Assembly (NCBI GenBank): GCA_050700895.1
Contig: JBOHEE010000411.1
Span: forward strand, 1 to 59,389
Direction of reading: 5' to 3'
Length of the DNA stretch: 59,389 nt
Origin: Nitriliruptorales bacterium
GTDB taxonomy: Bacteria > Actinomycetota > Nitriliruptoria > Nitriliruptorales > JAHWKO01
Shown here piece after piece: positions 1 to 59,389 of this stretch. The notes under the pieces were generated by a model, which did no database searches, had not been told where the DNA came from, and saw only the letters and a list, made by a program, of their open reading frames with translations. Position 1 is the stretch's first letter, and each line of letters begins with the position of its first letter. The position numbers and the translations under genes were made by a program.

Positions 1-779
1 GGCTCCGCCACCGCACGCAGCGAGTTCCGCAGCGTCTTCCGGCGCTGGCCGAACGCCGCATCCACGACCCGCGCGATGCGCGCCCGCTCGTCCCGCGACG
101 GGGCGTCGGGTCGCCGCCGGATGCGGACCGTCACCGAGTCGACCTTCGGCACCGGGTGGAAGACCGTCCGCGGCACCTGCGCGGCGATCTCCGCGCGGGC
201 GGCGAGGGCGATCTTCACGCTGACCGCGCCGTACAGCTCATCCCCGACATCGGCCGCCCAGCGCTGGCCCACCTCGCGCTGGACCATGACGAAGAGGTCG
301 GTGAACGCCTCGTTCGCGAGGACGTCGAGGACGAGCGGTGTCGCGACGTTGTACGGCAGGTTCGCGATGAACCGAGCCGGTCCCCCACCGACGACGTCGC
401 CGAGGTCCGTGCGCAGCGCGTCCGCGTGGACCACCTCGACGTTCGTGACACCCTCCAAGACCTCTGCGAGCGCGGCGACGAGCCCCGCGTCCACCTCCAC
501 CGCCGCCACCCTCGCCGCGGCCTCCGCGAGCGCGAGCGTGAGCGACCCGAGCCCGGGGCCGACCTCGAGCACGACGTCGTGGGGCTCGACGCCGGCGTCG
601 CGGACGATCTTGCGCACGGTGTTCGCGTCGACGACGAAGTTCTGCCCTGCCGCCTTCCGCGGAGCGATGCCGTGCGAGACCAGCAGCCGACGGACGTCCG
701 CCGGCGTCAGAAGGTCGTGCCCCCGTTCCCCTGGGTCCACGCGCCCAGGGTAGGCGCGCGCGAACCCGGCCTCCGACAC
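1..779 (-). CDS. rsmA: 16S rRNA (adenine-N6,N6)-dimethyltransferase RsmA/KsgA; 3' end runs off the window
   Basis: My own minus-strand translation reads VSEAGFARAY...GQNFVVDANTVRKIVRDAGVEPHDVVLEVGPGLGSLT...NLPYNVATP.... GTG at 779 lies 20 nt downstream of the tatD stop. It is absent from the ORF track because it is open at the window edge. The plus-strand ORFs 76..753 and 156..947 are antisense artefacts. Confidence 0.85.
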   Translation of the reverse strand, partial: MSEAGFARAYPGRVDPGERGHDLLTPADVRRLLVSHGIAPRKAAGQNFVVDANTVRKIVRDAGVEPHDVVLEVGPGLGSLTLALAEAAARVAAVEVDAGLVAALAEVLEGVTNVEVVHADALRTDLGDVVGGGPARFIANLPYNVATPLVLDVLANEAFTDLFVMVQREVGQRWAADVGDELYGAVSVKIALAARAEIAAQVPRTVFHPVPKVDSVTVRIRRRPDAPSRDERARIARVVDAAFGQRRKTLRNSLRAVAE

Positions 780-801
780 AGCCCCCGCTGGCCGCGGTCT
801 C

Positions 802-1593
802 CTAGAGGGCGAAGGCGCGGCGGGCGTTGTCGACGGTCGCCGCCGCGAGATCCTCGACCTCGACCTCGTGCGCCTCCGCGAGGCATCTGGCGATCACGGG
901 GATGTACGCGGGCTCGTTCGGGCTCCCACGGTGCGGGTGGGGGGTGAGGAACGGGCTGTCCGTCTCGGTGAGGATCGCGTCGAGCGGGGTCGCCGCGGCT
1001 GCCTCCCGGAGACTGGGCGCGTTCGTGAAGGTGACGTTGCCCGCGAACGAGAGGAACCAGCCCGCCTCGGCGCACTGGCGCGCGAGTGCGGCGTCTCCCG
1101 AGAAGCAGTGGAGAACGACCCGCTCCGGCGGACCCTCGTACTCGAGGATCTTCAGCGTGTCCTCCCAGGCGTCGCGCACATGGACGACGAGGGCCTTGTC
1201 GAACTCCTTCGCGAGCGCGATGTGCTCGCGGAACGCCCACTGCTGACGGTCGGTCGGCGCCCAGTCGCGGTAGTAGTCGAGGCCGGTCTCACCGATCGCG
1301 ACGACCTGCTCGTGCCCGGCCAGTCGCCGGATGGCCTCCATGACGTGTGGGGTCGCCTCCATGGCGTCGTTCGGGTGCACGCCGACCGTCGCCCAGACGC
1401 CGGGATGCCGGTTCGCCGTCTGGACCGCCTCGGTCGAGGACGCGAGGTCCGTCCCGACCGTGACGATCGTCGTGACGCCCTCGGCGAGGGCGCGATCGAT
1501 CTGTTCGGAGGGCCGGGCGTCCTCGTGGTGATCGAGGTGGCAGTGGGTGTCGACGTACTCGGGCACGCGCAAGCCTTCGCGGTCCGTCCGCAT
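802..1593 (-). CDS. TatD-family metal-dependent hydrolase/DNase
   Basis: 263-aa ORF. N-terminal YVDTHCHLD motif and later ETGLDYY and LHCFSG/ETDSPFL motifs are typical of TatD. The tatD-rsmA synteny is conserved. Confidence 0.9.
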   Translation of the reverse strand: MRTDREGLRVPEYVDTHCHLDHHEDARPSEQIDRALAEGVTTIVTVGTDLASSTEAVQTANRHPGVWATVGVHPNDAMEATPHVMEAIRRLAGHEQVVAIGETGLDYYRDWAPTDRQQWAFREHIALAKEFDKALVVHVRDAWEDTLKILEYEGPPERVVLHCFSGDAALARQCAEAGWFLSFAGNVTFTNAPSLREAAAATPLDAILTETDSPFLTPHPHRGSPNEPAYIPVIARCLAEAHEVEVEDLAAATVDNARRAFAL

Positions 1594-1684
1594 CGGGTGA
1601 CGGCAGGGTTACTTCGAGCGAGCCGGCACGCCCCCGTGACGCCGGCAACAGCGAGCCTAGCGGATGCGTGCTCCCGCCCCCGGG

Positions 1685-2998
1685 TCACGGGAGGAAGTCC
1701 GCGTGCCACACCGTGGTGCCGAGTCGCACGAGGCTGCCGTCCCGGGCGGAGATCCACGTCCGACCACCGGAGCCCAGCAGCACGGCGTCGCCGCCGGCGG
1801 TCATCCAGATCCTGGTCGGGTCGCTCGTCTGGCGGACCTCGTCGGGGGTCGCGAGCGGCTCGCCCTCGTCGGAGGCCTGGACGGCGGTGAGCGACAGGTC
1901 CACGGTCCCCTCGCCGGCTCCCTGGACGGTGAGGAAGAAGCGCACGTCCTGCTCGCTCAGGCCCTGGTGGCCGTTCGCGACGTCGAGGTACGCACCGTCC
2001 CGGTCGGGCTGCAGGTACGGGGCGTTCGGGTCGACGCCGAGCGCGCCGTCGGCCTGGCGCTCGAGCGGGTAGACGACGAGCGACGTGCCAGAGTCGCCGC
2101 CCGACAGCGGGTCGGTGATGACCAACTGGCCGCTCGCGGTCTCGCCGTCGTCGGCGACCCAGGTCCACTCCTGCAGGCGGGCGCCGAAGGAGAGATCGAC
2201 CTCGACCTCCCACGAGGCGTCGTCGTTGCCTTCGTCGGCCGAGCCCGGGCCGTCGGTCCACTGGATGGCACGGATGACGAACGGTCCCCCGTCGCCGCCC
2301 TCGAGCCAGGCGAGGAAGTCGCCGTCGGGCGACCAGACGGGGTTCGGCACCGCGCCGTCGGTCCGCGTGTCCTGGACGTGATAGGGGGCCGGAATCTCCT
2401 GGTCCTCTACGGGGAGACCGCTCGTCCAGCGGAACCAGCGCAGGGTGTACATCCCCTCGCCCTCCTCGAGGAGCACCCCGGTGACGTCCTCGGGGGTCGA
2501 GCCCGGGCGCACCGCGACCGCGACGTAGCGGGCCTCGGCGTTCTCCCGGAAGCCCTCGGCTGGTCCCTCTACCAGCAGCGCACCGCGTCGGCCCTCGCGA
2601 AGGAGGAAGACGTCGAACCCGTCGGTCGCCACCGCCCATTCAGGGGCGCCGGCCGGGTACGCCGCCACGGGTGTGGGCGAAACCGTGGGAGACGGCGCGT
2701 CGTCGGGCTCCGTACCGCCCACGACCGGGTCGTCGTCGGGCTCGGTCGCCGTCGGCGTCTCCGACGGCTCGTCGAAGATCTGTGGTGCCTCCTCCGGCCG
2801 GCGCAGGTCGAGCAGGGCCGGAACGGCCAGGCCGACGACGACCACGGCGGCGGCAGCAAGGCTCAGCGCGGCGAGCCAGCCGCGGAGGCGACGCCGGCCA
2901 GCCCTCCGCTGGACCTCGTTCCACAGCGCGGGGGTTGCCGCGACGTCGCCCGACCGGGCCTCGAGGCTCTCTCGGAGCAGACGCTCCAGGTCGTTCAT
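1685..2998 (-). CDS. Membrane-anchored protein co-transcribed with the ECF sigma factor (putative anti-sigma factor)
   Basis: The internal ATG at 2998 (MNDLERLLRESL...) overlaps the sigma stop as ATGA. It has one TM helix (WLAALSLAAAAVVVVGLAVPALL), a Pro/Thr/Asp-rich linker and a ~330-aa extracytoplasmic domain. The ORF-track extension to 3190 reads into the sigma gene and is rejected. Confidence 0.6.
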   Translation of the reverse strand: MNDLERLLRESLEARSGDVAATPALWNEVQRRAGRRRLRGWLAALSLAAAAVVVVGLAVPALLDLRRPEEAPQIFDEPSETPTATEPDDDPVVGGTEPDDAPSPTVSPTPVAAYPAGAPEWAVATDGFDVFLLREGRRGALLVEGPAEGFRENAEARYVAVAVRPGSTPEDVTGVLLEEGEGMYTLRWFRWTSGLPVEDQEIPAPYHVQDTRTDGAVPNPVWSPDGDFLAWLEGGDGGPFVIRAIQWTDGPGSADEGNDDASWEVEVDLSFGARLQEWTWVADDGETASGQLVITDPLSGGDSGTSLVVYPLERQADGALGVDPNAPYLQPDRDGAYLDVANGHQGLSEQDVRFFLTVQGAGEGTVDLSLTAVQASDEGEPLATPDEVRQTSDPTRIWMTAGGDAVLLGSGGRTWISARDGSLVRLGTTVWHADFLP

Positions 2999-3522
2999 CA
3001 CGCACCTCCGAACGCGGTCGCGTCCCCGAGCAGCTCCCGGAGACGGTCGAGACCGCGTGAAACCTGGGACTTCACCGTGCCCACGCTGACGCCGAGCATC
3101 TCGGCCGCCTGCGCCTCGGAGAGGTCCTCGTAGTAGCGGAGCACGATCGCGGCGCGCTGCCGGTCCGGCAGGCGCTGGAGCGCCTGCCACACGGCGTCGT
3201 GGTCCGCGGCCTGCTCGTCGTGGAGGCGGACGCCCCGCTCGTCACCGGCCCGGCGCTCGCCCTCGCGGATCTCCAGCGCCCGGCGCCGGCCGCGGCTGTT
3301 GACCTGGTTCACGACCGCGCGCCGGAGATAGGGGCCGACGTCGCGGACGCGGCCCCGTTCCCACTGTCGCCAGACCTTCGCGAAGGCCTCCGCTACGACA
3401 TCCTCCGCGGCGTGCGGATCCCCGGTCAGCAGCCAGGCGAGCCGGACAGCGCGCCGATGGTGAGCGCTGTAGACGTCCGCGAACGACGTCGCGGCGCCAT
3501 CAGCCCGAAAGACGCTCGACAC
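2998..3522 (-). CDS. ECF-type sigma-70 family RNA polymerase sigma factor
   Basis: The C-terminal 174 aa of ORF 2998..3990 carry region 2 (DVVAEAFAKVWRQW) and region 4 HTH (RAAIVLRYYEDLSEAQAAEMLGVSVGTVKSQVSRGLDRLR). GTG at 3522 is chosen as start. The upstream 156 aa are Arg/Gly-rich junk. Confidence 0.85.
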   Translation of the reverse strand: MSSVFRADGAATSFADVYSAHHRRAVRLAWLLTGDPHAAEDVVAEAFAKVWRQWERGRVRDVGPYLRRAVVNQVNSRGRRRALEIREGERRAGDERGVRLHDEQAADHDAVWQALQRLPDRQRAAIVLRYYEDLSEAQAAEMLGVSVGTVKSQVSRGLDRLRELLGDATAFGGA

Positions 3523-3683
3523 ACGGGTCGCCACTCGTCTTCGACGCCACCGCGGGGTTCCCCGCCGCGTGCGTCCCTCCACCCGAACTGACGCGCACAC
3601 CGCCTGGAAGGTTGAGACGGATCTGCGCGCGGCGGAGGGTAGGGCGAGTACGGAACGCAGCGGACGGTCGACGCGGCCTACGC

Positions 3684-5720
3684 CTACGACGTGGCCGCCC
3701 CCTCCTCTGCCGCCTCCTCGTCCTCGGCCGGCACCGGCATGTCGAGGTGGCGGCCGTGCCACTCGAGCACGATCTGGAAGCGGTCGCGGCGATGCTTCGG
3801 CGCCCCCGAGCGCGAGAGCTCGTGACCCTCGTCTGGGAAGCGGACGAGCTCGACCTCGGTTCCGTGCCGCTTCAGCATCATGTAGAACTGTTCCGCCTGC
3901 TCGATCGGGCAGCGCCAGTCGTGCTCGGAGTGGAGGAGGAGCGTCGGGGTCGTGACGCGATGGGCGCGCGAAACCGGGCTCGCCGCCCACAGGAGCTCGA
4001 AGTCCTCAGGCAGCTGGGCGTCGAGGTACATGCGGTCGAAGAAGGCGCCGATGTCCGAGGTGCCCGAAAACGAGACCCACGACAGGAGCCCCCGCTCGAC
4101 GATCGCGGAGCGCCAGCGATCCTCGCGGCCGATGACGTGGGCGGTGGCAAAGCCTCCGTAGGAGCCGCCCATGACCCCCATTCGCTCGGGGTCGAGGCGG
4201 TCGGAGCGGGCAAGCGCGGCGTCGACCGCGCGGCGCAGGTCGTTGAGGTCCGGCGGGTCCTCCTCGTGCCAGACCTTGACCGCGCCACGGGCGAAGTCGC
4301 GCCCGCGGCCGCTCGAACCGCGCGGGTTCGTGGCGAGCACCGCGTACCCGGCCCCGGCGTAGACCTGGAACTCGTCGAAGAAGCCCCAGCCGTACTGCGT
4401 CGCGGGCCCCCCGTGGATGTTGAACAGCAGCGGCACGCGGTCCCCGCCCTCGGGCAGGTACAGCCAGGCGTCGATCTCCTCCCCGCCGGACTCGTAGGTG
4501 AAGTGCTCGCCGGCGACGAAGGCGAGCTCGTCGCGGGCCGTCGCGTTCACCGCCGTGAGGGCACGCTCCTCGCCGTCCTCCCACCAGTGGAGCTCGCCGG
4601 GATCGTCGTTGGCGGTGGCCACGAACGCGAACGCCGAGCCGTCCTCGCGGACCGTCGCGCCCGTGATCGTGCGTCGGCTTCCGCCGGCGAGCTCCTCGAC
4701 CTTGCCGTCAGGGTCGACGGCGACGACCCGGTTCACACCCCGGTCCTCGAGCAGGGTGAGGAAGCGGTCGCCCCTCCACTGCGGTCCGGACGGTCCCGCC
4801 GCGTCGAACGGCAGCGCGTCGCGGTCGAGGTGTCCGGTGAGGTCGGTCAGCGACCCGTCCTCCTCGATGCGGCGGACCGACAGGGGCGCCGGCCAGCCCC
4901 ACCGGTCCGTGAGGCCGGTCACGTGTGCGACGCCGTCGGGGCGGAAGGTGACGTGACCCCAGATTCCGACGTCGGTGAGGGCGGTGACCTCCCGGTCGTC
5001 GAGCGTCACGAGGAAGACCTGGTTGCCGCCATCGACCTCGCGCTCGTCGTGCCGCTCGGAGAGGAAGGCGATCGCGAGGCCGTCAGGACGCCACACCGGC
5101 TCGCTCTCGTCGAAGTCGCCCGGTGTGAGGAGGTCGGGCTCCTCCTGGCCCGACGGGTCCACGAGGCAGAGGTGCTTGCGCCGCTCGTGGATCCAGCCGA
5201 GGTTGTCGCCGCGGTACGGCAGGCGGGTGATGCGCCGCGGCCGCCGCTTGCGCTCGTCCTCCTCGAGGTCGGCGAGCTCCTCGACCCAGCTGTTGCCGAC
5301 GGCCACGAGTCGGCTGCCGTCCGGCGACCACTCCGCTCCCCCCGCGCCGAGGGGGAAGTCCGTCACGATCCGGGCCTCCCCGCCGGCGGCCGGCATCACC
5401 GCGACCTGCGGCTTGCTGTCCTCCTTCTCGCTCTTGCGGACGAACACGAGCCGGCCGCCGTCGGGCGACCACCGCGGAGCGCCGTCGCTCGGACCGTGGG
5501 TGAAGGGACGCGCATCCTCCCCGTCCCAGAGCCAGACCCTCGAGACGTAGCGGTCCTCCTCGAGGTCGACCTCGCGGACGACGAAGGCGACCTGCGCCCC
5601 GTCGGGATGCATCTGCGGCTCGGTGAGCGTGCGCAGCCGCGCGAGATCTCCCGTCCTCACCGATGGCCTCCTGCGGTCGGGGCGGGGGACGCTAGTGGCT
5701 ACGCTCGGCCGCGTGACCAC
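3684..5720 (-). CDS. S9-family serine peptidase (prolyl oligopeptidase / acylaminoacyl-peptidase type) with N-terminal beta-propeller
   Basis: 678-aa ORF. Nucleophile elbow GGSYGG, WSPDG propeller repeats and a C-terminal alpha/beta-hydrolase region. The start is uncertain: a GTG at 5660 would avoid overlap with metG. Confidence 0.85.
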   Translation of the reverse strand: MVTRPSVATSVPRPDRRRPSVRTGDLARLRTLTEPQMHPDGAQVAFVVREVDLEEDRYVSRVWLWDGEDARPFTHGPSDGAPRWSPDGGRLVFVRKSEKEDSKPQVAVMPAAGGEARIVTDFPLGAGGAEWSPDGSRLVAVGNSWVEELADLEEDERKRRPRRITRLPYRGDNLGWIHERRKHLCLVDPSGQEEPDLLTPGDFDESEPVWRPDGLAIAFLSERHDEREVDGGNQVFLVTLDDREVTALTDVGIWGHVTFRPDGVAHVTGLTDRWGWPAPLSVRRIEEDGSLTDLTGHLDRDALPFDAAGPSGPQWRGDRFLTLLEDRGVNRVVAVDPDGKVEELAGGSRRTITGATVREDGSAFAFVATANDDPGELHWWEDGEERALTAVNATARDELAFVAGEHFTYESGGEEIDAWLYLPEGGDRVPLLFNIHGGPATQYGWGFFDEFQVYAGAGYAVLATNPRGSSGRGRDFARGAVKVWHEEDPPDLNDLRRAVDAALARSDRLDPERMGVMGGSYGGFATAHVIGREDRWRSAIVERGLLSWVSFSGTSDIGAFFDRMYLDAQLPEDFELLWAASPVSRAHRVTTPTLLLHSEHDWRCPIEQAEQFYMMLKRHGTEVELVRFPDEGHELSRSGAPKHRRDRFQIVLEWHGRHLDMPVPAEDEEAAEEGAATS

Positions 5721-7365
5721 CAGCCATCCCCGCCCGATCCTCGTCGCCGTCGCGTGGCCCTACGCGAACGGTTCCCTCCACCTGGGCCAGATGGCCGGCG
5801 CCTACCTGCCGGCGGACATCTTCGCCCGCTACCACCGCCTCGCCGGCAACCGTGTGCTCATGGTCTCGGGGAGCGACGTCCACGGGACGCCGATCACGGT
5901 GCGGGCCGACCAGGAGGGCGTGCCGCCGCGGGAGGTCGTCGACCGCTTCCACCCGCAGTTCCTGCGCATCTGGGACGAGCTCGGCATCTCGTTCGACCTC
6001 TTCACGACGACGATGACCGACAACCACCGCGAGGTGACCTGGGACCTGTTCCGGACGCTCCACGACAACGGCTGCATCGGGACGAAGACCACCGAGCAGT
6101 TCTACGACGTCGAGGCGAGCCGCTTCCTGCCCGACCGCTACGTCGAGGGCACCTGCCCCCACTGCGGCTACGACCGTGCGCGGGGCGACCAGTGCGAGAG
6201 CTGCGGCCGCACCCTCGACCCCGAGGAGCTCGTCGACCCGCGCAGCCGCTTCACCGGCACGACGCCGGAGACGCGGGAGACGGAGCACTACTTCATCCTC
6301 CTGTCGAAGCTCCAGAACCAGCTCCTCGACTGGCTCGAGGGGCGCGAGGGCTGGCGCAACCACGTCATCAACTGGGCGCTCGGCTTCGTCCGGGAGGGCC
6401 TGCACGACAACGCCATCAGTCGCGACCTCGACTGGGGCGTGCCGCTGCCTCCTGAGTTCGACACGATCGGGGAGGGAAAGCGCATCTACGTGTGGTTCGA
6501 AGCGGTGATCGGCTACCTGTCCGCCTCGAAGGAGTGGGCGCAGCGCCAGGGCGACCCGGACCGCTGGAAGGACTGGTGGGAGGACCCTTCCTCGGGGTCG
6601 TACTACTTCATCGGCAAGGACAACATCCCGTTCCACGCCGTCTTCTGGCCCGCCTACCTCATGGGCTACGGCAGCCTGAACCTGCCCACCGATGTGCCCG
6701 CGAACCAGTACGTGACCTTCAAGGGGGCGAAGGCGTCGAAGTCTGCGGGGGTGGGACGGCCAGTGCTCGAGTACCTCGACGAGTTCGAGCCCGACGCCCT
6801 GCGGTTCGCGCTCGCTGCGAACCTGCCGGAGCAGCAGGACTCGGATCTGACCGACGACGAGCTCGTCCGCCGCATCAACGACGAGCTCGTCGCGACCTGG
6901 GGGAACCTCGTCAACCGGCTCGTCAGCATGACCCACCGCTGGTTCGACGGCGAGGTCCCCTCCCCCGGGACCCTCGACGACCGCGACCGCGGGATCCTCG
7001 ACGCGGTGGACGCCGTGCTCGAGGAGGTCTCGGGGCAGATCGGGCGCGTCGAGCTCCGCGCAGGTCTCCGCACCGCGCTGCGCGGGGCGCAGGAGGTCAA
7101 CGGCTACCTCAACGCGACGGAGCCGTGGCGGACCGCGAAGGACGACCTCGAGCGGACCGCGACGACGCTCTTCGTCGCGCTGAACGCGGTGAACGGGCTG
7201 AAGGTGGCGTTCGCGCCGTACCTGCCGTTCACGACGGAGCGGCTCCACGCGACCCTCGGCCAGGACGGGTCCGTGGCGGCCGGCGGCTGGGCGCGCACCG
7301 AGCTCGTGCCGGGAACCGCCCTCGGCGAGGCCGAGCCCCTCTACCGCAAGGTCGAGACCGCTTGA
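5713..7365 (+). CDS. metG: Methionine--tRNA ligase
   Basis: Starts at GTG 5713 (VTTSHPRPILVAVAWPYANGSLHLGQ). HIGH-like SLHLGQ, zinc knuckle CPHCGYDRARGDQCESCG, and a KMSKS-like KASKSAG. Confidence 0.95.
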   Translation: MTTSHPRPILVAVAWPYANGSLHLGQMAGAYLPADIFARYHRLAGNRVLMVSGSDVHGTPITVRADQEGVPPREVVDRFHPQFLRIWDELGISFDLFTTTMTDNHREVTWDLFRTLHDNGCIGTKTTEQFYDVEASRFLPDRYVEGTCPHCGYDRARGDQCESCGRTLDPEELVDPRSRFTGTTPETRETEHYFILLSKLQNQLLDWLEGREGWRNHVINWALGFVREGLHDNAISRDLDWGVPLPPEFDTIGEGKRIYVWFEAVIGYLSASKEWAQRQGDPDRWKDWWEDPSSGSYYFIGKDNIPFHAVFWPAYLMGYGSLNLPTDVPANQYVTFKGAKASKSAGVGRPVLEYLDEFEPDALRFALAANLPEQQDSDLTDDELVRRINDELVATWGNLVNRLVSMTHRWFDGEVPSPGTLDDRDRGILDAVDAVLEEVSGQIGRVELRAGLRTALRGAQEVNGYLNATEPWRTAKDDLERTATTLFVALNAVNGLKVAFAPYLPFTTERLHATLGQDGSVAAGGWARTELVPGTALGEAEPLYRKVETA

Positions 7366-7392
7366 GGGCACACGGGCGATGAGGGACCGCCG

Positions 7393-7707
7393 ATGATGAC
7401 CGGCATCCGACGGAAGGTCGACGACCTCGGGCGGGTCGTGATCCCGGCCGGGATCCGCCGTGCGCTCGGCATCCGCGAGGGCGATCCGGTCGAGGTCCAC
7501 GTGGAGGGCGAGCGCATCGTCCTCAGCAGGCCGACCGACCAATGCGTCTTCTGCCGCAGCGAGCACGACCTGCGCCTCTTCCGTCACCGGTCGGTCTGTG
7601 GGAGCTGTGTCGCGGCGATCGGCCTGCTGGACGGCGCAGACGCCGCCCCGGCCGACGGCGGGCAGAACGCCGAGGATCAGGAGCCGGAGTCGACCACCGC
7701 CTGGTAG
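7393..7707 (+). CDS. AbrB/MazE/SpoVT-family DNA-binding protein with C-terminal Cys4 motif
   Basis: RKVDDLGRVVIPAGIRRALGIREGDPVEVHVEGERIVL is a SpoVT-AbrB swapped-hairpin motif. It is followed by CVFC...CGSC. The 3' end overlaps rsmI convergently. Confidence 0.8.
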   Translation: MMTGIRRKVDDLGRVVIPAGIRRALGIREGDPVEVHVEGERIVLSRPTDQCVFCRSEHDLRLFRHRSVCGSCVAAIGLLDGADAAPADGGQNAEDQEPESTTAW

Positions 7708-8531
7708 ACGTCGCGCTTCGGCACCCCGCTCTCGGCGGCGACCTCCGCGATGGCCTCCCTCCTCGCGAGGCCCGCCTCGACCCGCAGCGCCACCTCCTCG
7801 GCGAGCTCCTGGGGGCGCCGCTCCACGACCCGCTGCTGCGCGCCCCCGACCACGAGGGTCGCCTCGCCGCGTACGCCCTCGTCCGTCGCCCGGCGGGCGA
7901 GGGCGCCGAGGGTGTCGCGCCAGACCTCCTCGTGGAGCTTCGTGAGCTCGCGGGCGAGCGTGGCCGGGCGGACGTCCCCTAGCGCTCCCGCCAGGTCGGT
8001 GAGGTCGTCCGCCGCACGGTGCGGCGAGAGGTAGAGGACCACGGTCCGCGGCTCGGTCGACAGCTGCTCCAACCGCGACCGGCGCGCCGCGCCGCGGCGC
8101 GGGAGGAAGCCCTCGAACGCGAAGCGGTCGGTCGGCAGCCCCGAGACCACGAGGGCATGGAGAACCGCCGAGGGGCCGGGGACCGCGTCGACGGACAGCC
8201 CAGCCGCGACGCAGGCGCGGACAAGCCGGAATCCCGGGTCGGACACCCCGGGGGTGCCGGCGTCGGTCACGAGCGCGACGACGTCGCCGCGCTCGATCCG
8301 CGCGACGACCCCGGGGATCCGCTCGTCCTCGTTGTGCTCGTGGTAGGAGAGCTGAGGCACGTCCGCCCCGATGTGCGCCAGGAGCCGCCCAGTTCGGCGG
8401 GTGTCCTCCGCGGCGACGAGGTCCGCGTCGCGCAGGGCGGCCGCCGCACGGGGGGACAGGTCCTCGAGGTTCCCGATCGGTGTGGCGACCACGACGAGCC
8501 GGCCAGGCCCCGTGCCGTCTTCGGCCGCCAC
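7677..8531 (-). CDS. rsmI: 16S rRNA (cytidine1402-2'-O)-methyltransferase RsmI
   Basis: GRLVVVATPIGNLEDLSPRAAAALRDADLVAAEDTRRTGRLL is typical of the RsmI tetrapyrrole-methylase fold. GTG start. Divergent from pmt, as in actinobacteria. Confidence 0.9.
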   Translation of the reverse strand: MAAEDGTGPGRLVVVATPIGNLEDLSPRAAAALRDADLVAAEDTRRTGRLLAHIGADVPQLSYHEHNEDERIPGVVARIERGDVVALVTDAGTPGVSDPGFRLVRACVAAGLSVDAVPGPSAVLHALVVSGLPTDRFAFEGFLPRRGAARRSRLEQLSTEPRTVVLYLSPHRAADDLTDLAGALGDVRPATLARELTKLHEEVWRDTLGALARRATDEGVRGEATLVVGGAQQRVVERRPQELAEEVALRVEAGLARREAIAEVAAESGVPKRDVYQAVVDSGS

Positions 8532-8589
8532 GTCACACCTCCCGTCGCACGCGGGTGACGGTAGCCCGCCGCGATAGGCTCACCCCTCC

Positions 8590-10068
8590 GTGACTCGTAC
8601 GCGTCTCTTCGCCGTCCTGATCCCGGTCCTGCTGGTGCTGGTCGCCGGTGTCGTGCGGTTCGTGGACCTCGGACATCCCGAGCGGATCATCTTCGACGAG
8701 ACGTACTACGTGAACGACGCCCGTGAGTTCCTCGAGACCGGGGTCGAGGAGTCCTTCGCGGTCCACCCGCCGGTCGGCAAGTGGCTCATCGCAGGCGGGA
8801 TCGCGGTCTTCGGCGACCGTCCGCTCGGCTGGCGCGCCGCCGGGGCGGTTGCCGGCACGCTGGTCGTGCTCCTCACCTACCTCATGGCGAGACGGCTCGT
8901 CGGCTGGCGCGGCGCCGCCGCCCTGGCGGGTCTGCTCGTCGCCGTCGACGGGCTGCTTTTCGTCCAGTCGCGCACGTCGATGCTCGACGCCTTCCTCGGC
9001 CTCTTCGTCGCGCTCGGGGCCTGGCTCCTGCTCGTCGACTACGACGAGTCGCGGCTCGCAGAGGAGCGCACCGTCGTCACCGACGGCCTCCCCTGGCGCC
9101 CCCACCCGTTCCGTCTCCTCGCCGGCCTCGCGTTCGGGCTGGCGATCGCGACGAAGTGGTCCGGGTTGCTCGCGCTCGGCGGCGCCGGGCTCCTCGTCAT
9201 CGGCTGGGAGCTGGCGTGGCGGCGTCGCCTGACGGGGAGGTTCCGGGTCGCGCTCGGCAAGCTGGCGGGATCGGTCGCGCTGAGCCTCGTCCTCGTGCCG
9301 CTCGGCGTGTACGCGGTGTCCTACATCCCGTGGCTCGTGAACTACGCCACGACGACCGAGGGGGACGACGTCTGCGCCGAGGAAGGGCCGTGCCACGTGT
9401 CGATCCCCGGCCGGCTCGCCGGCCTCGCCCGCTACCACGTGAAGGTGTGGAACTTCCACACCGATCTCGAGGCGACCCACCCCTACCGCGCGCCGGCGTG
9501 GACCTGGCCGATCATGCAGCGCCCGGTCGTCTACTACTGGGAGAGCTGCTCCGCAGAGCGGGCCGCCGGCGAGGCGACGACGAACGACGAGGGCGAGGCG
9601 GAGGAGCCGGAGCCGTGCGTCGTCGCCCAGGGCAACGCGGGCGAGATCATCGCGCTCGGCAACCCGGCGCTGTGGTGGGGTGTGCTCGCCGCGCTCGTCC
9701 CGCTGGGGGCCGGCCTCGCCATGCGCGAGAACCGGGCATGGTTCATCTTCACCTTCTGGGCGGCCCAGTTCGTGCCGTGGCTCGCCGTCCAGCGCGCGTC
9801 GTTCTTCTTCTACATGGTCCCCGCGGTGCCGTTCATGGCGCTCGCGATGGCCCACGGGGTCACGTGGCTGGACGAGGTCGTCGAGCGGCGGGCGCTGAGG
9901 GGCGGGAGGGAGCCGCGGTGGCGCCGGGTCACACCTGGTGCGACCGCCGGCGCGGTCGTCGCCGTCGCCGCCCTCGCGCTCTTCCTCTACTTCTACCCGG
10001 TGCTGGCCGGTCTCGAGATGGACTACGACGCGGTGCGCCAGCGCTGGTGGCTCGACACCTGGATCTAG
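8590..10068 (+). CDS. pmt: Dolichyl-phosphate-mannose--protein mannosyltransferase-like (phospholipid carrier-dependent glycosyltransferase)
   Basis: 492-aa polytopic membrane protein. N-terminal IIFDETYYVNDAREF / HPPVGKWLIA motifs of PMT-family GT-C enzymes. rsmI-pmt divergent synteny. Confidence 0.85.
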   Translation: MTRTRLFAVLIPVLLVLVAGVVRFVDLGHPERIIFDETYYVNDAREFLETGVEESFAVHPPVGKWLIAGGIAVFGDRPLGWRAAGAVAGTLVVLLTYLMARRLVGWRGAAALAGLLVAVDGLLFVQSRTSMLDAFLGLFVALGAWLLLVDYDESRLAEERTVVTDGLPWRPHPFRLLAGLAFGLAIATKWSGLLALGGAGLLVIGWELAWRRRLTGRFRVALGKLAGSVALSLVLVPLGVYAVSYIPWLVNYATTTEGDDVCAEEGPCHVSIPGRLAGLARYHVKVWNFHTDLEATHPYRAPAWTWPIMQRPVVYYWESCSAERAAGEATTNDEGEAEEPEPCVVAQGNAGEIIALGNPALWWGVLAALVPLGAGLAMRENRAWFIFTFWAAQFVPWLAVQRASFFFYMVPAVPFMALAMAHGVTWLDEVVERRALRGGREPRWRRVTPGATAGAVVAVAALALFLYFYPVLAGLEMDYDAVRQRWWLDTWI

Positions 10069-11291
10069 CCAGGTCGGAGCGGCACCGCGTGGGTGAGCTC
10101 CCTGGCCGAGAGCTGGGTGTTGCCGGTCAGGCGGCGCACGTGGGGTAGGACCGACGGCGCCCGCAGGAGCCCCAGGAGCTCCTTCCAGCCGACCGCCGGC
10201 TCGGCGTCCGGCCGGCGGACCACCAAGTTCACGTGGTTCTCGCCGACGAACCGCATCCCGTCCTCGACCAGCGCGCACCGGAGGCTCGCCGCCCCGACGG
10301 CGCCGACGACGCGGTTCACGACGATCGCCGGGCCCGACAGGGGGTCGGACGCGACGACGTACTGGGGGCGCGAAGTCCGACCGTCGTCCAGGACGAGCGC
10401 GCCATCGGCGATGTTCGACGCCCACACGAGCGGCACCGCATCGGGCATCGGATCGCGGCGCAGCCGCTCGCGGTTCTCGTTCCACACGACCGTGCCGGTG
10501 ACCGCCTCGTAGCCGAGGTCCCACAGCGTCGCAGCCCCCCGGAAGGCACGGACGAGCTCGTCCGGGTCCTCCGAGAGGACGGTGCGGCGGAGCGGCCCTC
10601 GGGTCGTCGCCTGCAGGTCGAAGACGTGCCGTTGCGACCCCGGCCCCTTGCGCAGCACCAGCAGCTGGACGGCGGTCTGCGCGCCGGGGAACTGACGGGC
10701 GTCCTCGTGGACCTCCAGGAACCCGATCGTCGCCTGCTCGGTGAGGAAGTCGCGGAGCGCCTGGAAGTAGGCGCCGTTGTTCATGCTGGGTGGGACGACG
10801 AACGCAAGGTGGCCGCCGGGGCGCAGCGCCCGCAGGCCGACGTGGAGGAAGAGCGAGAAGATGTTCGGGCGCCCGGAGATCACCGACCCGAATCGCCGCC
10901 GCGCAGCGGGCTCGAGCTTCAGCTGGAAGTACGGCGGGTTGCCGACGACGACGTCGAAGGCGCCCTCCTCGTCCGCATCCAGCGCGGACCGGCAGGAGAG
11001 TTCGGCGTCGGGGACGACCTCGCGCGCGACCGCGAGGATCTCCGGGTCGACGTCCCAGCCGACGAGACGGGCGGTCGGCTGCCGCTCCCGGACAGAGAGG
11101 AGGAACTCGCCGGTCCCCACCCCGGGGTCGAGCACCGCCGCGCCGGAAGCGAGTGGCACCGCGTCGAGGAGGCGCTCGCGCAGCGGACGGGGCGTCAGGA
11201 ACTGCCCGAGCCGCTTGCGCTCGGCGAGCGGACGGCGCTCGAGATAGGCGGCGGAGGCCGCCGTGAGTCCGTCCCTGCCGGCCGCTGACAC
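10065..11291 (-). CDS. Gamma-class N6-adenine DNA methyltransferase, M.TaqI/Eco57I-like, with C-terminal target-recognition domain (no partner nuclease seen)
   Basis: Motif I VLDPGVGTGEFL precedes motif IV VVGNPPYF. The C-terminal ~200 aa resemble a TaqI-type TRD. Start set at GTG 11291. The ORF-track start at 11459 adds a non-coding-looking leader. Confidence 0.75.
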   Translation of the reverse strand: MSAAGRDGLTAASAAYLERRPLAERKRLGQFLTPRPLRERLLDAVPLASGAAVLDPGVGTGEFLLSVRERQPTARLVGWDVDPEILAVAREVVPDAELSCRSALDADEEGAFDVVVGNPPYFQLKLEPAARRRFGSVISGRPNIFSLFLHVGLRALRPGGHLAFVVPPSMNNGAYFQALRDFLTEQATIGFLEVHEDARQFPGAQTAVQLLVLRKGPGSQRHVFDLQATTRGPLRRTVLSEDPDELVRAFRGAATLWDLGYEAVTGTVVWNENRERLRRDPMPDAVPLVWASNIADGALVLDDGRTSRPQYVVASDPLSGPAIVVNRVVGAVGAASLRCALVEDGMRFVGENHVNLVVRRPDAEPAVGWKELLGLLRAPSVLPHVRRLTGNTQLSARELTHAVPLRPG

Positions 11292-11713
11292 GAACCGGAC
11301 GCTACCGACGGCTGCCGGCGACGCCGTGGAGGCGGTCCTCCTCAGCCCTGGACGCTCAAGGCATGGGCGGGCTGAGTGGAGGGCCGTGGCCGGGGATGAT
11401 CCGGACGAGGTCCGGGATACCGAGGATCCGGGCGCGGCCACGTGGCCGCCCTCACGCACATGCCCGGGCGGTCAGCAGGTGGACGTCCGCGGTCCGAGTG
11501 AGTTGGTCGATCATCGCGCCGCGAGCGTAGACGGGCGCGCGACGCGAGCCGGCCACGGAGCCACGCTCGCCCGAGGCGCGGAGGCGGCAGCCGTCAGCGG
11601 CTGGACGGGACGCCGAGGTCGACGCCGCGGTGGATCGGGTCGGGCCAGCGGCTGATCACGACCTTCGGTCGGGTGTAGCGGTCCGCGGTGCGAACTGCCC
11701 CCGCCGGTACGTG

Positions 11714-12694
11714 TCAGCAGCCGCCGGAGTTGGGGTTGCTGATGTCGGGGATCGAGGTGTCGACCAACTCGACATGCACGTGTGGCTGGCGCGGCAGTGC
11801 GGTGTGGTCGTTGATCTGCGAGTGGAAGGGCAGCGGGGTCGGGCTCGGAGCGAGCACCGTCTGTGCCGCCATGACACGGTCGCCCTCGCCCACACGCACG
11901 CCGGAGATGTGGAGGATCTTCAACTCGAAGCCGGGTGGACCATCGGGCCGGATCACGACGTAGTCGTCGCGGTAGCGGCAGTAGAGCGCATAGGTGCCCG
12001 AGCGGAGCACCGTTCCGGTGATCGGTGAGCGGATCTCGTGGTCGACCGGGATCGCGACGTCGGCGGCGCTGCGGCGCCCCGACAACCGTCCGCGGGACTC
12101 CAGGAGGACGTTCCGCGACGCCGTCGGGAGCACCTCGAGGTCCCGCGCCCCTTCGTGGTTCGACTGGTGGAAGCCGATCACCTCGACGTGGGGCGACGGC
12201 TCGCGCAGCACGACACCGCGCCACCGCGCGAACGGCGGGTGGTCCACCCACGCCTGCCCCGCGGCAACCAGCCGGTCGACGTCCAACCGGTCGACGACCT
12301 GTCCGACGCCGACGCCGAGCCGACGCGCGAGGTTGTGCGCGTCGGTCGGGTCCACCATCGAGCCGAACCCCATCCCGAGTGCGGCGAAGGTCGGCTCCAG
12401 ACGGTCGAGCGCCGCGAGGTCACCGGCGAGGTGGCGGATCCACTCCACGTCACCGGCATCAAGCACCCCGCCGGGATCGAACCCGAGCCGGGCCGCGAGC
12501 GACCGCGCGTCGGACTCGCCGACGCGGGTGCCGTAGTCGACCTCGAGCCGGTCGAGCACCTCGACGAGAGTGACGTAGTCGTCGGGTGTCGCCGAGACCG
12601 CGCCAGCTGGGGCCAACCCGGTCAGGCTGGTCAGCAACGCGACCGCCGCCGCGACGGCACTCCAACCCCGTGACCCCAAGACCGTGCCCCTCAC
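11714..12694 (-). CDS. Secreted M23/LytM-like peptidoglycan hydrolase family protein
   Basis: Signal peptide (AVAAAVALLTSLTGLAPAGA). The C-terminal SPITGTV..., ILHISGVRVGEGDRV... and PHVHVEL resemble the LytM fold. The first HxxxD motif is not canonical. Confidence 0.55.
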   Translation of the reverse strand: MRGTVLGSRGWSAVAAAVALLTSLTGLAPAGAVSATPDDYVTLVEVLDRLEVDYGTRVGESDARSLAARLGFDPGGVLDAGDVEWIRHLAGDLAALDRLEPTFAALGMGFGSMVDPTDAHNLARRLGVGVGQVVDRLDVDRLVAAGQAWVDHPPFARWRGVVLREPSPHVEVIGFHQSNHEGARDLEVLPTASRNVLLESRGRLSGRRSAADVAIPVDHEIRSPITGTVLRSGTYALYCRYRDDYVVIRPDGPPGFELKILHISGVRVGEGDRVMAAQTVLAPSPTPLPFHSQINDHTALPRQPHVHVELVDTSIPDISNPNSGGC

Positions 12695-12850
12695 TGTTCG
12701 GCGCCGAAGCTACCCCAAGGGCCCAAGGCTCGAGCCGGTTTCCGGCCGTCGCTCCTACCAGCCCCGCGGCGTCAAGCCCGGCCCGCAACCGACCCCCAGA
12801 TGCGACGATGCCCCGAGACACGCGTGAACCATGTCCCGGGACATCGCAGC

Positions 12851-12894
12851 GGTGGAGGTGATCGGATTTGAACCGACGACTCCTTCGTTGCGAA
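12851..12894 (-). repeat. Displaced 3' half of tRNA-Ala (att-type direct repeat, distal copy)
   Basis: GGTGGAGGTGATCGGATTTGAACCGACGACT[C]CTTCGTTGCGAA matches 15758..15801 at 43 of 44 positions. It covers the tRNA from the anticodon loop to the acceptor 3' end. A palindrome ATGTCCCGGGACAT at 12831..12844 lies just downstream and is the likely original tRNA terminator. Confidence 0.85.
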
Positions 12895-13399
12895 GCAAGG
12901 ATTCGGGATGTTGAGCCCACCCGCGGAAACCCTAAGAGAATCGGCAAAGAGGCGCTAAACCCGCAGAATTCGGCATCTTGAGAGCCTTTGCGCTCACCAG
13001 GTACCGGACTGCCCTGATGTCTCACAGGCATCCGAGGGCACCTGGAAGCGGGGGCCGTGCGTACTTTTGCGTACTTCCGGATTGGATTGCTTACCACGAT
13101 CCTGTCTCCCGCAGTCTGCTCGCCGGACCGCCGAGTCCTCTCCTCACCATACGCCGATGCCAGCTCACTCGACCCCATCGCCTCGCGCAACTTGTGGACG
13201 AGTATTGGTGAGGGAGCCGGCCGCCTCGTGGTGATGCGTGGTGGATAGCGCGACGGGCGCCTCAAGCTGGCCAGTTCGTCGCGCGGCACCTCTCTGTCCA
13301 CGAGTTCCTCGACGGGTTCGATGCCTTCCGCAACCGGGCGGTAGGTCGCTGACGTCTCCAGATCCGACACCGAGAGGTGACTCCGAAGTCGCGCACCGC

Positions 13400-14516
13400 T
13401 CAGCCGTCTGGCTGAGGCTCTTCCGCGAGGCCGAATAGTGACGGGAGGGGTGCGACTGTGAGCATCTCGTCGAGGGTGGCTGGCGTGAACACTCGCCCAT
13501 CACAGGCTTGCACGACCGGGCCGAGCGCGTCGTTCACTCGTTGCCATCCAAGACCGGCCAACACCGCGAACACGGGAACGCCTCCGAGACGCGAGGCTTC
13601 TTGGCGGAGCGCCATGAACCGCGAGGCCTTATCCCTTGCTGTTCCGCCGTCGTTGGCCGCCTTGCTCTCGAGCATCGCCCTGAGCGTGTCGTTCTCATCG
13701 AACATGACGAAGTCAGGTGCCGGGCGCACAGTCAGCCCGAAGCGCTGAGCGATTTGCTGCTGGTTGTGAGCGCCAGTGCGGATGTAAGGAATGCCGGCTT
13801 CACGAAGGAGCTCCTCCACGGGCTGCTCGACGGCTTCGCCCCGCTGAGTCGCTGTGGCGTCGAGCAGCTGACGGAACGGCCCGCCGTAGTGGCGCTGATG
13901 AAGCAACCAGCTATAGGGCACGCCCTCCGCCGCAGCCCGCCGGACAGTCTCCCATCCATCCGCCGTGTCGGGCTTGTTCTGCTTCCGGCGCATGGGCGAC
14001 TCGGGTTCCGCAGGGAAGAGCCGTCCGTCAACAAGACGTACGACGGACTCGGCGAGCGCACGGGCAACCTCCTCGTCCTGAGCTCGGCGTCTCCATCGAA
14101 GCGATCCGGCCCTTCGAGACCTTCGGGCACCCGAGGTCGACCGGGAGGAGCGCAGTGCTCTCGGATAGCTCGGGCTGTGTGTACCCGACAACGTTTCGCA
14201 GCACGAGCAGGATCTCGGGATGCTCGACGAGGGCTCGGGTCAACGTCTCGACGTCCACTCTGGTGAACCAGTCGGTGGCTTCGACAGTCCGGTCGTAGGC
14301 AGCGAGCATCGCTTCCAGCTCGTAGTCCGCGCGCCAGTGCACGTACGCAAACGCTGGCTGCAGGTGCGGCACGTAGACGGACTCGGCCACGGCCGCATAC
14401 ACCGTGCGATGGTGAGCGCGACCGAATTCCTCTGGTATCCGCCGGATCAGCGCCACCCGATCGTCCCAGCTCTGGGTCTGGGCGACCGTGGCGACGAGCT
14501 CATCTAACTCCGGCAT
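13400..14516 (-). pseudogene. Type II restriction endonuclease candidate (N-terminal HTH, C-terminal PD-(D/E)XK), interrupted by a frameshift near 14078-14088
   Basis: ORFs 14028..14516 and 13400..14191 overlap in different frames. The readable sense runs ...QPELSESTALLPVDLGCPKVSKGRIASMET (frame A), then DEEVARALAESVVRLVDG... (frame B). The C-terminal part has PDFVMFDEN...LESKAAN (PD...ExK). It lies directly downstream of the methyltransferase. Confidence 0.6.
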
Positions 14517-14529
14517 GTGGGGCCGGAGA

Positions 14530-15435
14530 CTAGCTACCTGCCTCCAGACGCCCAGGCAGGATCGACGCCCAGTGCGGATCGAGCTCGCAGCACAGCCATC
14601 GGCGGCCCGTCAGCTCTGCTGCCACGGCCGTCGTCCCCGTCCCAGCGAATGGATCGCAGACGAGGTCGCCCGGCTGTGTCATCAGCTCGATGAAAAACTG
14701 CGGCAACCCGACGGGGAACCGCGCAGGGTGCCTGGTTGGATTCGGACCGAACTCCGGCTCCATCACCAGCGCGTTCGACGGTCGGACCATGTCCGGTCCC
14801 GCCTGAACGCGCTTACGCCCGTGGCCGGACGGAGCATTCGCCCGCTCGAAGTTGTGTGCCAGCTTCTTGCGTCGTGCAACGTCCTTGCGATCCCAGCGAG
14901 CCTCCTGCAGCACTTGATCGGGGTAAAACGACCAATCAGTCGTCTTCGTGAACTGGAAGCAGTACTCGACCGCATCCTTGAGGTAGCGGCGCCACCGGCC
15001 CGGTGGCGGTGAGGGCTTCACCCAGATGTAATCCTCCGCGAACAGCCATCCCTGCTCACGGAGCCAGAACACGAGCTCGTACTGGAGAGTTCCGCGTTCC
15101 CCGTTGACCCGCTTGCTCTTGTAATTGAGCAGGAAGCTCCCCGAAGGCTGCAGAGTGCGGAGCAACTCATCAGTGATCTTGAGGAAGGTGTCCGTGTACC
15201 ACCCGCGCGCGTAGTCCTCATCGTCGCGGTACTTCGGCTGATCGTTGTAGGGCGGGCTGGTGACCACGAGGGCGAAGGTGTCGTCGGGGACTTGACGCAG
15301 GACGTCCAGACAGTCGGCAACGACGAGCGCACCGAGATCCGTCTTGTGTGCTGCGCCAGGAAGGTCTCGAGGCTCCATGGCGCCGGATGGTAGGCGGAGG
15401 GTGGGACCTTCTCGAAGCAAGCTCAGCTGTCTCAT
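14530..15435 (-). CDS. Beta-class DNA methyltransferase (N4-cytosine or N6-adenine; SPPY type)
   Basis: Motif IV VVTSPPYNDQPKY precedes motif I DPFAGTGTTAVAA near the C-terminus. This is the circularly permuted beta order of the PF01555-like family. An alternative ATG start is at 15378. Confidence 0.85.
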   Translation of the reverse strand: MRQLSLLREGPTLRLPSGAMEPRDLPGAAHKTDLGALVVADCLDVLRQVPDDTFALVVTSPPYNDQPKYRDDEDYARGWYTDTFLKITDELLRTLQPSGSFLLNYKSKRVNGERGTLQYELVFWLREQGWLFAEDYIWVKPSPPPGRWRRYLKDAVEYCFQFTKTTDWSFYPDQVLQEARWDRKDVARRKKLAHNFERANAPSGHGRKRVQAGPDMVRPSNALVMEPEFGPNPTRHPARFPVGLPQFFIELMTQPGDLVCDPFAGTGTTAVAAELTGRRWLCCELDPHWASILPGRLEAGS

Positions 15436-15756
15436 CCGTTGAGCAGACCACGCGAGCTCGGCCTCCGCGAGAGCTCAAGCCTCAGGCCTGTGGACGACTA
15501 CTTCGGGTAGTCGCCGTGGGAGGAGCATCTTCCCGAGTCGGTTCCGGGCTCAGCCTCCGGGATGGCCCGCGTCCAGTCGCTGGCCAGACCAGCTCGAGCT
15601 CGAAACATCTCCCGCTTGAACGAGGTGGGGAGTAGATCGCCCGTAGCAGTCGATGTCGATATCCTGCCGCGCATCTTTCGGTCGTAACAGGCGCTTAGAA
15701 GACGGGCCGGGAAGAGTCGAAACAGCGGAAGTCCGGCGAACTGGGCTGATTCTCGC

Positions 15757-15833
15757 TGGTGGAGGTGATCGGATTTGAACCGACGACTTCTTCGTTGCGA
15801 ACGAAGCGCTCTGCCGAACTGAGCTACACCCCC
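15757..15833 (-). tRNA. tRNA-Ala (anticodon CGC), CCA encoded
   Basis: The reverse complement GGGGGTGTAGCTCAGTTCGGCAGAGCGCTTCGTTCGCAACGAAGAAGTCGTCGGTTCAAATCCGATCACCTCCACCA folds as a cloverleaf. It has the G3:U70 alanine identity pair and anticodon loop TTCGCAA. Confidence 0.95.
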
Positions 15834-15932
15834 GGGGGATGGGCGGATGCTACCGGGTCGGTGCCGGAGCGAGCCACAGTCACCGTCGAACTCCACGGGT
15901 GCATCCCGCGGCCGCGAGGTGACCCGGGCCTG

Positions 15933-16511
15933 CTAGTCCTCCCAGCGGCGGATGCGCACGCTCGCCTGGGGGGTCCACGGCTCGTCCGGGCTCGTCGCGA
16001 CCTGCAGCCCATGGGAGTAGCCCACGGCCACCAGTCGGTCCTCGCGGTCCGGTTCGTCCTCGCCGAGACCGGGCAACTGACGGACGACCTCGGCGGCCTC
16101 GTCGGCCTGGAGCTTCCACCGGCGCAGCAGTACGACGTAGGCGCCGAGCGCGGTGACCGTCATCGCGAAGAGGAGCCACGCGGCGCCGCCGACGACGATC
16201 ACACCGGGCAGCGTGAGGCCGCTCGCCGCGAGGATGCGGATGAAGGCGCGGCGGCGGCGCTCGACGATCGCCTTCCGCCGGCGCGCGTGGTCGCCGACGA
16301 GGCGCTCGGCGTCGCGTGGGACGTACACGTAGCGGCCCTCCCGGCGCGCGTCGCGGGCGAGGACACCCATCGCGCGCTCAAACGTGCCGACGCTGGTCGA
16401 GGGTGACGACCGGCGGGATCGCAGCGCCCCGGGGAGGAGAATCAAGGCCCAGAGAAGGGCCAAGAGGAGCACCAACGCACCGTTCACCGGGTTCGGTTCC
16501 TTCGCCTTCAC
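15933..16511 (-). CDS. SepX/GlpR-like divisome membrane protein (candidate receptor of the gephyrin-like MoeA paralogue)
   Basis: N-terminal TM (ALVLLLALLWALILLPGALR), a basic linker, a second TM pair and an acidic tail. Its position next to moaC/moeA/galU mirrors the actinobacterial galU-glp...glpR neighbourhood. The assignment rests on architecture and synteny only. Confidence 0.5.
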   Translation of the reverse strand: MKAKEPNPVNGALVLLLALLWALILLPGALRSRRSSPSTSVGTFERAMGVLARDARREGRYVYVPRDAERLVGDHARRRKAIVERRRRAFIRILAASGLTLPGVIVVGGAAWLLFAMTVTALGAYVVLLRRWKLQADEAAEVVRQLPGLGEDEPDREDRLVAVGYSHGLQVATSPDEPWTPQASVRIRRWED

Positions 16512-16609
16512 GGCCCGCGTGCGATCGCGACGACGGTACCAGCGGGTTTCTCGGGCCCGAAGGAACCGGTCCCCGCCTCACCCCCTGGATGGGCGACCTC
16601 GACGCAGGG

Positions 16610-17104
16610 TCAGTCCCCGCGCCAGTCCCCCCTCCGGCCGCCGGTCTTCTCGACCAGGCGCACGTCCGTGACCCGCGCCCCACGCGCCATCGCCTTGACC
16701 ATGTCGTAGATCGTGAGGGCAGCCACCGAGACGGCGACGAGCGCCTCCATCTCGACGCCGGTGCGGTCGACGGTCCGCACGGTCGACGACACGTCGACAC
16801 GGCCGGAGGCGTCCACCTCGATCTCGACGTCGACGTGCGAGAGGGCAATCTGATGGCAGAGCGGGATGAGGTCGGCCGTCCGCTTGGCCGCCTGGATCCC
16901 CGCGATGCGGGCGACGGCGATCGCGTCTCCCTTGGGGAGGTTGCCGGCGACGAGGGCCTCGGCGACCTCGGCCGGCACGTGGACCTCGCACGCGGCCCGA
17001 GCGGTGCGCTCCGTCGCGTCCTTCGCACCGACGTCGACCATGCGGGCGCGCCCCTCGTCGTCGAGGTGGGAGAGGCCGCCGCTGGGGCTGCTCGAGTCGC
17101 TCAC
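16610..17104 (-). CDS. moaC: Cyclic pyranopterin monophosphate synthase MoaC
   Basis: MVDVGAKDATERTARA...IAGIQAAKRTADLIPLCHQIALSHVDV...GVEMEAL are canonical MoaC motifs. Confidence 0.95.
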   Translation of the reverse strand: MSDSSSPSGGLSHLDDEGRARMVDVGAKDATERTARAACEVHVPAEVAEALVAGNLPKGDAIAVARIAGIQAAKRTADLIPLCHQIALSHVDVEIEVDASGRVDVSSTVRTVDRTGVEMEALVAVSVAALTIYDMVKAMARGARVTDVRLVEKTGGRRGDWRGD

Positions 17105-17145
17105 TAGGCAACCTCCGGGGTGTCAGCGGCTTGACACAGGGCTTC

Positions 17146-18420
17146 TCATGGGTCGATGAGGAGGTGGACGCGGACGGTGTCGCCCGCTCCGACCGTCGCG
17201 CCCTCCGGAAGCTCCGCGAGCCCGTCCGCCTCGACGAGCGCGCCCACCTGGTGTGACCCCTGGTGTGCCGCGGGCTGGGCGACCCAGCCGTGCTCGTCAC
17301 GCCGGAGAGACACGCGGAGGAAGTGACGCTTCGCCGGGTAGGTCGCGCCGCCGCCCTCGAGCCGTGCCTGGACGGTCGGCCGGAAGAGGTCGGTGCGCCC
17401 CTGAAGCCGGCGGATCACGGGTCGGACGAACACCTCGAACGAGACGAACGCCGACACCGGGTTGCCGGGGAGCCCGAGCACCGGCACTCCCCGCGCCCGG
17501 CCGAAGAGCTGCGGCATGCCCGGCTTCATGCCGACCTTCGTGTGATGCGCCTCGCCGAGACGGTCGAGGACGTCGCGGACGTGGTCGTGAGCCCCCGCGC
17601 TCACCCCGCCGGTGGTGACGAAGAGGTCGGCGTGGCCGATGTTGGAGTCGAAGGCGTCCAGCAGCGACCTGCGGTCGTCGCGCACGATGCCGGCCCAGAA
17701 GGTGACCGCGCCGGCCTGGCGGAGGAGCGCGGTGAGCATCGGCCCGTTGCTGTCGCGGAGAGCGCCCGGGACCAGGGCCTGGTCGGCAGGCAAGAGTTCG
17801 CTGCCGGTGGAGAGGACCACGACCCGAGGCCGGGGGTGGCAGTGGACCCGTGTCCGGCCGAGCGTCGCGAGGACGGCGATGTCGCCGGGGCGCAGGCGAC
17901 GGCCGCGTCGCAGGACCACCTGGCCGACACGGAGGTCGGTGCCGGCCGGCCGGACATTGTCGTCGGGGGTGGCCGGAGCGTGGATCGTGACCTCCCCTGC
18001 GCTCTCCCGGGTCAGCTCGACCGGCACGACCGCGTCCGCACCCTCGGGGACTTGTGCCCCTGTCATGATCCGCAGCGCCGTGCCGGGTCCGACCGCCTGG
18101 ACATCGCCGGGGGCGGCGGCGGCTTCGCCGACGACCCTGAGCCGCACCGGGTCGTCGCCGGTGGCCGCCTGGGTGTCGGCGGCGACGACGGCGTAGCCGT
18201 CCATCGCGGAACTCGTGAACGGCGGGTACGCCTCCTCGGCGACGACGTCCTCGGCGAGGACGAGACCGAGGACGTCGGCGAGGCCGAGCTCGATCGGCTC
18301 GAGCGGATGCAGCTCGCGGATGAGACGGTCGCGGTGGGCGTCGACCGGGACGAGCTCGTCGTCGCGCACGACCTCCGTCCGACCGAGCCCGCGGAAGCCG
18401 CTCGCCGCCGCGTCGGTCAC
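17146..18420 (-). CDS. moeA: MoeA-family molybdopterin molybdotransferase (possible gephyrin-like Glp paralogue)
   Basis: SSAMDGYAV, VLSTGSEL and TTGGVSAGAHD motifs. The GTG start at 18420 overlaps the galU stop as GTGA. Confidence 0.9.
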   Translation of the reverse strand: MTDAAASGFRGLGRTEVVRDDELVPVDAHRDRLIRELHPLEPIELGLADVLGLVLAEDVVAEEAYPPFTSSAMDGYAVVAADTQAATGDDPVRLRVVGEAAAAPGDVQAVGPGTALRIMTGAQVPEGADAVVPVELTRESAGEVTIHAPATPDDNVRPAGTDLRVGQVVLRRGRRLRPGDIAVLATLGRTRVHCHPRPRVVVLSTGSELLPADQALVPGALRDSNGPMLTALLRQAGAVTFWAGIVRDDRRSLLDAFDSNIGHADLFVTTGGVSAGAHDHVRDVLDRLGEAHHTKVGMKPGMPQLFGRARGVPVLGLPGNPVSAFVSFEVFVRPVIRRLQGRTDLFRPTVQARLEGGGATYPAKRHFLRVSLRRDEHGWVAQPAAHQGSHQVGALVEADGLAELPEGATVGAGDTVRVHLLIDP

Positions 18421-19316
18421 GATCCCTCCGGGCGGTCGTGGAGCTCCCTCAGCCACGCGCGGAACTCGTCCGCGAGATCCGGACGCTCCAGCGCGAGAGC
18501 GACGGTCGCCTTCAGGAAACCGAGCTTGTCACCGACGTCGTGGCGCGCGCCGGTGAACTCGACCGCGAGGATCGGCTCGTCCCGGGCCATGGCCTTGAGC
18601 GCATCGGTCAGCTGGATCTCGCCTCCGCGCCCCGGCGGGATGCGCTCGAGGACGTCGAAGATGTCGGCGGTAAGGACGTAGCGCCCGATGATCGCCAGGT
18701 TGGATGGCGCATCGCCGGGAGACGGCTTCTCGACGAGGTCGTGGACCTCGTAGACGCCTTCCTCCCCCTGGAGCGGCGACCCGGCCACGATCCCGTACAG
18801 CGAGACCTGCTCCTCGGGGACCGGCATCACCGCCACGACCTGGCGCTGGTGGCGGTCGAACACGTCGAGCATGCGCTCGAGGAACTTCTCGTTCGGGTCG
18901 ATGATGTCGTCGCCGAGGAGAACCGCGAACGGCTCTGGGCCCACGTGGGCGCGCGCGTGGAGCACAGCATGGCCGAGGCCGAGCTGCTCGCCCTGGCGGA
19001 CGTAGTGCACGGTGCCGAGGTCGGCGAGACGCACGATCTCGGCGAGCTCCGCGTCCTTGCCCTTCTCGCGGAGGTGCTGCTCGAGCTCGGTATTGCGGTC
19101 GAAGTGGTCCTCGAGCGGCTGCTTGTTGCGGCCGGTGATCAGGAGGAGGTCGTCGAGCCCGGCCCGCACCGCCTCCTCGACCATGTACTGGATGGCCGGC
19201 CTGTCGACGATCGGGAGGGTCTCCTTCGGCTGCGCCTTCGTTGCCGGGAGGAACCGCGTGCCGTACCCGGCTGCGGGGAGGACTGCCTTCCGCACGGGGC
19301 GGGCGGCTCCGGTCAC
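18417..19316 (-). CDS. galU: UTP--glucose-1-phosphate uridylyltransferase
   Basis: VRKAVLPAAGYGTRFLPATKAQPKETLPIVDRPAIQYMVEEA. GTG 19316 is preceded by GAGGA. The upstream 53 codons of the track ORF are rejected. Confidence 0.95.
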   Translation of the reverse strand: MTGAARPVRKAVLPAAGYGTRFLPATKAQPKETLPIVDRPAIQYMVEEAVRAGLDDLLLITGRNKQPLEDHFDRNTELEQHLREKGKDAELAEIVRLADLGTVHYVRQGEQLGLGHAVLHARAHVGPEPFAVLLGDDIIDPNEKFLERMLDVFDRHQRQVVAVMPVPEEQVSLYGIVAGSPLQGEEGVYEVHDLVEKPSPGDAPSNLAIIGRYVLTADIFDVLERIPPGRGGEIQLTDALKAMARDEPILAVEFTGARHDVGDKLGFLKATVALALERPDLADEFRAWLRELHDRPEGS

Positions 19317-19395
19317 GACTCGATCCTCACGGACGGCTGCGACGACGAGCGTAGACGAGGCGGGGGACGCCGCATGCGCGCGCCACCGGCCTTGC

Positions 19396-21375
19396 TCAGG
19401 ACGACGGCACGGTCGTCCCGGGGGCCGCGGGGGTCGCCACGACGACCCTGTCGCGACCGCCCTCCTTGGCCGCATAGAGCGCCCGGTCCGCCTGCCGCAC
19501 CAGGTCCTCGAGCGACCTGGCGTGGCGCGGGAAAACGGCCACGCCGAGCGACACGGTCACGGTGAGGTCGTGCCCGTCCGCGTGGATCGGGCTTCCTGAG
19601 ACGACCTCGCGCACGCGCTCGGCGCTCCGGCGCGCGCCGTCGAGGTCGGTCTCGGGCAGGACGAGCACGATCTCCTCGCCGCCGTACCGCGCCACGGTGT
19701 CCACCTCGCGCAGCTGCGCGGTGATGCGGCGGCTGACCTCGACGAGGACGTCGTCGCCCGCGGGGTGGCCGAAGCGGTCGTTCACGTCCTTGAAGTGGTC
19801 GATGTCGAGGAGGGCGAGGCCGAGCTCGTGGCCGAACCGGTTCGCGCGCTCGACCTCCTCCTGCACCCGCTGACGGAAGTAGCGGTGGTTCCACAGGCCG
19901 GTCAGCTCGTCGGTCACCGACGCCTGCTGTGCGGCCTCGTGGAGATGCACGTTGTCGATCGCGACCGACGCCTGCACCGCGAAGGAGCGCAGCGTCCGGT
20001 GGTCGCGATCGGTGAAGACGCGGTCGTCCGTGCGGTCGAAGAGAGCCAGGATGCCGATCACCGCGCCGGCGCCGGGCCGGAAGAGCGGTGCCGCGACCAT
20101 GGCCGTGGCGTGGGGCTCGCCGGGCGCCGGCTCGCGGTCGATGACGTCGGCATCGGCCGGAAGGCGCACGCCCGCCCCGACCTGGCAGATCCAACCGACG
20201 AACCCGTCGCCGACCGGGATCTCGGCGGTCAACTCGTCGTCGCTGAGCCCCTGCCCCACCTCGACCACGATCACAGAGCGGGCCTCGTCGAGCATGTAGA
20301 GCGCCGCACGTTCGGCCGAGAGCGCCTCGGCGCTCGCGTCCACCACCGATTCCAGGGTCCGCCGGAGATCGAGGCTCGAGCCGAGAGTCTGCCCGATGCG
20401 GTCGAGAGAGCGCTGGAGTGCATCCCGGGACACCTCCAGATCGCGGAGGCGGTCGCGAAGCGCGGCGGTGACCGCGTTCAACGCACCCCCGAGGGTTGCG
20501 ATCTCGTCCTCCCCGGCCACCTCGATTCGCCGGTCGAGGTCACCGGCGGTCACCTCGCGTGCGGCGCTGGCGAGCTCCTGGAGCGGCTGGACCACCAACC
20601 GGGCCGAGAGCCAGCCCAACGCCGCCGCCGCGATCGCCGAGGTGAGGACGAGGACACCGAGGCCGACGAGTACGAGCCGTCGCGACGCGCCGAGGTGCGC
20701 ACGCGAGACGCTGGCGGTGACCGTCCAACCCGAGACCTCGACCGTGCGTTCCGCCCGCCCCTCGAGCGCCTCCTCCGCCGTGTCCCCCACGACCCCCCCG
20801 TCGACGGCGAGGGTGAGCTCGACGGGGAGCTGTCCCTGGAGGTCGCGGGCGAGCCGGTCGTCGACCCAGCGGCCCGACAGGACGAAGCCGAGGGGTTCCC
20901 CTCGGAGCGACTCGACCGGACGGACGGTCCCGAGCACCCGGGGATCGACCGTGCCCTCGGCGGCCCGTAGCGCGAGCTCGTCCACCGTCGCCGGGGACCC
21001 CCGGGACGCCAGCTCCGGGGGACGGACCCGGCTCGCCAGGACCTCACCCTCGGGCGTCCCCACGACGACGACATCGGCACGGTCCGCCGGCAGGACGAGC
21101 CCGTCGAGCACCGCCTGGGCGGTGGCCGCGTCGCGGTCTTCGAGGGCGTCGCCGAGCGGGCGATCCGGGGCCACGAGGTCGGCGGCGGCGTCGTCGGCGC
21201 GGGACCGGACGAGCTCAACCTGCTCGAGGACGGCCTGCGTCGCGAGCGCGAGGTCGCGCTCGGAGCGGCGCTCGATCTCGCGGAACAGCGGGAGTCCGGC
21301 GACGAGCGCCGCGACGAGGACGGGGAGGACGACGACGAGCGTGAAGTACAGCGTCAGGCGCACGCGCAACGGCAC
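19396..21375 (-). CDS. Membrane sensor diguanylate cyclase (TM-sensor, HAMP, GAF, GGDEF)
   Basis: N-terminal TM, a second TM followed by HAMP (PLQELASAAREVTAGDLDRRIEV), a GAF-like middle domain, and a C-terminal GGDEF domain with RYGGEEIVLVL. An RxxD I-site (REVD) lies 5 residues upstream. Confidence 0.85.
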   Translation of the reverse strand: MPLRVRLTLYFTLVVVLPVLVAALVAGLPLFREIERRSERDLALATQAVLEQVELVRSRADDAAADLVAPDRPLGDALEDRDAATAQAVLDGLVLPADRADVVVVGTPEGEVLASRVRPPELASRGSPATVDELALRAAEGTVDPRVLGTVRPVESLRGEPLGFVLSGRWVDDRLARDLQGQLPVELTLAVDGGVVGDTAEEALEGRAERTVEVSGWTVTASVSRAHLGASRRLVLVGLGVLVLTSAIAAAALGWLSARLVVQPLQELASAAREVTAGDLDRRIEVAGEDEIATLGGALNAVTAALRDRLRDLEVSRDALQRSLDRIGQTLGSSLDLRRTLESVVDASAEALSAERAALYMLDEARSVIVVEVGQGLSDDELTAEIPVGDGFVGWICQVGAGVRLPADADVIDREPAPGEPHATAMVAAPLFRPGAGAVIGILALFDRTDDRVFTDRDHRTLRSFAVQASVAIDNVHLHEAAQQASVTDELTGLWNHRYFRQRVQEEVERANRFGHELGLALLDIDHFKDVNDRFGHPAGDDVLVEVSRRITAQLREVDTVARYGGEEIVLVLPETDLDGARRSAERVREVVSGSPIHADGHDLTVTVSLGVAVFPRHARSLEDLVRQADRALYAAKEGGRDRVVVATPAAPGTTVPSS

Positions 21376-21506
21376 TCGTCGCCTCCTCGTCCTCCCACCC
21401 CCGGAGGGGCGATGCGCGGGTCCACCCTACGCTGTCCCGGCCGGGCCGGCCGCGTGCCGGAAATGGTGCGGTACGAGCCCACGACGGGCAACGGACGGGA
21501 AGCGCG

Positions 21507-22082
21507 GTGGATGCCAAGAACGCGTTGCGCGCCGAGATGCGACGCCTGCGCACGGCGATCCCCGGCGGGGAGCGCACGTCCGCCGCCGCCGCCGTGTGCC
21601 GCAGCCTCCTGGAGCTGCCGCAGCTCCACGACGCCACCGCGATCGCCCTCTACGCCCCCCTGCCGGAGGAACTCGACGTCGTGCCGGCGCTGCTCGCGCT
21701 CAGCGAGGACGGGGTCGCGGTGCTCCTCCCCCGCGTGGCCGACGACGACCTCGAGCTCGTTCCGTTCACGAGTACGAGCGCGCTGGCGCCCGGCTACCGC
21801 GGCGTGAGGGAGCCCACCGGGACCCCGGCGGGCGACCGCCTCGACGCGGTCGTCGTCCCCGGACTCGCGTTCGACCGTTCCGGCCGACGGCTCGGTCAAG
21901 GTGGGGGCCACTACGACCGGCTCCTCGCGCGTCTCGGCTCCGGGCCGGTGCGGATCGGTGTCGGCTTCGACTTCCAGGTCGTCGCCGAGGTCCCCGCGGT
22001 GGCGCACGACGAGCGCGTCGATCTGATCGTGACCGAACGGCGGACGATCCCCACAGAGGCGGGCGAACACTTGCCCGACTAA
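21507..22082 (+). CDS. 5-formyltetrahydrofolate cyclo-ligase
   Basis: 191 aa. KNALRAEMRR..., VVVPGLAFDRSGRRLGQGGGHYDR is a typical MTHFS motif. Confidence 0.85.
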   Translation: MDAKNALRAEMRRLRTAIPGGERTSAAAAVCRSLLELPQLHDATAIALYAPLPEELDVVPALLALSEDGVAVLLPRVADDDLELVPFTSTSALAPGYRGVREPTGTPAGDRLDAVVVPGLAFDRSGRRLGQGGGHYDRLLARLGSGPVRIGVGFDFQVVAEVPAVAHDERVDLIVTERRTIPTEAGEHLPD

Positions 22083-22179
22083 CGGGAACAGCCCATACTG
22101 CTCAACCGTTGTCACTCGACGACGGGGAGTGCCAGGCGGTTCCGGCCTGGCTCGTGTCACGGAGGGGTTGACGGAGAAG

Positions 22180-22506
22180 ATGCCGACGTACGAGTACGCA
22201 TGCCGCGACTGCGGCGAGCACCTCGAGGTCGTCCAGTCGTTCAAGGACGACGCGTTGGAGGTCTGCCCGTCATGTGACGGTCGTCTGCGCAAGGTCTTCA
22301 GCGCCGCCGGGATCGTCTTCAAGGGGTCCGGCTGGCACGTCAAGGACTACGCCCGCTCCACGCCCGGCCAGAAGAGCGACTCGAGCTCGAGCTCCGACTC
22401 CGACAGCTCGAAGTCCTCCTCCGCCTCCGCCTCCGCCTCCGCCCCCTCCTCCGCCTCGTCCGAGTCGAGCTCCTCGTCGTCGGACGCGGAGAAGAAGTCC
22501 GCCTGA
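22180..22506 (+). CDS. FmdB-family zinc-ribbon protein with Ser-rich tail
   Basis: MPTYEYACRDCGEHLEVVQSFKDDALEVCPSCDGRLRKVF (CxxC...CxxC). ATG at 22180. The low-complexity Ser/Ala/Asp C-terminus is normal for this family. Confidence 0.85.
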   Translation: MPTYEYACRDCGEHLEVVQSFKDDALEVCPSCDGRLRKVFSAAGIVFKGSGWHVKDYARSTPGQKSDSSSSSDSDSSKSSSASASASAPSSASSESSSSSSDAEKKSA

Positions 22507-22507
22507 G

Positions 22508-23338
22508 GTGACCGAGCCGCTGTCCTCGGCCGAGATCGGCATCCTCGGCGGCTCCGGCTTCTACGAATTCCTCACGGACGCCGAGGAGCTGCGCGTCGAC
22601 ACCCCGTTCGGCGAGCCGTCCGACGCCGTCGTCGTGGGGACGTTCGGCGGGCGGCAGGTGGCCTTCCTGCCCCGCCACGGCCGCGGCCACCGCACACCAC
22701 CTCACCGCATCAACTACCGCGCGAACCTCTGGGCCTTGAAGGAGCTCGGGATCAGCCGCCTCCTCGCCCCGTGCGCCGTGGGCTCGCTCCGCGCCGACCT
22801 CCCCCCGGGGACGTTCGTCGTGCTCGATCAGCTCGTCGACCGGACGTGGGGTCGCCCCGACACCTACTTCGACGGTCCCGGGTCGGCGGGCGGGGACGAG
22901 CGCGTGACCCACGTCTCGCTCGCCGAGCCCTACTGCTCGCAGCTCCGCGACGTCGCGGCGGCCAGCCTCGCCGAGCTCGGCATCGCGCACGAGCTGACCG
23001 GGGCGCTCGTCGTGATCCAGGGGCCGCGCTTCGCCACGAAGGCCGAGTCGCGCTGGTTCGGCCGCAACGGCGGGGACGTGATCGGCATGACCCAGTGCCC
23101 GGAGATCCCGCTGGCGCGCGAGCTCGAGCTGTGTCCCCTGGGCATCGCGCTCGTCACGGACTACGACGCCGGGCTGGAGGACGAGCCCGACATCGAAGCG
23201 GTCACGAGCGCCGCCGTGCTCGAGGTGTTCCAGCAGAACGTCGGCAACCTCCGACGGCTGCTCGAGCACCTCGTGCCCGCCCTCCCGGTGAAGCGCACGT
23301 GCCGCTGCGGGCACACCCTCGAGGGCGCCCAGCTCTAG
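22508..23338 (+). CDS. mtnP: S-methyl-5'-thioadenosine phosphorylase
   Basis: GTG 22508 (VTEPLSSAEIGILGGSGFYEF). FLPRHGRGHRTPPHRINYRANLWALKELG and MTQCPE motifs. Confidence 0.9.
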   Translation: MTEPLSSAEIGILGGSGFYEFLTDAEELRVDTPFGEPSDAVVVGTFGGRQVAFLPRHGRGHRTPPHRINYRANLWALKELGISRLLAPCAVGSLRADLPPGTFVVLDQLVDRTWGRPDTYFDGPGSAGGDERVTHVSLAEPYCSQLRDVAAASLAELGIAHELTGALVVIQGPRFATKAESRWFGRNGGDVIGMTQCPEIPLARELELCPLGIALVTDYDAGLEDEPDIEAVTSAAVLEVFQQNVGNLRRLLEHLVPALPVKRTCRCGHTLEGAQL

Positions 23339-23405
23339 CCCAGCCATCCACAGGGCAACGGCGGTTCGTCACCCGCTCCCGCCTCCGACGTGGTGTGCTG
23401 GAGGG

Positions 23406-24065
23406 GTGGCATCCGGACTCCGCGCCAGACTCGACCTGGCCCGCCTCCTCGGCGGGCCACCCGTCCGTCTCCCTCCGGCCCTCGACCGGCTGGCCGAACG
23501 GTGGGCGATGGCGGCACCGCGCGTCCGTCTCGCCGTCATCCTCGCCAGCGTCCTCGTCGTGGTGATGATCGCGGGACGTGGGGCGACCCGCTCGCCGTGG
23601 GGTGCTCCCACGTCAGTCGTCGTCGCGAGCACGGATCTTCGCGCCGGCCACCGGGTCGGGCCTGACGACGTCAGGCTGGCGCAGTGGCCGACCGGGCTGG
23701 TCCCGGAGCACGCCATCGTCGACCCGGCCGAGGCGGTCGGGCGCGACATCGCTGCACCGGTCGCCGCCGGCCTGCCGCTCACGGTGACGAGCCTCGCCGA
23801 CGCAGGTCCCGCAGCCGGAGTCCCGGCGGGGCGGGTCGCTCTCCCGGTCGAGATTCCCGGCTCGGAGCGGCTGCGCGTCGGCCAACGAGTGGATGTACTC
23901 GCGGGTGACGGCGCCGGGTCGGGCGTGCGGCTCGCCTCGGTCGCGCGGGTGCTCGCCGTCGACGGGGAGGTCGTCTGGCTCGAGGTCGGTCGCGACGAGG
24001 CGCCCGCCGTCGCGGGAGCCGCCCGTTGGGGCGAGCTCACCCTCGCCGTGCTGCCTCCGGAGTAA
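23406..24065 (+). CDS. SAF-domain protein, CpaB/RcpC-like
   Basis: A TM (RLAVILASVLVVVMIAG) is followed by a SAF-like domain (VVVASTDLRAGHRVGPDDVRLAQWP). An alternative ATG start is at 23508. Confidence 0.6.
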   Translation: MASGLRARLDLARLLGGPPVRLPPALDRLAERWAMAAPRVRLAVILASVLVVVMIAGRGATRSPWGAPTSVVVASTDLRAGHRVGPDDVRLAQWPTGLVPEHAIVDPAEAVGRDIAAPVAAGLPLTVTSLADAGPAAGVPAGRVALPVEIPGSERLRVGQRVDVLAGDGAGSGVRLASVARVLAVDGEVVWLEVGRDEAPAVAGAARWGELTLAVLPPE

Positions 24066-24094
24066 CCTTCGTCGCTCACCACCCCGGAGCGCAC

Positions 24095-24994
24095 GTGCTC
24101 GACGCGATCCTCTCGAACCCCTACGTGCAGGCGATCATCCTCGGCATCGTCCAGGGGCTGACCGAGTTCCTGCCGGTCTCGTCGTCGGGTCACCTCGTCG
24201 TCATGCCCTACCTCTTCTCGTGGCCAGCACCCGGCCTGACCTTCGACGTCGCCCTGCATGCGGGGACGCTCGTCGCGGTCGTCGGCTTCTTCATCGGCGA
24301 CATCTGGTACCTGCTGACCCGCTCGTTCGGCTACGGGATCGTCCAGGAGGGGGAGGCGGCCCGCGCCCGGCGCACGGTCGGCCTCCTGGCGCTCGGCACC
24401 GTCCCGGCCGGCGTGGCCGGCATCACGCTCGAGTCGACGTTCGAGACGGCGTTCGAGCGGCCGCTGTGGACCGCCGGCTTCTTCCTCGTCACCGCCGTCG
24501 TCCTCTGGGGGGCCGAGAGGCTGCGCGCGCGGCGTGCCCGCATGGCCGGGATCGACGACGTCGCCGTGCAGGTCGGCCGCGACGAGACCACGATCGGGTG
24601 GGGCGACGCCGGCACGATCGGCGTCGCCCAGGCCTTCGCGCTCTTTCCCGGCCTCTCCCGGTCTGGCGCCACCATCGCCGCGGGCATGGCGCTCGGCCTG
24701 AACCGCACCGCGGCGGCACGATTCTCCTTCCTGCTGATGATCCCGGCGGTGGCCGGCGCCACGGTCGTCAGCCTGCCGGAGCTCGCCGACACGGGGGCGA
24801 ACGGTGGTCCCTACGGCGTGCCCGAAGCGGCGATCGGGGCGCTGGCGGCCGCGCTGGCCGGCTACTGGGCGATCCGCTTCCTCCTCCGCCTCGTCGCCCG
24901 CGAGGACCTCACGGGCTTCGCGCGCTACCTCGTCCTCGCCGCCGCACTGACCGGCATCGGCTACCTCTGGATCGGCCCGATCAGCCAGGTGTGA
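24095..24994 (+). CDS. uppP: Undecaprenyl-diphosphate phosphatase
   Basis: GTG 24095. IILGIVQGLTEFLPVSSSGHL and PGLSRSGATI are BacA/UppP signature motifs. Confidence 0.92.
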   Translation: MLDAILSNPYVQAIILGIVQGLTEFLPVSSSGHLVVMPYLFSWPAPGLTFDVALHAGTLVAVVGFFIGDIWYLLTRSFGYGIVQEGEAARARRTVGLLALGTVPAGVAGITLESTFETAFERPLWTAGFFLVTAVVLWGAERLRARRARMAGIDDVAVQVGRDETTIGWGDAGTIGVAQAFALFPGLSRSGATIAAGMALGLNRTAAARFSFLLMIPAVAGATVVSLPELADTGANGGPYGVPEAAIGALAAALAGYWAIRFLLRLVAREDLTGFARYLVLAAALTGIGYLWIGPISQV

Positions 24995-25342
24995 GGCGGA
25001 GCTCGATCGCCGCGTCCAGCAGGCCGACGAGCGTCTCCTCGTCGAGGTCGGGCGAGGTGACCGTCACGTGGCGGGTCCGGGACCCGTCTCCCCCCAGAAC
25101 ACCGGCCGGGTCGTCGAGCTCCGCGCCGTGCTCGAACAGGAGCCGGACGTGGTCGGCCTGCGGAAGGATGCCGCGACGTAGCCGGCTTCCGGATGCCGCA
25201 AGCCGATCCCGTTCCATCCCGGGTAGGCACGCCCCGTCACACCTGGGAGGGAACGACGGACGAACTCCCTGAGGGCGTCCGCGATCCGGCGCACCTCGGG
25301 CGAGTGGTCGGCGAGGATGTCCTCGGGCGTGGAGTCGGCCAT
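24981..25342 (-). pseudogene. DUF1801-family protein gene interrupted by a 1-nt frameshift near 25168-25175
   Basis: ORF 25064..25342 (MADSTPEDILADHSPEVRRIADALREFVRRSLPG...GLRHPEAGYVAA) continues in another frame as ORF 24981..25217 (...ILPQADHVRLLFEHGAELDDPAGVLGGDGSRTRHVTV...). The junction lies in a short G run, so a sequencing indel is equally possible. Confidence 0.6.
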
Positions 25343-25446
25343 GGCCGGCCGATGCTACGCCGCCGACCCCCTTCCTCCGCCGTTCCTGACGGCCTCACCG
25401 GCGCTCGGCACGCGTGAACACCATGAGACGAAGGTCTGCTGGGGCG

Positions 25447-27129
25447 TCATGCCGTCCGACGGGTCAGAGGCTTGTAGCGGACGCGGTGGGGGCGCTCGGC
25501 CTCGGCGCCCAGACGACGCCGACGGTCCTCCTCGTACTCGGTGTAGCCGCCGGGGTAGCAGAACGCCTGGCTGTCCCCCTCGAAGGCGAGGATGTGGGTC
25601 GCGACTCGGTCGAGGAGCCAGCGGTCGTGGCTGACGACCATCGCCGAACCCGCGAAGTCGAGGAGCCCCGCCTCGAGCGCGCGTAGCGTGTCGACGTCGA
25701 GGTCGTTCGACGGCTCGTCGAGCAGGAGCAGGTTGCCGCCGGTGCGGAGCAGCTTCGCGAGGTGGATGCGGTTGCGCTCGCCGCCCGAACAGTTGCCGAC
25801 CTTCTTCTGCTGGTCCGGGCCCTTGAAGTTGAACGTCGCGACGTAGGCGCGGCCGTTCACCTCGCGTCCACCGACCTCGAGGAGATCCTGGCCGTCGGTG
25901 ATCTCCTCGAAGACCGTGCGGTCGGAGTCGAGGGCGTCGCGGTGCTGGCCGACGTAGGCGAGCTCGACCGTGTCCCCGACGCGGAGCGATCCGCCGTCGG
26001 GCTGCTCCTCGCCGACGATCATGCGGAAGAGGGTCGTCTTGCCGACCCCGTTCGCGCCGATGATCCCGACGATCCCTCCCGGCGGGACGCTGAAGCTGAG
26101 GTCGTCGAAGAGGAGGCGGTCCTCGTAGCCCTTCGAGAGCCCGTCGGCCTCGACGACGAGGTCGCCGAGACGCTCCCCGCTCGGGATCGTGATCTCGGCG
26201 GCGCCGCTGCGCTGCGCGGGGCCCTGCGAGGCAAGCTCCTCGTACGCCTTCAGCCGCGCCTTCGACTTCGCCTGCCGCACCTTCGGGGACGCGCGGACCC
26301 ACTCGAGCTCACGCGAAAGCGTGCGCTGGCGGGCCGACTCGCTCTTCTCCTCCTGCGCGAGGCGGGCTCGCTTCTGCTCGAGCCAGCCGGAGTAGTTGCC
26401 CTCGTAGGGGTAGGTCCGGCCGCGGTCGATCTCGAGGATCCAGCCCGCGACCTCGTCGAGGAAGTAGCGGTCGTGGGTCACAGCGACGACCGTCCCCGGG
26501 TACTCCTGGAGGTGCTGCTGGAGCCAGGCGACCGACTCGGCGTCGAGGTGGTTCGTCGGCTCGTCGAGCAGCAGGAGGTCGGGGCGCGACAGGAGGAGGC
26601 GGCAAAGGGCCACCCGACGGCGCTCACCGCCGGAGAGGGTCGTGACGTCGGTCTCGCCCGGCGGGACCCGAAGGGCGTCCATCGCGATCTCGATCGTGCG
26701 GTCGAGGTCCCAGGCGTTCGCGGCCTCGATCGCGTCCTGGACCTCGGCGAACTCGTCGTAGACCTTCGCCATCTCGTCGTCGACGAGCGGCTCGGCCATG
26801 CGCGCGCTCAGCGCGTTGAAGCGGTCGAGGAGCGCGGCGACCTCACCGGCGCCGTCCATGACGTTGCCGCGGACGTCCTTGGCGGGGTCGAGGTCCGGTT
26901 CCTGCGGCAGGAAGCCGACCCGCGCGCCCGCGGCTGGCCAGGCCTCGCCCTCGAACTCGGCGTCGACCCCGGCCATGATCTTCAGCAGCGACGACTTCCC
27001 GGCGCCGTTCGGCCCGATGACACCGATCTTCGCGCCGGGCAGGAACGACAGCCAGATGCCCTCGAGGATCGTCCGGCTCGGCGGGACGACCTTCGAGAGC
27101 CCCTTCATCACGTAGATGTACTCAGCCAC
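25447..27129 (-). CDS. ettA: Energy-dependent translational throttle protein EttA (ABC-F ATPase)
   Basis: GTG 27129 ([22 protein letters not shown]). Two ABC cassettes ([34 protein letters not shown]). Only the last 560 codons of the 1089-aa track ORF are real. Confidence 0.95.
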
Positions 27130-27190
27130 ACTGACTCTCTCTTGGGTCCCTGGGAGGCTACCGAGGGATCTGAGCGCTCCCAGCCGCGCA

Positions 27191-27281
27191 GGGGGCCCTC
27201 CGCGCCCACGGGTACCGTTCGATGCGGATCCGCACCCCGGACGCGGCAGCGGGGGGCCCTCCGCGCCCGCCGGTACCGTTC
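27191..27281. repeat. Two 30-bp direct repeats in the ettA / spermidine-synthase-like divergent spacer
   Basis: GGGGGCCCTCCGCGCCCACGGGTACCGTTC (27191..27220) and GGGGGCCCTCCGCGCCCGCCGGTACCGTTC (27252..27281) match at 28 of 30 positions, with a 61-bp period. The second copy ends 4 nt before the ATG at 27286. Confidence 0.8.
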
Positions 27282-27285
27282 CGGC

Positions 27286-28752
27286 ATGCCCCCTGTGGCC
27301 GCCGGCCTCCTCGTCTTCTTCACGTCCGCCGCGATCCTCGTGCTCGAGATCCTCGCCGGTCGGATGCTGGCCCCCTACGTGGGGGTCACGCTCGAGACGT
27401 TCACCGGGATCATCGGGACGGTCCTCGCCGGCATCTCGTTCGGGAGCTGGGCCGGGGGCCGCGTCGCCGACCGGATCCACCCCAGACGCCTCCTCGGCCC
27501 GCTCGTCGTCGCCGGCGGCGTCCTCGCGCTCGCCGCGCCTCTCGCCGTGGCGACCGCTGGCGCCGCCGTCCGTAACACCGGCCCCCTCGCGATCGTGATC
27601 CTCGCGGGCGTGGGGTTCTTCGCGCCCGCGGCCGTGCTCAGCGCGGTCACCCCGACCGTGGTGAAGCTCCAGCTGAGGGACCTCGACGTCACCGGGACGA
27701 TCGTCGGACGGCTCTCGGCGCTGGCGACGGCTGGGGCGATCGTCGGGACCTTCGTGACCGGCTTCGCACTCGTCGCCGCGCTCCCGAGCCGCACGATCGT
27801 GCTCGGAGTGGGTGCCGCGCTCGTGGTCGCCGGCGCCGGGGTGTGGTGGGTGCTGTGGCCGGACCGAACCGGCCTGGGCACCGCGGTGGTCATCGGCGTG
27901 CTCGCGGTCGGCACGGTGGCGGCGGTGCCGGGGGCCTGTGACCGCGAGAGCCCGTACTTCTGCGCCTCTGTCATCCCCGAGGACGACGACCCCTCGCGGC
28001 GCCTCCTTCTGCTCGACACGGTTCGCCACAGCTACGTGGACGTCGACGACCCGACCCACCTTCAGTTCACCTACGCCCAGACCATGAGCGACGTGCTCGC
28101 GACCCTCGCCCCGCCGGGCGAGCCGCTCGACGTCCTCCACGTCGGCGGCGGCGGGTTCACGATGCCGCGCTACGTCCGCGCGACCCGCCCCGGGAGCCGC
28201 AACGTGGTGCTCGAGCTCGACCCGATGCTGGTCCGGATCGCGGAGGATGAGCTCGGTCTCGAGCGGGGGCCCGACCTCCAGGTGATCACCGGGGATGCCC
28301 GGCTCACACTCGCCGGCCAGCCCGAAGGGGCGTTCGATGTCGTCATCGGGGACGCGTTCGGGGGGCTCGCGGTGCCGTGGCACCTCACCACGGTCGAGTT
28401 CCTCACCGACCTCCGGGCCCGCCTGCGGCCCGGCGGCGTCTACGCGATGAACCTCATCGACTATCCCCCGCTCGGGTTCGCCCGGGCCGAGGTGGCGACG
28501 CTCCGCGCCGTCTTCGACCACGTCGCCGTCCTCGCTCCACCCGATCGGCTGTCGGGTGACGACGGCGGCAACTTCGTCGTCGTCGCGTCGGACGCGCCGC
28601 TCGGCCTCGAGGCGATCCTCGGTCGCAACGCCGCCCGCGGGGACAACGAGGCCGCGCTCGTGGAATGCGAGCTCGACGCCTTCGTCGGCGACGCCGCCGT
28701 CCTCACCGACGACCACGCGCCGGTCGACCAGCTTCTCACGACCCGCCGCTGA
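27286..28752 (+). CDS. Fused polytopic-membrane / spermidine-synthase-like methyltransferase-fold protein
   Basis: ATG 27286. ~220 aa of TM helices, then [13 protein letters not shown]...VLELDP...VIGDAF is a SpeE-like fold. The first 508 codons of track ORF 25762..28752 are antisense to ettA. Confidence 0.8.
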
Positions 28753-28768
28753 CTAGGTCAGGCACGTG

Positions 28769-28966
28769 TCAACTTGGGTGACGCTCGATGTGGGCGTCGA
28801 TGCGAGCGCTCAAGGCGTCGATGCGGGCTTCAACGCGGTCGAAGCGGGCGCCGAACTCCTGGCGCAGGTCACGCCCCAGGGCGTCCATCCGCGTGACGAG
28901 GAAGTAGACGATCCCCAGCGTCGTGAGGATCTGGGTCGCGACGATCGTCAAGGTGTCCGGACTCAC
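28769..28966 (-). CDS. Small hypothetical membrane/coiled-coil protein
   Basis: 65 codons. One TM (IVATQILTTLGIVYFLV) then a heptad-like tail (RFDRVEARIDALSARIDAHIERH). GTG start with weak RBS. No family recognised. Confidence 0.3.
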   Translation of the reverse strand: MSPDTLTIVATQILTTLGIVYFLVTRMDALGRDLRQEFGARFDRVEARIDALSARIDAHIERHPS

Positions 28967-29069
28967 AGCCTCATCGTACGAGGGAAGGCCGAGCCTGCCG
29001 ATGGCGGATCACCGGAGGCTGTGGACGAGACGGCCTCGGTACCCTCTCCTGCGGCACTTTCGACGCTAA

Positions 29070-29145
29070 GCCCCCGTAGCTCAGTGGATAGAGCAGTGGT
29101 TTCCTAAACCATGCGTCGCAAGTTCGATTCTTGCCGGGGGCGCCA
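29070..29145 (+). tRNA. tRNA-Arg (anticodon CCT), CCA encoded
   Basis: GCCCCCGTAGCTCAGTGGATAGAGCAGTGGTTTCCTAAACCATGCGTCGCAAGTTCGATTCTTGCCGGGGGCGCCA forms a clean cloverleaf. Anticodon loop TTCCTAA. Confidence 0.95.
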
Positions 29146-29217
29146 ATGTAAGTCCTGTTCAGAGCGTTGTCTGGCTGGCCGGGAACCTCAAGTGAGAGGT
29201 TCGGTTTCTGACTGGCC

Positions 29218-29610
29218 ATGACTGGTAGCCATGAATCGTGGCTGACCCACATCGAGCACCTCGGTCGCTCGCCGACCACGCTCTACGGCTACCGGCGCCT
29301 CGTGTTGCAGCTGCCGGCGGGCTTCGCAGGGACGCCGCTCTCCAAAGTCACACCGAAGCTCGTCGACGACCTCTACAAGCACCTCGGAACGATCGGCAAG
29401 CGCAAGCCGGCGACGGTGCTGCGGTACCACGCCGTGCTTCGCGCCGCGTTCGCGCATGCAGCGCGATGGGGCTGGGTCGATCGCAACCCCATCGAGCGCG
29501 CGACACCTCCGCGAGTGCAGCGCGATGAGACCCGGCCACCGGCCGTCGACGACGTACTCGCTGTCATCGACGCAGCAGCGTCGTCACGCAACCCGGAGAA
29601 CGCACTCGTC
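29218..29610 (+). pseudogene. Tyrosine recombinase (phage-type integrase), N-terminal SAM-like domain only; catalytic domain deleted
   Basis: WLTHIEHLGRSPTTLYGYRRLVLQL...KPATVLRYHAVLRAAFAHAARWGWVDRNPIERATPPRV...VLAVIDAAASSRNPENALVFRLL is a typical integrase N-terminal/core-binding region. After ~130 aa the frame becomes nonsense, and no R..HxxR..Y catalytic box is seen in any frame. Confidence 0.75.
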
Positions 29611-29725
29611 TTCCGCCTGCTGCCGTTGCCCCCGAGTCGAGCGACGACGGCTTGCACCATGTCCATGTGCTCGATGCGCCCATCGGGGACGTGGGCGTAC
29701 GGATCGTCGTCTGCGTTCGACACCT

Positions 29726-30617
29726 TCAACCTCGCTCTCCCAGTTCCGCGAGCGCAGCGTCCACTTCGAGGCGGTGGCGCTCGTCACAGGCCGCCCACCG
29801 GACCTCGTCTTCGTCGAGGCCGGTAAGGAACTGGAAGCGGTTGCGCACCCGAGCTTCCCAGCCGGCGAGGTCGACGGGTCGAGTCAGCACACCGATCGAG
29901 TCAGGGGGGAAGTCGCGCTCCCGGCGCACTCGGAGCACATCGGATGGATCGAGCGGGCGTGTTCCGCGTCTGTCGTCGACGACATCTCCCCACACCTTCA
30001 GCACCCATAGTCGCCGCACGAGCGCCTCGTCGATAGGTCGACCGGCGAAGTGGTTGAGGTCGTAGAGGTCTCGACCAAGCGCGATCCGCCGGTAGCGCGC
30101 CAGCTTCTCGGCGCAGGCTTCGGCTTCGGCCACCACCGGCACGCCCGGGAGCTCGAACTCGTAACCCTTGTGGATCGGGAGCGGCACGAACCCGAGCGGC
30201 TGCGCGGGAAGCGCCAGGGGCCGTCGGGCGAACTCGACACTCGCCGCGATGTTCGGAGATCCGAGCTCGGGGTGACTGACTCGAAGAAGCCAGTGGCGCC
30301 CGTCGCCCCGATCGGAATCGAGGTGGAACTCGAAGCCGGCGACCCGTGCACCGTCGATCAGGCCACACGTATCGATCACCTTGTCCTCGTCGGGCGCAGC
30401 GAAGTCGAGATCGGTCGAGAAGCGCCCGTCGTTACCGAGGCGGCACTTGCGAAGACTCGTGCCGCCCTTGAACACCAGTCGACCATCGTCGAAGAGTCCA
30501 GTTCTCCGCCAGAAGGAACAGGAGGTGGTCCTGGGCGACGTCCAGGAGGGCCGCGTCGTACGCGTCCGCTCGGCCGAACGCGTGTCGCTCGACGAGCACC
30601 CGGGTCAGCCCTGCCAC
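29726..30617 (-). pseudogene. AbiEii/AbiGii-family nucleotidyltransferase toxin (type IV TA), frameshifted near 30497-30503
   Basis: The frame from GTG 30617 gives VAGLTRVLVERHAFGRADAYDAALLDVAQDHLLFLLAE. The next frame continues GLFDDGRLVFKGGTSLRKCRLGNDGRFSTDLDFAAPDED... to 29726, which is the NTase hG[GS]x9-13Dh[DE]h motif. The start lies 2 nt after the AbiEi stop. Confidence 0.75.
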
Positions 30618-30619
30618 CG

Positions 30620-31522
30620 CTACGCCTTCCCCACGAGACCCCGAAGCGGAGCGATGAGCCGATCGACCACGTGGTACTGCGGCACCCAAAGCGTGCGGGC
30701 CTCGTCCCGCTCGACATCGGGATGCTCGAAGCGAACCTTCGGCATCGACCCCGCTGGCTTCCGGTCGATCAGCGCGATGCCACGCGGCGGCTGGCCGCCC
30801 GCATGCATGAGATAAGCAGCGCGCTGCCATGCCGACGACGTCTGGTCCAGGAGCAACCGAGCGAGTCGGTCGTCGTCGCAGTCGGCAACGACCTGATCGA
30901 GGTGGACGAGGAGGTCCGCCCACGGCTGGAACGATGCGGGCCGGGCGGCGAGCTGCACGATGAGCGCTTCGGGTCCAAAGGCGGGGAGCCCGCTCGCCCA
31001 GTTCACGATGTCCAGCTGCCGGCGAGCAAGCATAGCCGTGGTGGGCCGCAGCTCCTTCGTGGTGAGGTCGTGCCACGTCAGCCGCACGACGGAGACATGA
31101 GGCCGAAGACCGTCCGGTAGCCGAAGGTAAGCGGGCTTCCACACGGCGGTCGGCCCCTCCGGTCGCCGATCGAGATAACCCAGGTGCCACGCAGCCGCCT
31201 CCCCCGCAAGGAGGAACTCGGAGTTCGGGTCGCGCGCCCGCCAGGCACGCAGGGGCAGGTAGGGATCCGTCACCGCGTCTTGGCCAGGCGGGATGAATGC
31301 CCAGGTTCCCTTCACAGGCAGTCCGACCAGCCAGCCGAGCCGACGGAGCTCAGTGATTGACGCGTCAACGTCACGCTCGAGCCCGACCTCGGCCAGCCGC
31401 GTCGCCACGGCTTCGCGAGTCACGACGAGAGGCAGATCGCGCGCCAGTCCCGCTACGAGTCCAGAGGCCCACGTGGGGATGCGCCGGTCAGCCCCGGTCG
31501 GGCTAAGAACGGTTGACTCCAT
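30620..31522 (-). CDS. AbiEi-family antitoxin / transcriptional regulator (type IV TA)
   Basis: 300-aa ORF immediately upstream of the AbiEii gene. Its size and position match AbiEi partners. An N-terminal wHTH-like region reads VVTREAVATRLAEVGLERDVDASITELRRLGWLV. Confidence 0.6.
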   Translation of the reverse strand: MESTVLSPTGADRRIPTWASGLVAGLARDLPLVVTREAVATRLAEVGLERDVDASITELRRLGWLVGLPVKGTWAFIPPGQDAVTDPYLPLRAWRARDPNSEFLLAGEAAAWHLGYLDRRPEGPTAVWKPAYLRLPDGLRPHVSVVRLTWHDLTTKELRPTTAMLARRQLDIVNWASGLPAFGPEALIVQLAARPASFQPWADLLVHLDQVVADCDDDRLARLLLDQTSSAWQRAAYLMHAGGQPPRGIALIDRKPAGSMPKVRFEHPDVERDEARTLWVPQYHVVDRLIAPLRGLVGKA

Positions 31523-31608
31523 AGCGGAAAGGCTACTCTACCCGTCCACATTCCGCATCGCTCTCAACCGCTTGGTTGTGTCGATGGCGGGTCCAAGACT
31601 CATGCGGT

Positions 31609-31626
31609 CCATGTTCCGCAACATGG
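31609..31626. promoter_or_regulatory. Inverted repeat upstream of abiEi (candidate autoregulatory operator)
   Basis: CCATGTT-CCGC-AACATGG has 7-bp arms and lies ~90 nt upstream of the AbiEi start in the divergent spacer. Confidence 0.3.
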
Positions 31627-31740
31627 GTAACCACGCCTCGGCCTGGGCAAAGCGTCAGGAAGACGGACTTCCTTGTCTTGTCCATGGGCACCGGAATCAC
31701 ATGGGTGTAGTTTCGCGGTCCCCGTGGAGGAGGTGTGCCG

Positions 31741-32279
31741 ATGGGGCACCCCGTCTATCCGTTCCGAGCAGTGCTGCGTGAGCTGCGGCGAGATGCCGGG
31801 CTGACGATCCTCGCCGCCGCCGAGGCGGCGGGCTACGCACCTACCTGACGCTGGCGGACGATCTGGACGCCATCGAACCGAGCACGGGCGAACCGGTCGT
31901 CGACTTCGCCCGCACAACCTCCTCGGACGCTCGACGCTTCGCCGGGCTGCTGGCGCACCTCCGCACCCAGATGCGCGAGCTCCTCGAGGCGGCCGACAAG
32001 CCAGCCACCGACGACGACGACGACGACGAGCAGCTCACCGAGAAGGTCATCGCCGGTAAGACCATGCCGATGCTGCGGCTCCTCACTCGCGCTGCAATCC
32101 GAGGTCGACCACCGAGACCGGATCCCACCGTGACGGCCGAGCTGCGCGCCATGCGCGATCGTCTCCGGGGCGGATGGCGAGACGCCGTCGAGCGCCAGGC
32201 GGTCATCGAGTTGCGTGACGCGGACACCGCGCAGGTCTTCGACGCCCTCGACGCGCTGCGGAGTCGCCGCACGGCCTGA
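31741..32279 (+). pseudogene. Possible XRE-like HTH gene with frameshift (31741..31848 then 31849..32279 frame)
   Basis: ATG 31741 gives MGHPVYPFRAVLRELRRDAGLTILAAAEAAGYAPT*. The +2 frame is open from ~31780 and continues YLTLADDLDAIEPSTGEPVVDFARTTSSDARRFAGLLAHLRTQMRELLEAAD... to 32279. Alternatively, only the 102-aa ORF 31971..32279 is real. Confidence 0.3.
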
Positions 32280-32463
32280 CCGGCCGTCCCGAACCTCGGC
32301 GGCCATGTTGGCCGAGCCACACCCGTCAACCCCCTTCTGTCCTTCTCGTTCGGGGGATGCCTTCTTGGCCCTCCGAGGACGCATGCGGAGGGACTCGGCT
32401 GAGCGATGACCGAGGAGGAATTCGAGAAGTGCCTCCCCGGTGGCGGCTCTGGCCTGAGATGCG

Positions 32464-32664
32464 TCAGCCCACGCGCCGGAGCTTCCCGAGCGGAACGAAG
32501 ACGATCCGAGATGCCGGATCGAGCGCGGGATCGGTGATCTCGACCATCGCGGCCTCGCCGTCCCGCAACTCGAGCACCGCGCCACGGGCGCCAACGGGCG
32601 CCTCATCGACCGGCTCGAGCAGCTCGACCCGGTCGAAGGCGGTGATCTCGCGCACTACAGCCAT
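32464..32664 (-). CDS. DUF4926-family small protein
   Basis: 66 aa. FDRVELLEPVDEAPVGARGAVLELRDGEAAMVEITDPALD...VFVPLGKL matches the SH3-like DUF4926 pattern as I recall it. It overlaps the upstream gene by 10 nt. Confidence 0.6.
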   Translation of the reverse strand: MAVVREITAFDRVELLEPVDEAPVGARGAVLELRDGEAAMVEITDPALDPASRIVFVPLGKLRRVG

Positions 32665-33017
32665 AGCTCCATGTTAGGCGCTCGGGTGGGCGGTGACGGC
32701 CGCGGTGCCGCGTCCTCGTCGGCGTAGTGCCATGCGGTCGCCACCGGCGCGGTGCGGTCGTTGATCGTGAGCGTGACCTCGACGCCGCAGACGACGCCGT
32801 GCGGTGCACGGTCGCGCACAACCGAGACGGCCGCGTCCAGGACGGCCGCGGCAATCGCCGCCCAGATGCGCCCGCTGTCGTTCGGTCCCACGTCGAACAC
32901 GTGCGCCCAGTCCTTGCCATGGCCATGCGCGGCAAGGATCCAGCCTCGCCACTTGTCCTCCGTGGCGTGCGCTTCGGCGGCGCGAGGCAGCCGTTGTCCG
33001 ATCTTCGGGAACGGCAT
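32655..33017 (-). CDS. DUF6883-like protein (usual partner of DUF4926)
   Basis: 120 aa. ILAAHGHGKDWAHVF...VATAWHYADEDAAPR resembles the DUF6883 pattern (H..GK.KA.vF ... W.v......PR). Gene order and overlap with DUF4926 are typical of the pair. Confidence 0.5.
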   Translation of the reverse strand: MPFPKIGQRLPRAAEAHATEDKWRGWILAAHGHGKDWAHVFDVGPNDSGRIWAAIAAAVLDAAVSVVRDRAPHGVVCGVEVTLTINDRTAPVATAWHYADEDAAPRPSPPTRAPNMELWL

Positions 33018-33274
33018 CGCGGTCCTTGTCGGCCGGCGAGGCTACTGGCGGGCACGGCGGCTTCCCTGCGGTCGCTGCCTGGCATGGCGGATACTCAGCG
33101 ACATGGCCGCGCCCGGGACTCGCGCTGCAGGGTTCGGATTATGTGTCGCCGGGCGCACTCACGGCCGGGCACTTCCTCAGGATTTCGACGGCCGAAGTGC
33201 CGACGGAGGTGCTGGCCCCGCTCGTACCGTAACGGTTGCCTGGCATGTGACGGCGAACCGAGCAACGGGATGCG

Positions 33275-33961
33275 ATGAACGTTGGGTCTGCGACGGACGT
33301 CGGTCGGATCCGCCAGCGCAACGAGGATGCGCTGCTGGTCGACCGGGAGCGGGGGCTGTTCGCGGTCGCCGACGGGCTCGGCGGCCACCCGGCCGGCGAC
33401 GTCGCGAGCAACGTCGCGCTCGAACGCGTCGACAAGGTCGCGACCGGGAGCGCTCTGACCGGCGGGGCGTCACCCGGCGAGGTGCTCGCGACGTCCCTCC
33501 AGGAGGCGCACGAAGCGGTGCGTGGCGCCGCTCACGAAGAACTTGGGCGGACCGGGATGGGCACCACCGCCGTGGTCGCCCACGTCGAGCCATCGGAGAC
33601 CGAGGCCTGGCTGGCGCACGTCGGCGACAGCCGCGCCTACCTCCTCCGCGACGGGCAGCTCCGCCAGGTCACCGAGGACCACGTGGGGCCGTTCGGGGGC
33701 ATCAGCCAGGCGCTCGGGCTCGACCGGGTCTACCCGGACACCATCCACCTCGAGGTGGAGGCCGGGGACCGGCTCCTGCTCTGCACTGACGGACTGACCG
33801 ACATGCTCAACGACGGCGAGATCGAAGAGCTTGCCCGGGACGGCAGCGCGCAGGACGCGGTCGACGCCCTCGTCCAGGCGTCTCTCGACCGGGGCGGCGC
33901 CGACAACGTGACGATCGTCCTGATCGGCATCGAGCGCGGGTCGGATCACTCCGGGGCGTAG
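33275..33961 (+). CDS. PP2C-family Ser/Thr protein phosphatase
   Basis: SATDVGRIRQRNEDALLV...FAVADGLGGHPAGDVAS...LLCTDGLTDML...GGADNVTIVL are the canonical PPM motifs. Confidence 0.92.
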   Translation: MNVGSATDVGRIRQRNEDALLVDRERGLFAVADGLGGHPAGDVASNVALERVDKVATGSALTGGASPGEVLATSLQEAHEAVRGAAHEELGRTGMGTTAVVAHVEPSETEAWLAHVGDSRAYLLRDGQLRQVTEDHVGPFGGISQALGLDRVYPDTIHLEVEAGDRLLLCTDGLTDMLNDGEIEELARDGSAQDAVDALVQASLDRGGADNVTIVLIGIERGSDHSGA

Positions 33962-35322
33962 GACCAGTCGGGCAGCTTGCGCGCGTAGTCGGGATCGAAC
34001 TGGACCTCGCCGGTCTCGAGGTCGAGTGATTCGATCTTCGGGATCACCGGGTCCCGCTCCGACCAGCAAGGCTGGCCGAGGTGGTCGGCGACCTCGCCGC
34101 CGAACCGCTCGAGCACGCTCAGGACCATGAGCTGCTCGCCGACGGGGAGATAGCAGCGGTTCTGGTCGGTGACCTTGCGGGCGCCCTCGAAGAGCGCGTC
34201 GAGGTCGGGCGCCGCCCCCTCGCCGGCGTCGATGCGGTTCAGGATCGCGGTGAGCCGGTCGGTCCCGAGCATGCACGCCCAGCACTGCCCGCAGGACTCG
34301 ATCATGAGGAAGTGCGAGAGGGACGCCAGGGCCCTGACGATGCAGTGCGAGGCGTCGTAGACGACGAAACCCCCGCTGCCGAGGCCGGTGCCTGCCCGGG
34401 CCATGTCGTCCCACCCGAGCGGCGTGTCGAGCATCTCCGAGGTGATGACGGCCTGGGCCACCCCGCCGAAGATCGCCTTGACGTCCTCCGCCTGCGCGAT
34501 GTCCTCGACGAGGGTGCGGAGGGTCGTGCCGAGCGGGAGCTCGTACAGCCCGGGCGCTCCGACGTCGCCGGACACGGTGAAGATCATCGTCCCGGGCGAG
34601 TCCTCCGTGCCGACCGACCGGAACCAGTCGGTTCCGTGGGCAAGGATCAGCGGGACGTTCGCGAGCGTCTCCACGTTGTTCACGAGGGTCGGGTTCGGCT
34701 GGGTCATCCCGGCGAAGAGACCGACCTGGTAGGGAGGGAGGAGCCGGGGCATCGGCAGCTTGCCCTCGATCGTCTCGAGCATCGCCTTCTCCTCCCCGAA
34801 GAGGTACTCGTCGGGGCCGGTGGCGACGTCGACGCGGTCCGCGCCCTCCCAGCCCGCGGCGGCCATCTCCGACAGTGCGGTGACGAGCCGGCCGATCTGC
34901 GCCTGGAAGCGGCGCTTGATGCCGACGTAGCCGCGCTCCGCCCCGACGACCCGCATCGCGACGAGGAGGCCCTCCAGGAAGAGGTAGGGGTTGCGCTGCA
35001 TGATGGCCCGGTCCTTGTAGGTGCCGGGCTCGCCCTCCGCCGCGTTCGCGACCGCGTAGATGGTCGAGTCCGGGTCCGCGGACGCCTGGTGGATCGACCC
35101 CCACTTCATCCCGGTCGGGAAGCCGGCGCCGCCGCGGCCCCGGAGACCGGAGGCGGTCACCTCCTCGATGATCTCGTCGGCCGATCGCTCGCGGGCGGCG
35201 AGGAGACCTTCACCGCCACCGCTCTCGAGGTAGGCGTCGAGGGAGGGCACGTCGACATCGGGCAGCAGTCGTGGTTCCGCATCGACCACCTGGTTCGCCC
35301 TTCGGTCGGGATCGTCTGCCAA
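33946..35322 (-). CDS. Stand-alone NuoF-like NADH dehydrogenase FMN/Fe-S subunit homologue
   Basis: SGLRGRGGAGFPTGMKWGS (FMN/NADH site) and ESCGQCWACMLG (4Fe-4S). No other nuo genes are nearby. The 3' end overlaps the PP2C gene by 16 nt. Confidence 0.8.
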   Translation of the reverse strand: MADDPDRRANQVVDAEPRLLPDVDVPSLDAYLESGGGEGLLAARERSADEIIEEVTASGLRGRGGAGFPTGMKWGSIHQASADPDSTIYAVANAAEGEPGTYKDRAIMQRNPYLFLEGLLVAMRVVGAERGYVGIKRRFQAQIGRLVTALSEMAAAGWEGADRVDVATGPDEYLFGEEKAMLETIEGKLPMPRLLPPYQVGLFAGMTQPNPTLVNNVETLANVPLILAHGTDWFRSVGTEDSPGTMIFTVSGDVGAPGLYELPLGTTLRTLVEDIAQAEDVKAIFGGVAQAVITSEMLDTPLGWDDMARAGTGLGSGGFVVYDASHCIVRALASLSHFLMIESCGQCWACMLGTDRLTAILNRIDAGEGAAPDLDALFEGARKVTDQNRCYLPVGEQLMVLSVLERFGGEVADHLGQPCWSERDPVIPKIESLDLETGEVQFDPDYARKLPDWSYAPE

Positions 35323-35358
35323 CGAACCTACGGGCCGGCGGCGAGGCGGGGTGGATCG

Positions 35359-38300
35359 TCAGTCCAGACCGTCGAACGCCTCCTGGAGGAGCCGCTCCTG
35401 CTCCTGCTCGTGGATCGTGCTGCTGCCGGTCGCCGGGCTCGGGGACTCGGAACGGGAGGCGTGCATGAGGCGGTGGTCGTCGCCCAGGAGGCGGTGCAGG
35501 CGCGAGTGCGCGAACGGCCACGGACCCATGTTCTCGGGCTCCTCCTGGAGCCACAGCACCTCGTCGGCGTCCGGGTAGCGCCCGATGACCTCGCGGAGCT
35601 GATCCGCCGGCCACGGGTAGAGCTGCTCGAGACGGACGACCGCGGCCGGCGCTTCGCGCTCGTCGCGGCGCTCCATCGCCTCGTAGCCGACCTTGCCGGA
35701 GCAGAGGACGACGCGGCGGACGCCGTCCGGGTCGCCGACGCGGCGGTCGTCGACGACCTCCTGGAAGTGGCCGCTCGTGAAGTCCTCGGGCGACGAAGCG
35801 GAGTGGCCCGACCGGAGGAGCGACTTCGGGGTGAAGACGACGAGGGGGCGCTTCACGTCGCGGTGGATCTGGCGGCGGAGCACGTGGAAGTACTGCGCCG
35901 CGGTCGTCGCGTTCACGAGCTGGATGTTGTCCTGCGCAGCGAGGACGAGGAACCGCTCGATCCTCGCCGACGAGTGCTCGGGGCCCTGTCCCTCGTAGCC
36001 GTGCGGGAGCAGCATGACGAGGCCCGAGCTCTGGCCCCACTTGTCCTCGGCAGCGACGATGAACTGGTCGATGATCACCTGGGCGCCGTTGACGAAGTCG
36101 CCGAACTGCGCCTCCCAGATCGTGAGCGCGTCGCGGTTCGCCACCGAGTAGCCGTACTCGAAGCCGACGGCCGCGAACTCCGACAGCAGCGAGTCGTAGA
36201 GGAAGAGCCGACCCTGCTCCTCGGCGAGGTTTGCGAGCGGGAAGTACTCCTCACCGGTCTCGTAGTCGGCGACGACGGCGTGGCGCTGGCTGAAGGTGCC
36301 GCGGCGGCTGTCCTGACCGGCCAGGCGGACCGTCGTGCCCTCGAGCAGCAGCGACCCGAACGCGAGCTGCTCCCCGAGCGGCCAGTCGACCCGGCCCTCC
36401 TCGCGGTAGCGCCCGGTCGCCCGGTCGAAGAGCCGCTTCAGCTTCGGGTGCATGTGGAAGCCCTCGGGCTCGCCGAAGATCGTGTCGACGATGTGGTCGA
36501 GGACGTCGCGCTTCACGCCGGTTTCGACGGGCGGAAGCGGGGCGATCGGCGGCGGCGTCCGCTTGACCGGCTCCTCCTTCGGCGGTCGCGTCTCCTTCGT
36601 CTTGTCGAAGGCCTCGTCGAGGCGCTTCTGGAAGTCGTCGAGCCCCTGCTCGGCCTCCTCCATGGAGAAGTCGCCGCGCTTGACGAGCCGTTCGGTGTAG
36701 ACCTTGCGGGTCGAGCGCATCTGCTCGATCTGCTGGTACATGAGCGGCTGCGTGTAGCTCGGGTCGTCGGCCTCGCTGTGGCCGAGCTTCCGGTAGCAGA
36801 CGAGATCGATGACGACGTCCTTGTGGAACGCCTGCCGGTAGGCGAAGGCGAGCCGTGCGACGCGGACGACGGCCTCGGGGTCGTCGCCGTTGACGTGGAA
36901 GATCGGGGCCTGCACCGCTCGGGCGATGTCGGTCGGGTACTCCGAGGAGCGCGCCGCCTCGGGCGGCGTCGTGAAGCCGAGCTGGTTGTTGATGATGACG
37001 TGGACGGTGCCGCCGGTCCGGTAGCCGCGCAGCTGCGAGAGGTTCAGGACCTCCGCGACGACCCCCTGGCCGGCGAACGCCGCGTCGCCGTGGACGAGGA
37101 CGGGCAGGACGCGGAAGGCCTCGGGCTCGTCGAGGATGTCCTGCTTCGCACGCGCCATGCCCTCGACGACCGGGTCCACGGCCTCGAGGTGGGACGGATT
37201 GCTCGGCATGGTCACCCGGACCTCGCCGCCGGCGCGGGCCTCGAAGACCCCGTGCTGGCCGACGTGGTACTTCACATCCCCCGAGCCCTGGACGGTCTGC
37301 GGGTCGATGTCGCCCTCGAACTCGCTGAAGATGTCCCGGTACGACTTGCCGAGGATGTTCGCGAGGACGTTGAGGCGTCCGCGGTGGGCCATGCCCATGA
37401 CGACCTCGTCCATGCGTGCCTCGCAGGCCTCTTCGAGGACCGCGTCGAGCAGCGGGATGAAGCTCTCGCCGCCCTCGAGGCTGAAGCGCTTGTGGCCGAG
37501 GTACTTCGTGTGGAGGAAGCGCTCGAACGCCTCCGCGGCGTTGAGGCGCTCGAGGATGTGCCGCTTCTCGGCGAGCTCCAGCGTCGAGTCGACGCCCTCG
37601 ACGCGCTCCTGGATCCAGCGCTTCTCCTCCGGGTCCTGGATGTGCATGTACTCGATGCCCACGGTGCGGCAGTACGCGTCCCGGAGCACGCCGAGGAGAT
37701 CGCCGAGCTTGACGATCGGCTCCCGCCCGACGGTCGTGACGAACTCGCGCTCGAGATCCCAGATCGACAGCCCGTAGGTGGTGGGATCGAGTTCGGGGTG
37801 GAGCCTCGGAGGGCGCTGGCTGAGCGGGTCGAGGTCCGCGATGAGGTGGCCCCGGACCCGGTACATGTGGGCGAGCTGGTCGACCTTCGCCTGCTTCTCG
37901 AGCATCGCGCGCTCGGACTCGACCGGGCTGCGGTCCTGCCGCCACCGCGCCGGCTCGTAGGGGATGCCGAGCGTGCGGTAGATGTCGTCGTAGAAGCCGT
38001 CCTCGCCGATGAGCAGGGCGTGCATGCGCGCGAGCCACTCGCCGGACTCGGCGCCCTGGATGACCCGGTGGTCGTAGGTGGACGTCAACGTGATCGTCTT
38101 CGACACGCCCAGCCGTGCGATCATCTTCGGGTCGGCCGCCTGGTACTCGGCGGGGTGGTCGATCGCGCCGACGCCGAGGATGACGCTCTGCCCCTGCATG
38201 AGCCGCGGCACGGACAGCACCGTCCCGATCGTCCCCGGGTTCGTGATCGTCATCGTGGTCCCGGCGAAGTCGTCGGGCTCCAGCTTGTTCGTCCGCACCT

Positions 38301-39069
38301 TGCGGATGCGGTCCTCGTAGGCGTCGAGGAACTCGCGGAAGTCGAGGGTGTCCGCCTCCTTGATGGACGGGACGAGCAGGACCCGTTCCTCGCCGCGCTC
38401 GACGTCCACGGCGAGACCGAGGCCGACGTGCTCGCGAGGGATGCGGCCGGGCTTGCCGTCGACCTCGGTGAAGGTCGTCTTCATCGCCGGGACGGCCTCG
38501 AGGGCCTGCACCGCGGCGAAGGCGATGATGTGGGTGTAGGAGACCTTGCCGCCGTAGGTCCGCCGCAGGTAGTTGTTCGCGATCGTGCGGTTGACCTCGA
38601 GGAGCTTCGCCGGCACGACCCGCACGCTCGTCGCGGTCGGGACGCCGAGGCTCGTCTCCATGTTCTCGGCGATGCGGGCCTTGATGCCCCGTAGCCGCTC
38701 CCCGACGGGCTCCTCGGGTTCCGCTTCGGCCTCGGCGGCCTCCGCGCGAGCAGGCTCCTCCTCGGTCGGCTCCTCGGCGGGCCGCTCCTCAGGGGCCTCC
38801 GCCCCGGCAGGCTGCTCCTCGGTCGGCTCCTCGGCCGGACGCTCCTCAGGGGCCTCCGCCTCCTCGGCCGGGGGAGCCGCGGCGGCAGCCCCCGGACGCC
38901 CCCCGTCGCGATCGCCCGGCCGGTAGTCCTCGAAGAACTCCTGCCAGCTCGGGCTCAGCGAGTCGGGGTTCTCGCGGTACTGCTCGTACAGCTCGTCGAC
39001 GAGCCAGGTGTTCACCCCGAAGCCGTCACCGGGTGCCGGCTCGGTCTGCGTGGTCTCGTTTGTCGCCAT
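35359..39069 (-). CDS. kgd: Multifunctional 2-oxoglutarate decarboxylase/dehydrogenase Kgd/OdhA type (E1o fused to E2-like acyltransferase domain)
   Basis: 1236 aa. N-terminal FGVNTWLVDELYEQYRENPDSLSPSWQEFF, an acidic Pro/Glu linker, an E2-like core, then the ThDP E1 region. The 1537-aa plus-strand ORF 34081..38694 is its antisense shadow. Confidence 0.95.
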   Translation of the reverse strand: MATNETTQTEPAPGDGFGVNTWLVDELYEQYRENPDSLSPSWQEFFEDYRPGDRDGGRPGAAAAAPPAEEAEAPEERPAEEPTEEQPAGAEAPEERPAEEPTEEEPARAEAAEAEAEPEEPVGERLRGIKARIAENMETSLGVPTATSVRVVPAKLLEVNRTIANNYLRRTYGGKVSYTHIIAFAAVQALEAVPAMKTTFTEVDGKPGRIPREHVGLGLAVDVERGEERVLLVPSIKEADTLDFREFLDAYEDRIRKVRTNKLEPDDFAGTTMTITNPGTIGTVLSVPRLMQGQSVILGVGAIDHPAEYQAADPKMIARLGVSKTITLTSTYDHRVIQGAESGEWLARMHALLIGEDGFYDDIYRTLGIPYEPARWRQDRSPVESERAMLEKQAKVDQLAHMYRVRGHLIADLDPLSQRPPRLHPELDPTTYGLSIWDLEREFVTTVGREPIVKLGDLLGVLRDAYCRTVGIEYMHIQDPEEKRWIQERVEGVDSTLELAEKRHILERLNAAEAFERFLHTKYLGHKRFSLEGGESFIPLLDAVLEEACEARMDEVVMGMAHRGRLNVLANILGKSYRDIFSEFEGDIDPQTVQGSGDVKYHVGQHGVFEARAGGEVRVTMPSNPSHLEAVDPVVEGMARAKQDILDEPEAFRVLPVLVHGDAAFAGQGVVAEVLNLSQLRGYRTGGTVHVIINNQLGFTTPPEAARSSEYPTDIARAVQAPIFHVNGDDPEAVVRVARLAFAYRQAFHKDVVIDLVCYRKLGHSEADDPSYTQPLMYQQIEQMRSTRKVYTERLVKRGDFSMEEAEQGLDDFQKRLDEAFDKTKETRPPKEEPVKRTPPPIAPLPPVETGVKRDVLDHIVDTIFGEPEGFHMHPKLKRLFDRATGRYREEGRVDWPLGEQLAFGSLLLEGTTVRLAGQDSRRGTFSQRHAVVADYETGEEYFPLANLAEEQGRLFLYDSLLSEFAAVGFEYGYSVANRDALTIWEAQFGDFVNGAQVIIDQFIVAAEDKWGQSSGLVMLLPHGYEGQGPEHSSARIERFLVLAAQDNIQLVNATTAAQYFHVLRRQIHRDVKRPLVVFTPKSLLRSGHSASSPEDFTSGHFQEVVDDRRVGDPDGVRRVVLCSGKVGYEAMERRDEREAPAAVVRLEQLYPWPADQLREVIGRYPDADEVLWLQEEPENMGPWPFAHSRLHRLLGDDHRLMHASRSESPSPATGSSTIHEQEQERLLQEAFDGLD
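38751..38864 (-). repeat. 57-bp (19-codon) tandem duplication inside the Kgd acidic linker
   Basis: 53-nt cores at 38751..38803 and 38808..38860 differ at a few positions. They encode EAPEERPAEEPTEE(Q/E)PA twice. Confidence 0.8.
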
Positions 39070-39203
39070 CGTCCCGTCTTCGACGGTCCACCGCGGATGG
39101 TACTGAGCGCGTCAAAGTGTCCTCCCGCCGCCTGGACTTGTGAAGGGGGAACCTCCGGCGGCCCGGCGGCGTCCCACCTGCAGCCGGACGTGGAGGTGGG
39201 AGC

Positions 39204-40199
39204 ATGAGAACCCGATCCGTGGCGACGGTGGCCGGGCCGCTGGCCCTGACGCTCGTTCTGGGAGCCTGCGGGGGTGGAAGCGACGACGCGGGCACGACCG
39301 CCGGGGACGAGCCAGCCGCGGAGGCCGCGCCTGACCAGGCCCAGCGCGCGTTCGGTGGCGAGGAGGAGGCCGCCCGAGGCGATCTGGACGACACCCGGGA
39401 CGGCTCGGCCTCGACCACTGACCGGCCGGGCTTCTCGGCCGCGAGCCAGGACATCTCCATCCAGTCGCTGCGCAAGGTCATCCGCGACGCGGACATCTCG
39501 ATCGTCGTGGAGGACACCGATCGGGCCTTCACCCAGATCCGCCAGCTCGCGAACCGCAGTGGCGGCTACATCGCCTCGGCCGACCTCCAGCAGCTCCACG
39601 AACGCGAGGGCGACGAGCCGCAGCTCTTCGGCACGGTGGTCCTGCGCGTTCCGTCGAGCGGGCTCGACGACGTCCTCGGCGAGCTGGAGCGGCTCGCGGT
39701 GAAGGTGACCTCGAAGTCGCTGTCCAGCGACGACGTGACCGACGAGTACGTCGATCTCGAGGCGCGCCTGACGAACCTCCGCGCCCTCGAGTCGGAGCTG
39801 CAGGAGCTGCTCGCCGAGGTGCGCCAGGCCGGCGATCCCGACCCCGACGACCTCTTCGTCGTCTTCGAACGCATCCGCCAGGTCCGCGACGAGATCGAGC
39901 GCATCCAGGGGCGCCTGCGCATGCTCGACGAGCTCGTCGACCTGTCGACGGTGACCGTCCGCCTGGCGCCGAGCTCCGACCCCCAGGTCCTGACGACGGC
40001 ACGCGGCCCGTGGGAGCCCGGTCAGATCGTGGCGGAGGCCGCCTCCGCTCTGGTCGCCGCGGTCCAGGGGGTCGCGAACGTCGCGATCTGGCTCGGAATC
40101 TTCGTTCTGCCCGTCCTCGCGATGCTCGCCTTCCCCGCGGTCGCCGCGCTCCTCGGCTACCGCTGGTGGAGGCGGAAGGGCGAGGCCACCGCGGCTTGA
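39204..40199 (+). CDS. DUF4349-family lipoprotein
   Basis: Lipobox LVLGAC, a central region with coiled-coil (YVDLEARLTNLRALESELQELL) and a C-terminal TM pair. This is the characteristic DUF4349 layout. Confidence 0.7.
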   Translation: MRTRSVATVAGPLALTLVLGACGGGSDDAGTTAGDEPAAEAAPDQAQRAFGGEEEAARGDLDDTRDGSASTTDRPGFSAASQDISIQSLRKVIRDADISIVVEDTDRAFTQIRQLANRSGGYIASADLQQLHEREGDEPQLFGTVVLRVPSSGLDDVLGELERLAVKVTSKSLSSDDVTDEYVDLEARLTNLRALESELQELLAEVRQAGDPDPDDLFVVFERIRQVRDEIERIQGRLRMLDELVDLSTVTVRLAPSSDPQVLTTARGPWEPGQIVAEAASALVAAVQGVANVAIWLGIFVLPVLAMLAFPAVAALLGYRWWRRKGEATAA

Positions 40200-40206
40200 C
40201 CCGCGC

Positions 40207-40395
40207 TCAGACCAGCCCGCCGAGAGCGGCGCCGATGGCGAGGGTGGCGAGGTAGGCGAGAAGGCCACCTCCGACGATGGCGGCACGGAACCAGCCGTCG
40301 AGGCGCGCCGCGAAGGCGTGGTAGGCGATCACCCCAACGAGGAACCGACGGAGCACGGCGCCGGACCGTATCCGGCGCGGCCGCTCCCGCGTCAC
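40207..40395 (-). CDS. 62-aa two-TM membrane protein, translationally coupled to upstream gene
   Basis: GTG at 40395 overlaps the TGA of ORF 40392..41381 as GTGA. Hydrophobic FLVGVIAYHAF...AAIVGGGLLAYLATLAIGAALGGLV. The longer track ORF (to 40662) is rejected. Confidence 0.45.
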   Translation of the reverse strand: MTRERPRRIRSGAVLRRFLVGVIAYHAFAARLDGWFRAAIVGGGLLAYLATLAIGAALGGLV

Positions 40396-41381
40396 AGGGC
40401 GTCCTCGTCGATGCGGTGGTCCCAGGCATCGATGGCGGCGCTCCAGCCTTCCTCGTGCTCGAAGGCGACGCGGAGGCGCCACCCGGCTGCGTCGGGGACG
40501 GCGATCACGAACCAGCGCAGCCGCCCGAGCTCCGGCTCGAGGCGGGACGCGCCGTCGCCGGCGGCGACCCCGGTGGCCGCGTGGAGGACCCAGAGGGCGG
40601 ACGATCTCCCGGCCGACATGCCACGCCGTCGTCCATAGGCCCCGCCGGACGCCGCCGTCCACGCGAGCCGCGACATCGCCTCGCCGATCTCCACCGGCGC
40701 GAGCTCGACCGGACTGCCGACGACGGCATGCGCTGCGGCGACGGCGTCGCCCTCGACGGCGGCGACGACGCAGCCGCCGTTGGAGGCCTCAGCCCAGGTC
40801 GCCGCGACCTCCAGCAGGGCGCGGCGGAGATCCGGCCGGTCAGCAGGAGGCACGTCCGACCCTGACGCCTCGCGGAACCGCGACGGGTCGACCGCCGGGG
40901 GACCGCCCTCGACGAGGTCGTGGGACCGGTAGATCGGCAGCGGGTAGTCGGGCTCCCATGGCAGCAGCGTGAGCGGGAGGCCGAGCTCGCCTGGATGCGT
41001 ACGGGGGTCTCCCCGCAGGTCCTCCCCTCGCAGGATCCGCTCCTGGGCGAGGGTCGCGGCCACCCACGGCTCCGCGAGATGGTCGGCGAGTTCCTCCCAG
41101 GAGTGCGTCGACGCCGCGACCTCGGTCAGCGGTCCCAGTGCGAATCGCCCCGCGCCGGTCCGGCACACACCGGCGGCGTGCTCACCCGGTGCTTCGAGAG
41201 CGAGCCGGTACTCGATGAACTGTGCGACCGACCAGAGCTGCCGGCCGTGCTCGATCGCCTGGTTGCAGCGGTCGCGCAGCGCGAGCAGCCCGTCCCAGTC
41301 CCGCTGGTCACACCGCCGATCCACCTCCAGCAGCAGCTCGGACGGATCGCCGCGTCGGACGAGCTCCTCGAGGTCAGTCAC
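40392..41381 (-). CDS. Hypothetical cytoplasmic protein (no family recognised)
   Basis: 329-aa ORF with coding-like composition and an ATG start (MTDLEELVRRGDPSELLLEVDRRCDQRDWDGLLALRDRC). No motif I can name. Confidence 0.6.
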   Translation of the reverse strand: MTDLEELVRRGDPSELLLEVDRRCDQRDWDGLLALRDRCNQAIEHGRQLWSVAQFIEYRLALEAPGEHAAGVCRTGAGRFALGPLTEVAASTHSWEELADHLAEPWVAATLAQERILRGEDLRGDPRTHPGELGLPLTLLPWEPDYPLPIYRSHDLVEGGPPAVDPSRFREASGSDVPPADRPDLRRALLEVAATWAEASNGGCVVAAVEGDAVAAAHAVVGSPVELAPVEIGEAMSRLAWTAASGGAYGRRRGMSAGRSSALWVLHAATGVAAGDGASRLEPELGRLRWFVIAVPDAAGWRLRVAFEHEEGWSAAIDAWDHRIDEDAL

Positions 41382-41527
41382 CGTGCACCCGTGCGACCCG
41401 TCCGCAACCCGTCCTCCTCGTCGCGCCCTGGCGCGGCGTGCGCGAGGCTAATGCCTGAACGGGCCCGGGTGCCGGGCGTTGCGGGCGGGTCGTTACGCTG
41501 CCGGCACCGACCCGAAAGCCGCAGACC

Positions 41528-42325
41528 ATGACCGAGCCCGAGGAGTACGACTACGGCGAGCTCCTCGTCATCCAGCACGCCGAGCACACGGGACCCGCAG
41601 CACTGACCGAGGTTCTCGACACGCGAGCCGGTCGCCGTCCGTGGCGGCTCGTCGACCTCGGTGCGGGCGCCCCGTTCCCGTCGCTCGACCGGGTACGAGG
41701 CATCGTCGTTCTCGGGGGGCCGATGGGCGTGCGTGACCGTGAGGAACACCCCTGGATCGACGCGGAGATCGCCGCGATCCAGGAGGCACAGGAACACGAG
41801 ATCCCCCTCTTCGGCATCTGCCTCGGGGTGCAGCTCCTCGGCGAGGCCCTCAACGGCCGGGTCGAGACGCGCGACCTGCCCGAGATCGGCCTCATCGCGC
41901 TGACGCGAACCGAGGCCGGGTCGGCGGATCCGGTCTTCGCCGGCTGGCCCGACGGGGCGAGCGCTCTCTTCCTGCACGACGACGAGGTCGTCGCGCTCCC
42001 CGACGGGGCCGAGCCGATGCTCGAAGGCTCGGACGGGGTGGCCGCCTGGCGATCGCCTGACGGGGTGAGCTACGGCGCGCAGTTCCACCCGGAGGTCGAC
42101 GCCGCGCAGGCGGCCGCATGGCTGGCCCGGGAGGACAACCGGGAGCGCTTCGCCCGCGTCGGCGTCGACCCCGACGACTTCGTCGAGGAGACGCGACGCA
42201 GAGAGCGCTTCCTCCTCGCGGCCGGCCTCTCCCTCGTGGGGCGCTGGATCGACGCGGTCGTCGGCCGCAACGACCCGGATCCCGTGCGCGGACGGCGGGC
42301 CGGCAGCGCGTCACGGCGGTCCTAG
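41528..42325 (+). CDS. Class I glutamine amidotransferase-like protein
   Basis: IVVLGGPMGV...PLFGICLGVQLL carries the nucleophile Cys elbow. There is an HPE triad region near AQFHPEVD. Confidence 0.8.
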   Translation: MTEPEEYDYGELLVIQHAEHTGPAALTEVLDTRAGRRPWRLVDLGAGAPFPSLDRVRGIVVLGGPMGVRDREEHPWIDAEIAAIQEAQEHEIPLFGICLGVQLLGEALNGRVETRDLPEIGLIALTRTEAGSADPVFAGWPDGASALFLHDDEVVALPDGAEPMLEGSDGVAAWRSPDGVSYGAQFHPEVDAAQAAAWLAREDNRERFARVGVDPDDFVEETRRRERFLLAAGLSLVGRWIDAVVGRNDPDPVRGRRAGSASRRS

Positions 42326-42334
42326 CCAGGAGGC

Positions 42335-42470
42335 TGAGGAGCTCCTGACGGTCGCGACGGAACGCTCGGTCGACCTCATCGTCATCGGGGCGCAGGCACG
42401 GGCACACGAGGGGCGGCCGTTCCTCGGCCACGGGACCGAGATGCTGCTGTCGGGCACCCGCCCGCCGTGG
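42335..42470 (+). pseudogene. Possible C-terminal remnant of a universal stress protein gene
   Basis: The +2 frame reads AEELLTVATERSVDLIVIGAQARAHEGRPFLGHGTEMLLSGTRPP. This resembles a USP C-terminus (aDLIVvGsrG...llGSv...vl...PV). No N-terminal part is present. Confidence 0.3.
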
Positions 42471-42546
42471 CGCTCCGCGAGGTGCGCTGGAGCGCGCGCG
42501 CCAGGCCGTTCTCGTCGCCGTCTTCCCGCAGCGGCGGTGACTAGTA

Positions 42547-42654
42547 GTCGGGGACTACGTTCCGCGCAGCCGCGAGAGACCTGCGAGGACAGCTCTTCTG
42601 GGGGGCTGCAGCCCCCCAGACCCCCTGGCTCCACTCCTTGAGTCCCCGAGCCCC
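42547..42654 (+). repeat. Palindromic intergenic repeat element, copy A (long form)
   Basis: GTCGGGGACTACGTTCCGCGCAGCCGCGAGAGACCTGCGAGG...CCACTCCTTGAGTCCCCGAGCCCC. It shares 5' and 3' modules with copies B and C. It contains a perfect 22-bp palindrome CTGGGGGGCTGCAGCCCCCCAG at 42598..42619. It lies between convergent gene ends. Confidence 0.8.
42598..42619. terminator. Perfect 22-bp GC-rich palindrome, candidate bidirectional terminator
   Basis: CTGGGGGGCTG/CAGCCCCCCAG lies between the 3' ends of the GATase gene (+) and the CvpA-CAP gene (-). There is no U tract on either side, as is common in high-GC actinobacteria. Confidence 0.4.
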
Positions 42655-42657
42655 TAG

Positions 42658-43716
42658 CTAGCCGTTGAACTCCTGGCTCACCATGAGCCCGAACGGACCG
42701 GCGTAGACGCCGATCCCGATGCGTGTGAACTCCCGGTTCAGGATGTTCGCCCGGTGTCCCGGGGAGTCCATGAGGCCTCGATGGGCCCGCTCGGCCGTCG
42801 GGGCCAACGCGAGGTTCTCGCCGGCGACGTCGAAGCGGATCCCCGCGGCGCGCATGCGATCGAAGGGATCGGTGCATCCCGGAGCGTCACTGCCCTCCGT
42901 GCGACACGGGGGGGTGGTGTGAGCGAAGAAGCCCTCGAGGTACATCTGGCGCGAGTAGGCCCGGGCGACGTCTCTGAGCGCTGGGTCGTGCTCCACCGGA
43001 TCCAGTCCGGCCTCGGCCCGGGCCTGGTTGAGGAGGGCGAGGATCTCGTCCTCGGCGGCGGGTGCCACCGAGATCTCGCTCTCGCTCGCCGGCGGGAACG
43101 TGTAGACGGTGCCGTTGGGCTGCTCCGGGGGGGCGTCGACCGGCGGGAGGTTCTCGCAGAGAGAGACCCCGTGGGAGAGCGTGAGGCCGTCGGAGATCTG
43201 CTGGCTGACCCAGAGCAGCGCGGGACGGGCGAGGGTCGCCACGCGCTCGGCTCCGCCGTGGAGGGGGTTCGCGGTGGAGATGAATCCGCGTGCGACCGCG
43301 CTCTCGCAGACCGGCCGGGCCAGCGCCGCCCGCGCGCCGGGAGCGGTGACCCCCAGCAGCAGCACCGCGGTGACGAGGAGCACGCTCCAGGTCGTCGCGA
43401 GGATGCTCCCGCCGACACCGTCGAGGATGAGGGCCGCGTGGGGGAGCCGCCGGACGTGCCCGCCGACGCTTCTCGCTACCACGATCGAGGCGATGAACAC
43501 GATCCCGAACACGCCGATCCCGGTCAGGGCAGCCGTCCACCCCGACGTGACCCCGCGGATCGCCGGCCAGGTGACCGTCGCCACCACGATGGCCAGGATC
43601 AAGCCGAGGAGCTCGACCCCCTCCACGACGAGACCACGACGCCACCCCCGGTAGGCGTAGACCGCCACGGAGGCGAGCAGCAGAAGGCTCAGGACCACGG
43701 TGGAGAATGATGCCAC
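42658..43716 (-). CDS. CvpA-like membrane domain fused to CAP/SCP (YkwD-like) extracellular domain
   Basis: Four N-terminal TM helices. The C-terminal region EILALLNQARAEAGLDPVEHDPALRDVARAYSRQM...GENLA...HRGLMDSPGHRANIL...IGIGV is a typical CAP-domain signature. Confidence 0.7.
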   Translation of the reverse strand: MASFSTVVLSLLLLASVAVYAYRGWRRGLVVEGVELLGLILAIVVATVTWPAIRGVTSGWTAALTGIGVFGIVFIASIVVARSVGGHVRRLPHAALILDGVGGSILATTWSVLLVTAVLLLGVTAPGARAALARPVCESAVARGFISTANPLHGGAERVATLARPALLWVSQQISDGLTLSHGVSLCENLPPVDAPPEQPNGTVYTFPPASESEISVAPAAEDEILALLNQARAEAGLDPVEHDPALRDVARAYSRQMYLEGFFAHTTPPCRTEGSDAPGCTDPFDRMRAAGIRFDVAGENLALAPTAERAHRGLMDSPGHRANILNREFTRIGIGVYAGPFGLMVSQEFNG

Positions 43717-43734
43717 GCCCCGCCGTGGTTGCCG

Positions 43735-44010
43735 TCAGCCACCGGCGACCGCCGGGACGATGGACACGACGTCCCCGTCGCCGACGGTCGTGTCGAGCCC
43801 GTCCTGGTAGCGGACGTCCTCGTCGCGAACGAAGACGTTGACGAACCGGCGCAGCTCGCCGTCCTCGTCGAGGAGGCGCTCGGTGATGTCCGGATGCGCC
43901 CGGGCCAGCTTCGCGATCACCTCCCGGACGTCGGCGCCCTCCACCTCGACGGTGGCAGCGCCGCCGGTGTGCTTGCGGAGTGGGCTCGGGATGCGGACGG
44001 TCGCGGTCAT
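43735..44010 (-). CDS. MoaD/ThiS-family sulfur-carrier protein ending in Gly-Gly (CysO/MetO-like)
   Basis: 91 aa. MTATVRIPSPLRKHTGGAATVEVEG...FVNVFVRDEDVRY...GDGDVVSIVPAVAGG*. ATG 44010 overlaps the upstream stop as ATGA. The rest of the 656-aa track ORF is artefact. Confidence 0.85.
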   Translation of the reverse strand: MTATVRIPSPLRKHTGGAATVEVEGADVREVIAKLARAHPDITERLLDEDGELRRFVNVFVRDEDVRYQDGLDTTVGDGDVVSIVPAVAGG

Positions 44011-45284
44011 GACTGTTCTCCTGCGAATGTGAGCTGCTCCTCGAACGCCGTCAACGACGGTTCGATGGTGAACGTGGGGCCGACCCGCCCGCTGAGCGCG
44101 TCGAGGGTCTTCAGCCCGTGCCCGGTGACGAACGCGACCACCCGCTCGTCGCGCCCGATGACCCCCTCGCGGGCGAGCTTCGCGAGCGTGCCGATCGTGA
44201 CGCCGCCGGCGGTCTCGGCGAACAGGCCCTCGGTCTCGGCGAGCAGGCGGATCGCCGAGACGATCTCCTCGTCGGTCACCGCTGCGATGGCGCCGCCGGC
44301 CTCCCGCACGGCTCGGACCGCGTAGGTCCCGTCCGCCGGATCGCCGATCGCCAGGGACCGGGCGATCGTGTCCGGCTTCACCGGCCGGATGCGGTCGGTC
44401 CCCTCCGCGAACGCGGTGGCGACCGGGCTGCAGCCAGCCGCCTGGGCGCCGGAGATGCGCACGTCGTGCGGCGCGACGAGGTCGTGCGCGACGAGCTCCC
44501 CGAGCGACTTGTGGACCTTGACGAGCTGGGCGCCGGACGCGATCGGCACGACGATGTGGTCGGGGAGCTCCCAACCGAGCTGTTCGGCCACCTCGAAGCC
44601 GAGCGTCTTCGAGCCTTCGGCGTAGTAGGCACGGAGGTTCACGTTCACGAACCCCCAGCCGCGGTCGTCGGCGATCTCGGCGCAGAGGCGGTTGACGTCG
44701 TCGTAGCTGCCCTTCACGGCCACGACCGTGGCCCCGTACACCGCCGACGTGGCGATCTTCGCCTGCTCGAGGTCGTGCGGGATGACGACGTAGGCGGGCA
44801 TCCCCGCCTTCGCGGCACCCGCCGCGACCGCGTTCGCGAGGTTGCCGGTCGAGGCGCAGGCGAGCGTCGTGATGCCGAGCGACTGCGCGGCGTTGAGCGC
44901 CACCGCGACCACACGGTCCTTGAACGAGCCCGAGGGGTTGCGCGTGTCGTCCTTGAGCCAGAGCTCGCCGAGCCCGAGCTGCTCGGCGAGCCGGGGGGCG
45001 GGGACGAGCGGCGTGAAGCCGGCGCCGAGATCGGCAGGGACGGGCTGCTCCTCGAGGATCGGCAGGAGCGGGGCGTAGCGCCAAAGGTTCCGCGGGCCGG
45101 CCTCGATCGCGGCACGGTCGACCGTCCGGTCGTCGCGGTAGGCGACCTCCAGCGGCCCGAAGCACTCGCCGCAGACGTGTACGGGTCCGAGCTCCTCGGG
45201 TGTGCCGCACTCGCGGCAGCGGAGCCCGTCGATGGTTGGGCTGAGCGTGTCCAGGGCTGACTCCTGTCCTGTCGTGGAGGACAC
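44007..45284 (-). CDS. PLP-dependent threonine-synthase-family enzyme with N-terminal zinc ribbon (MetM-like candidate)
   Basis: LRCRECGTPEELGPVHVCGECFGPLEV, then PLP lysine motif NPSGSFKDRVV and GNLANAV. GTG 45284 is chosen downstream of the riboswitch terminator. Confidence 0.85.
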   Translation of the reverse strand: MSSTTGQESALDTLSPTIDGLRCRECGTPEELGPVHVCGECFGPLEVAYRDDRTVDRAAIEAGPRNLWRYAPLLPILEEQPVPADLGAGFTPLVPAPRLAEQLGLGELWLKDDTRNPSGSFKDRVVAVALNAAQSLGITTLACASTGNLANAVAAGAAKAGMPAYVVIPHDLEQAKIATSAVYGATVVAVKGSYDDVNRLCAEIADDRGWGFVNVNLRAYYAEGSKTLGFEVAEQLGWELPDHIVVPIASGAQLVKVHKSLGELVAHDLVAPHDVRISGAQAAGCSPVATAFAEGTDRIRPVKPDTIARSLAIGDPADGTYAVRAVREAGGAIAAVTDEEIVSAIRLLAETEGLFAETAGGVTIGTLAKLAREGVIGRDERVVAFVTGHGLKTLDALSGRVGPTFTIEPSLTAFEEQLTFAGEQS

Positions 45285-45325
45285 GGGCGACCCGGCACCC
45301 TCCCTGTCGGACAGGTCCCGGCACC

Positions 45326-45352
45326 AGAACGGGCCTCCCGCCTGGGAGGCCC
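45326..45352 (-). terminator. Riboswitch expression-platform terminator hairpin
   Basis: The minus strand reads GGGCCUCCC-AGGC-GGGAGGCCC followed by GUUCUGGU. It lies between the SAM-I aptamer and the start codon. Confidence 0.65.
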
Positions 45353-45378
45353 GCTGAGTTGACGTCGCGACACGCCCG

Positions 45379-45489
45379 CTCATCGTCTCCCGCTGGCGCG
45401 GAAGCCGGGTTTGGCACCGTCCCCGTCGCGTCCACGGGCGGTTGCCGAGGCTTCGTCGGGCCCGAGCCCTCCACCTCTCCGGATGAGTT
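45379..45489 (-). ncRNA. SAM-I (S-box) riboswitch aptamer
   Basis: The minus strand reads AACUCAUCCGGAGAGGUGGAGGGCUCGGGCCCGACGAAGCCUCGGCAACCGCCCGUGGACGCGACGGGGACGGUGCCAAACCCGGCUUCCGCGCCAGCGGGAGACGAUGAG. P1 is CUCAUC/GAUGAG. The conserved blocks GAGGG..GGCCCGA.GA.GC....GCAACC and GGUGCCAA..CC.GC are all present. Confidence 0.9.
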
Positions 45490-45637
45490 GCGCTGCGCAC
45501 GGTGCCACCATGCCGCTGTCAGCGCAACTCGGTTCCCGATCCCGTCCCGATCACATCGCGCAGTCGACACTCGGACGACGCCCTCGATCGGTACGCTCCG
45601 GAGCGACGGGGGGCCAGTCTCGTCCAGGAGACGGCAG

Positions 45638-46078
45638 ATGGCGAGCAGAGCCAAGGTGCTGGTCGTCGACGACGAGCCCGACGTCCTCCTTCTCTGCCGC
45701 GTCAACCTCGAGTTCGAGGGCTACGAGGTCTTGGAGGCCGGCGACGGCGAAGAGGCGATGGAGAAGGTCCACGATCAGGGGCCCGACGTCGTCCTCCTCG
45801 ACGTGATGATGCCGAAGATGGACGGCTGGCAGGTCCTCGCGGCATTGAAGGGCGACCACCGCACGGCCGACATCCCGGTCGTTATGCTGACCGCGAAGGT
45901 CCAGGACCAGGACCAGATCCGCGGCTGGTCGGGCGGCGCCGCGGACTACATCACCAAGCCCTTCTCGCCGCTGTCGCTGTCGCTGGTGCTCGAGAACGTC
46001 CTGAACAACGACCCCGAGGAGGAGGAGCGGCGCCGCCGCGCCATCCTCGAGAAGCTCCAGCTGCTCCAGAAAGGCTAG
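45638..46078 (+). CDS. Single-domain (CheY-like) response regulator
   Basis: KVLVVDDEPDV...PDVVLLDVMMPKMDGW...PVVMLTAK...ADYITKPF carries the full receiver acidic pocket, phospho-Asp, Thr and Lys. There is no output domain. Confidence 0.88.
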   Translation: MASRAKVLVVDDEPDVLLLCRVNLEFEGYEVLEAGDGEEAMEKVHDQGPDVVLLDVMMPKMDGWQVLAALKGDHRTADIPVVMLTAKVQDQDQIRGWSGGAADYITKPFSPLSLSLVLENVLNNDPEEEERRRRAILEKLQLLQKG

Positions 46079-46152
46079 GGGTTCGGGGGCTCAAGAAGTG
46101 GAGCGCAGCCACGCAAGCCTCGCGCGGCTGCGCGGAACGCAGCCCCCGACTC
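46078..46152 (-). repeat. Palindromic intergenic repeat element, copy B (short form, inverted orientation)
   Basis: The reverse complement GAGTCGGGGGCTGCGTTCCGCGCAGCCGCGCGAGGCTTGCGTGGCTGCGCTCCACTTCTTGAGCCCCCGAACCCC aligns with the 5' and 3' modules of A and C. Termini are inverted: GT(T)CGGGGGCT / AGCCCCCGAC. It lies between convergent gene ends. Confidence 0.8.
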
Positions 46153-46161
46153 ATCTGATCC

Positions 46162-46746
46162 CTAGCCCGAGTAGTCCTCGCCGATCACGACGTGCACGTT
46201 CACGGAGGACGTGAGGTTGTTCGGCTTCTCCTCCACGACCGCGAAGCCGTACTGCGCGGCGACGTGCCGCGCCGCCTCCTCGTGGCCTGGGCTCCAGAAG
46301 ACCGTCGTCCGCTCGTAGACCCGGACGGCCCGGTTCACGGCGACGACCCGGTAGCCGTCGCTCCTCGCACGGTCCGCGAACCCGCCTGCCGCCGTCCCCG
46401 CCTCGGTCGCGTCGAGGACCTGCATCGAGACCGACGCCGGGTCGACCTCGCCGCCCGTCGGGCTCTCGGTCGGTGAGGACGCCTCCGTCGGCGTGGGGCT
46501 CCCGGGTTCAGGAGTGGCGGGAGCCGTCGCTTGGGGATTGGGGGACGTCGGCTCGGTCGTCGCCGGCGCGTCGCCCTCGGTCGGGCTGGCGGCGACGATC
46601 GGTCCCGTCGGCTCCTGCCCGATGCGGCCGAGTCCCCAGAAGGCGCCGGCGACGACGGCGATCAGCGCGACGCCCGCCGCCAGGTGGGCCGACACGGACC
46701 TCGCGAAGCTCCGGTCCCCCGGTGGGGTGTGCCTCGCGTCGGACAC
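46162..46746 (-). CDS. LytR_C-domain membrane-anchored protein
   Basis: N-terminal TM, a Pro/Thr/Glu-rich linker, then C-terminal VSMQVLDATEAGTAAGGFADRARSDGYRVVAVNRA...TTVFW, typical of the LytR C-terminal domain. Confidence 0.65.
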   Translation of the reverse strand: MSDARHTPPGDRSFARSVSAHLAAGVALIAVVAGAFWGLGRIGQEPTGPIVAASPTEGDAPATTEPTSPNPQATAPATPEPGSPTPTEASSPTESPTGGEVDPASVSMQVLDATEAGTAAGGFADRARSDGYRVVAVNRAVRVYERTTVFWSPGHEEAARHVAAQYGFAVVEEKPNNLTSSVNVHVVIGEDYSG

Positions 46747-46755
46747 GGTTCCTCG

Positions 46756-47043
46756 CTAGAGGTCGACGCCGAGGCGTCGCGCGGCTCGTTGACGCTGCCG
46801 GGCGGCGCGCATGCGGCGCAGGCGTTTCACGAGCATCGGGTCGTGCTCGAGGGCGGCCTCGGTGTCGATGAGGTCGTTGAGGACCTGGTAGTAGCGGGTC
46901 GAGGAGATCTCGAAGCGCTCCTTGATCCCCTCCTCCTTCGCGCCGGCGAACTTCCACCACTCCCGCTCGAACTCCAGGATGTCGCGGTCACGCCCGTCGA
47001 GGCCTCCTGCCTCACGCTCGTGGCTGCCGTTCGCGTCGCTCAT
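46756..47043 (-). CDS. DUF3263-family protein
   Basis: ATG 47043. DRDILEFEREWWKFAGAKEEGIKERFEISSTRYYQVLNDLIDTEAALEHDPMLVKRLRRMR matches the DUF3263 pattern. Confidence 0.8.
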   Translation of the reverse strand: MSDANGSHEREAGGLDGRDRDILEFEREWWKFAGAKEEGIKERFEISSTRYYQVLNDLIDTEAALEHDPMLVKRLRRMRAARQRQRAARRLGVDL

Positions 47044-47153
47044 CGACGTACTCCGCTCGAAGCCGTTCACGACGAGCATCGCAGCAGAATCACATCCGTG
47101 CAACTACGTAGGCCCCATCCGTTGCTGTCGCAGGGGACCAGTACGTTCGGGTC

Positions 47154-47663
47154 ATGGACGAGGTGCTCTTTCCTGGACCATCCGGACGCGATCCGACGCC
47201 GCCCAAGGCGCGCTCGAACGGCGCCAAACCGAGGCGCGAGCATCCGAAGGACGTCGGTGATACCACCACCGCGCACGTCCTCGCCCGCCTCAGCGACCGC
47301 TACCCATACGTCTACGTCCCCTGGGGCGAGAACACCCGCACCGATCTCCTCGTCGAAACCGAGGAGGGCGACTTCATCCGCATCCAGTGCAAGACGGGCC
47401 GCCTCCGCAACGGCGCCATCACGTTCCCCACCTGCAGCGTCACATACCACCACCCGAACAATCGGGGCACGGATTACTACCGCCACCACTATCGAGGACA
47501 GGCGGACCTGTTCGGTGTGTACTGTCCCGAGACCGACGCCGTCTACCTCGTTCCCGTGGATGAGGTCGGAGTCCGATCGGCGGCCCTGCGAGTCGCTCCG
47601 ACTCGGAACAACCAAGGTGCGCGGATACGTTGGGCCGAGGACTACAAACTCCCGCCGGGTTAG
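47154..47663 (+). CDS. Stand-alone PD-(D/E)XK endonuclease of the 'group I intron-associated' type
   Basis: HPKDVGDTTTAHVLARLSDRYPYVYVPWGENTRTDLLVETEEGDFIRIQCKTGRLRNGAITF...YRGQADLFGVYCPETDAVYLVPV carries the D...E.K core. GC content is lower than the flanks. The stop codon lies 10 nt inside the tRNA-Thr gene. Confidence 0.7.
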   Translation: MDEVLFPGPSGRDPTPPKARSNGAKPRREHPKDVGDTTTAHVLARLSDRYPYVYVPWGENTRTDLLVETEEGDFIRIQCKTGRLRNGAITFPTCSVTYHHPNNRGTDYYRHHYRGQADLFGVYCPETDAVYLVPVDEVGVRSAALRVAPTRNNQGARIRWAEDYKLPPG

Positions 47664-47726
47664 CTCAGTTGGCAGAGCACTCGTCTTGTAAACGAGAGCG
47701 CGCCGGTTCGATTCCGGCACCCGGCT
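47654..47726 (+). tRNA. tRNA-Thr (anticodon TGT), CCA not encoded
   Basis: GCCGGGTTAGCTCAGTTGGCAGAGCACTCGTCTTGTAAACGAGAGCGCGCCGGTTCGATTCCGGCACCCGGCT forms a 7/4/5/5 cloverleaf. Anticodon loop CTTGTAA. Confidence 0.95.
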
Positions 47727-47727
47727 C

Positions 47728-48621
47728 TCACACGGGGAAGATGCGGGCGAAGGTGTCGGCGAAGACGCCGAGGGCAACGAACCAGGTCCCGATCACGACG
47801 AGCACCCATCCGCCCCACCTCTTGACGGTTGGACCGGCCGCCCGGACCCGCTGGACCACCGCCTCCTGGGCGACCGCGACGCCGAGCGAAGCAGCGAAGA
47901 GCAGGACCACCAGGACCGCCGCGGCGACCCCGAAGGCGAAGAAGGCGACGGCGAACCCGCCCGCGGTGAGCGACTCGCCCGCCAGACCGGCGAGCATGGG
48001 ACCCGTTCAGCCGAAGCCGGCGGCGAGGTAGCCGAACCCGAAGACCGCGTTGCCGACGATCGGGCGCTCCCGGCGCAGGCGCGCCTGCCGCTTGAGGAAG
48101 CCGTGGATCGCCGGCTCGGCGGCGCGGAAGCTGATCCCGATCCGCTCGGTCTGGACGAGGCCGAGCACGATCAGCAGGCCGCCGACCACGACCCGGATGA
48201 TGCGCCCGGGCGTGCTCGTGAACGTCACCGCCCCGGCGACGCCGCCACCGCCGAGCGCGATCAGCGCGCCGAGGCCGACGACGAAGACGACTGCGCCGAC
48301 CGAGAGTGCGGTGGCGAACACGACCGCACGGCGCAGGCGCCGCCCGCGAGGCTCGTCCGCGCCGGTCTGCCGCGCGAGCAGCGAGGCGAGCAGCGGGAAG
48401 GAGCACGGCGAGAAGAAGGCCGCGAAGCCGGTCGCGCCGGCAAGAGCGAGAAGCCCGATTCCTGCCGCGCGCGGGAGATCGAACCGCGGAAAGACGACGT
48501 AGCCCACGTAGCCGGCGACGCCCGCCACCGCCACCGCCGCCGTGAGCAGCACGTAGCGGACCGCACCCGGCCCCGAGTTCCCGAGTGGGGACAGGTCACG
48601 ACGCCCCTCGGTGTCGGGCAC
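47728..48621 (-). CDS. CcdA/DsbD-family thiol-disulfide transmembrane electron-transfer protein with in-frame TGA at the second redox-Cys position (candidate selenocysteine; alternatively a nonsense pseudogene)
   Basis: Track ORFs 48007..48621 and 47728..47997 share one frame and are separated only by TGA-ACG-GGT-CCC. The first family Cys motif FFSPCSFPLL is present. The second motif reads AAGFG-[TGA]-TGPMLAG, against AGWTPCTGPILAA in B. subtilis CcdA (from memory). Confidence 0.6.
47977..47995 (-). promoter_or_regulatory. SECIS-like hairpin 12 nt downstream of the in-frame UGA
   Basis: mRNA nt 15-33 counted from the U of UGA read GCUCGCC-GGUCU-GGCGGGC. This is a 7-bp stem including one U-G pair, with loop GGUCU. 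G23/U24 and U17 fall at the same positions as in the E. coli fdhF SECIS as I recall it. Confidence 0.5.
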
Positions 48622-48725
48622 AGGCTCGCTCCGTCACGGCTCACCGCCAGTATGGAGGTTCCAGCCGCTGGAGGGTCAAATGGCGCCGACCCATCGTTCG
48701 CCTGGGACTCCGGGCGACCGACCCA

Positions 48726-49121
48726 CTACCTGCCGATGATCACGCAGACCTCGTCCTCGGTGCAGTCGGCGGGGTCGAGCTCGCTAGCCCGCGCGGCGAG
48801 CTCCTCGAGGTGCTGGCGGGTCCGTCGCAGCTCGTCGATCGCGGCGTCGACCTCGCGGATCTGCTCGTCCACCAGGGCGGTGACGTGGCCACACGGGGCG
48901 CGGCCCGCGTCACGGACCTCGAGGATGCCCCTGACCTGCGCGAGCGTGAACCCGGCGCGCTTCGCCGCATGCACGAAGTCCAGCCGACGGAGCGTCTCGT
49001 CGGCGAAGTCCCGGTACCCGCCGGCGGTCCGGCCGGGCGCGGGGATCAGGCCGATGTCCTCGTAGTAGCGGATCGTCTTCCGCGGCGTCCCGCTGCGCTC
49101 CGCCAGCTCGCCGATCAGCAC
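48726..49121 (-). CDS. MerR-family (heavy-metal-sensor-like) transcriptional regulator
   Basis: LIGELAERSGTPRKTIRYYEDIGLIP...GYRDF is the MerR HTH. A coiled-coil dimerisation helix follows. Three Cys (positions 77, 120 and 126 by my count) sit where metal-binding MerR/ZntR-type proteins carry ligands. GTG start at 49121. Confidence 0.88.
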   Translation of the reverse strand: MLIGELAERSGTPRKTIRYYEDIGLIPAPGRTAGGYRDFADETLRRLDFVHAAKRAGFTLAQVRGILEVRDAGRAPCGHVTALVDEQIREVDAAIDELRRTRQHLEELAARASELDPADCTEDEVCVIIGR

Positions 49122-49159
49122 GTGTCACCTCCGGCTTGACGTGTCACCTCCGGCTTGAC
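49122..49159. repeat. Perfect 19-bp tandem duplication abutting the merR-family start codon
   Basis: GTGTCACCTCCGGCTTGAC occurs at 49122..49140 and again at 49141..49159. Each copy holds the minus-strand GGAGG Shine-Dalgarno and a plus-strand CTTGAC hexamer. Confidence 0.9.
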
Positions 49160-49186
49160 CTTCCAGCTTACTGGAGGGTCCACACT
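49155..49186 (+). promoter_or_regulatory. MerR-type long-spacer promoter/operator for the thioredoxin-fold gene
   Basis: -35 TTGACC (49155..49160). An imperfect palindrome CCTTCCAG-CTTA-CTGGAGGG (49159..49178) sits inside a 19-20-nt spacer. The -10-like element is CACACT (49181..49186). The ATG at 49194 implies a leaderless or near-leaderless mRNA. Confidence 0.55.
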
Positions 49187-49193
49187 CCGCGGC

Positions 49194-49487
49194 ATGGACA
49201 TCACCGTGCTGCACGTGGACCAGTGCCCGAACACCGACGTCGCCCTCGCGAGACTCGACGACGTGCTCAAGCGGATCGGACGCGACGACGTCCGGGTGCT
49301 GACGCAACTCGTCGACTCCGAGCAGCAAGCCGAGGAATGCGGCCTCCGCGGCTCGCCGACGATCCTCGTCGACGGCATCGACGTCTCGAGCCCGCCGGGC
49401 ACGCCGATCATGTTCGCCTGCCGGGCCGGCCGGCCCGAGGACATCGTGCCGTCGGTCGACGAGCTCCTCCGCGCCCTCGGCGGCTAG
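49194..49487 (+). CDS. Small thioredoxin/glutaredoxin-fold protein with monothiol CPNT motif
   Basis: MDITVLHVDQCPNTDVALARL...CGLRGSPTILVDGIDV shows a beta-alpha-beta start, a CxxT active-site-like motif and a cis-Pro-type GSPT(I/L)LVDG. ATG 49194 is preferred over the track start at 49155. Confidence 0.55.
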   Translation: MDITVLHVDQCPNTDVALARLDDVLKRIGRDDVRVLTQLVDSEQQAEECGLRGSPTILVDGIDVSSPPGTPIMFACRAGRPEDIVPSVDELLRALGG

Positions 49488-50152
49488 GCCGCCGGAGCGA
49501 CGTAGACGAGTCGGGCGACGTCGACGCGGAGGGAGACCTCGCGGCCGTCGACCACCATCACGAAGCGGTCGCCCCGCCGTTTGGGCTCGACGACCGTCCC
49601 CGGCATCAGGCCCTGGCCGACGAGGGTCCGCATCGCGTCGATGTCGCCCTGGAGCTTCTCGGAGAGGCGCTCGATGCGCACCGGCGCCCCGAGCTCCGCC
49701 GCGGCGGCCAGGTTGCCAAGCGCCTCCGTCCGGCCCTCGTCACCGAGGCCCGGTATCGGGTTCCCGTGCGGGCACCGCTTTGGCTCGCCGAGCAACTCGA
49801 CGAGCTTGGACTCCACCTGGTCGGAGATCACGTGCTCCCAGCGGCACGCCTCCTCGTGGACCCGCTCCCACTCGAGCCCGATGACGTCGACGAGCAGACA
49901 CTCGGCCAGGCGGTGCTTGCGCATGACGCTGACCGCCAGTGCACGGCCCTCCTCGGTGAGCTCGAGGACGCGGTCATCGGAGAGGCCCAGGAGTCCCTCG
50001 TTCTCGAGGCGGGAGACGGTCTCGCTCACCGAAGGGGCGGAGAGGCCGAGCCGCTCCGCGAGCCGGGCGCGAATCGGGACGATCCCCTCCTCCTCCAGCT
50101 CCCAGACCGTCCGAACGTACATCTCCGTCGCGTCGATGAGGTCGGTCGTCAC
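49484..50152 (-). CDS. ideR: DtxR/IdeR-family metal-dependent transcriptional repressor
   Basis: TEMYVRTVWELEEEGIVPIRARLAERLGLSAPSVSETVSRLENEGL..., RKHRLAECLL, CRWEHV..., and a C-terminal SH3-like/FeoA domain. Confidence 0.9.
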   Translation of the reverse strand: MTTDLIDATEMYVRTVWELEEEGIVPIRARLAERLGLSAPSVSETVSRLENEGLLGLSDDRVLELTEEGRALAVSVMRKHRLAECLLVDVIGLEWERVHEEACRWEHVISDQVESKLVELLGEPKRCPHGNPIPGLGDEGRTEALGNLAAAAELGAPVRIERLSEKLQGDIDAMRTLVGQGLMPGTVVEPKRRGDRFVMVVDGREVSLRVDVARLVYVAPAA

Positions 50153-50329
50153 CCGTTTTCCTTCCGCCCCACGCCACGTCGTGTGCCCGAAAGGCAGAAG
50201 GCGAGGCTACACCGGGAGACGTCGATCAGGCGTTGCAGCCGGCGCCGACAGAACCAGCCGGTGCTAGCCCGCATCCCACTCCCATGGCCCGAACGCCACG
50301 ACCTTGACCCCAAACAGTGCGGAAAACGC

Positions 50330-50362
50330 GGCTAGCTGACGGCTAGCTGTCGGCTAGCTGGC
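50330..50362. repeat. Three tandem 11-bp units each containing the palindrome GCTAGC
   Basis: GGCTAGCTGAC GGCTAGCTGTC GGCTAGCTGGC. The last unit overlaps the stop codon of the sigH-like gene. The array lies ~180-210 bp upstream of ideR. Confidence 0.85.
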
Positions 50363-51004
50363 GGCCGACTGCTCGAGATGCTGCTCGAGCTTGCGCTTGA
50401 TGCGCTGGAGGGCGTTGTCCACGGACTTCACATGCCGTCCCAGCACCTCGGCGATCTCCTGGTAGCTGCGGCCCTCGACGTAGAGGTCGAGGACCTCGGC
50501 CTCGAGGCCTGACAGCAGGTCCGCGAAGATCGTCCGGAGCTGGGCGAACTCGTCGGCCGCGATCACCGTCTGGAGAGGATCGTCGGCTGTCTCGCAGGCG
50601 ACGAGCTCTCCGACCGTACGCTCCGATCCGGCCGACTGGCGCTTCTCGAGCGGGATGTAGGAGTTCAGCGGACCGTGCTTCTGGCGGGTCGCGGTCTTGA
50701 TCGCGGTGAGGATCTGCCGCGTGATGCAGAGGTCCGCGAACGACCGGAAGGCCGCGTCGTGACCGGGCTGATAGTCGCGGATGGCCTTGTAGAGGCCGAT
50801 CATGCCCTCCTGGACCACGTCCTCGCGGTCCCCGCCGACGAGGAAGTAGGTCCGCGCCTTCGCGCGAGCGAAACGGCGATAGCGCTCGAGAAGCTCGGCG
50901 ACGGCGAGGTCGTCGCCATCGCGGACGAGCTCGACGAGTTCCTCGTCGGTGGCCTCGGCAACGAGCACAGCTCTTCCCACACGGATGCTCGTGACGTCGC
51001 CCAC
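50354..51004 (-). CDS. Sigma-70 family sigma factor closely resembling Bacillus-type SigH
   Basis: FARAKARTYFLVGGDREDVVQEGMIGLYKAIRDY...FADLCITRQILTAIKTATRQKHGPLNSY...YVEGRSYQEIAEVLGRHVKSVDNALQRIKRKLE is near-colinear with my recollection of B. subtilis SigH. GTG 51004 follows GGAGG. Synteny rlmB-sigH. Confidence 0.85.
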   Translation of the reverse strand: MGDVTSIRVGRAVLVAEATDEELVELVRDGDDLAVAELLERYRRFARAKARTYFLVGGDREDVVQEGMIGLYKAIRDYQPGHDAAFRSFADLCITRQILTAIKTATRQKHGPLNSYIPLEKRQSAGSERTVGELVACETADDPLQTVIAADEFAQLRTIFADLLSGLEAEVLDLYVEGRSYQEIAEVLGRHVKSVDNALQRIKRKLEQHLEQSAAS

Positions 51005-51152
51005 TGGTCCTCCGGCTCCATCTTCGTCTCTGTGCAGTCCAAACGAGCGACCGCCGACGCGGTGACGCGCTGGACCGTGGATTCCCCTCCGGCGAAAACC
51101 ATAGCGAACCGTCGCTGGCCCGCCCGGGCCGAAGGCACCCATCCCCGTGTCA

Positions 51153-51300
51153 GTCGGGGGACTACGTGTCGCGCAGATCCGAGAGACTTGTGGGGAAAAC
51201 TCCCCATGTGGGCGGTCGGTTGGTCGGGGGGGACTACGTGTCGCGCAGCATCCGAGAGACTTGTGGGGCTGCGCTCGACCACTTGAGTCCCCCGAACCCC
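51153..51300 (+). repeat. Palindromic intergenic repeat element, locus C: partial copy C1 plus full copy C2 in tandem
   Basis: C1 (51153..~51214) reads GTCGGGGGACTACGTGTCGCGCAGATCCGAGAGACTTGTGGGGAAAACTCCCCA.... C2 (51223..51300) reads GTCGGGGGGGACTACGTGTCGCGCAGCATCCGAGAGACTTGTGGGGCTGCGCTCGACCACTTGAGTCCCCCGAACCCC. It ends 5 nt from the rlmB stop. Confidence 0.85.
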
Positions 51301-51304
51301 CCGG

Positions 51305-52072
51305 TCAGCCCGCGTCGCGGCGGCGACGCACCTCGTACAGAGCGATCGCGGCGGCTACGGAGGCGTTCAGGGAGCCGACCTTCCCCAGCATCGGCAATCT
51401 GACGAGCAGGTCACACCGCTCGGTGACGAGGCGAGAGAGCCCCCGGCCCTCGGCGCCGACGACGATCGCGACCGGCTCGGTCAGGAGCTCGCACTCGTAG
51501 AGCAGCGGTTCGGCCCCGGCAGCCAGGCCGACGGACCAGACCCGCCTGGTCGCAAGGAGCTCGAGCGCACGGGCGATGTTCGGAACCGCGGCGACCGGGA
51601 GGTGCGCGAGCGCACCGGCCGCCGCCTTCTCGACCGCCGGGGTCACGCTGGCGGTCCGCCGACGCGGCACGACGAGCCCGTGGGCACCGGCCGCCTCGGC
51701 AGTCCTGGCGATCGCACCGAGGTTGTGGGGATCGGTGATGCCGTCGAGCGCGACGAGCAGGGCCGCCTCCCCCGGCGCCGGCAGGAGATCCTCCAACTCG
51801 ACGAGACGGAAGGCCTCGGCCAGGGCCACCACCCCCTGGTGGGCCACGCCGCCCGCGAGGTCGTCGAGCCGCTCGGCCGGCGAACCGTCGACCGGAACGC
51901 CGGCCTCCGCGGCGAGACGGCGGATGTCCGCGACGACGGGGCTCTCTTCGCGCTGCGGCGCGACGAGGATCCGCTCCACGCGGGTCGCCGCGCGGAGCAG
52001 CTCGCGCACGGGATGGAGTCCGGGGACGATCCGACGGTCGTCGGCGCCGGCCCGTCCGCGCGCGGATGCCAC
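51305..52072 (-). CDS. rlmB: 23S rRNA (guanosine2251-2'-O)-methyltransferase RlmB (SpoU/TrmH family)
   Basis: GLHPVRELL..., LDGITDPHNLGAIARTAEAAGAHGLV, IVVGAEGRGLSRL..., PMLGKVGSLNASVAAAIALYE. Confidence 0.9.
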   Translation of the reverse strand: MASARGRAGADDRRIVPGLHPVRELLRAATRVERILVAPQREESPVVADIRRLAAEAGVPVDGSPAERLDDLAGGVAHQGVVALAEAFRLVELEDLLPAPGEAALLVALDGITDPHNLGAIARTAEAAGAHGLVVPRRRTASVTPAVEKAAAGALAHLPVAAVPNIARALELLATRRVWSVGLAAGAEPLLYECELLTEPVAIVVGAEGRGLSRLVTERCDLLVRLPMLGKVGSLNASVAAAIALYEVRRRRDAG

Positions 52073-52075
52073 CTC

Positions 52076-53560
52076 CTACGCCTCAGCGGTCGGCAGGCCC
52101 GTCGCCCCGTCGGACCTGGGCTGCTCCTGCTGGTCCCCGTCGCGACCGCGGTGGACCGCTGCGTACCAACGGGCGCCGTCCGGCCGGTCCTCGACCACGA
52201 TGCCGGCGGCGCTCAGCGCGTCGCGGAGGGCGTCGGCGGTCGCGAAGTCCCGCTCCTCTCGGGCGGCGGCGCGGCGAGAGAGGAGATCCTCGACGAGCGG
52301 GGCGACCCGGTCTGCGAGCCGTTCTGCGGGCGCAAGCTCGTCGGAGATGCCGAGACCGAGAACGCCGTCGCCGAGCGACGCGACCACCTCGGCGAGCGCG
52401 GCGACGCGCGCGGCCGCGTCCTCGTCCCTGCGTTCCGCATCCGGCAGCGCCTCGTTGCCGTCCGCGACCGCGTCGTAGAGCACCGCGAGCGCGCCAGCCA
52501 GGTTGAGGTCGTCGTCGAGCGTCTCCTCGAAGGCGGCCGTCTGTTGGGCGACGACATCGGCGTCGGGGTCGGCGTCGAACCTGCGGCCGTTGCGGACGAA
52601 CGTGACGAGGCGGTCGAAGGCGGCGACGTGCTCGTCGAGCAGAGCCTCCGAGAACTGGAGCGGGCTGCGGTACGAGGCGCTCGCATACCAGAGCCGCATC
52701 GGACCGCGCCCCCAGCGTGCGAGCGCCTCCTGGATCGAGACGACGTTGCCGATGCTCTTCGACATCTTCGTCTCGGCCAGCTCGACCATCCCGTTGTGCA
52801 TCCAGAAGCGGGCGAACTCCGGCCCGTGGGCGGCTTCGTGCTGGGCGATCTCGTTCTCGTGGTGGGGGAAGATGAGGTCGAGGCCGCCCCCGTGGAGGTC
52901 GAAGCCGTGGCCGAGGTGCTTGGCGGCCATCGCGGAGCACTCGATGTGCCATCCGGGGCGTCCCGGGCCCCACGGCGAGGGCCAAGACGGCTCGCCCGGC
53001 TTCGCCGCCTTCCACAGCGCGAAGTCGATCGGATCCTCCTTCGCGACCGCCGGGACGTCGGCTGGCTGGGCGGCATCCTCCAGCCGCCGCCCCGAGAGCT
53101 TCCCGTACCCGTCGAACGTGCGCACCCGGAAGAGGACGTTGCCTTCCGACTCGTAGGCGTTGCCCTTCTCGATGAGGTCGGCGATGAGCTCCTGCATCTC
53201 GAGGATGTGCGCGGTGGCGTGTGGCTGCATGTCCGGGGGCAGGACGCCGAGTGCGTCCATGTCGCCGTTCCAGGCGCGCGTGTAGCGGTCGGCGATCTCG
53301 AACGCGCTGACCCCCTCCTCGTTCGCGCGACTGATGATCTTGTCGTCCATATCGGTGATGTTCATCACGACGGTGACGTCGGCGCCGCGATGGCGCAGGT
53401 AGCGGACGAGGACGTCGAAGACGACCGCCATCCGGGCGTGCCCGACGTGCGCCGCTCCGTACACGGTCGGGCCACAGACGTAGATCGCGGCCTTGCCGGG
53501 CTCGCGTGGGTCGAAGTCGACCTTCTCACGACGGAGTGTGTCGTAGATCACAAGGGGCAT
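52076..53560 (-). CDS. cysS: Cysteine--tRNA ligase
   Basis: ATG 53560 (MPLVIYDTLRREKVDF). CGPTVYGAAHVGHAR (HIGH), CSAM..., and KMSKSIGN (KMSKS). Confidence 0.95.
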   Translation of the reverse strand: MPLVIYDTLRREKVDFDPREPGKAAIYVCGPTVYGAAHVGHARMAVVFDVLVRYLRHRGADVTVVMNITDMDDKIISRANEEGVSAFEIADRYTRAWNGDMDALGVLPPDMQPHATAHILEMQELIADLIEKGNAYESEGNVLFRVRTFDGYGKLSGRRLEDAAQPADVPAVAKEDPIDFALWKAAKPGEPSWPSPWGPGRPGWHIECSAMAAKHLGHGFDLHGGGLDLIFPHHENEIAQHEAAHGPEFARFWMHNGMVELAETKMSKSIGNVVSIQEALARWGRGPMRLWYASASYRSPLQFSEALLDEHVAAFDRLVTFVRNGRRFDADPDADVVAQQTAAFEETLDDDLNLAGALAVLYDAVADGNEALPDAERRDEDAAARVAALAEVVASLGDGVLGLGISDELAPAERLADRVAPLVEDLLSRRAAAREERDFATADALRDALSAAGIVVEDRPDGARWYAAVHRGRDGDQQEQPRSDGATGLPTAEA

Positions 53561-53618
53561 GGGCGGCTGCGTCCCTGGTCGGCACGTGGCTGCCGAGCGT
53601 ACTGAGCGTCTCCGCCGC

Positions 53619-54119
53619 TCAGCGACCCGCTCTCTCCTCCCTCTCCACCAAGCAAGTCGCCCAGCAAGCGATGCCCTCGCCCCGTCCGACCGCACCGAGG
53701 CCGTCGGTGCTGGTGATCTTCACCGAGACATCCCCCTCCTCGAGGCCGAGGGCGACCGCGAGGCTCGCCGCCATCGCGTCCCGGTGCTCCGCAAGGCGTG
53801 GCCGCTGGGCAACGACGGTGAGGTCGACGTTCACCAGGGCGAGCGCGCGGTCCGTGAGCTCGGACACGACCGCGCTCAGGAGGGCGAGCGACTCGACACC
53901 CTCGAGCGCGGGATCGTCGGCCCCGAAGCGGCTCCCGAGATCGCCCCGACCCGCGGCGCCGAGGAGCGCGTCGATCACGGCGTGGGAGACGACGTCGGCG
54001 TCCGAGTGGCCGGCGAGACCGGGCGATCCCGGGATTCGCACACCGGCCAGGACGAGCGGTCGCTCGGGGTTCTCGCTGAACGCATGCGCGTCCAGCCCGC
54101 TGCCGACGCGAACAGTCAT
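53619..54119 (-). CDS. ispF: 2-C-methyl-D-erythritol 2,4-cyclodiphosphate synthase
   Basis: VGSGLDAHAF...LAGHSDADVVSHAVIDALLGA...GDLGSRFG are the canonical IspF motifs. Confidence 0.95.
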   Translation of the reverse strand: MTVRVGSGLDAHAFSENPERPLVLAGVRIPGSPGLAGHSDADVVSHAVIDALLGAAGRGDLGSRFGADDPALEGVESLALLSAVVSELTDRALALVNVDLTVVAQRPRLAEHRDAMAASLAVALGLEEGDVSVKITSTDGLGAVGRGEGIACWATCLVEREERAGR

Positions 54120-54832
54120 GCTCCCAGCACCCTGGTCCCTTCGACCACCGAGGCGACGAGGACCAGGTCCTCGGGACAGGTGACCTTCACGTCCCGAGGG
54201 TCCCCGCGGACGAGCACGATGCGGCCGCCCACCGCGCCCGCCTCCCGCAGCCGCTCGACGAGGGCCAGGTCGTCGGTGGCGTCGGCACGGCGTCCCGCGA
54301 GGGCGTCGACGAGGATGTCGCGTCGGACGACCTGGGGGGTGTGCACCGCCCAGAGGTCCGACCGATCCACGGTCTCGACGACGTCTCCGTCGGGGCCGAC
54401 CCGCTTCAGCGTGTCCGCGACAGCCAGGCCGGGGGCGGCGGCGACGACGTCGCCCCTGACGGCATCGATGGCCCGCGCGACGACGGCGGGAGGCACCAGC
54501 GGCCTCGCGGCGTCGTGGACAGCCACCACCTCGACATCGGGCGAGAGGGCAGCGACTCCGGCGGCGACGCTCTCCGTCCGCGTCGCCCCGCCCGGGACGA
54601 GCACTGCCGTGTCGCCGGCGATCGCCCGGAACGCCTCCTCCTCGCCGGGGGGATGCACGACGACGACCTCGGTGACGGCTGGCACCGCCCGGAGGCTCGT
54701 CAGGGCGAGCTCGAGGAGCGTCCTGCCGGCCACCTCGACGAGGGCCTTCGGCGTGCCGTCGGAGCCGCCGGCGAGACGCTCTCCCACCCCGGCGGCGACG
54801 ACGACCGCCGCCGTCCGCGGGGTGTCGCTCAT
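54116..54832 (-). CDS. ispD: 2-C-methyl-D-erythritol 4-phosphate cytidylyltransferase
   Basis: AAVVVAAGVGERL...PKALVEVAGRTLLE...VHDAARPLV. Overlaps ispF (ATGA) and the upstream PIN/TRAM gene. Confidence 0.9.
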   Translation of the reverse strand: MSDTPRTAAVVVAAGVGERLAGGSDGTPKALVEVAGRTLLELALTSLRAVPAVTEVVVVHPPGEEEAFRAIAGDTAVLVPGGATRTESVAAGVAALSPDVEVVAVHDAARPLVPPAVVARAIDAVRGDVVAAAPGLAVADTLKRVGPDGDVVETVDRSDLWAVHTPQVVRRDILVDALAGRRADATDDLALVERLREAGAVGGRIVLVRGDPRDVKVTCPEDLVLVASVVEGTRVLGA

Positions 54833-55917
54833 CCCGCGTCCCCGGCCAGGTTCGCGAACACCATCCGTCCGCTGCGGGTCTGGAGCAGTGACGTGACTTC
54901 GATGGACACGGTGCTACCGACCCTGTCCGCTGCCTTCTCGATGACCACCATGGTCCCGTCGGGCAGGTACCCCACGCCCTGGCCCGCCTCGCGGCCCTCC
55001 TTCGTCACCGACAGGTCGAAGCGGTCTCCCGGAAGCACCGGCGGACGCAACGCCTCCGCGAGGGCATGCAGGTTCAGGACGCGCACGCCGCTGATCTCCG
55101 CCACGCGAGCGAGGTTCGAGTCGACGGTGACGAGCTGCGCCCCACGGGTCCGGGCGAGCTCCGCGAGCTTCGCGTCCACGTCGACGAGTTCGGGCACGTC
55201 CTCGTCGGTCACCTCCAGGCCGACGATGGCCTCCTCCTGCATGACGCGGAGGGTTTCGAGTCCACGCCGGCCGGCGTGGCGCTTGCGGGAGTCGTCGAGA
55301 TCTGCGAGGGACTGCAGCTCGACCAGGACAAAGCGAGGGACGACGAGCGTGCCGTCGAGGAAGCCGGCACGTGCCACCTGGACGATGCGGCCGTCGATCA
55401 GCGCCGAGGTGTCGACGAGCTTCGCCCGGCTCCCCCGGGTCGGGGCCGTCACCTCGAGGCGGCCGCGCGCCCCGAGGAAGCGGAGGAGGTCGCCGCCGCG
55501 GGCGGCGCCGAGCCGGCCACCCAGGTAGGCGAGCACCACGACCGCCACCATGGCGAGGGGGACCGTGATGACCTTCGCCGGCAACAGGAGAACCGGCCAG
55601 GTGAGGACGAGGCTGATCAAGCCACCCAGGGCCGCGCCGAGGACGCTCGCGACGAGAACCGCCGCCTCGACGCTCCGCAGCCGCTCCTCGGCGATGTCGA
55701 CGCCGGCGAGGAAGCTGCGTCCGCCGATGCCCCCGATGACGTAGCCGAACAGCGCGCCCAGCATCGAGCTGACGAAGCGCACGAAGATCGGGTCGGAGTC
55801 CTCGAAGAACGCCGAGATGTCCGGCCCGAGGGTGAAGCCGACCGCGGTGAGGAGCAGGACGATCGCGAGCCGTACGAGCTCGACCACGACAAGGCCCCGG
55901 GGGCCTCGCTCCGCCAT
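54829..55917 (-). CDS. PIN/TRAM-domain membrane-associated protein (YacL-like)
   Basis: N-terminal TM helices, a PIN domain (KLVDTSALIDGRI...) and a C-terminal TRAM (GDRFDLSVTKEGREAGQGVGYLPDGTMVVIE). Its position upstream of ispD matches B. subtilis yacL. Confidence 0.8.
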   Translation of the reverse strand: MAERGPRGLVVVELVRLAIVLLLTAVGFTLGPDISAFFEDSDPIFVRFVSSMLGALFGYVIGGIGGRSFLAGVDIAEERLRSVEAAVLVASVLGAALGGLISLVLTWPVLLLPAKVITVPLAMVAVVVLAYLGGRLGAARGGDLLRFLGARGRLEVTAPTRGSRAKLVDTSALIDGRIVQVARAGFLDGTLVVPRFVLVELQSLADLDDSRKRHAGRRGLETLRVMQEEAIVGLEVTDEDVPELVDVDAKLAELARTRGAQLVTVDSNLARVAEISGVRVLNLHALAEALRPPVLPGDRFDLSVTKEGREAGQGVGYLPDGTMVVIEKAADRVGSTVSIEVTSLLQTRSGRMVFANLAGDAG

Positions 55918-55966
55918 GGTGGAACCTTCCCCTGCCGCGGGACGGGGGGAGGCTACAGCCGGAGGA

Positions 55967-56458
55967 CTAGCCGTGGGCCTCCGCGAGGGTCTTGTTCACG
56001 AGCTCCTCGGCCTTCTCTTCGTCCTTCTTGATGGCCACAGCGAGCTCGGAGAGCAGGATCTGCTTCGCCTTCGTGAGCATGCGCTTCTCGCCGGCGGAAA
56101 GGCCCTTGTCGGCGTCGCGCGTGCAGAGGTTCCGCACGACCTCGGCGACCTGGTAGATGTCGCCGGAGCGGAGCTTCTCGTAGTTGGCCTTGAAGCGGCG
56201 GGACCAGTTGCCGACCTGCTTGCCCTCGGGCGAGCGGAGGATGTCGAGGACCCGCTCGACCTCCTTCTTCGTCACGACGCTGCGGACGCCGCACTCCTCG
56301 AGGGCATCCGACGGCACCATGACGGTGAGGTCGCCGTAGGTGAGGCGCAGCACGAAGTAGTCGCGCACCTCCCCCTTGAGTTCTCGCTTCTCCTTCTTCT
56401 CGATGACGGCGGCGCCGTGGTGCGGGTAGATGACGGTGTCGCCGACATTGAAGGCCAT
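55967..56458 (-). CDS. carD: RNA polymerase-binding transcription factor CarD
   Basis: MAFNVGDTVIYPHHGAAVIEKKEKRELKGEVRDYFVLRL.... ATG at 56458, 163 aa. Confidence 0.95.
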   Translation of the reverse strand: MAFNVGDTVIYPHHGAAVIEKKEKRELKGEVRDYFVLRLTYGDLTVMVPSDALEECGVRSVVTKKEVERVLDILRSPEGKQVGNWSRRFKANYEKLRSGDIYQVAEVVRNLCTRDADKGLSAGEKRMLTKAKQILLSELAVAIKKDEEKAEELVNKTLAEAHG

Positions 56459-56623
56459 GGACGAACTCCTCAGGTCGTACGCGAGCCGGTCGAGGCTCGG
56501 TCGTGCATGTGCGCTCACCCGGCAGCGCCGGGTCCGTCCCTGCCCCGTCGTGGGCGACGACCCATGAGGGAGTTGGTCCCGTCCCCCGTCCGACGGTGGT
56601 GAGGCGACGGTGGTCGTTGGGCC

Positions 56624-56653
56624 AGGATACCACGCCGCGTCGAGGGCCCTCAA
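56624..56653 (-). promoter_or_regulatory. Candidate sigma-A promoter of carD
   Basis: The minus strand reads TTGAGG-N18-TATCCT, about 170 nt upstream of the carD ATG. Confidence 0.35.
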
Positions 56654-56738
56654 CCGAAACGTGGAGTTTCCCCAGGTCAGAGCCACCCTGCGTGGTCGAG
56701 ATGTTGCCGTGCGGCATATCCCGGGCTCCCGAACCGCC

Positions 56739-57806
56739 TCAGACGTAGCGCTCGAGCAGGGAGGACTCCGCAAGGCGGGCGAGACCGTCCTTGATCGACC
56801 GCGCCCTGGCCTCACCGACACCCTCGACGTCGTCGAGATCCTCGAGGCTCGCCCCCATGACGCCCTGCAGGCTCCCGAAGCGCTTCACGAGGTTCTCGAT
56901 CACCGGGTCGGGCAGGCGCGGAATCTTCGACAGGAGCCGGTAGCCGCGGGGCGCGACCGGTCGGTCGAGCTGGTCGGCGTCGTGGGCGAGCGCCTTCGCG
57001 ATGCGATCGAGGTCGAGCGCCTCCTCGCTGGTGAGCTCCGAGAGGCTGTTGAGGACCGTCTCGAGCCTGCGGCGGCGGTCGGCGAGATAGTCGCGGACGA
57101 CGAGCGCGCGCTCCTCCTGGACATGGGGCATGAGCTCGTCGAGCTGCAGCTCGATGAGACGCCCCTCTCGGCCGAGCTCGACGATGTAGCCCTCGATCTC
57201 CTCGGCGATCCGAACGACCATCTCCGCCCGCCGCAGGACCTGCACCACGTCCCGCACGGTGACGTTGTCCTCGATCTCGAGGGCCGACAGCGAGGCGGAG
57301 CCCTCGTCGAGGCGGGCGCGGTACCGCTCGAGGGTGGCGAGCGCCTGGTTCGCCCGGAACAGCAGCGAGGAGACGTCCTCGAGGACGGTCTTGCCGCTGT
57401 CGAGGTACAGGGTGACGATCCGCATCGACTCCGAGACGGAGATCACGGGCTTCTTGGTCTGCCTCGCCACGCGCTCGGCGGAGCGGTGGCGCATCCCGGT
57501 CTCGTCGGTCGGGATCTGGGAGTTCGGGACGAGGTGGACGTTCGCGCGGAGGATCCGGTCGCCCTCGTTGGACAGGATGATCGCGCCGTCCATCTTCGCG
57601 AGCTCGGAGAGACGCTGGGCGGTGCAGTTGATCTCCATCGCGAACCCGCCGGAGGAGACCTCGGCCACCGAGTCGTCCATGCCGACGACGATGAGGGCGC
57701 CCCGGGCGCTCAGGATGATGCGCTGCACCGCGTCACGGAGCACAGTGCCCGGGGCGAGCTTGGCGAGAACCGGTCGGAAGACCTGGTCGCTCCGACCGTC
57801 CTCCAC
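56739..57806 (-). CDS. disA: DNA integrity scanning protein DisA (diadenylate cyclase)
   Basis: GTG 57806 is preceded by GGAGG. GALIVVG...DGAIILS...RHRSAERVARQT is the DAC domain. A C-terminal HhH follows (LEDLDDVEGVGEARARSIKDGL). The upstream 143 codons of the track ORF are rejected. Confidence 0.95.
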   Translation of the reverse strand: MEDGRSDQVFRPVLAKLAPGTVLRDAVQRIILSARGALIVVGMDDSVAEVSSGGFAMEINCTAQRLSELAKMDGAIILSNEGDRILRANVHLVPNSQIPTDETGMRHRSAERVARQTKKPVISVSESMRIVTLYLDSGKTVLEDVSSLLFRANQALATLERYRARLDEGSASLSALEIEDNVTVRDVVQVLRRAEMVVRIAEEIEGYIVELGREGRLIELQLDELMPHVQEERALVVRDYLADRRRRLETVLNSLSELTSEEALDLDRIAKALAHDADQLDRPVAPRGYRLLSKIPRLPDPVIENLVKRFGSLQGVMGASLEDLDDVEGVGEARARSIKDGLARLAESSLLERYV

Positions 57807-57888
57807 CGTGCGGCCTCCGCTCGCTCTCGGACGGGAGCCTATACGAGGGCCCAACGGGTTCCCTGGACGTCGCTCACGAACGTGCAGG

Positions 57889-59262
57889 TCAGGCGACCGC
57901 AGAGACAGCCGACGGTTCCAACGCGGCCGCGATCGCCGCGGACAGGTCGCGCACGCGATGGAGCCGCAACCCGTGGTCGTCCCCGTCGTAGCCGGCCGCG
58001 ACGAGCGCCCGCCCGTAGCCGAGCCGAGCCGCCTCCGCGAGCCGGGCCGAGAGACGGGGGACGACCCGGACCTCGCCCGCGAGCCCGACCTCACCGAGTG
58101 CGACCAGCGATCCCGGCACGGGGCGGCCTGCCCTCGCCGACGCAATGGCGAGGCACACGGCGAGGTCGGCGGCGGGCTCCCGCAGGCGCACTCCACCGAC
58201 CGCGCTGGCGAACAGGTCCTGATCCGCCAGAGCAACCCCCGCCCTGCGCTCGAGCACCGCGACGAGGAGGGGGAGACGGCCGTTGTCGAGACCTGTCGCC
58301 TGCCGTCGTGGCAGCTTGAGCGAGGACTTGGCGGTGAGCGCCTGGACCTCGACGACGAGCGGCCGCGGGCCCTCGACGGTGACGGTCACCGCGACTCCGC
58401 TCGCATCCCCCTCGTGCTCGGCCAGGAAGAGCCGGGACGGGTCCGTCACCTCCGCGAGGCCGTGTGAGGTCATCTCGAAGCACCCGACCTCTCCCACCGC
58501 GCCGAAACGGTTCTTCACCGCTCGCACGAGGCGGAGTGCGTGGTGGCGGTCGCCCTCGACCGACAGGACCACGTCGACGAGGTGCTCGAGCACGCGGGGG
58601 CCGGCAAGGGTGCCCTCCTTCGTGACGTGTCCGACGACGACGACGGCGCAGCCCGTCGCCTTCGCGCAGCGGGCGAGCGCGGCCGCGCACTCGCGCACCT
58701 GCGCGACCGACCCCGGCGACGAGGACACCGACGTGTCGGAGATGGTCTGGATCGAGTCGACGATCACGACGTCGGGCTCGTGCGACTCGACCAGGCTCAG
58801 GACCCCGGACAGCGACGTCTCTGCGCCCACTAGCAGGCGGTCGGCGAGGGCGCCGAGTCGGTCGGCGCGGAGACGGATCTGGCCGGGCGACTCCTCTCCC
58901 GAGAGGTAGAGGACGGTCCGCCCGGAGGCGGCGACGTGCTGGGCGGCCTGGAGGAGCAGCGTCGACTTGCCGACGCCGGGCTCGCCTCCCAGGAGGGCCA
59001 CGACGCCGGGCACGAGCCCGCCGCCGAGTACCCGGTCGAGCTCGCCGATGCCGGTCGTCGTCCGCTCGGCGTCCGCGAGCGGGACCTCCCCGAGCGGACG
59101 GGCGTCGACCCTCGCCGGGCCAGGGCGGTGACCCTGGGGTCCAGCGGACTCCCGCTCCTCGCCCATCGTCCCCCAGGAGCCGCACGCCGGACAGCGTCCC
59201 ACCCAGCGCGGCTCCTCGTGACCGCACTCCGAGCAGCGTGAGCTCGTCCGCGCCTTCGCCAT
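57889..59262 (-). CDS. radA: DNA repair protein RadA/Sms
   Basis: Zinc finger CSECGHEEPRWVGRCPACGSWGT, Walker A GGEPGVGKST, KNRFG motif, and a C-terminal Lon-like domain. Confidence 0.95.
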   Translation of the reverse strand: MAKARTSSRCSECGHEEPRWVGRCPACGSWGTMGEERESAGPQGHRPGPARVDARPLGEVPLADAERTTTGIGELDRVLGGGLVPGVVALLGGEPGVGKSTLLLQAAQHVAASGRTVLYLSGEESPGQIRLRADRLGALADRLLVGAETSLSGVLSLVESHEPDVVIVDSIQTISDTSVSSSPGSVAQVRECAAALARCAKATGCAVVVVGHVTKEGTLAGPRVLEHLVDVVLSVEGDRHHALRLVRAVKNRFGAVGEVGCFEMTSHGLAEVTDPSRLFLAEHEGDASGVAVTVTVEGPRPLVVEVQALTAKSSLKLPRRQATGLDNGRLPLLVAVLERRAGVALADQDLFASAVGGVRLREPAADLAVCLAIASARAGRPVPGSLVALGEVGLAGEVRVVPRLSARLAEAARLGYGRALVAAGYDGDDHGLRLHRVRDLSAAIAAALEPSAVSAVA

Positions 59263-59389
59263 CGGCCGCCTCCGTCGGTTCGTCGTCGCGCGACGGTACG
59301 CGGGGGGTGCGACAGGCCCGCCAGGCGGGTCGGTTCAACGAGGGTCAGCGAGAGCGGAGCGTGACGCGGACGCCATGGAGCGGCCGCTG

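What the first reader, a model, noticed from the sequence alone, without database searches (positions are those of the whole stretch)
42547..51300. Family of palindromic intergenic repeat elements (REP/MITE-like): four copies at three loci within 9 kb
- **Copies.**
  - A: 42547..42654 (+).
  - B: 46078..46152 (inverted orientation).
  - C1: 51153..~51214 (+).
  - C2: 51223..51300 (+).
- **Shared modules.** All share a 5' module GTCGGGGGACTACGT(G/T)(T/C)CGCGCAG...CGAGAGAC(C/T)TG(C/T)G(A/G)GG. A, B and C2 also share a 3' module GCTGCGCTC..CCACT(T/C)CTTGAG(T/C)CCCCGA(A/G)CCCC.
- **Structure.** The termini are inverted (GTCGGGGGACT / AGTCCCCCGAAC), so each unit can fold into a long hairpin.
- **Variation between copies.**
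  - A carries an extra perfect 22-bp palindrome.
  - C1 carries a TGGGGA-AAAC-TCCCCA hairpin and lacks the 3' module.
  - C1 and C2 form a tandem dimer.
- **Location.** All copies sit strictly in intergenic DNA at gene 3' ends. A and B lie between convergent genes. C abuts the rlmB stop and precedes the sigH-like gene.
- **Coding.** No ORF is associated with them. The identical peptide RGCAERSPRL in two unrelated track ORFs is a by-product of the repeat.
- **Interpretation.** This looks like a genome-specific REP/MITE-type element or a family of terminator/sRNA modules.
Basis: seen in the sequence. Interest (0 to 1): 0.6.

Follow-up and report, generated by a model that had tools for sequence, protein, structure and literature searches.

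The report
Gene-end palindromic hairpin repeat family
The four look-alike sequences are real copies of an apparently undescribed 80-base hairpin-forming DNA repeat, present about 185 times in this uncultured actinobacterium and found in none of the other genomes searched. It sits almost touching gene stop codons and is a new member of the known REP/TRIT class of gene-end repeats; its function is unproven.

Summary

- **Copy number.** The window's four copies belong to a family of at least 185 copies at 160 loci on 115 contigs of a 3.13-Mb, 71.5% GC actinobacterial MAG.
- **Structure.** The ~80-nt unit folds into a 26-pair interrupted hairpin. Its stems are kept by many independent compensatory changes. 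Its asymmetric loops (CTACGT, GAGAGAC, CTnCTTGAG) are 90-100% conserved.
- **Position.** 82% of loci have a coding stop codon within a few bases of an element end, against 6.5% of random positions.
- **Orientation.** Orientation relative to the gene is random (38 sense, 42 antisense).
- **What it lacks.** It has no target-site duplication and no U-tract. The genome holds no RAYT gene, and no parent IS was found.
- **Age.** Dispersed copies are old (nearest neighbours 84% identical on average, 92% at most). Tandem array units are younger (up to 98%).
- **Distribution.** It is absent from all 142 other genomes of its class, from 185,000 species-representative genomes, and from JGI metagenomes.

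Best reading: a lineage-specific REP/TRIT-like gene-end hairpin module. It was copied around the genome in the past and is now kept for its fold.

A lead from earlier scan notes was tested. Seven AbiEi-DUF559 nuclease genes exist here, and at least five of the seven are flanked by palindromes of their own (three on both sides). None is bracketed by this family.

This is a new member of a known kind.

The parts
42545..42656 (+). Copy A. This is the long variant (112 nt): a normal 5' half and 3' end, with the 3' strand of the inner stem replaced by an extra G/C hairpin.
   Evidence: nhmmer hit. R1 gives 36.6 bits over 42540-42657. The same variant occurs at C296, C46, C6, C34, C194 and C337.
42597..42620 (.). 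24-bp perfect palindrome TCTGGGGGGCTGCAGCCCCCCAGA inside copy A. It is the hallmark of the long subfamily.
   Evidence: Self reverse-complement BLAST hit, 100% over 24 nt. Shared by at least 7 dispersed copies.
46076..46156 (-). Copy B, a canonical full unit. It fills the whole gap between two convergent genes.
   Evidence: nhmmer 68.4 bits. R1 83.5 bits. Fold -45.5 kcal/mol, z = -3.3. Identical in the Logan contig.
46076..46078 (+). TAG stop of the response-regulator-like gene 45488-46078. It overlaps the C-rich tail of copy B.
46162..46164 (-). Stop codon of the LytR_C gene 46162-46746(-). It lies 11 nt from the first paired base of copy B.
51150..51209 (+). Copy C1, a truncated unit. It has the 5' half (model positions 5-49, 51150-51195), then a private hairpin TGGGGA-AAAC-TCCCCA (51191-51206). 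It has no 3' module.
   Evidence: nhmmer partial hit of 30.5 bits; sequence. R1 does not find it at E <= 1.
51221..51301 (+). Copy C2, a canonical full unit in tandem with C1. It ends 3 nt before the rlmB stop codon (51305-51307, minus strand), so it is antisense to rlmB.
   Evidence: nhmmer 64.4 bits. R1 74.8 bits. rlmB identified by orthologues.
42658..42660 (-). Stop codon of gene 42658-43716(-), 1-3 nt after the end of copy A.

Best explanation
This is a lineage-specific, non-coding, interspersed palindromic repeat of the REP/TRIT type, a 'gene-end hairpin module'.

**Shown**
- An ~80-nt unit is present at least 185 times.
- It was copied to unlinked sites. Derived variants, such as the long A-type, are themselves multi-copy.
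- It is still duplicating locally into tandem arrays.
- It occupies the few bases behind stop codons in either orientation.
- Its 26-pair interrupted hairpin is preserved by many independent compensatory substitutions, while specific unpaired motifs stay nearly invariant.

**Inferred mechanism**
- When the abutting gene is transcribed, the element becomes the 3' end of the mRNA on either strand.
- It then forms a long imperfect duplex that shapes or protects that 3' end. It could be an RNase III substrate, as now proposed for mycobacterial TRIT and Neisseria Correia repeats. It could also be a barrier to 3' exonucleases, as for E. coli REP. Either way it would insulate convergent genes.
- It does not act as a classical U-tract terminator.
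- The asymmetric loops are conserved regardless of orientation. This suggests the folded DNA is, or was, recognised by a trans-acting protein that copied it.
- That protein is not identified. It is not a RAYT.
For: - **Copy number and spread:**
- **Covariation:** 88.4% of cells are paired. 182 double-change cells are seen against 57 in shuffles (0 of 500 shuffles reach the observed value), and slid controls give 35-45% paired. The top mutual-information pairs are all Watson-Crick partners. There are 56 distinct four-pair haplotypes among 90 copies.
- **Stop-codon abutment:** 110 of 134 loci against 6.5% of random positions. The stop ends 1-6 nt before the stem on the 5' side (37 of 67). It ends 5-11 nt after the stem on the 3' side (50 of 73).
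- **Orientation neutrality:** 38 sense to 42 antisense, with equal conservation of the two classes.
- **Age:** nearest dispersed neighbour 84% identical on average and 92% at most; array neighbours up to 98%.
- **Propagated variant subfamily:**
- **Absence elsewhere:**
- **Insertion at rlmB-sigH:** relatives keep the gene pair without the element.
- **Precedents:** TRIT has 147 copies, is palindromic and bidirectional, has a narrow position at the stop codon and is genus-restricted (PMC3152330). TRIT and Correia repeats are reported as probable RNase III substrates that shape 3' ends (PMC13714241).
Against: - No transcript data could be obtained, so every RNA-level statement is inference.
- The conserved loops are asymmetric yet equally conserved in sense and antisense copies. 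A purely RNA-level function does not explain this.
- No mobilising enzyme was found:
  - no Y1/RAYT gene;
  - no target-site duplication;
  - no AbiEi-DUF559 gene bracketed by this element;
  - the genes bracketed by two copies are ordinary housekeeping genes.
- Palindrome-templated repair could keep stems paired without selection.
- The genome is a 536-contig MAG, so copy number, arrays and any partner gene may be incomplete.
Confidence: 0.6

Rival explanations
1. REPIN/RAYT-like replicator with a different enzyme. On this view the element is the cognate DNA hairpin of one of the genome's AbiEi-wHTH + DUF559 (Vsr-like) nucleases, which recognises the conserved loops and copies or maintains it. 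This partly overlaps with the best explanation.
For: - Seven AbiEi_4 + DUF559 fusion genes are present.
- At least five of the seven are flanked by palindromes of their own. Those at C189, C341 and C399 have them on both sides.
- Some of those palindromes are small dispersed families: the C409 type on 11 contigs and the C341 type on 6.
- The loops are conserved independently of orientation.
- Earlier scan notes report the same pairing in other Actinomycetota. These are unchecked leads.
Against: - None of the seven genes is bracketed by, or adjacent to, this element. The nearest copy is 1.1 kb away, and the density of copies near them is not enriched.
- No paper in the searchable library describes such a pairing.
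- No biochemistry exists for it.
Confidence: 0.2
2. Purely selfish non-autonomous transposon (MITE) mobilised in trans by a transposase. It has no host function and is found at gene ends only because insertions elsewhere are lethal.
For: - It has 10-bp terminal inverted repeats.
- It has multi-copy derived subfamilies.
- It is absent from relatives.
- The genome's single IS110-family transposase gene lies in an IS inserted flush against a copy.
Against: - No target-site duplication.
- No IS shares its ends.
- No two dispersed copies are more than 92% identical, so there has been no recent transposition.
- Even so, pairing is 88% and the loops are 90-100% conserved. That indicates purifying selection, not decay.
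- IS110-family elements are known, from my own knowledge, to target REP-like palindromes rather than to mobilise them.
Confidence: 0.1
3. Bidirectional intrinsic (factor-independent) transcription terminator that has been multiplied.
For: - It is a strong G/C hairpin exactly at gene ends and between convergent genes.
- Canonical hairpin-plus-T-run sites are not enriched in the window: 5 found against 3.1 +/- 2.1 in shuffles.
Against: - No U-tract follows the hairpin on either strand.
- The stop codon is 1-11 nt from the stem. At that distance a terminating ribosome would melt the hairpin base. A terminator placed a few bp behind a gene is reported to be repressed in E. coli (PMC4824070 abstract).
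- Mycobacterial RNA polymerase is reported to need a U-tract (PMC3993855, title and abstract).
- TRIT sites are reported to overlap little with real termination events (PMC13714241).
- A terminator-like hairpin with a T-run lies downstream of C1 (51124-51093, minus strand).
Confidence: 0.08
4. Chance similarity of a few spacers, or an assembly artefact.
For: None.
Against: - 185 copies with E-values down to 1e-21.
- An independent assembly carries copy B.
Confidence: 0.01

Closest known systems
TRIT ('Tuberculosis Rho-independent terminator') motif of Mycobacterium (Gardner et al. 2011, PMC3152330; re-read as a probable RNase III substrate in PMC13714241)
   Same: - Both occur in high-GC Actinomycetota.
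- Both have more than 100 dispersed copies of a hairpin conserved in sequence and structure.
- Both are palindromic and therefore bidirectional.
- Both have a very narrow position at the stop codon.
- Both are restricted to one lineage.
- Neither has an associated ORF.
   Different: - There is no detectable sequence relationship. An exact-pattern scan of all species-representative genomes gave no mycobacterial hit.
- This element is longer (~80 nt against a ~50-nt span used for TRIT). It has two internal loops, a bulge and a C-rich 3' tail.
- It forms tandem arrays and a long subfamily.
- It is confined to a single known genus-level lineage.
REP / BIME and REPIN elements of Proteobacteria with their RAYT (Y1 HUH) genes
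   Same: - Both are extragenic palindromes at gene 3' ends.
- Both have hundreds of copies.
- Both keep their stems by compensatory changes.
- Neither makes target-site duplications.
- Both occur singly and in clusters.
- Both are proposed to stabilise mRNA 3' ends.
   Different: - No RAYT gene is present.
- The unit is one 80-nt hairpin rather than a 20-40-nt REP or an inverted REP doublet.
- The GTAG-like tetranucleotide (CTRC on the model strand) lies inside the hairpin, not at its foot.
Correia repeats (NEMIS) of Neisseria
   Same: - Both are ~100-nt elements with terminal inverted repeats.
- Both are transcribed with neighbouring genes.
- Both form a long duplex; in Correia repeats RNase III cuts it.
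- Both are species-restricted.
   Different: - Correia elements make TA target duplications and carry an IHF site.
- Neither feature is seen here.
MIRU (mycobacterial interspersed repetitive units)
   Same: Both are actinobacterial tandem intergenic repeats of 46-101 bp at gene junctions.
   Different: - MIRUs are co-oriented with operon genes and carry small ORFs that overlap the stop and start codons.
- This element has random orientation.
- Most of its periods are not multiples of 3.
- It is a hairpin.
- A true MIRU-like repeat was seen instead in relative G001.

Membership tests
REP/REPIN-RAYT system | A RAYT (Y1 HUH transposase, Pfam PF01797) gene in the genome, typically flanked by REPs | tested here: not met
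   There is no PF01797 match in the own genome (93% complete). The control genomes do match.
REP/REPIN-RAYT system | High-copy extragenic imperfect palindromes whose stems are kept by compensatory changes | tested here: met
   185 copies. 88.4% of cells are paired, and no shuffle out of 500 reaches the observed covariation.
REP/REPIN-RAYT system | Conserved GTAG-type tetranucleotide at the foot of the hairpin | tested here: inconclusive
   CTRC (GYAG on the other strand) is conserved at columns 20-23 of alignment A1, but it lies in an internal loop, not at the foot.
MITE | Terminal inverted repeats | tested here: met
   The 10-bp outer stem TCGGGGGnCT / AGn'CCCCCGA is 92% paired.
MITE | Target-site duplication of fixed length | tested here: not met
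   The best k-mer match at any pair of offsets was 18 of 102 copies, against 7 expected.
MITE | A parent autonomous IS that shares the ends | tested here: not met
   - No split 5' and 3' halves flank longer DNA.
- The repeated long sequences are unrelated.
- The IS110 ends differ from the element's ends.
- The assembly is fragmentary, so absence is not proof.
TRIT-like gene-end hairpin | Narrow positional distribution at annotated stop codons, bidirectional | tested here: met
TRIT-like gene-end hairpin | Sequence homology to the mycobacterial TRIT model | not tested
   The TRIT model was not available. An exact-pattern scan for this family's own conserved motif hit no Mycobacterium, and Rfam gave no hit.
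TRIT-like gene-end hairpin | Transcript 3' ends or cleavage within the element | not testable with these tools
Canonical intrinsic terminator | G/C hairpin followed at once by a U-tract | tested here: not met
   The 3' flank is GAACCCCCT on one strand and unconserved, non-T-rich sequence beyond TGA on the other.
MIRU | Co-orientation with genes, and unit ORFs that overlap the stop and start codons | tested here: not met
   38 sense to 42 antisense. Most spacings are not multiples of 3.
Palindrome + AbiEi-DUF559 nuclease pairing (lead from earlier scan notes; no such pairing found in the searchable paper library) | A nuclease gene bracketed by copies of the same repeat family | tested here: not met
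   The seven paralogues are flanked by other sequences, at least five by palindromes of their own, and none by this element.

The most novel reading that the evidence does not exclude
The near-invariant asymmetric loops (CTACGT, GAGAGAC, CTnCTTGAG) sit on a covarying scaffold. They are conserved equally in both transcriptional orientations, and no RAYT is present.

Together this may mark the element as the DNA-hairpin substrate of a still unidentified, non-HUH enzyme. The most plausible candidate is one of the AbiEi-wHTH/DUF559 (Vsr-like) nucleases. At least five of the seven paralogues in this same genome are flanked by palindromes of their own, three of them on both sides.

If so, this would be one instance of a second, RAYT-independent class of repeat-plus-enzyme partnership in Actinomycetota. 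The 185-copy family would be its most expanded member here, with its partner gene lost or unassembled.
Probability: 0.2. Interest if true: 0.7.

Novelty: new member of a known kind. Interest (0 to 1): 0.42.

Why it matters
How high-GC Actinomycetota with few canonical terminators define mRNA 3' ends is an open question.

This family adds an independent, well-resolved example of a TRIT-like, stop-codon-abutting hairpin repeat outside Mycobacterium. It comes from a small class of Actinomycetota with 143 species-level genomes in the collection.

Its covariation is clean enough to give a testable structure, and model R1 finds at least 110 of the copies in this genome.

Several features make it a useful case for asking what enzyme spreads such repeats:
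- old dispersed copies;
- a conserved fold;
- conserved asymmetric loops;
- no RAYT gene.

On the practical side, the arrays break short-read assemblies. All five 3-unit arrays lie at contig ends. The repeat also creates spurious ORFs.

Tried and rejected
- **Rfam** at permissive E-values gave no family for the repeats.
- **RNAalifold de novo** failed to recover the hairpin on the MAFFT alignment. The structure was therefore specified by hand from mutual information and tested. A rival register with a 9-nt loop scored worse.
- **Target-site duplication** search over all offsets gave nothing consistent.
- **CTAG as insertion target** is explained by TAG stops preceded by C.
- **Orientation against GC skew or gene strand** showed no link. 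Skew here mainly tracks gene strand, so this is a weak test.
- **Strand asymmetry of G.T against A.C mismatches** is absent, apart from the conserved G.T in the apical stem.
- **Pattern hits** in other genomes and in metagenomes all lie in unrelated sequence; those read (L018, L019, L024) look like coding DNA. R1 scores are 20 bits or less.
- **Parent IS or repeated long sequences** are unrelated: a sigma-factor gene (C209) and a glutamyl-tRNA-synthetase-like gene (C35) present on two contigs, DUF222-like fragments, and one DDE-transposase-like fragment.
- **TnpB genes** (three) are not adjacent to copies.
- **Genes bracketed by two copies** are housekeeping: serC, ispG, metF, smpB, trxBA, ftsH and a bldC-like gene.
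- **attC-like reading** was rejected by inspection. The core-site polarity is reversed, the copies are dispersed beside housekeeping genes, and there is no cassette array.
- **A paper search for the run id** found nothing.
Full report
**1. Observation.**
- The window is contig C411 of a 3.13-Mb, 536-contig genome of 71.5% GC. The genome is 93% complete and 0.6% contaminated.
- It carries eight WhiB genes, so it is an actinobacterium.
- It belongs to a small class for which 143 species genomes are held.

**2. Family size.**
- BLAST from the four copies, followed by three rounds of nhmmer, gave 185 hits on 115 contigs. Of these, 148 are near full length.
- The hits form 160 loci: 140 singletons, 15 doublets and 5 triplets.
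- Arrays are always head-to-tail in one orientation, with periods mostly of 77-84 nt.
- All five triplets and two doublets sit at contig ends, so arrays are probably longer than assembled.
- The family covers 0.45% of the genome, about one copy per 17 kb. 93 copies are on the plus strand and 92 on the minus strand.
- An independent Logan assembly of run SRR27067772 holds copy B identically and breaks inside it.

**3. Anatomy.**
- The consensus of 90 copies is nCnnnCAGTCGGGGGnCTACGTCTCGCGCnGCnnCGAGAGACTTGnGnGGCnGCGCTCGACTnCTTGAGnCCCCCGAACCCCCnn.
- The highest mutual-information column pairs are all Watson-Crick partners.
- The structure I tested has these parts, from the outside in:
  - a 10-bp outer stem (UCGGGGGnCU / AGn'CCCCCGA);
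  - an internal loop;
  - a 3-bp helix;
  - a 2x2 or 3x3 internal loop, which distinguishes two subfamilies (GTCTCG...CTCGAC and GTTCCG...CTCCAC);
  - a 7-bp G/C helix;
  - a 2-nt bulge;
  - a 6-bp apical helix nnCGAG/CUUGnn closed by an AGA triloop.
- On this structure 88.4% of cells pair.
- There are 182 cells with changes on both sides, against 57 +/- 8 in shuffles. No shuffle out of 500 reaches any of the five measures. Slid controls pair at only 35-45%.
- A register with a 9-nt loop is worse.
- Pair 19-74 alone shows AU 34, GC 30, CG 16 and UA 1.
- The four most variable pairs occur in 56 different combinations among 90 copies. The compensations are therefore many events, not a few inherited ones.
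- The unpaired motifs are 90-100% conserved, and C64 and G67 are invariant.
- Apart from a conserved G.T in the apical stem, G.T (54) and A.C (75) mismatches are balanced. Neither strand is favoured.

**4. Variants.**
- Copy A belongs to a ~110-nt long subfamily. In it the 3' strand of the inner stem is replaced by an extra hairpin, CTGGGGGGCTGSAGCCCCCCAG.
- At least seven dispersed copies share this derived state, and one of them (C337) has a further insertion.
- A third subfamily has CCAAG-GAGAGA-CTTGG at the apex.
- Half-copies such as C1 exist.
- Shared derived indels at unlinked loci show that copies descend from one another by copying.

**5. Genomic context.**
- Coding ORFs were recognised by codon-position GC.
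- 110 of 134 loci that are not at contig edges have a stop codon within -11 to +31 nt of an element boundary on at least one side. 27 have one on both sides. The figure for random positions is 6.5%.
- Relative to the hairpin, the stop ends 1-6 nt before the first paired base on the 5' side in 37 of 67 cases.
- On the 3' side it ends 5-11 nt beyond the last paired base in 50 of 73 cases. There it overlaps the ACCCCC(T) tail.
- TAG is enriched among these stops: 47% against 26% genome-wide, p = 5e-8. A plausible cause is that CTAGTC, TGAGTC and CCCCCTA variants of the termini create stops.
- The element is sense to the abutting gene 38 times and antisense 42 times. The two classes are equally well conserved.
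- There is no consistent target-site duplication. No U-tract follows the hairpin on either strand.

**6. Age and distribution.**
- Mean pairwise identity is 69%. The nearest dispersed neighbour is 84% identical on average and 92% at most.
- Adjacent array units average 85% and reach 98%.
- Dispersal is therefore old, and tandem duplication is recent.
- The covariance model R1 finds nothing in:
  - 8 genomes of the same family, representing 6 other genera;
  - 32 genomes of the same order;
  - any of the 142 other genomes of the class.
- An exact pattern that matches 69 own copies hit only 4 places in 185,579 species-representative genomes and 20 in JGI metagenomes. All are single hits that R1 scores at 20 bits or less; the four places read (in L018, L019, L024) look like coding sequence.
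- Relatives keep the rlmB-sigH gene pair without the element.

**7. Search for a mobilising or partner enzyme.**
- There is no Y1/RAYT transposase.
- Three TnpB genes are present, none adjacent to a copy.
- The only IS110-family transposase gene, with DEDD_Tnp_IS110 and Transposase_20 domains, belongs to a ~1.7-kb insertion. That insertion begins directly after the last bases of copy C377:2478-2557 and separates the copy from the stop of the convergent gene.
  - Flush adjacency has a chance probability of roughly 0.001-0.005.
  - From my own knowledge, it fits the habit of IS110/IS1111 elements of targeting REP-like palindromes.
  - It does not make the IS the mobiliser.
- Earlier notes of this scan describe similar stop-codon-hugging palindromes in other Actinomycetota and claim a partnership with AbiEi-DUF559 nucleases. 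I tested that lead here:
  - The genome has seven AbiEi_4 + DUF559 fusion genes.
  - At least five are flanked by palindromes of their own, three on both sides. Some of these palindromes form small dispersed families.
  - None is bracketed by, or enriched for, the element studied here.
- Genes that lie between two copies are ordinary housekeeping genes.

**8. Interpretation.** The shown facts are these:
- dispersed copying in the past;
- local array growth now;
- a strict gene-end position;
- a fold kept by selection or by palindrome-templated correction;
- conserved loops;
- orientation neutrality;
- lineage restriction.

This is the profile of the mycobacterial TRIT motif (PMC3152330) and, more loosely, of REP and Correia repeats. 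Recent 3'-end atlas work treats those elements as shaping transcript 3' ends, with TRIT and Correia probably cut by RNase III (PMC13714241).

- I therefore infer that the element acts as a bidirectional mRNA 3'-end duplex.
- A classical terminator role is unlikely. There is no U-tract, and the stop codon is too close to the stem.
- The orientation-independent conservation of asymmetric loops is not explained by an RNA role alone. It points to recognition of the DNA by an unknown protein.

**9. Limits.**
- The assembly is fragmentary.
- My gene calls are a GC3 heuristic that covers 78% of the genome as coding.
- TRIT homology was not tested with the TRIT model itself.

**10. Verdict.** The finding is real and well characterised. 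It is a new member of a known kind, and the mechanism by which it spreads is unresolved.

Noticed in passing
G000 contig C377:2478-4290 (not in the window): The genome's only IS110-family element is ~1.7 kb, with its transposase ORF at 2644-4004. It is inserted flush against the 3' end of an element copy (2478-2557), between that copy and the stop of the convergent gene. This suggests the repeat is a target for this IS, as REPs are for IS110/IS1111 relatives.
   Followed up: partly
G000 contigs C79:1452-2405, C189:2319-3254, C409:3185-4105, C341:1109-2032, C399:2919-3848, C13:2121-3014, C175:23415-24275: These are seven AbiEi_4 + DUF559 (Vsr-like nuclease) fusion genes. At least five are flanked by palindromes of their own, different from the studied family, and those at C189, C341 and C399 have them on both sides. 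The C409-type palindrome occurs on 11 contigs, the C341 type on 6 and the C399 type on 4.
   Followed up: partly
L062/L063 = G001:C1:77122-77428 and 99846-100000+ (relative, same family, other genus): A different ~81-nt tandem repeat (4 and at least 2 units) lies between genes. Each unit ends in GGAGGTGTACCCGTGA, that is, a Shine-Dalgarno sequence plus an overlapping GTG start and TGA stop. This is a MIRU-like in-frame repeat, not a relative of the element studied here.
   Followed up: no
L036 (G001, rlmB 3' end to sigH spacer), about 2240-2400 of the locus: A ~72-nt tandem duplication includes the last codons of rlmB.
   Followed up: no
window 42326-42546: A 220-nt stretch without a convincing ORF lies between the GATase-like gene (ends at 42325) and copy A. 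Window 42449-42496 is 96% identical to C202:3459-3506, so another small repeat is present.
   Followed up: no
window 51093-51124 (minus strand): A terminator-like hairpin followed by ATGGTTTTCG lies downstream of rlmB and copies C2/C1 and upstream of the sigH-like gene. It may be the real rlmB terminator.
   Followed up: no
window 45377-45489(-) and 47654-47726(+): A SAM-I riboswitch (62.5 bits) and a tRNA gene were found by the Rfam scan.
   Followed up: no
G000 contigs C92, C97, C437, C438, C475 (contig ends): A ~400-540-bp repeated sequence at contig ends encodes a DUF222/HNH-like N-terminal region (REP13E12-like gene family). It is probably a multi-copy gene that breaks the assembly.
   Followed up: no
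G000 contig C435:5316-5980: A small bldC-like (excisionase-type HTH) gene is bracketed by two copies of the element in inverted orientation.
   Followed up: partly

What the first reader, a model, noticed from the sequence alone, without database searches (positions are those of the whole stretch)
43735..45489. SAM-I riboswitch controls a zinc-ribbon threonine-synthase homologue plus a GG-terminal MoaD/ThiS-like carrier: probable sulfur-carrier-dependent homocysteine synthesis
- **Riboswitch.** A textbook S-box aptamer lies at 45379..45489 on the minus strand. It is followed by a GC hairpin terminator (45326..45352), then the ThrC-family gene (44007..45284).
- **Coupled carrier.** A 91-aa ubiquitin-fold protein ending in AGG (43735..44010) is translationally coupled to it through an ATGA overlap.
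- **Argument.** SAM control makes no sense for threonine synthesis, but it fits methionine synthesis. A ThrC-like PLP enzyme using O-phosphohomoserine and a protein thiocarboxylate has been described in Streptomyces as MetM/MetO, as far as I recall. Finding the pair behind a SAM-I switch supports that role here.
- **Possible third gene.** The CvpA-CAP membrane protein starts 18 nt after the carrier gene and may be co-transcribed. That pairing would be unexpected.
Basis: partly seen in the sequence, partly recalled or inferred. Interest (0 to 1): 0.6.

Follow-up and report, generated by a model that had tools for sequence, protein, structure and literature searches.

The report
SAM-controlled MetM/MetO homocysteine synthase operon
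A SAM-sensing RNA switch controls a gene labelled "threonine synthase" and a small sulfur-carrier protein that together most likely make the methionine precursor homocysteine; this route was published for Streptomyces in 2024, so the locus is a real but ordinary new example.

Summary

- **Riboswitch.** Rfam's SAM-I model hits 45377..45489 (-) at 62.5 bits (threshold 44.4). It is the only SAM-I element in the genome.
- **Genes.** A 425-aa ThrC-family enzyme follows. A 91-aa CysO-type carrier ending AVAGG overlaps its stop codon (ATGA).
- **Not the housekeeping ThrC.** The canonical ThrC sits in argS-lysA-hom-thrC-thrB-rho on another contig. In a tree, the window enzyme falls in a separate clade (support 100/99).
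- **Conserved context.** In that clade, 64 of 76 loci keep the carrier gene downstream. 26 of 34 loci have a SAM-I riboswitch upstream, and one has a T-box whose specifier reads as methionine.
- **Genome.** It has ThrB, MetH, one MoeZ, and a separate mec-cysO-cysM operon. It has no MetX or MetA, and none of the 9 genomes of its family has MetX.

This matches the MetM/MetO O-phosphohomoserine route of Streptomyces albulus (Hasebe 2024), whose metM is also reported to have a SAM riboswitch.

Two points stay open:
- How the switch is read out. The hairpin has a U-poor tail and no antiterminator is predicted.
- Why a CvpA-CAP gene follows the carrier. That synteny holds in only 3 of 9 genomes of the family.

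The parts
45377..45489 (-). SAM-I (S-box) riboswitch aptamer
   Evidence: RF00162 at 62.5 bits against a gathering score of 44.4, full-length model match. It is the only RF00162 hit in the whole genome.
45328..45355 (-). GC-rich stem-loop (AGCGGGCCUCCC-AGGC-GGGAGGCCCGUU) downstream of the aptamer. It is the presumed expression platform; a terminator role is inferred, not shown.
   Evidence: dG -25.9 kcal/mol. Pair probability is 1.0 with or without P1. The consensus terminator scan does not call it. Analogous CCUCCC/GGGAGG hairpins occur in L015, L046 and L059.
45298..45305 (-). Shine-Dalgarno-like AGGGAGGG, ending 13 nt before the GTG start of the enzyme gene
   Evidence: Read from the sequence. 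The leader frame upstream has GC2 of 0.73, which is not coding-like.
44007..45284 (-). MetM-like homocysteine synthase candidate: a ThrC-family PLP enzyme with an N-terminal four-Cys motif, 425 aa
   Evidence: PALP 247 bits and TIGR00260 263 bits. It lies in a clade separate from canonical ThrC, support 100/99. 24 signature columns separate the two clades.
43735..44010 (-). MetO-like sulfur-carrier protein: 91 aa, ThiS/MoaD/CysO fold, C-terminus AVAGG. Its start overlaps the enzyme's stop codon (ATGA).
   Evidence: ThiS Pfam 55 bits. About 50% identical to M. tuberculosis CysO (3dwg_C); the best PDB hit is a ThiS/MoaD-family chain (4n6e_B). The same gene lies downstream in 64 of 76 related loci.
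42658..43716 (-). CvpA (Colicin_V) membrane domain fused to a CAP/YkwD domain. It is a possible third cistron, starting 18 nt after the carrier gene; its membership of the system is doubtful.
   Evidence: Pfam CAP 55 bits and Colicin_V 34 bits. It is syntenic in G014 and G016 only and absent from 80 loci of other families.

Best explanation
The locus is a SAM-repressed metM-metO operon.

**Proposed pathway (inferred from gene content and from the published Streptomyces albulus system):**
1. Homoserine dehydrogenase and homoserine kinase (ThrB), both encoded elsewhere in the genome, make O-phospho-L-homoserine.
2. The genome's only ThiF-family enzyme is of the MoeZ type (ThiF plus rhodanese domains). 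It adenylates the C-terminal Gly-Gly of the 91-aa carrier and converts it to a thiocarboxylate.
3. The ThrC-like PLP enzyme (MetM) replaces the gamma-phosphate of O-phosphohomoserine with that sulfur, giving homocysteine. The reaction may pass through a carrier-homocysteine adduct.
4. MetH methylates homocysteine to methionine.
5. When SAM is plentiful it binds the leader aptamer and lowers expression of the operon.

**Shown here by computation:**
- the aptamer;
- the gene pair and its conservation;
- the paralogy with canonical ThrC;
- the genomic absence of MetX and MetA;
- the presence of ThrB, MoeZ and MetH.

**Inferred:** the chemistry, the use of this particular carrier, the direction of regulation, and the read-out mechanism (premature termination at the GC hairpin or some other mechanism).
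For: **Riboswitch**
- RF00162 at 62.5 bits, unique in the genome.

**Paralogy with ThrC**
- The genome has a canonical ThrC inside argS-lysA-hom-thrC-thrB-rho on contig C285. It scores 442 bits against M. tuberculosis ThrC (2d1f); the window protein scores 156 bits.
- All 10 other genomes examined also carry one copy of each type.
- The maximum-likelihood tree splits 25 MetM-like proteins from 16 ThrC, including 5 ThrC with solved structures, at support 100/99.
- 24 columns are fixed differently in the two clades.

**Conserved context**
- A carrier gene lies downstream in 64 of 76 loci, at a median gap of 8 nt.
- SAM-I lies directly upstream in 26 of 34 loci tested, including 21 of 23 Actinomycetota and the cultured Nonomuraea gerenzanensis.
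- One locus instead has a T-box whose specifier most likely reads AUG and whose UGGU bulge fits tRNA-Met.

**Pathway logic in this genome**
- No MetX and no MetA/HTS.
- MetX is absent from all 9 genomes of the family, and all 9 have the MetM-like gene.
- ThrB at 177 bits and Hom at 563 bits. MetH at 1333 bits.
- One MoeZ-type ThiF-rhodanese protein.
- A separate mec-cysO-cysM operon covers cysteine synthesis, so the window's carrier is a dedicated paralogue, 62% identical to that CysO.

**Literature**
- MetM, MetO, MoeZ and Mec are listed with experimental evidence in S. albulus. The same source notes that MetM is often misannotated as threonine synthase (PMC13759103 and its preprint).
- S. 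albulus metM has an upstream SAM riboswitch (PMC12172450).
Against: - **No direct comparison with the characterised proteins.** The S. albulus sequences (UniProt A0A059WBP2 and A0A059W7F4) and the Hasebe paper were not available, so orthology to the tested enzyme is indirect. It rests on the shared architecture, the shared riboswitch, and a cyanobacterial clade member. A cyanobacterial homologue is reported as 51.6% identical to MetM.
- **Incomplete genome.** The genome is a 93%-complete MAG in 536 contigs, so absence of MetX or MetA is not absolute.
- **Unassigned PLP enzymes.** Two Cys/Met-family PLP enzymes, on contigs C345 and C446, score below every curated cut-off. They could provide another route to homocysteine.
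- **Expression platform not understood.** The hairpin is predicted to form with or without P1, and its tail is U-poor.
- **Carrier missing at some loci.** 12 of 76 related loci, including Frankia, have no carrier gene in the flanks that were fetched.
- **Contrary experimental report.** The Microcystis homologue behaved mainly as a threonine deaminase in one study.
Confidence: 0.85

Rival explanations
1. The enzyme is an O-phosphohomoserine sulfhydrylase that uses free sulfide, or another small thiol, directly. The adjacent carrier would be dispensable or serve another acceptor. The pathway would still make homocysteine under SAM control, but not through a protein thiocarboxylate.
For: - 12 of 76 related loci have no carrier gene in the flanks that were fetched.
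- The genome has other carriers (CysO on C229 and a sulfite reductase-ThiS fusion on C305), which shows that carriers can be encoded elsewhere.
- PMC12172450 tested a homologue with Na2S.
Against: - The carrier gene is translationally coupled to the enzyme gene here (ATGA overlap).
- It is retained in 64 of 76 loci across several phyla.
- The published S. albulus system is listed as dependent on MetO-thiocarboxylate.
Confidence: 0.07
2. The pair makes a different sulfur compound under SAM control, with homocysteine made by other means. Candidates are cysteine from O-phosphoserine (as CysM/CysO does), cystathionine, or a thio-metabolite.
For: - The carrier's closest named relative with a solved structure is M. 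tuberculosis CysO, which serves cysteine synthesis; the top hit, 4n6e_B, is named only as a ThiS/MoaD-family protein.
- Two unassigned Cys/Met-family PLP enzymes exist in the genome.
Against: - A complete mec-cysO-cysM operon, whose CysM scores 337 bits against M. tuberculosis CysM, already covers cysteine synthesis.
- Control by SAM, and in one relative by a T-box read as Met-specific, points to methionine.
- No homoserine acyltransferase is present to feed MetY- or MetB-type enzymes.
Confidence: 0.05
3. It is simply a second threonine synthase, and its neighbours and leader are coincidental.
For: - TIGR00260 (thrC) scores 263 bits, above its cut-off of 167.
- Every source that names a homologue calls it threonine synthase.
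Against: - The canonical ThrC is present in the hom-thrC-thrB cluster.
- The clade is separated from ThrC at support 100/99.
- 24 columns are fixed differently, including positions recalled from memory as phosphate-site residues of Thermus ThrC.
- The carrier and the SAM-I element are conserved across phyla.
Confidence: 0.03

Closest known systems
MetM/MetO (with MoeZ and Mec) route from O-phospho-L-homoserine to homocysteine in Streptomyces albulus (Hasebe, Adachi, Maruyama, Hamano 2024, Appl Environ Microbiol 90:e01247-24), as cited in PMC13759103 and PMC12172450
   Same: - A ThrC-homologous enzyme next to a ThiS/MoaD-type carrier.
- A MoeZ-type activator encoded in the genome.
- A SAM riboswitch upstream of metM.
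- The enzyme is annotated as threonine synthase.
   Different: - The host is an uncultured MAG whose closest named homologues come from Nitriliruptorales, not Streptomyces.
- The carrier ends exactly at Gly-Gly, so the Mec-dependent maturation listed for S. albulus MetO should not be needed. A Mec gene exists, but it sits beside cysO-cysM.
- The route appears to be the only one to homocysteine here, since no MetX or MetA was found.
- Sequence identity to the S. albulus proteins could not be measured.
CysM/CysO/Mec/MoeZ thiocarboxylate-dependent cysteine synthesis of Mycobacterium tuberculosis (PDB 3dwg, 3dki)
   Same: - A carrier of the same family, about 50% identical.
- The same logic: a PLP enzyme attacks an O-phospho amino acid with a protein thiocarboxylate activated by MoeZ.
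   Different: - The enzyme here has the ThrC fold-type II subfamily, not the CysK/CysM subfamily.
- The presumed substrate is O-phosphohomoserine, not O-phosphoserine.
- Control is by SAM.
- The genome carries its own separate mec-cysO-cysM operon on contig C229.
Canonical threonine synthase ThrC (for example M. tuberculosis 2d1f, T. thermophilus 1uim, B. subtilis 6cgq)
   Same: - PLP fold and the SFKDR lysine motif.
- O-phosphohomoserine as the probable substrate.
- 34-38% identity.
   Different: - An extra N-terminal four-Cys motif.
- 24 clade-specific substitutions.
- A separate clade in the tree.
- The gene sits behind a SAM riboswitch with a sulfur carrier rather than in the hom-thrC-thrB cluster.
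HcyS/HcyF/HcyD/MetY protein-thiocarboxylate methionine pathway of Wolinella succinogenes (Krishnamoorthy and Begley; recalled from memory, not checked here)
   Same: A ThiS-like carrier thiocarboxylate is the sulfur donor for homocysteine.
   Different: That system uses a MetY-type O-acetylhomoserine sulfhydrylase and O-acetylhomoserine, not a ThrC-type enzyme and O-phosphohomoserine.

Membership tests
MetM/MetO homocysteine synthesis (S. albulus type) | The ThrC-family PLP enzyme is a paralogue distinct from the housekeeping threonine synthase. | tested here: met
   A canonical ThrC lies in hom-thrC-thrB on C285. The tree splits the two clades at support 100/99.
MetM/MetO homocysteine synthesis (S. 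albulus type) | An adjacent ThiS/MoaD-type sulfur carrier with a C-terminal Gly-Gly. | tested here: met
   A 91-aa ThiS-family protein ending AVAGG overlaps the enzyme gene by ATGA. The arrangement is conserved in 64 of 76 related loci.
MetM/MetO homocysteine synthesis (S. albulus type) | A MoeZ-type adenylyltransferase/sulfurtransferase is available to thiocarboxylate the carrier. | tested here: met
   The single ThiF-family gene (C49) has a C-terminal rhodanese domain. Its best NCBIfam model is MoeZ, at 532 bits, which is below the equivalog cut-off of 647. That it acts on this carrier is inferred.
MetM/MetO homocysteine synthesis (S. albulus type) | A supply of O-phospho-L-homoserine (homoserine kinase). 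| tested here: met
   ThrB scores 176.9 bits on TIGR00191 (cut-off 168.25), and Hom scores 563 bits.
MetM/MetO homocysteine synthesis (S. albulus type) | A SAM riboswitch upstream of metM, as reported for S. albulus. | tested here: met
   RF00162 at 62.5 bits. The literature statement is in PMC12172450.
MetM/MetO homocysteine synthesis (S. albulus type) | Mec (JAMM) hydrolase for maturation of the carrier. | tested here: inconclusive
   A Prok-JAB gene exists, but it sits next to cysO-cysM on C229. The window's carrier already ends in GG, so the step may be unnecessary.
MetM/MetO homocysteine synthesis (S. albulus type) | Sequence orthology to the characterised MetM (A0A059WBP2) and MetO (A0A059W7F4). 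| not testable with these tools
   The sequences and the primary paper were not retrievable. A second protein search returned no Streptomyces entry among its 120 listed hits. The links that remain are indirect.
MetM/MetO homocysteine synthesis (S. albulus type) | Enzymatic formation of homocysteine from O-phosphohomoserine and the carrier thiocarboxylate. | not testable with these tools
   This needs biochemistry.
SAM-I riboswitch (RF00162) | The four-helix aptamer with conserved core scores above Rfam's gathering threshold. | tested here: met
   62.5 bits against 44.4, with model positions 1-108 matched.
SAM-I riboswitch (RF00162) | An expression platform with mutually exclusive terminator and antiterminator, or sequestration of the Shine-Dalgarno sequence. 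| tested here: inconclusive
   A hairpin is present and conserved in near relatives. No antiterminator is predicted and the tail is U-poor.
Housekeeping threonine synthase (ThrC) | The protein clusters with experimentally characterised ThrC and is the genome's ThrC in the hom-thrC-thrB context. | tested here: not met
   The window protein scores 156 bits against M. tuberculosis ThrC, whereas the C285 copy scores 442 bits.

The most novel reading that the evidence does not exclude
In a sub-clade of this family (three genera), the SAM-controlled metM-metO operon may have recruited a CvpA-membrane/CAP-domain protein as a co-transcribed third cistron. Expression of an envelope or secreted protein would then be tied to methionine/SAM status, perhaps for export or handling of a sulfur compound. 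The switch would also act through a U-poor hairpin with no recognisable antiterminator.
Probability: 0.1. Interest if true: 0.4.

Novelty: new member of a known kind. Interest (0 to 1): 0.18.

Why it matters
The practical value is in annotation and metabolic reconstruction.

- **Misannotation.** Every source name seen for this clade is "threonine synthase", and NCBIfam has no model for it.
- **False auxotrophy calls.** Genomes like this one, and the other 8 of its family, would be scored as methionine auxotrophs because they lack MetX (none of the 9 genomes has it); MetA is also absent from this genome.
- **Tools for reannotation.** The clade-specific signature columns and the conserved context of SAM-I or a Met-type T-box, the enzyme and the GG-carrier give a simple rule for reannotation.

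It does not change what is known about the pathway itself.

Tried and rejected
- **Primary paper.** I tried to read Hasebe et al. 2024 by PMC id and by DOI. It is not held.
- **Streptomyces anchor sequence.**
  - A second protein search, using the Frankia torreyi orthologue as query, listed only Frankia, Mycobacteriales and MAG entries among its top 120 hits.
  - A tblastn search of the plasmid collection gave only Nonomuraea gerenzanensis, at 56% identity. That record is 11.85 Mb long and filed as a plasmid. It did turn out to carry SAM-I and a carrier gene.
- **Alternative start codon.** An in-frame ATG lies at 45383 inside the 3' strand of P1. I rejected it as the start for two reasons. The 33-codon extension has a non-coding GC pattern (GC2 of 0.73). 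In the nearest relative, L015, the equivalent frame runs into a stop codon.
- **Antiterminator.** I looked for one with constrained and suboptimal folding and found none. The unconstrained fold of the whole leader pairs aptamer strands with the start region. I do not trust that result for a 221-nt RNA of about 70% GC.
- **CvpA-CAP as part of the system.** I considered this. The gene is absent next to metM-metO in 80 loci of other families and is syntenic in only 2 of the 8 other genomes of the family.
- **MetB-like gene on C285 as a forward route to homocysteine.** I considered this. The gene sits next to cystathionine beta-synthase, as in M. tuberculosis, so I read it as reverse transsulfuration.
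Full report
**1. The observation**

- **Aptamer.** Rfam's SAM-I model (RF00162) matches 45377..45489 on the minus strand over its whole length. The score is 62.5 bits against a gathering score of 44.4. It is the only such element in the 3.13-Mb genome.
- **Hairpin.** A 12-bp GC hairpin follows at about 45328..45355, with dG -25.9 kcal/mol.
- **Start of the enzyme gene.** An AGGGAGGG Shine-Dalgarno-like sequence ends 13 nt before a GTG at 45284.
- **Enzyme.** The 425-aa product is a fold-type II PLP enzyme of the ThrC family (PALP 247 bits, TIGR00260 263 bits). It has an N-terminal CxxC...CxxC motif that is invariant in 15 homologues.
- **Carrier.** The enzyme's stop codon overlaps (ATGA) the start of a 91-aa ThiS-family protein ending PAVAGG.
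- **Third gene.** A CvpA-CAP membrane protein starts 18 nt further on.
- **Coding strand.** GC by codon position confirms that the minus-strand frames are the real genes.

**2. The enzyme is not the housekeeping threonine synthase**

- The genome has three ThrC-family genes. One lies in the classical actinobacterial cluster argS-lysA-hom-thrC-thrB-rho on contig C285.
- That copy scores 442 bits against M. tuberculosis ThrC (PDB 2d1f). The window protein scores 156 bits.
- Ten other genomes that carry an orthologue of the window gene each also have a canonical ThrC.
- A maximum-likelihood tree separates 25 window-type proteins from 16 ThrC, among them five with solved structures, at support 100/99.
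- Between 80 window-type and 14 canonical sequences, 24 alignment columns are fixed differently. They include Thermus ThrC positions T88, S155, N157, R160 and N188.
- From memory, I believe several of those positions line the phosphate site that steers ThrC towards threonine. I did not check that here.

**3. The carrier**

- Its closest relatives with solved structures are a ThiS/MoaD-family chain (4n6e_B), which I recall as Amycolatopsis CysO, and M. tuberculosis CysO (3dwg_C). It is about 50% identical to the latter. It is therefore a CysO-type carrier, not a MoaD or ThiS of cofactor synthesis.
- The genome has a second, 62%-identical carrier on contig C229. That one sits in a mec(JAMM)-cysO-cysM operon. 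Its CysM matches M. tuberculosis O-phosphoserine sulfhydrylase at 337 bits.
- Cysteine synthesis therefore has its own carrier, and the window's carrier is a dedicated paralogue.
- One MoeZ-type ThiF-rhodanese protein is the only E1-like enzyme found in the genome.

**4. Conservation of the context**

- **Distribution.** Orthologues at 55-75% identity are very numerous and spread across phyla: Actinomycetota, Chloroflexota, Cyanobacteriota, Verrucomicrobiota, Nitrospirota and Acidobacteriota.
- **Carrier.** 64 of the 76 loci with enough downstream sequence have the carrier gene on the same strand, at a median gap of 8 nt.
- **SAM-I.** 26 of 34 loci scanned with Rfam have a SAM-I riboswitch directly upstream. 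This includes 21 of 23 Actinomycetota and the cultured Nonomuraea gerenzanensis.
- **T-box.** One actinobacterial locus (L060) has a T-box leader instead. Its specifier loop reads GAA-C-AUG-A, and its bulge is UGGU, which pairs with an A73 discriminator.
- **How sure the T-box reading is.** I read it as methionine-specific. The codon register rests on my memory of T-box anatomy; CAU (His) is the alternative register, and the A73-type bulge argues against it.
- **What this adds.** It is an independent regulatory link between this clade and methionine.

**5. Pathway logic in this genome**

- Present: homoserine dehydrogenase and ThrB, and MetH.
- Absent: MetX and MetA/HTS.
- This is probably not an assembly gap. 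None of the 9 genomes of the family has MetX, and all 9 have the window-type gene.
- Across the order the two genes are not strictly exclusive. Three genomes have both.
- A MetB-like gene sits beside cystathionine beta-synthase and probably serves reverse transsulfuration.
- Two further Cys/Met-family PLP enzymes remain unassigned.

**6. Comparison with the literature**

- GapMind 2026 lists four proteins as experimentally supported steps in Streptomyces albulus, citing Hasebe et al. 2024. [quoted passage not shown] It also notes that MetM is often misannotated as threonine synthase.
- PMC12172450 states that S. albulus metM has an upstream SAM riboswitch and that homologues occur in cyanobacteria.
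- The window therefore reproduces the published architecture, including its regulation.
- I could not obtain the S. albulus sequences or the primary paper. Orthology to the characterised enzyme is therefore indirect.
- Earlier notes of this scan describe the same system in many other genomes. They agree with this reading but are not independent evidence.

**7. What remains open**

*Read-out of the switch*
- The hairpin has a U-poor tail (GUUCUGGUG) and fails a simple terminator scan.
- It is predicted to form whether or not P1 forms, and I found no antiterminator.
- Near relatives (L015, L046, L059) have analogous CCUCCC/GGGAGG hairpins. The tail in L015 is more U-rich.
- In Acidimicrobiia and Frankia the Shine-Dalgarno sequence lies inside the 3' strand of P1, which implies translational control there.

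*The CvpA-CAP gene*
- It is close enough (18 nt) to be co-transcribed.
- Full-length orthologues follow metM-metO in only two other genomes of the family and in none of 80 loci elsewhere.
- I treat it as a lineage-specific neighbour of unknown function.

**8. Verdict**

- The locus is a new member of a system described in 2024, so its interest is low.
- Its main use is to correct annotation and auxotrophy predictions.

Noticed in passing
L060:3667-3921 (Actinobacteria bacterium SURF_47), directly upstream of its metM-like gene at about 4001: This locus has a T-box leader (RF00230, 102 bits) in place of a SAM riboswitch. The specifier loop reads GAA-C-AUG-A and the bulge is UGGU, which I read as tRNA-Met specific. 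The same enzyme clade would then be under two different methionine-related RNA controls.
   Followed up: partly
L064:5264-5506, L076:1732-1974, L078:5260-5502, L088:4447-4689 (Chloroflexota loci); L081 has a similar ORF by C-terminal sequence: An 80-aa NIL-domain protein follows metM in these loci, and in L064 and L078 it was seen to lie between metM and metO (L064: PF09383, 63 bits). No such gene is in the window's operon. Earlier notes of this scan report the same extra gene.
   Followed up: partly
own genome, contig C305:865-2802 (+): A ferredoxin-type sulfite reductase (NIR_SIR) carries a C-terminal ThiS domain ending LPALAGG and is followed by a gene that looks like a PAPS/APS reductase (not scanned). 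The fusion was already noted for some actinobacteria by Iyer, Burroughs and Aravind 2006 (PMC1779556).
   Followed up: partly
own genome, contig C229:10848-12645 (-): This is a mec(JAMM)-cysO-cysM operon of the M. tuberculosis type. The cysO frame continues 26 aa past AVAGG (CGPPTGSGR...) and overlaps the start of cysM. That could be a long tail removed by Mec, or a frame error in the MAG.
   Followed up: partly
own genome, contig C215:2242-3600 (+): A third ThrC-family paralogue matches NCBIfam PRK08197 at 638 bits and has a degenerate N-terminal Cys motif (LQCSLTGERY). It lies next to a gene that looks like an adenosine deaminase (not scanned). It has no carrier and no riboswitch, and its role is unknown.
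   Followed up: no
own genome, contigs C345:2753-3955 (+) and C446:2401-3567 (-): Two Cys/Met-metabolism PLP enzymes score below every curated NCBIfam cut-off (best 324 and 309 bits). Their substrates are unknown in a genome without MetX or MetA.
   Followed up: no
window 45638..46078 (+): A single-domain, CheY-like response regulator is transcribed divergently from the riboswitch leader. Close homologues (78-79% identical) lie upstream on the opposite strand in L046 and L040; weaker ones (36-40%) lie downstream on the same strand in L036 and L031.
   Followed up: no
L070 (cyanobacterial endosymbiont of Epithemia turgida), metM-like gene at 3947-5308: The cyanobacterial orthologue has lost three of the four N-terminal cysteines (FTHLVSKEGG...HVCEETF) and has no SAM riboswitch, but it keeps a PAVAGG carrier about 100 nt downstream.
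   Followed up: no

What the first reader, a model, noticed from the sequence alone, without database searches (positions are those of the whole stretch)
47728..48621. In-frame UGA replaces the second redox cysteine of a CcdA/DsbD-family membrane protein and is followed by an fdhF-like SECIS hairpin: candidate selenoprotein
- **Gene structure.** Track ORFs 48007..48621 and 47728..47997 are in the same minus-strand frame. They are separated only by TGA (48009..48007)-ACG-GGT-CCC. Joined, they give one protein of about 297 codons of the CcdA/DsbD type.
- **Cys/Sec signature.** The first family cysteine is present (FFSPCSFPLL). The second family motif, remembered from B. subtilis CcdA as AGWTPCTGPILAA, reads here AAGFG-[TGA]-TGPMLAG. 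The stop codon therefore sits exactly on the second redox-active Cys column, which is the classic Cys/Sec signature.
- **Hairpin.** Counting the U of UGA as 1, nt 15-33 (47995..47977) fold as GCUCGCC-GGUCU-GGCGGGC. This puts G22 G23 U24 C25 U26 in the loop and U17 in the 5' arm. These are the same bases at the same distances as in the E. coli fdhF SECIS as I recall it (UGA CAC GGC CCA UCG GUU GCA GGU CUG CAC C).
- **Codon usage.** The loop Gly codon is GGU, which looks unusual in this GC3-saturated gene set.
- **Alternative.** It could be an ordinary nonsense mutation. However, the other lesions in this window are all frameshifts, whereas this is a clean in-frame codon at a catalytic position with both halves intact.
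- **Novelty.** I am not aware of a characterised Sec-containing CcdA.
Basis: partly seen in the sequence, partly recalled or inferred. Interest (0 to 1): 0.85.

Follow-up and report, generated by a model that had tools for sequence, protein, structure and literature searches.

The report
Selenocysteine in a metal-regulated CcdA-like membrane protein
The "stop codon" in this membrane-protein gene almost certainly encodes selenocysteine, and it reveals a widespread, apparently uncatalogued, metal-regulated selenoprotein family that annotation pipelines routinely cut short.

Summary

- **Conserved UGA.** The in-frame TGA at 48009..48007 (minus strand) is TGA in all 81 orthologues examined, from at least five phyla. 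It is never TAA or TAG. True terminal stops are mixed.
- **Translated downstream part.** An open 92-codon tail follows, with coding periodicity and a conserved ...FPV end.
- **SECIS hairpin.** A hairpin 17-31 nt after the U of UGA has a near-invariant GGUCU loop, frozen synonymous sites and compensatory changes in 5 of 6 pairs. Its loop sits at the same distance as in E. coli fdhF. The hairpin closely matches, at the same distance, that of Sec-type fdhA genes next to this gene in six genomes.
- **Cys forms.** The rarer homologues carry TGC at this column. In them the hairpin is decaying.
- **Family.** The protein is only a remote CcdA relative: 7 predicted TM segments, Cys73 in TM1 and Sec205 in TM4.
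- **Regulation.** It sits behind a MerR-type promoter and regulator. In about 10% of lineages an N-terminal heavy-metal-binding domain is fused to it.
- **Function (inferred).** I read it as a soft-metal-inducible Cys/Sec membrane relay, more likely a metal shuttle than a cytochrome c maturation factor.
- **Novelty.** It is absent from the 2026 selenoprotein catalogues and from NCBIfam.
- **Gap.** Sec machinery could not be checked in this MAG.

The parts
47728..48621 (-). Complete selenoprotein gene: 297 codons plus stop, GTG start at 48621. It encodes a CcdA-like membrane protein with 7 predicted TM segments, Cys73 in TM1 and Sec205 in TM4.
   Evidence: Searches give the frame. Searches give the homologues. 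Searches show the 92-codon tail is conserved and coding. One search gives the hydropathy and positive-inside pattern.
48007..48009 (-). UGA codon read as selenocysteine (codon 205).
   Evidence: TGA in 81/81 orthologues. TGC in Cys-form homologues. A JGI product showing 'W' here is TGA in the DNA.
47977..47995 (-). Bacterial SECIS hairpin. Stem arms are 47995..47989 and 47983..47977. The loop GGUCU is 47988..47984, nt 22-26 from the U of UGA.
   Evidence: Searches show covariation. Searches show frozen synonymous sites. One search shows the same loop and spacing as E. coli fdhF and as Sec-type fdhA in six related loci.
48649..48679 (-). MerR-type promoter/operator just upstream of the gene: TTGACC, then a 19-nt spacer with the dyad CTCCAG-CGG-CTGGAA, then CATACT.
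   Evidence: The same box type lies upstream of the gene in 38/81 loci. It resembles E. coli PcopA TTGACCTTCCCCTTGCTGGAAGGTTTAACCT.
48726..49121 (-). MerR-family soft-metal-responsive regulator, with Cys at the CueR-Ser77 position plus C120 and C126.
   Evidence: CueR, CadR, MerR and ZntR models at 83-89 bits, all below their cut-offs; a homologue is adjacent in 40/81 loci; 34/35 have Cys at position 77.
49155..49186 (+). Second MerR-type box (TTGACC-TTCCAG-CTTA-CTGGAGGG-...CACACT), facing the divergent small gene.
49194..49487 (+). Small DF-family protein in its Cys form (DQCPN); I take it to be thioredoxin-like, a reading no tool confirmed (no Pfam hit). It is divergent from the regulator. 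The listed ORF starts at 49155, but the likely start is the ATG at 49194.
   Evidence: NF049942 'DF family (seleno)protein', 48.6 bits against a cut-off of 70; present in 13 loci near the gene.

Best explanation
47728..48621 (minus strand) is one gene for a selenoprotein.

**Decoding.** UGA-205 is decoded as selenocysteine by the standard bacterial route (SelB with Sec-tRNA). A SECIS hairpin 17-31 nt downstream, with apical loop GGUCU, directs this.

**The protein.**
- It is a distant member of the CcdA/DsbD-TM superfamily.
- It has an extra N-terminal TM segment, giving N-terminus inside and C-terminus outside.
- It carries one Cys in TM1 (FFSPC73SFPLL) and Sec in TM4 (GFG-U205-TGP), the two positions of the CcdA active pair.

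**Regulation.** The gene is switched on by an adjacent MerR-family sensor of the divalent soft-metal type. The sensor acts through a 19-nt-spacer promoter just upstream.

**Function (inferred).** The Cys/Sec pair is alternately exposed on the two sides of the membrane.
- Most likely it carries a thiophilic metal ion (Hg(II)/Cd(II)/Cu-type) between cytoplasmic HMA or thioredoxin-like partners and the outside.
- The second possibility is that it relays reducing equivalents outward as a selenylsulfide, for envelope repair under metal stress.
- It is not a housekeeping cytochrome c maturation factor.

**Shown:** conserved UGA, Cys/Sec pairing, coding tail, covarying SECIS, MerR box and regulator, HMA fusions.

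**Inferred:** SelB dependence in this genome, topology, metal specificity, direction and substrate of transport.
For: **Recoding.**
- TGA in 81/81 orthologues from Actinomycetota, Chloroflexota, Acidobacteriota, Gemmatimonadota and Proteobacteria, at 40-66% identity.
- The real stops are mixed.
- The 92-codon tail is of conserved length and ends ...FPV. Codon-position entropies are 0.98, 0.68 and 1.44 bits.
- There is no conserved start codon after the UGA: nt 13-15 is an Ile codon (ATC or ATT) in most, and ATG only in the window.
- Cys forms carry TGC.

**SECIS.**
- 93.8% of cells are paired, 5/6 pairs have compensatory changes, and 0/500 shuffles reach this. RNAalifold finds the same stem.
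- Third codon positions inside the hairpin have 0.12-0.67 bits of entropy against 0.89-1.93 in the flanks.
- Paired Ala>Val and Ala>Thr changes keep the helix.
- Six loci have a Sec-type fdhA (CNRT-UGA-HAPSVAGL) with GUCGCC-GGUCU-GGCGGC at the same spacing.
- E. coli fdhF has the same loop position.
- In five Cys forms, 3/5 break pair 19-29 (0/82 in Sec forms) and 2/5 have GGC in the loop.
- tRNA-Sec lies 5.5 kb from the gene in L077.

**Family size.** 804 clusters at 50% identity match. Of the best 150 representatives, 63 end exactly before the Sec column and 18 read through with Cys.

**Context.**
- A MerR regulator is adjacent in 40/81 loci.
- The MerR box is present in 38/81 loci including the window.
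- 34/35 regulators have Cys at the CueR-S77 position.
- HMA domains (PF00403) are fused N-terminally.
- Neighbours include a P1B ATPase, MerA, MerB-like, TlpA-like, DUF3179 and DF-family proteins.

**Fold.** The top Foldseek hit is CcdA 5VKV, probability 0.95.
Against: - No selA, selB, selD or tRNA-Sec is in the 59-kb window or in the 80 flanks, apart from one tRNA-Sec. The rest of this MAG could not be searched.
- Rfam SECIS models do not hit. Those models cover other lineages.
- The single-sequence fold energy is unremarkable.
- CcdA membership is weak: no Pfam hit for the window protein, no PDB sequence hit, and TM-score only 0.33-0.40 on a model of pLDDT 72.
- Metal specificity and transport versus redox relay are not resolved. 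Only one neighbour passes the MerA cut-off. Sec's very high affinity for Hg or Cu could also poison a redox site.
- Every carrier found in the genome collection (the 80 loci) is a metagenome-derived or uncultured assembly, and the other homologues come from metagenome assemblies. Nothing is experimentally anchored.
Confidence: 0.86

Rival explanations
1. Ordinary nonsense mutation, pseudogene or assembly error in this MAG: the gene is dead and the hairpin is coincidental.
For: A single in-frame stop in a MAG contig. NCBI annotates only the 204-aa N-terminal part.
Against: - The same codon is TGA in 81/81 divergent orthologues, with an intact and conserved tail.
- The identical truncated product is listed from both NCBI and Logan sources for the same contig.
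- The hairpin covaries.
Confidence: 0.01
2. UGA is a true stop. The locus makes a 204-aa protein, and the tail is a separate small protein or is translationally coupled. The hairpin serves termination, reinitiation or mRNA stability.
For: The window has an ATG four codons after the TGA. Gene callers split the locus everywhere.
Against: - The ATG is unique to the window. Most orthologues have an Ile codon (ATC or ATT) there and no start codon.
- The stop is never TAA or TAG.
- Cys forms are single uninterrupted ORFs.
- The hairpin closely matches the fdhA SECIS of the same genomes.
- A split would separate TM1-3 from TM4-6 of one fold.
Confidence: 0.03
3. UGA is recoded, but not to Sec. Candidates are hairpin-stimulated near-cognate read-through as Trp or Cys, or a lineage-specific UGA reassignment.
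For: Sec machinery is not demonstrated for this genome. One database product shows W at this column.
Against: - The W product is a gene-calling artefact over a TGA.
- The carriers span at least five phyla that use TGA as their commonest true stop.
- Homologues have Cys, the classic Sec partner.
- The hairpin matches a known SelB-binding SECIS in loop and spacing.
- Sec-type fdhA and tRNA-Sec occur beside the gene.
Confidence: 0.04
4. It is a real selenoprotein, but its job is the classical CcdA one: a reductant relay. Electrons would pass from NAD(P)H via an FAD disulfide reductase and a cytoplasmic thioredoxin-like protein, through the Cys73-Sec205 selenylsulfide, to an extracytoplasmic TlpA/ResA-like oxidoreductase. 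The relay would be induced by soft metals to repair the envelope. It would not transport metal.
For: - Both CcdA active-site positions are kept, and the top structural hit is CcdA.
- TlpA/ResA-like proteins (10 loci), DF-family small proteins (13 loci) and FAD disulfide reductases below the MerA cut-off (about 10 loci) are nearby.
- From my own knowledge, DsbD-like ScsB supports copper tolerance in enterobacteria.
Against: - A cytoplasmic HMA metal-binding domain is fused to the N-terminus in several lineages.
- No extracytoplasmic partner is consistently adjacent.
- No cytochrome c maturation gene family appeared among the recurrent neighbour clusters.
- Other Sec-containing transport proteins in the catalogue are metal handlers.
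- There is weak near-full-length similarity to the arsenical efflux permease ArsG.
Confidence: 0.35

Closest known systems
E. coli fdhF (formate dehydrogenase H) UGA and SECIS, and Sec-type FdhA in general
   Same: - An in-frame UGA is followed by a hairpin whose apical loop GGUCU occupies nt 22-26 from the U of UGA.
- Even the peptide is similar: U-x-G-P-x-x-A-G-L.
- The fdhA genes next to this gene in six genomes carry a closely similar hairpin with the same GGUCU loop at the same distance.
   Different: - The protein family is unrelated.
- U17 is bulged in fdhF (my knowledge of the literature). Here it pairs with G31 or A31.
- The conserved stem is a short GC-rich helix of 5-7 bp.
CcdA / DsbD transmembrane domain (Pfam PF02683; T. 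thermophilus CcdA, PDB 5VKV)
   Same: - A polytopic membrane protein with one active-site residue in TM1 (FSPC-x-x-P) and one in TM4 (x-C/U-TGP-I/L-L).
- It is the top Foldseek hit.
- Some family members reach PF02683.
   Different: - Sec replaces the TM4 Cys, and the Pro before it is replaced by Gly (GFG-U).
- There is an extra N-terminal TM segment.
- The window protein gets no Pfam or PDB sequence match.
- It is under MerR-type metal control and carries HMA fusions instead of a cytochrome c maturation context.
Sec-containing metal-handling proteins already catalogued: putative mercuric transport protein MerT (PF02411, C/SxxU), the SO_0444 Cu/Zn efflux transporter, a P1B ATPase with UxxC, and the TsoB rhodanese/DsbD-fusion selenoprotein (NF045694)
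   Same: Sec replaces a Cys in a membrane or metal-binding protein linked to heavy-metal resistance (review PMC13188914).
   Different: - No sequence relationship. NCBIfam release 20 gives no hit to any of these models for this protein.
- TsoB is catalogued with a UxxxxU motif and two Sec residues, whereas this family has a single Sec in the GFG-U-TGP motif.
- This family is not among the 119 families of the 2026 catalogue.
Actinomycete mer-operon 'mercury transporter' proteins annotated with CcdA and TrxA domains
   Same: A CcdA-like membrane protein of about 300 aa and a Trx-like protein of about 175 aa are listed as Hg transport components in actinomycetes (PMC12195606 Table 4). The TlpA-like and CcdA-like pairs in some loci here are comparable.
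   Different: - Those are Cys proteins.
- A tblastn search of 72,556 plasmids with this protein found nothing, so there is no close homology.
- Their transport role is itself annotation-level.
E. coli CueR/PcopA and other MerR-family metal switches
   Same: - A -35 TTGACC, a 19-nt spacer containing the dyad CCTTCC...GGAAGG, and a -10 TAnnnT.
- The regulator is 30% identical to CueR.
   Different: The regulator has Cys where CueR has Ser77, in 34/35 cases. By the literature as I know it, this marks sensors of divalent rather than monovalent metals. The C-terminal Cys spacing also differs.

Membership tests
Bacterial selenoprotein (SelB/SECIS-dependent UGA recoding) | In-frame UGA conserved across orthologues, never another stop codon | tested here: met
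   81/81 are TGA. True terminal stops are TGA 42, TAG 32, TAA 4.
Bacterial selenoprotein (SelB/SECIS-dependent UGA recoding) | Cys-containing homologues align Cys with the UGA | tested here: met
   Full-length homologues read GFG-C-TGPIL, with TGC in the DNA. 18 Cys forms against 63 truncated forms among the best 150 cluster representatives.
Bacterial selenoprotein (SelB/SECIS-dependent UGA recoding) | Sequence downstream of the UGA is conserved as coding sequence in the same frame | tested here: met
   A 92-codon tail in most, ending ...FPV. Entropy by codon position is 0.98, 0.68 and 1.44 bits. Mean pairwise identity is 51%.
Bacterial selenoprotein (SelB/SECIS-dependent UGA recoding) | SECIS stem-loop a short distance 3' of the UGA, with conserved G/U in the apical loop and supported by covariation | tested here: met
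   - The stem is nt 17-21/27-31, up to 15-33 in the window.
- The loop GGUCU is near-invariant.
- Five of six pairs show compensatory changes, and 0/500 shuffles reach this.
- The loop matches fdhF and the neighbouring fdhA genes.
- Rfam's SECIS models do not hit.
Bacterial selenoprotein (SelB/SECIS-dependent UGA recoding) | selA, selB, selC and selD present in the same genome | not testable with these tools
- Indirect support comes from other carriers: tRNA-Sec in L077 (58 bits) and Sec-type fdhA in six loci.
Bacterial selenoprotein (SelB/SECIS-dependent UGA recoding) | Selenium found in the protein (75Se labelling or mass spectrometry) | not testable with these tools
   Needs experiment. Every carrier found in the genome collection is a metagenome-derived or uncultured assembly.
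CcdA / DsbD_TM (PF02683) | Significant match to the family profile | tested here: not met
   - The window protein (U replaced by C) has no Pfam family at E <= 0.1.
- 3 of 27 orthologues hit PF02683, best E 4e-6.
- A minority of database homologues carry a precomputed PF02683 hit.
- So it is a remote relative, not a member by the curated threshold.
CcdA / DsbD_TM (PF02683) | Six-TM core with the two active residues in TM1 and TM4 (pseudo-symmetric halves) | tested here: inconclusive
   - Hydropathy and positive-inside counts fit TM0 plus six TM segments, with Cys73 in TM1 and U205 in the Gly-rich TM4.
- The AF2 model of a Cys homologue has pLDDT 72.
- Foldseek's top hit is 5VKV at probability 0.95, but with E 0.11 and TM-score 0.33-0.40.
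CcdA / DsbD_TM (PF02683) | Works with a cytoplasmic thioredoxin donor and an extracytoplasmic Trx-like acceptor, often in a cytochrome c maturation context | tested here: inconclusive
   - TlpA/ResA-like genes are in 10 loci and DF-family genes in 13.
- No cytochrome c maturation family was among the recurrent neighbours.
- The biochemistry is untested.
ArsG organoarsenical efflux permease (NF040495) | Score above the curated cut-off of 200 bits | tested here: not met
   24.3 bits, E 1.7e-5, though over nearly the whole profile (39-222 of 225).
TsoB rhodanese/DsbD-fusion selenoprotein (NF045694) and other NCBIfam selenoprotein models | Match to the model | tested here: not met
   The CcdA-like protein gets no hit at E <= 0.1.
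MerR-family metal-responsive switch (regulator plus long-spacer promoter) | MerR-type HTH regulator adjacent, a dyad operator inside a 19-20-nt spacer between -35 and -10, and conserved metal-binding Cys | tested here: met
   - The regulator scores 83-89 bits against the CueR, CadR, MerR and ZntR models. All are below their equivalog cut-offs, so the metal is unassigned.
- Boxes are at 48679..48649 and 49155..49186, and the box is present in 38/81 loci.
- Cys is at the CueR-S77 position in 34/35 and at the CueR-C120 position in 33/35 regulators.

The most novel reading that the evidence does not exclude
The CcdA fold has been repurposed from electron transfer to metal transfer. A selenolate/thiolate pair buried in the membrane (Sec205/Cys73) would bind Hg(II)-, Cd(II)- or Cu-type ions and shuttle them across by alternating access. 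It would hand them to or from a cytoplasmic HMA domain, under control of a MerR-type sensor. This would be the first selenium-based intramembrane metal-transport site in the CcdA fold. It would also be a Sec-dominant family: truncated Sec forms outnumber read-through Cys forms 63 to 18 among the best 150 cluster representatives. It is spread over at least five phyla of uncultured bacteria.
Probability: 0.4. Interest if true: 0.75.

Novelty: new member of a known kind. Interest (0 to 1): 0.62.

Why it matters
1. **A new entry for the selenoproteome.**
   - The profile matches 804 clusters at 50% identity, which include more distant Cys-containing relatives.
   - The 2026 catalogue of 119 families, BSepDB, deep-Sep and NCBIfam release 20 do not contain it.
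   - It would be a polytopic membrane selenoprotein with Sec inside a TM helix.
2. **Systematic mis-annotation.** Public annotation truncates it to a roughly 195-aa 'CcdA' or 'hypothetical protein'. One pipeline even translated the UGA as Trp. A profile for it would correct hundreds of gene models.
3. **Sec forms dominate and are tied to a metal sensor.** Truncated Sec forms outnumber Cys forms about 3.5 to 1 among the nearest clusters, and they sit behind a MerR-type soft-metal sensor. This makes testable the question of why selenium is chosen over sulfur where thiophilic metals are handled.
4. **A ready assay.** The SECIS shares the loop and spacing of E. coli fdhF, so read-through could be tested directly in E. 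coli.

Tried and rejected
- **Rfam SECIS and other models on 47900-48100.** Only noise.
- **Single-sequence folding statistics.** Not informative in 71% GC DNA.
- **tblastn with E. coli SelA, SelB and SelD against the window and all 80 loci.** No hits. A tRNA scan found tRNA-Sec only in L077. A 95-nt 'tRNA-Gly(tcc)' in L073 was not confirmed by Rfam.
- **PDB sequence searches with two family profiles.** Nothing relevant.
- **tblastn against 72,556 plasmids.** No match, so no link to plasmid-borne actinomycete mer transporters.
- **Structure prediction of the joined window protein.** I used the Cys homologue P0002 instead.
- **A mer-operon reading.**
  - I first took the 'MerA-like' neighbours as evidence for one.
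  - NCBIfam showed only L033 passes the MerA cut-off. The other four checked are generic FAD disulfide reductases.
  - The MerB-like proteins are also below their cut-offs.
  - I therefore downgraded 'mercury-specific' to 'soft-metal'.
- **Literature.** Searches for selenoprotein with CcdA, DsbD or cytochrome c biogenesis found no prior description. Haft & Tolstoy 2025 (PMC12013261) and the BSepDB supplement were not available.
- **The GGU-rarity argument.** I rejected it as primary evidence, since GGT is 10.7% of Gly codons.
Full report
**1. The observation**

On the minus strand, an ORF starting with GTG at 48621 ends ...AAGFG-TGA at 48009..48007. The same frame continues ACG GGT CCC ATG CTC GCC GGT CTG GCG GGC GAG... 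to the stop at 47730..47728. This gives 297 codons with the TGA as codon 205. FFSPCSFPLL (Cys73) is present.

Nt 15-33 counted from the U of UGA (47995..47977) form GCUCGCC-GGUCU-GGCGGGC. This is also the centroid structure of the 48-nt stretch. That fold is not unusual for a 71% GC sequence (z = -0.21), so a single sequence proves nothing. The case rests on comparison.

**2. The UGA is conserved**

A protein search with the joined sequence found 353 relatives.
- Most are 191-204 aa and all end ...GFG. These are gene calls truncated at the same column.
- A minority are 281-310 aa and read GFG-C-TGPIL.

I fetched 80 genomic loci from species-representative genomes. They come from Actinomycetota (including Acidimicrobiia, Nitriliruptorales and Gaiellaceae), Chloroflexota, Acidobacteriota, Gemmatimonadota and a few Proteobacteria, at 40-66% identity.
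- In all 80, and in the window, the codon is TGA.
- The genuine stop codons of the same genes are TGA 42, TAG 32 and TAA 4.
- A JGI product with 'W' at this column is TGA in its DNA. It is a gene-calling artefact.

**3. The tail is translated**

- After the TGA, the frame stays open for exactly 92 codons in most loci and ends ...FPV.
- Across 62 ungapped sequences, entropy by codon position is 0.98, 0.68 and 1.44 bits. This is the signature of coding selection. Mean pairwise amino-acid identity is 51%, similar to the 56% just upstream.
- The ATG four codons after the TGA is unique to the window. Most orthologues have an Ile codon (ATC or ATT) there, so the tail has no conserved start of its own.

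**4. The hairpin is a SECIS**

- The loop GGUCU (nt 22-26) is almost invariant: G22 80/81, G23 81/81, U24 80/81, C25 80/81, U26 81/81.
- Third codon positions inside the hairpin (nt 18, 21, 24, 27, 30) have 0.12-0.67 bits of entropy. Flanking third positions have 0.89-1.93 bits.
- For the six-pair stem 16-21/27-32, 93.8% of cells pair, against at most 49% in slid controls. Five pairs show changes on both sides, and no shuffle of 500 reaches this.
- RNAalifold independently returns pairs 17-31 to 21-27.
- Some compensatory changes alter the protein on both sides to keep the helix, for example Ala>Val with Ala>Thr (CUGGUC...GACCGG).
- E. coli fdhF, read from NC_000913.3, is TGACACGGCCCATCGGTTGCAGGTCTGCACC.
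- Six loci carry a formate dehydrogenase gene 0.3-4.8 kb from this gene. It has the canonical ...SCNRT-UGA-HAPSVAGL and the hairpin GUCGCC-GGUCU-GGCGGC at the same distance. This is an in-genome positive control: those organisms decode UGA as Sec with this type of element.
- One difference from fdhF: U17 is paired (U-G 60, U-A 19; C-G in the other 2) rather than bulged.
- In the whole window, on both strands, this is the only TGA followed by such a hairpin.
- Rfam's SECIS models give nothing. That is uninformative, because they cover other lineages.

**5. Constraint is relaxed when Sec is lost**

Five Cys-form genes were read at the DNA level (TGC).
- Three break pair 19-29, which is never broken in 82 Sec forms.
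- Two have GGC instead of GGU in the loop.

These Cys forms are few and partly related to each other. The direction is still what a SECIS predicts.

**6. Sec machinery**

- No selA, selB or selD was found by tblastn in the window or in the 80 flanks.
- There is no tRNA-Sec in the window.
- A tRNA-Sec (Rfam 58 bits, gathering score 47) lies 5.5 kb from the gene in L077.
- The rest of this MAG could not be reached. This is the main open point for this particular genome.

**7. What the protein is**

- The window protein has no Pfam hit at E <= 0.1. In NCBIfam it has only a weak, near-full-length match to the arsenical efflux permease ArsG (24 bits against a cut-off of 200).
- Only 3 of 27 orthologues touch PF02683 DsbD_TM.
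- PDB sequence searches are empty.
- An AlphaFold model of the Cys homologue P0002 (pLDDT 72) has CcdA 5VKV as its only notable Foldseek hit: probability 0.95, E 0.11, TM-score 0.33-0.40, 25% identity.
- Hydropathy and positive-inside counts suggest an N-terminal TM0 followed by six TM segments. The K/R-rich loops at 80-101, about 160-189 and 253-272 would be inside. The N-terminus would be inside and the C-terminus outside. Cys73 would lie in TM1 and U205 in the Gly-rich TM4.

It is therefore a remote CcdA-superfamily protein that keeps both active-site positions. It is not a canonical CcdA.

**8. Context**

*Regulator and promoter.*
- A MerR-family regulator is adjacent in 40/81 loci. In the window it is 48726..49121.
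- A MerR-type promoter lies directly upstream of the gene in 38/81 loci. Its form is TTGACC-TTCCAG-N4-CTGGAAGG-..-TAnnnT with a 19-nt spacer.
- In the window this box is at 48679..48649, with a second box at 49155..49186 facing the divergent small gene.
- It is the same type as E. coli PcopA, verified as TTGACCTTCCCCTTGCTGGAAGGTTTAACCT.
- 34/35 regulators have Cys where CueR has Ser77, and 33/35 have Cys at the position of CueR Cys120. By the literature as I know it, Cys at position 77 marks sensors of divalent soft metals.

*Neighbours and fusions.*
- Recurrent neighbours are a DF-family small protein (NF049942, a family with Sec members; window 49194..49487), P1B ATPases, TlpA/ResA-like proteins, DUF3179, ArsR, MerB-like proteins and FAD disulfide reductases.
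- Only L033 has a protein that passes the MerA cut-off.
- HMA domains (PF00403) are fused to the N-terminus in several loci and cluster representatives. That terminus is cytoplasmic only by the predicted topology of section 7.
- DUF7482 is fused to the C-terminus in two loci.
- The Cys forms sit beside the same regulator, and four of the five read at the DNA level show the same type of box.

**9. Mechanism**

*Shown:* a conserved, SECIS-equipped Sec codon at one of the two CcdA active positions, and MerR-type control.

*Inferred:* the Cys73/Sec205 pair is exposed alternately on either side of the membrane.
- I favour metal hand-over, at about 0.4-0.5. The reasons are the HMA fusions, the metal sensor, the precedent of Sec in catalogued metal transporters (PMC13188914) and the ArsG-like similarity.
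- Against this stands a selenylsulfide reductant relay to TlpA-like partners, at about 0.35.
- A cytochrome c maturation role has no support in the neighbourhoods.

**10. Novelty**

- The 2026 review lists 119 prokaryotic selenoprotein families. None is PF02683- or CcdA-type. The nearest are TsoB (a rhodanese/DsbD fusion), a MerT-like protein and SO_0444.
- BSepDB and deep-Sep do not mention CcdA or DsbD.
- NCBIfam release 20 has no model for it.
- NCBI and JGI name the truncated products 'CcdA' or hypothetical.
- A full-library profile search finds 804 clusters at 50% identity. Among the best 150, 63 end exactly before the Sec column and 18 read through with Cys.
- Caveats: Haft & Tolstoy 2025 and the BSepDB supplement could not be read. 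Every carrier found in the genome collection is a metagenome-derived or uncultured assembly.

**Verdict**

This is a genuine selenoprotein gene, with confidence of about 0.9 for the family. Confidence is slightly lower for this genome until its sel genes are seen. The mechanism of recoding is entirely standard. The family and its metal-regulated membrane setting appear new.

Noticed in passing
window 45377-45489 (-): SAM riboswitch (RF00162, 62.5 bits, gathering score 44.4). It is unrelated to the finding.
   Followed up: no
window 47654-47727 (+): tRNA-Thr(TGT) is convergent with the selenoprotein gene. Its 3' end directly abuts the gene's stop codon at 47728..47730, with no intergenic base. 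An unannotated 169-aa ORF at 47154..47663 (+) runs into the tRNA.
   Followed up: no
window 49121-49158: A perfect 19-bp tandem duplication, CGTGTCACCTCCGGCTTGA x2, lies between the regulator's start codon and the second MerR box. It duplicates a TTGAC -35-like element. Its significance is unknown.
   Followed up: partly
window 49194-49487 (+), and 13 related loci: The divergent small protein belongs to NF049942, the 'DF family (seleno)protein'. That family was only recently reported as a selenoprotein, in Desulfosediminicola flagellatus (a member of the Desulfobacterota). Here it is the Cys form (DQCPN). DUF3179 and MerB-like neighbours also belong to families that have Sec members, so these loci collect Sec-prone families.
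   Followed up: partly
L028, L031, L035, L038, L039, L054 (0.3-4.8 kb downstream of the CcdA-like gene): Formate dehydrogenase alpha genes are split by gene callers at the canonical Sec codon (CNRT-TGA-HAPSVAGL). Their SECIS shares the GGUCU loop and spacing and a closely similar stem with that of the CcdA-like gene.
   Followed up: yes
L077 4474-4564 (+): tRNA-Sec (Rfam 58 bits) lies 5.5 kb upstream of the CcdA-like selenoprotein gene in a Kiloniellaceae MAG.
   Followed up: yes
L084 (JGI Ga0597029_0095220), protein P0016: The public protein product has Trp at the Sec column and an N-terminal HMA domain. The DNA has TGA, so the contig was most likely gene-called under a genetic code that reads TGA as Trp. 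This kind of artefact can hide selenoproteins.
   Followed up: yes
L023 and L064, C-terminus of the orthologue: An extracytoplasmic DUF7482 domain of about 160 aa (127 bits) is fused after the ...FPV end of the selenoprotein in two loci.
   Followed up: partly
L073 4738-4832 (+): ARAGORN calls a 95-nt 'tRNA-Gly(tcc)' with the anticodon at position 36. No Rfam tRNA or tRNA-Sec hit reached gathering score there. It is possibly a false call or an odd long-arm tRNA.
   Followed up: partly
L017, about 870 bp downstream of the Sec codon (- strand): A different MerR-type box, TTGACTCTGGACATGACTCCAGAGTTTACGGT, looks like a ZntR-type box (from memory, not checked). It lies near the same gene cluster, which suggests several metal switches in one locus.
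   Followed up: no
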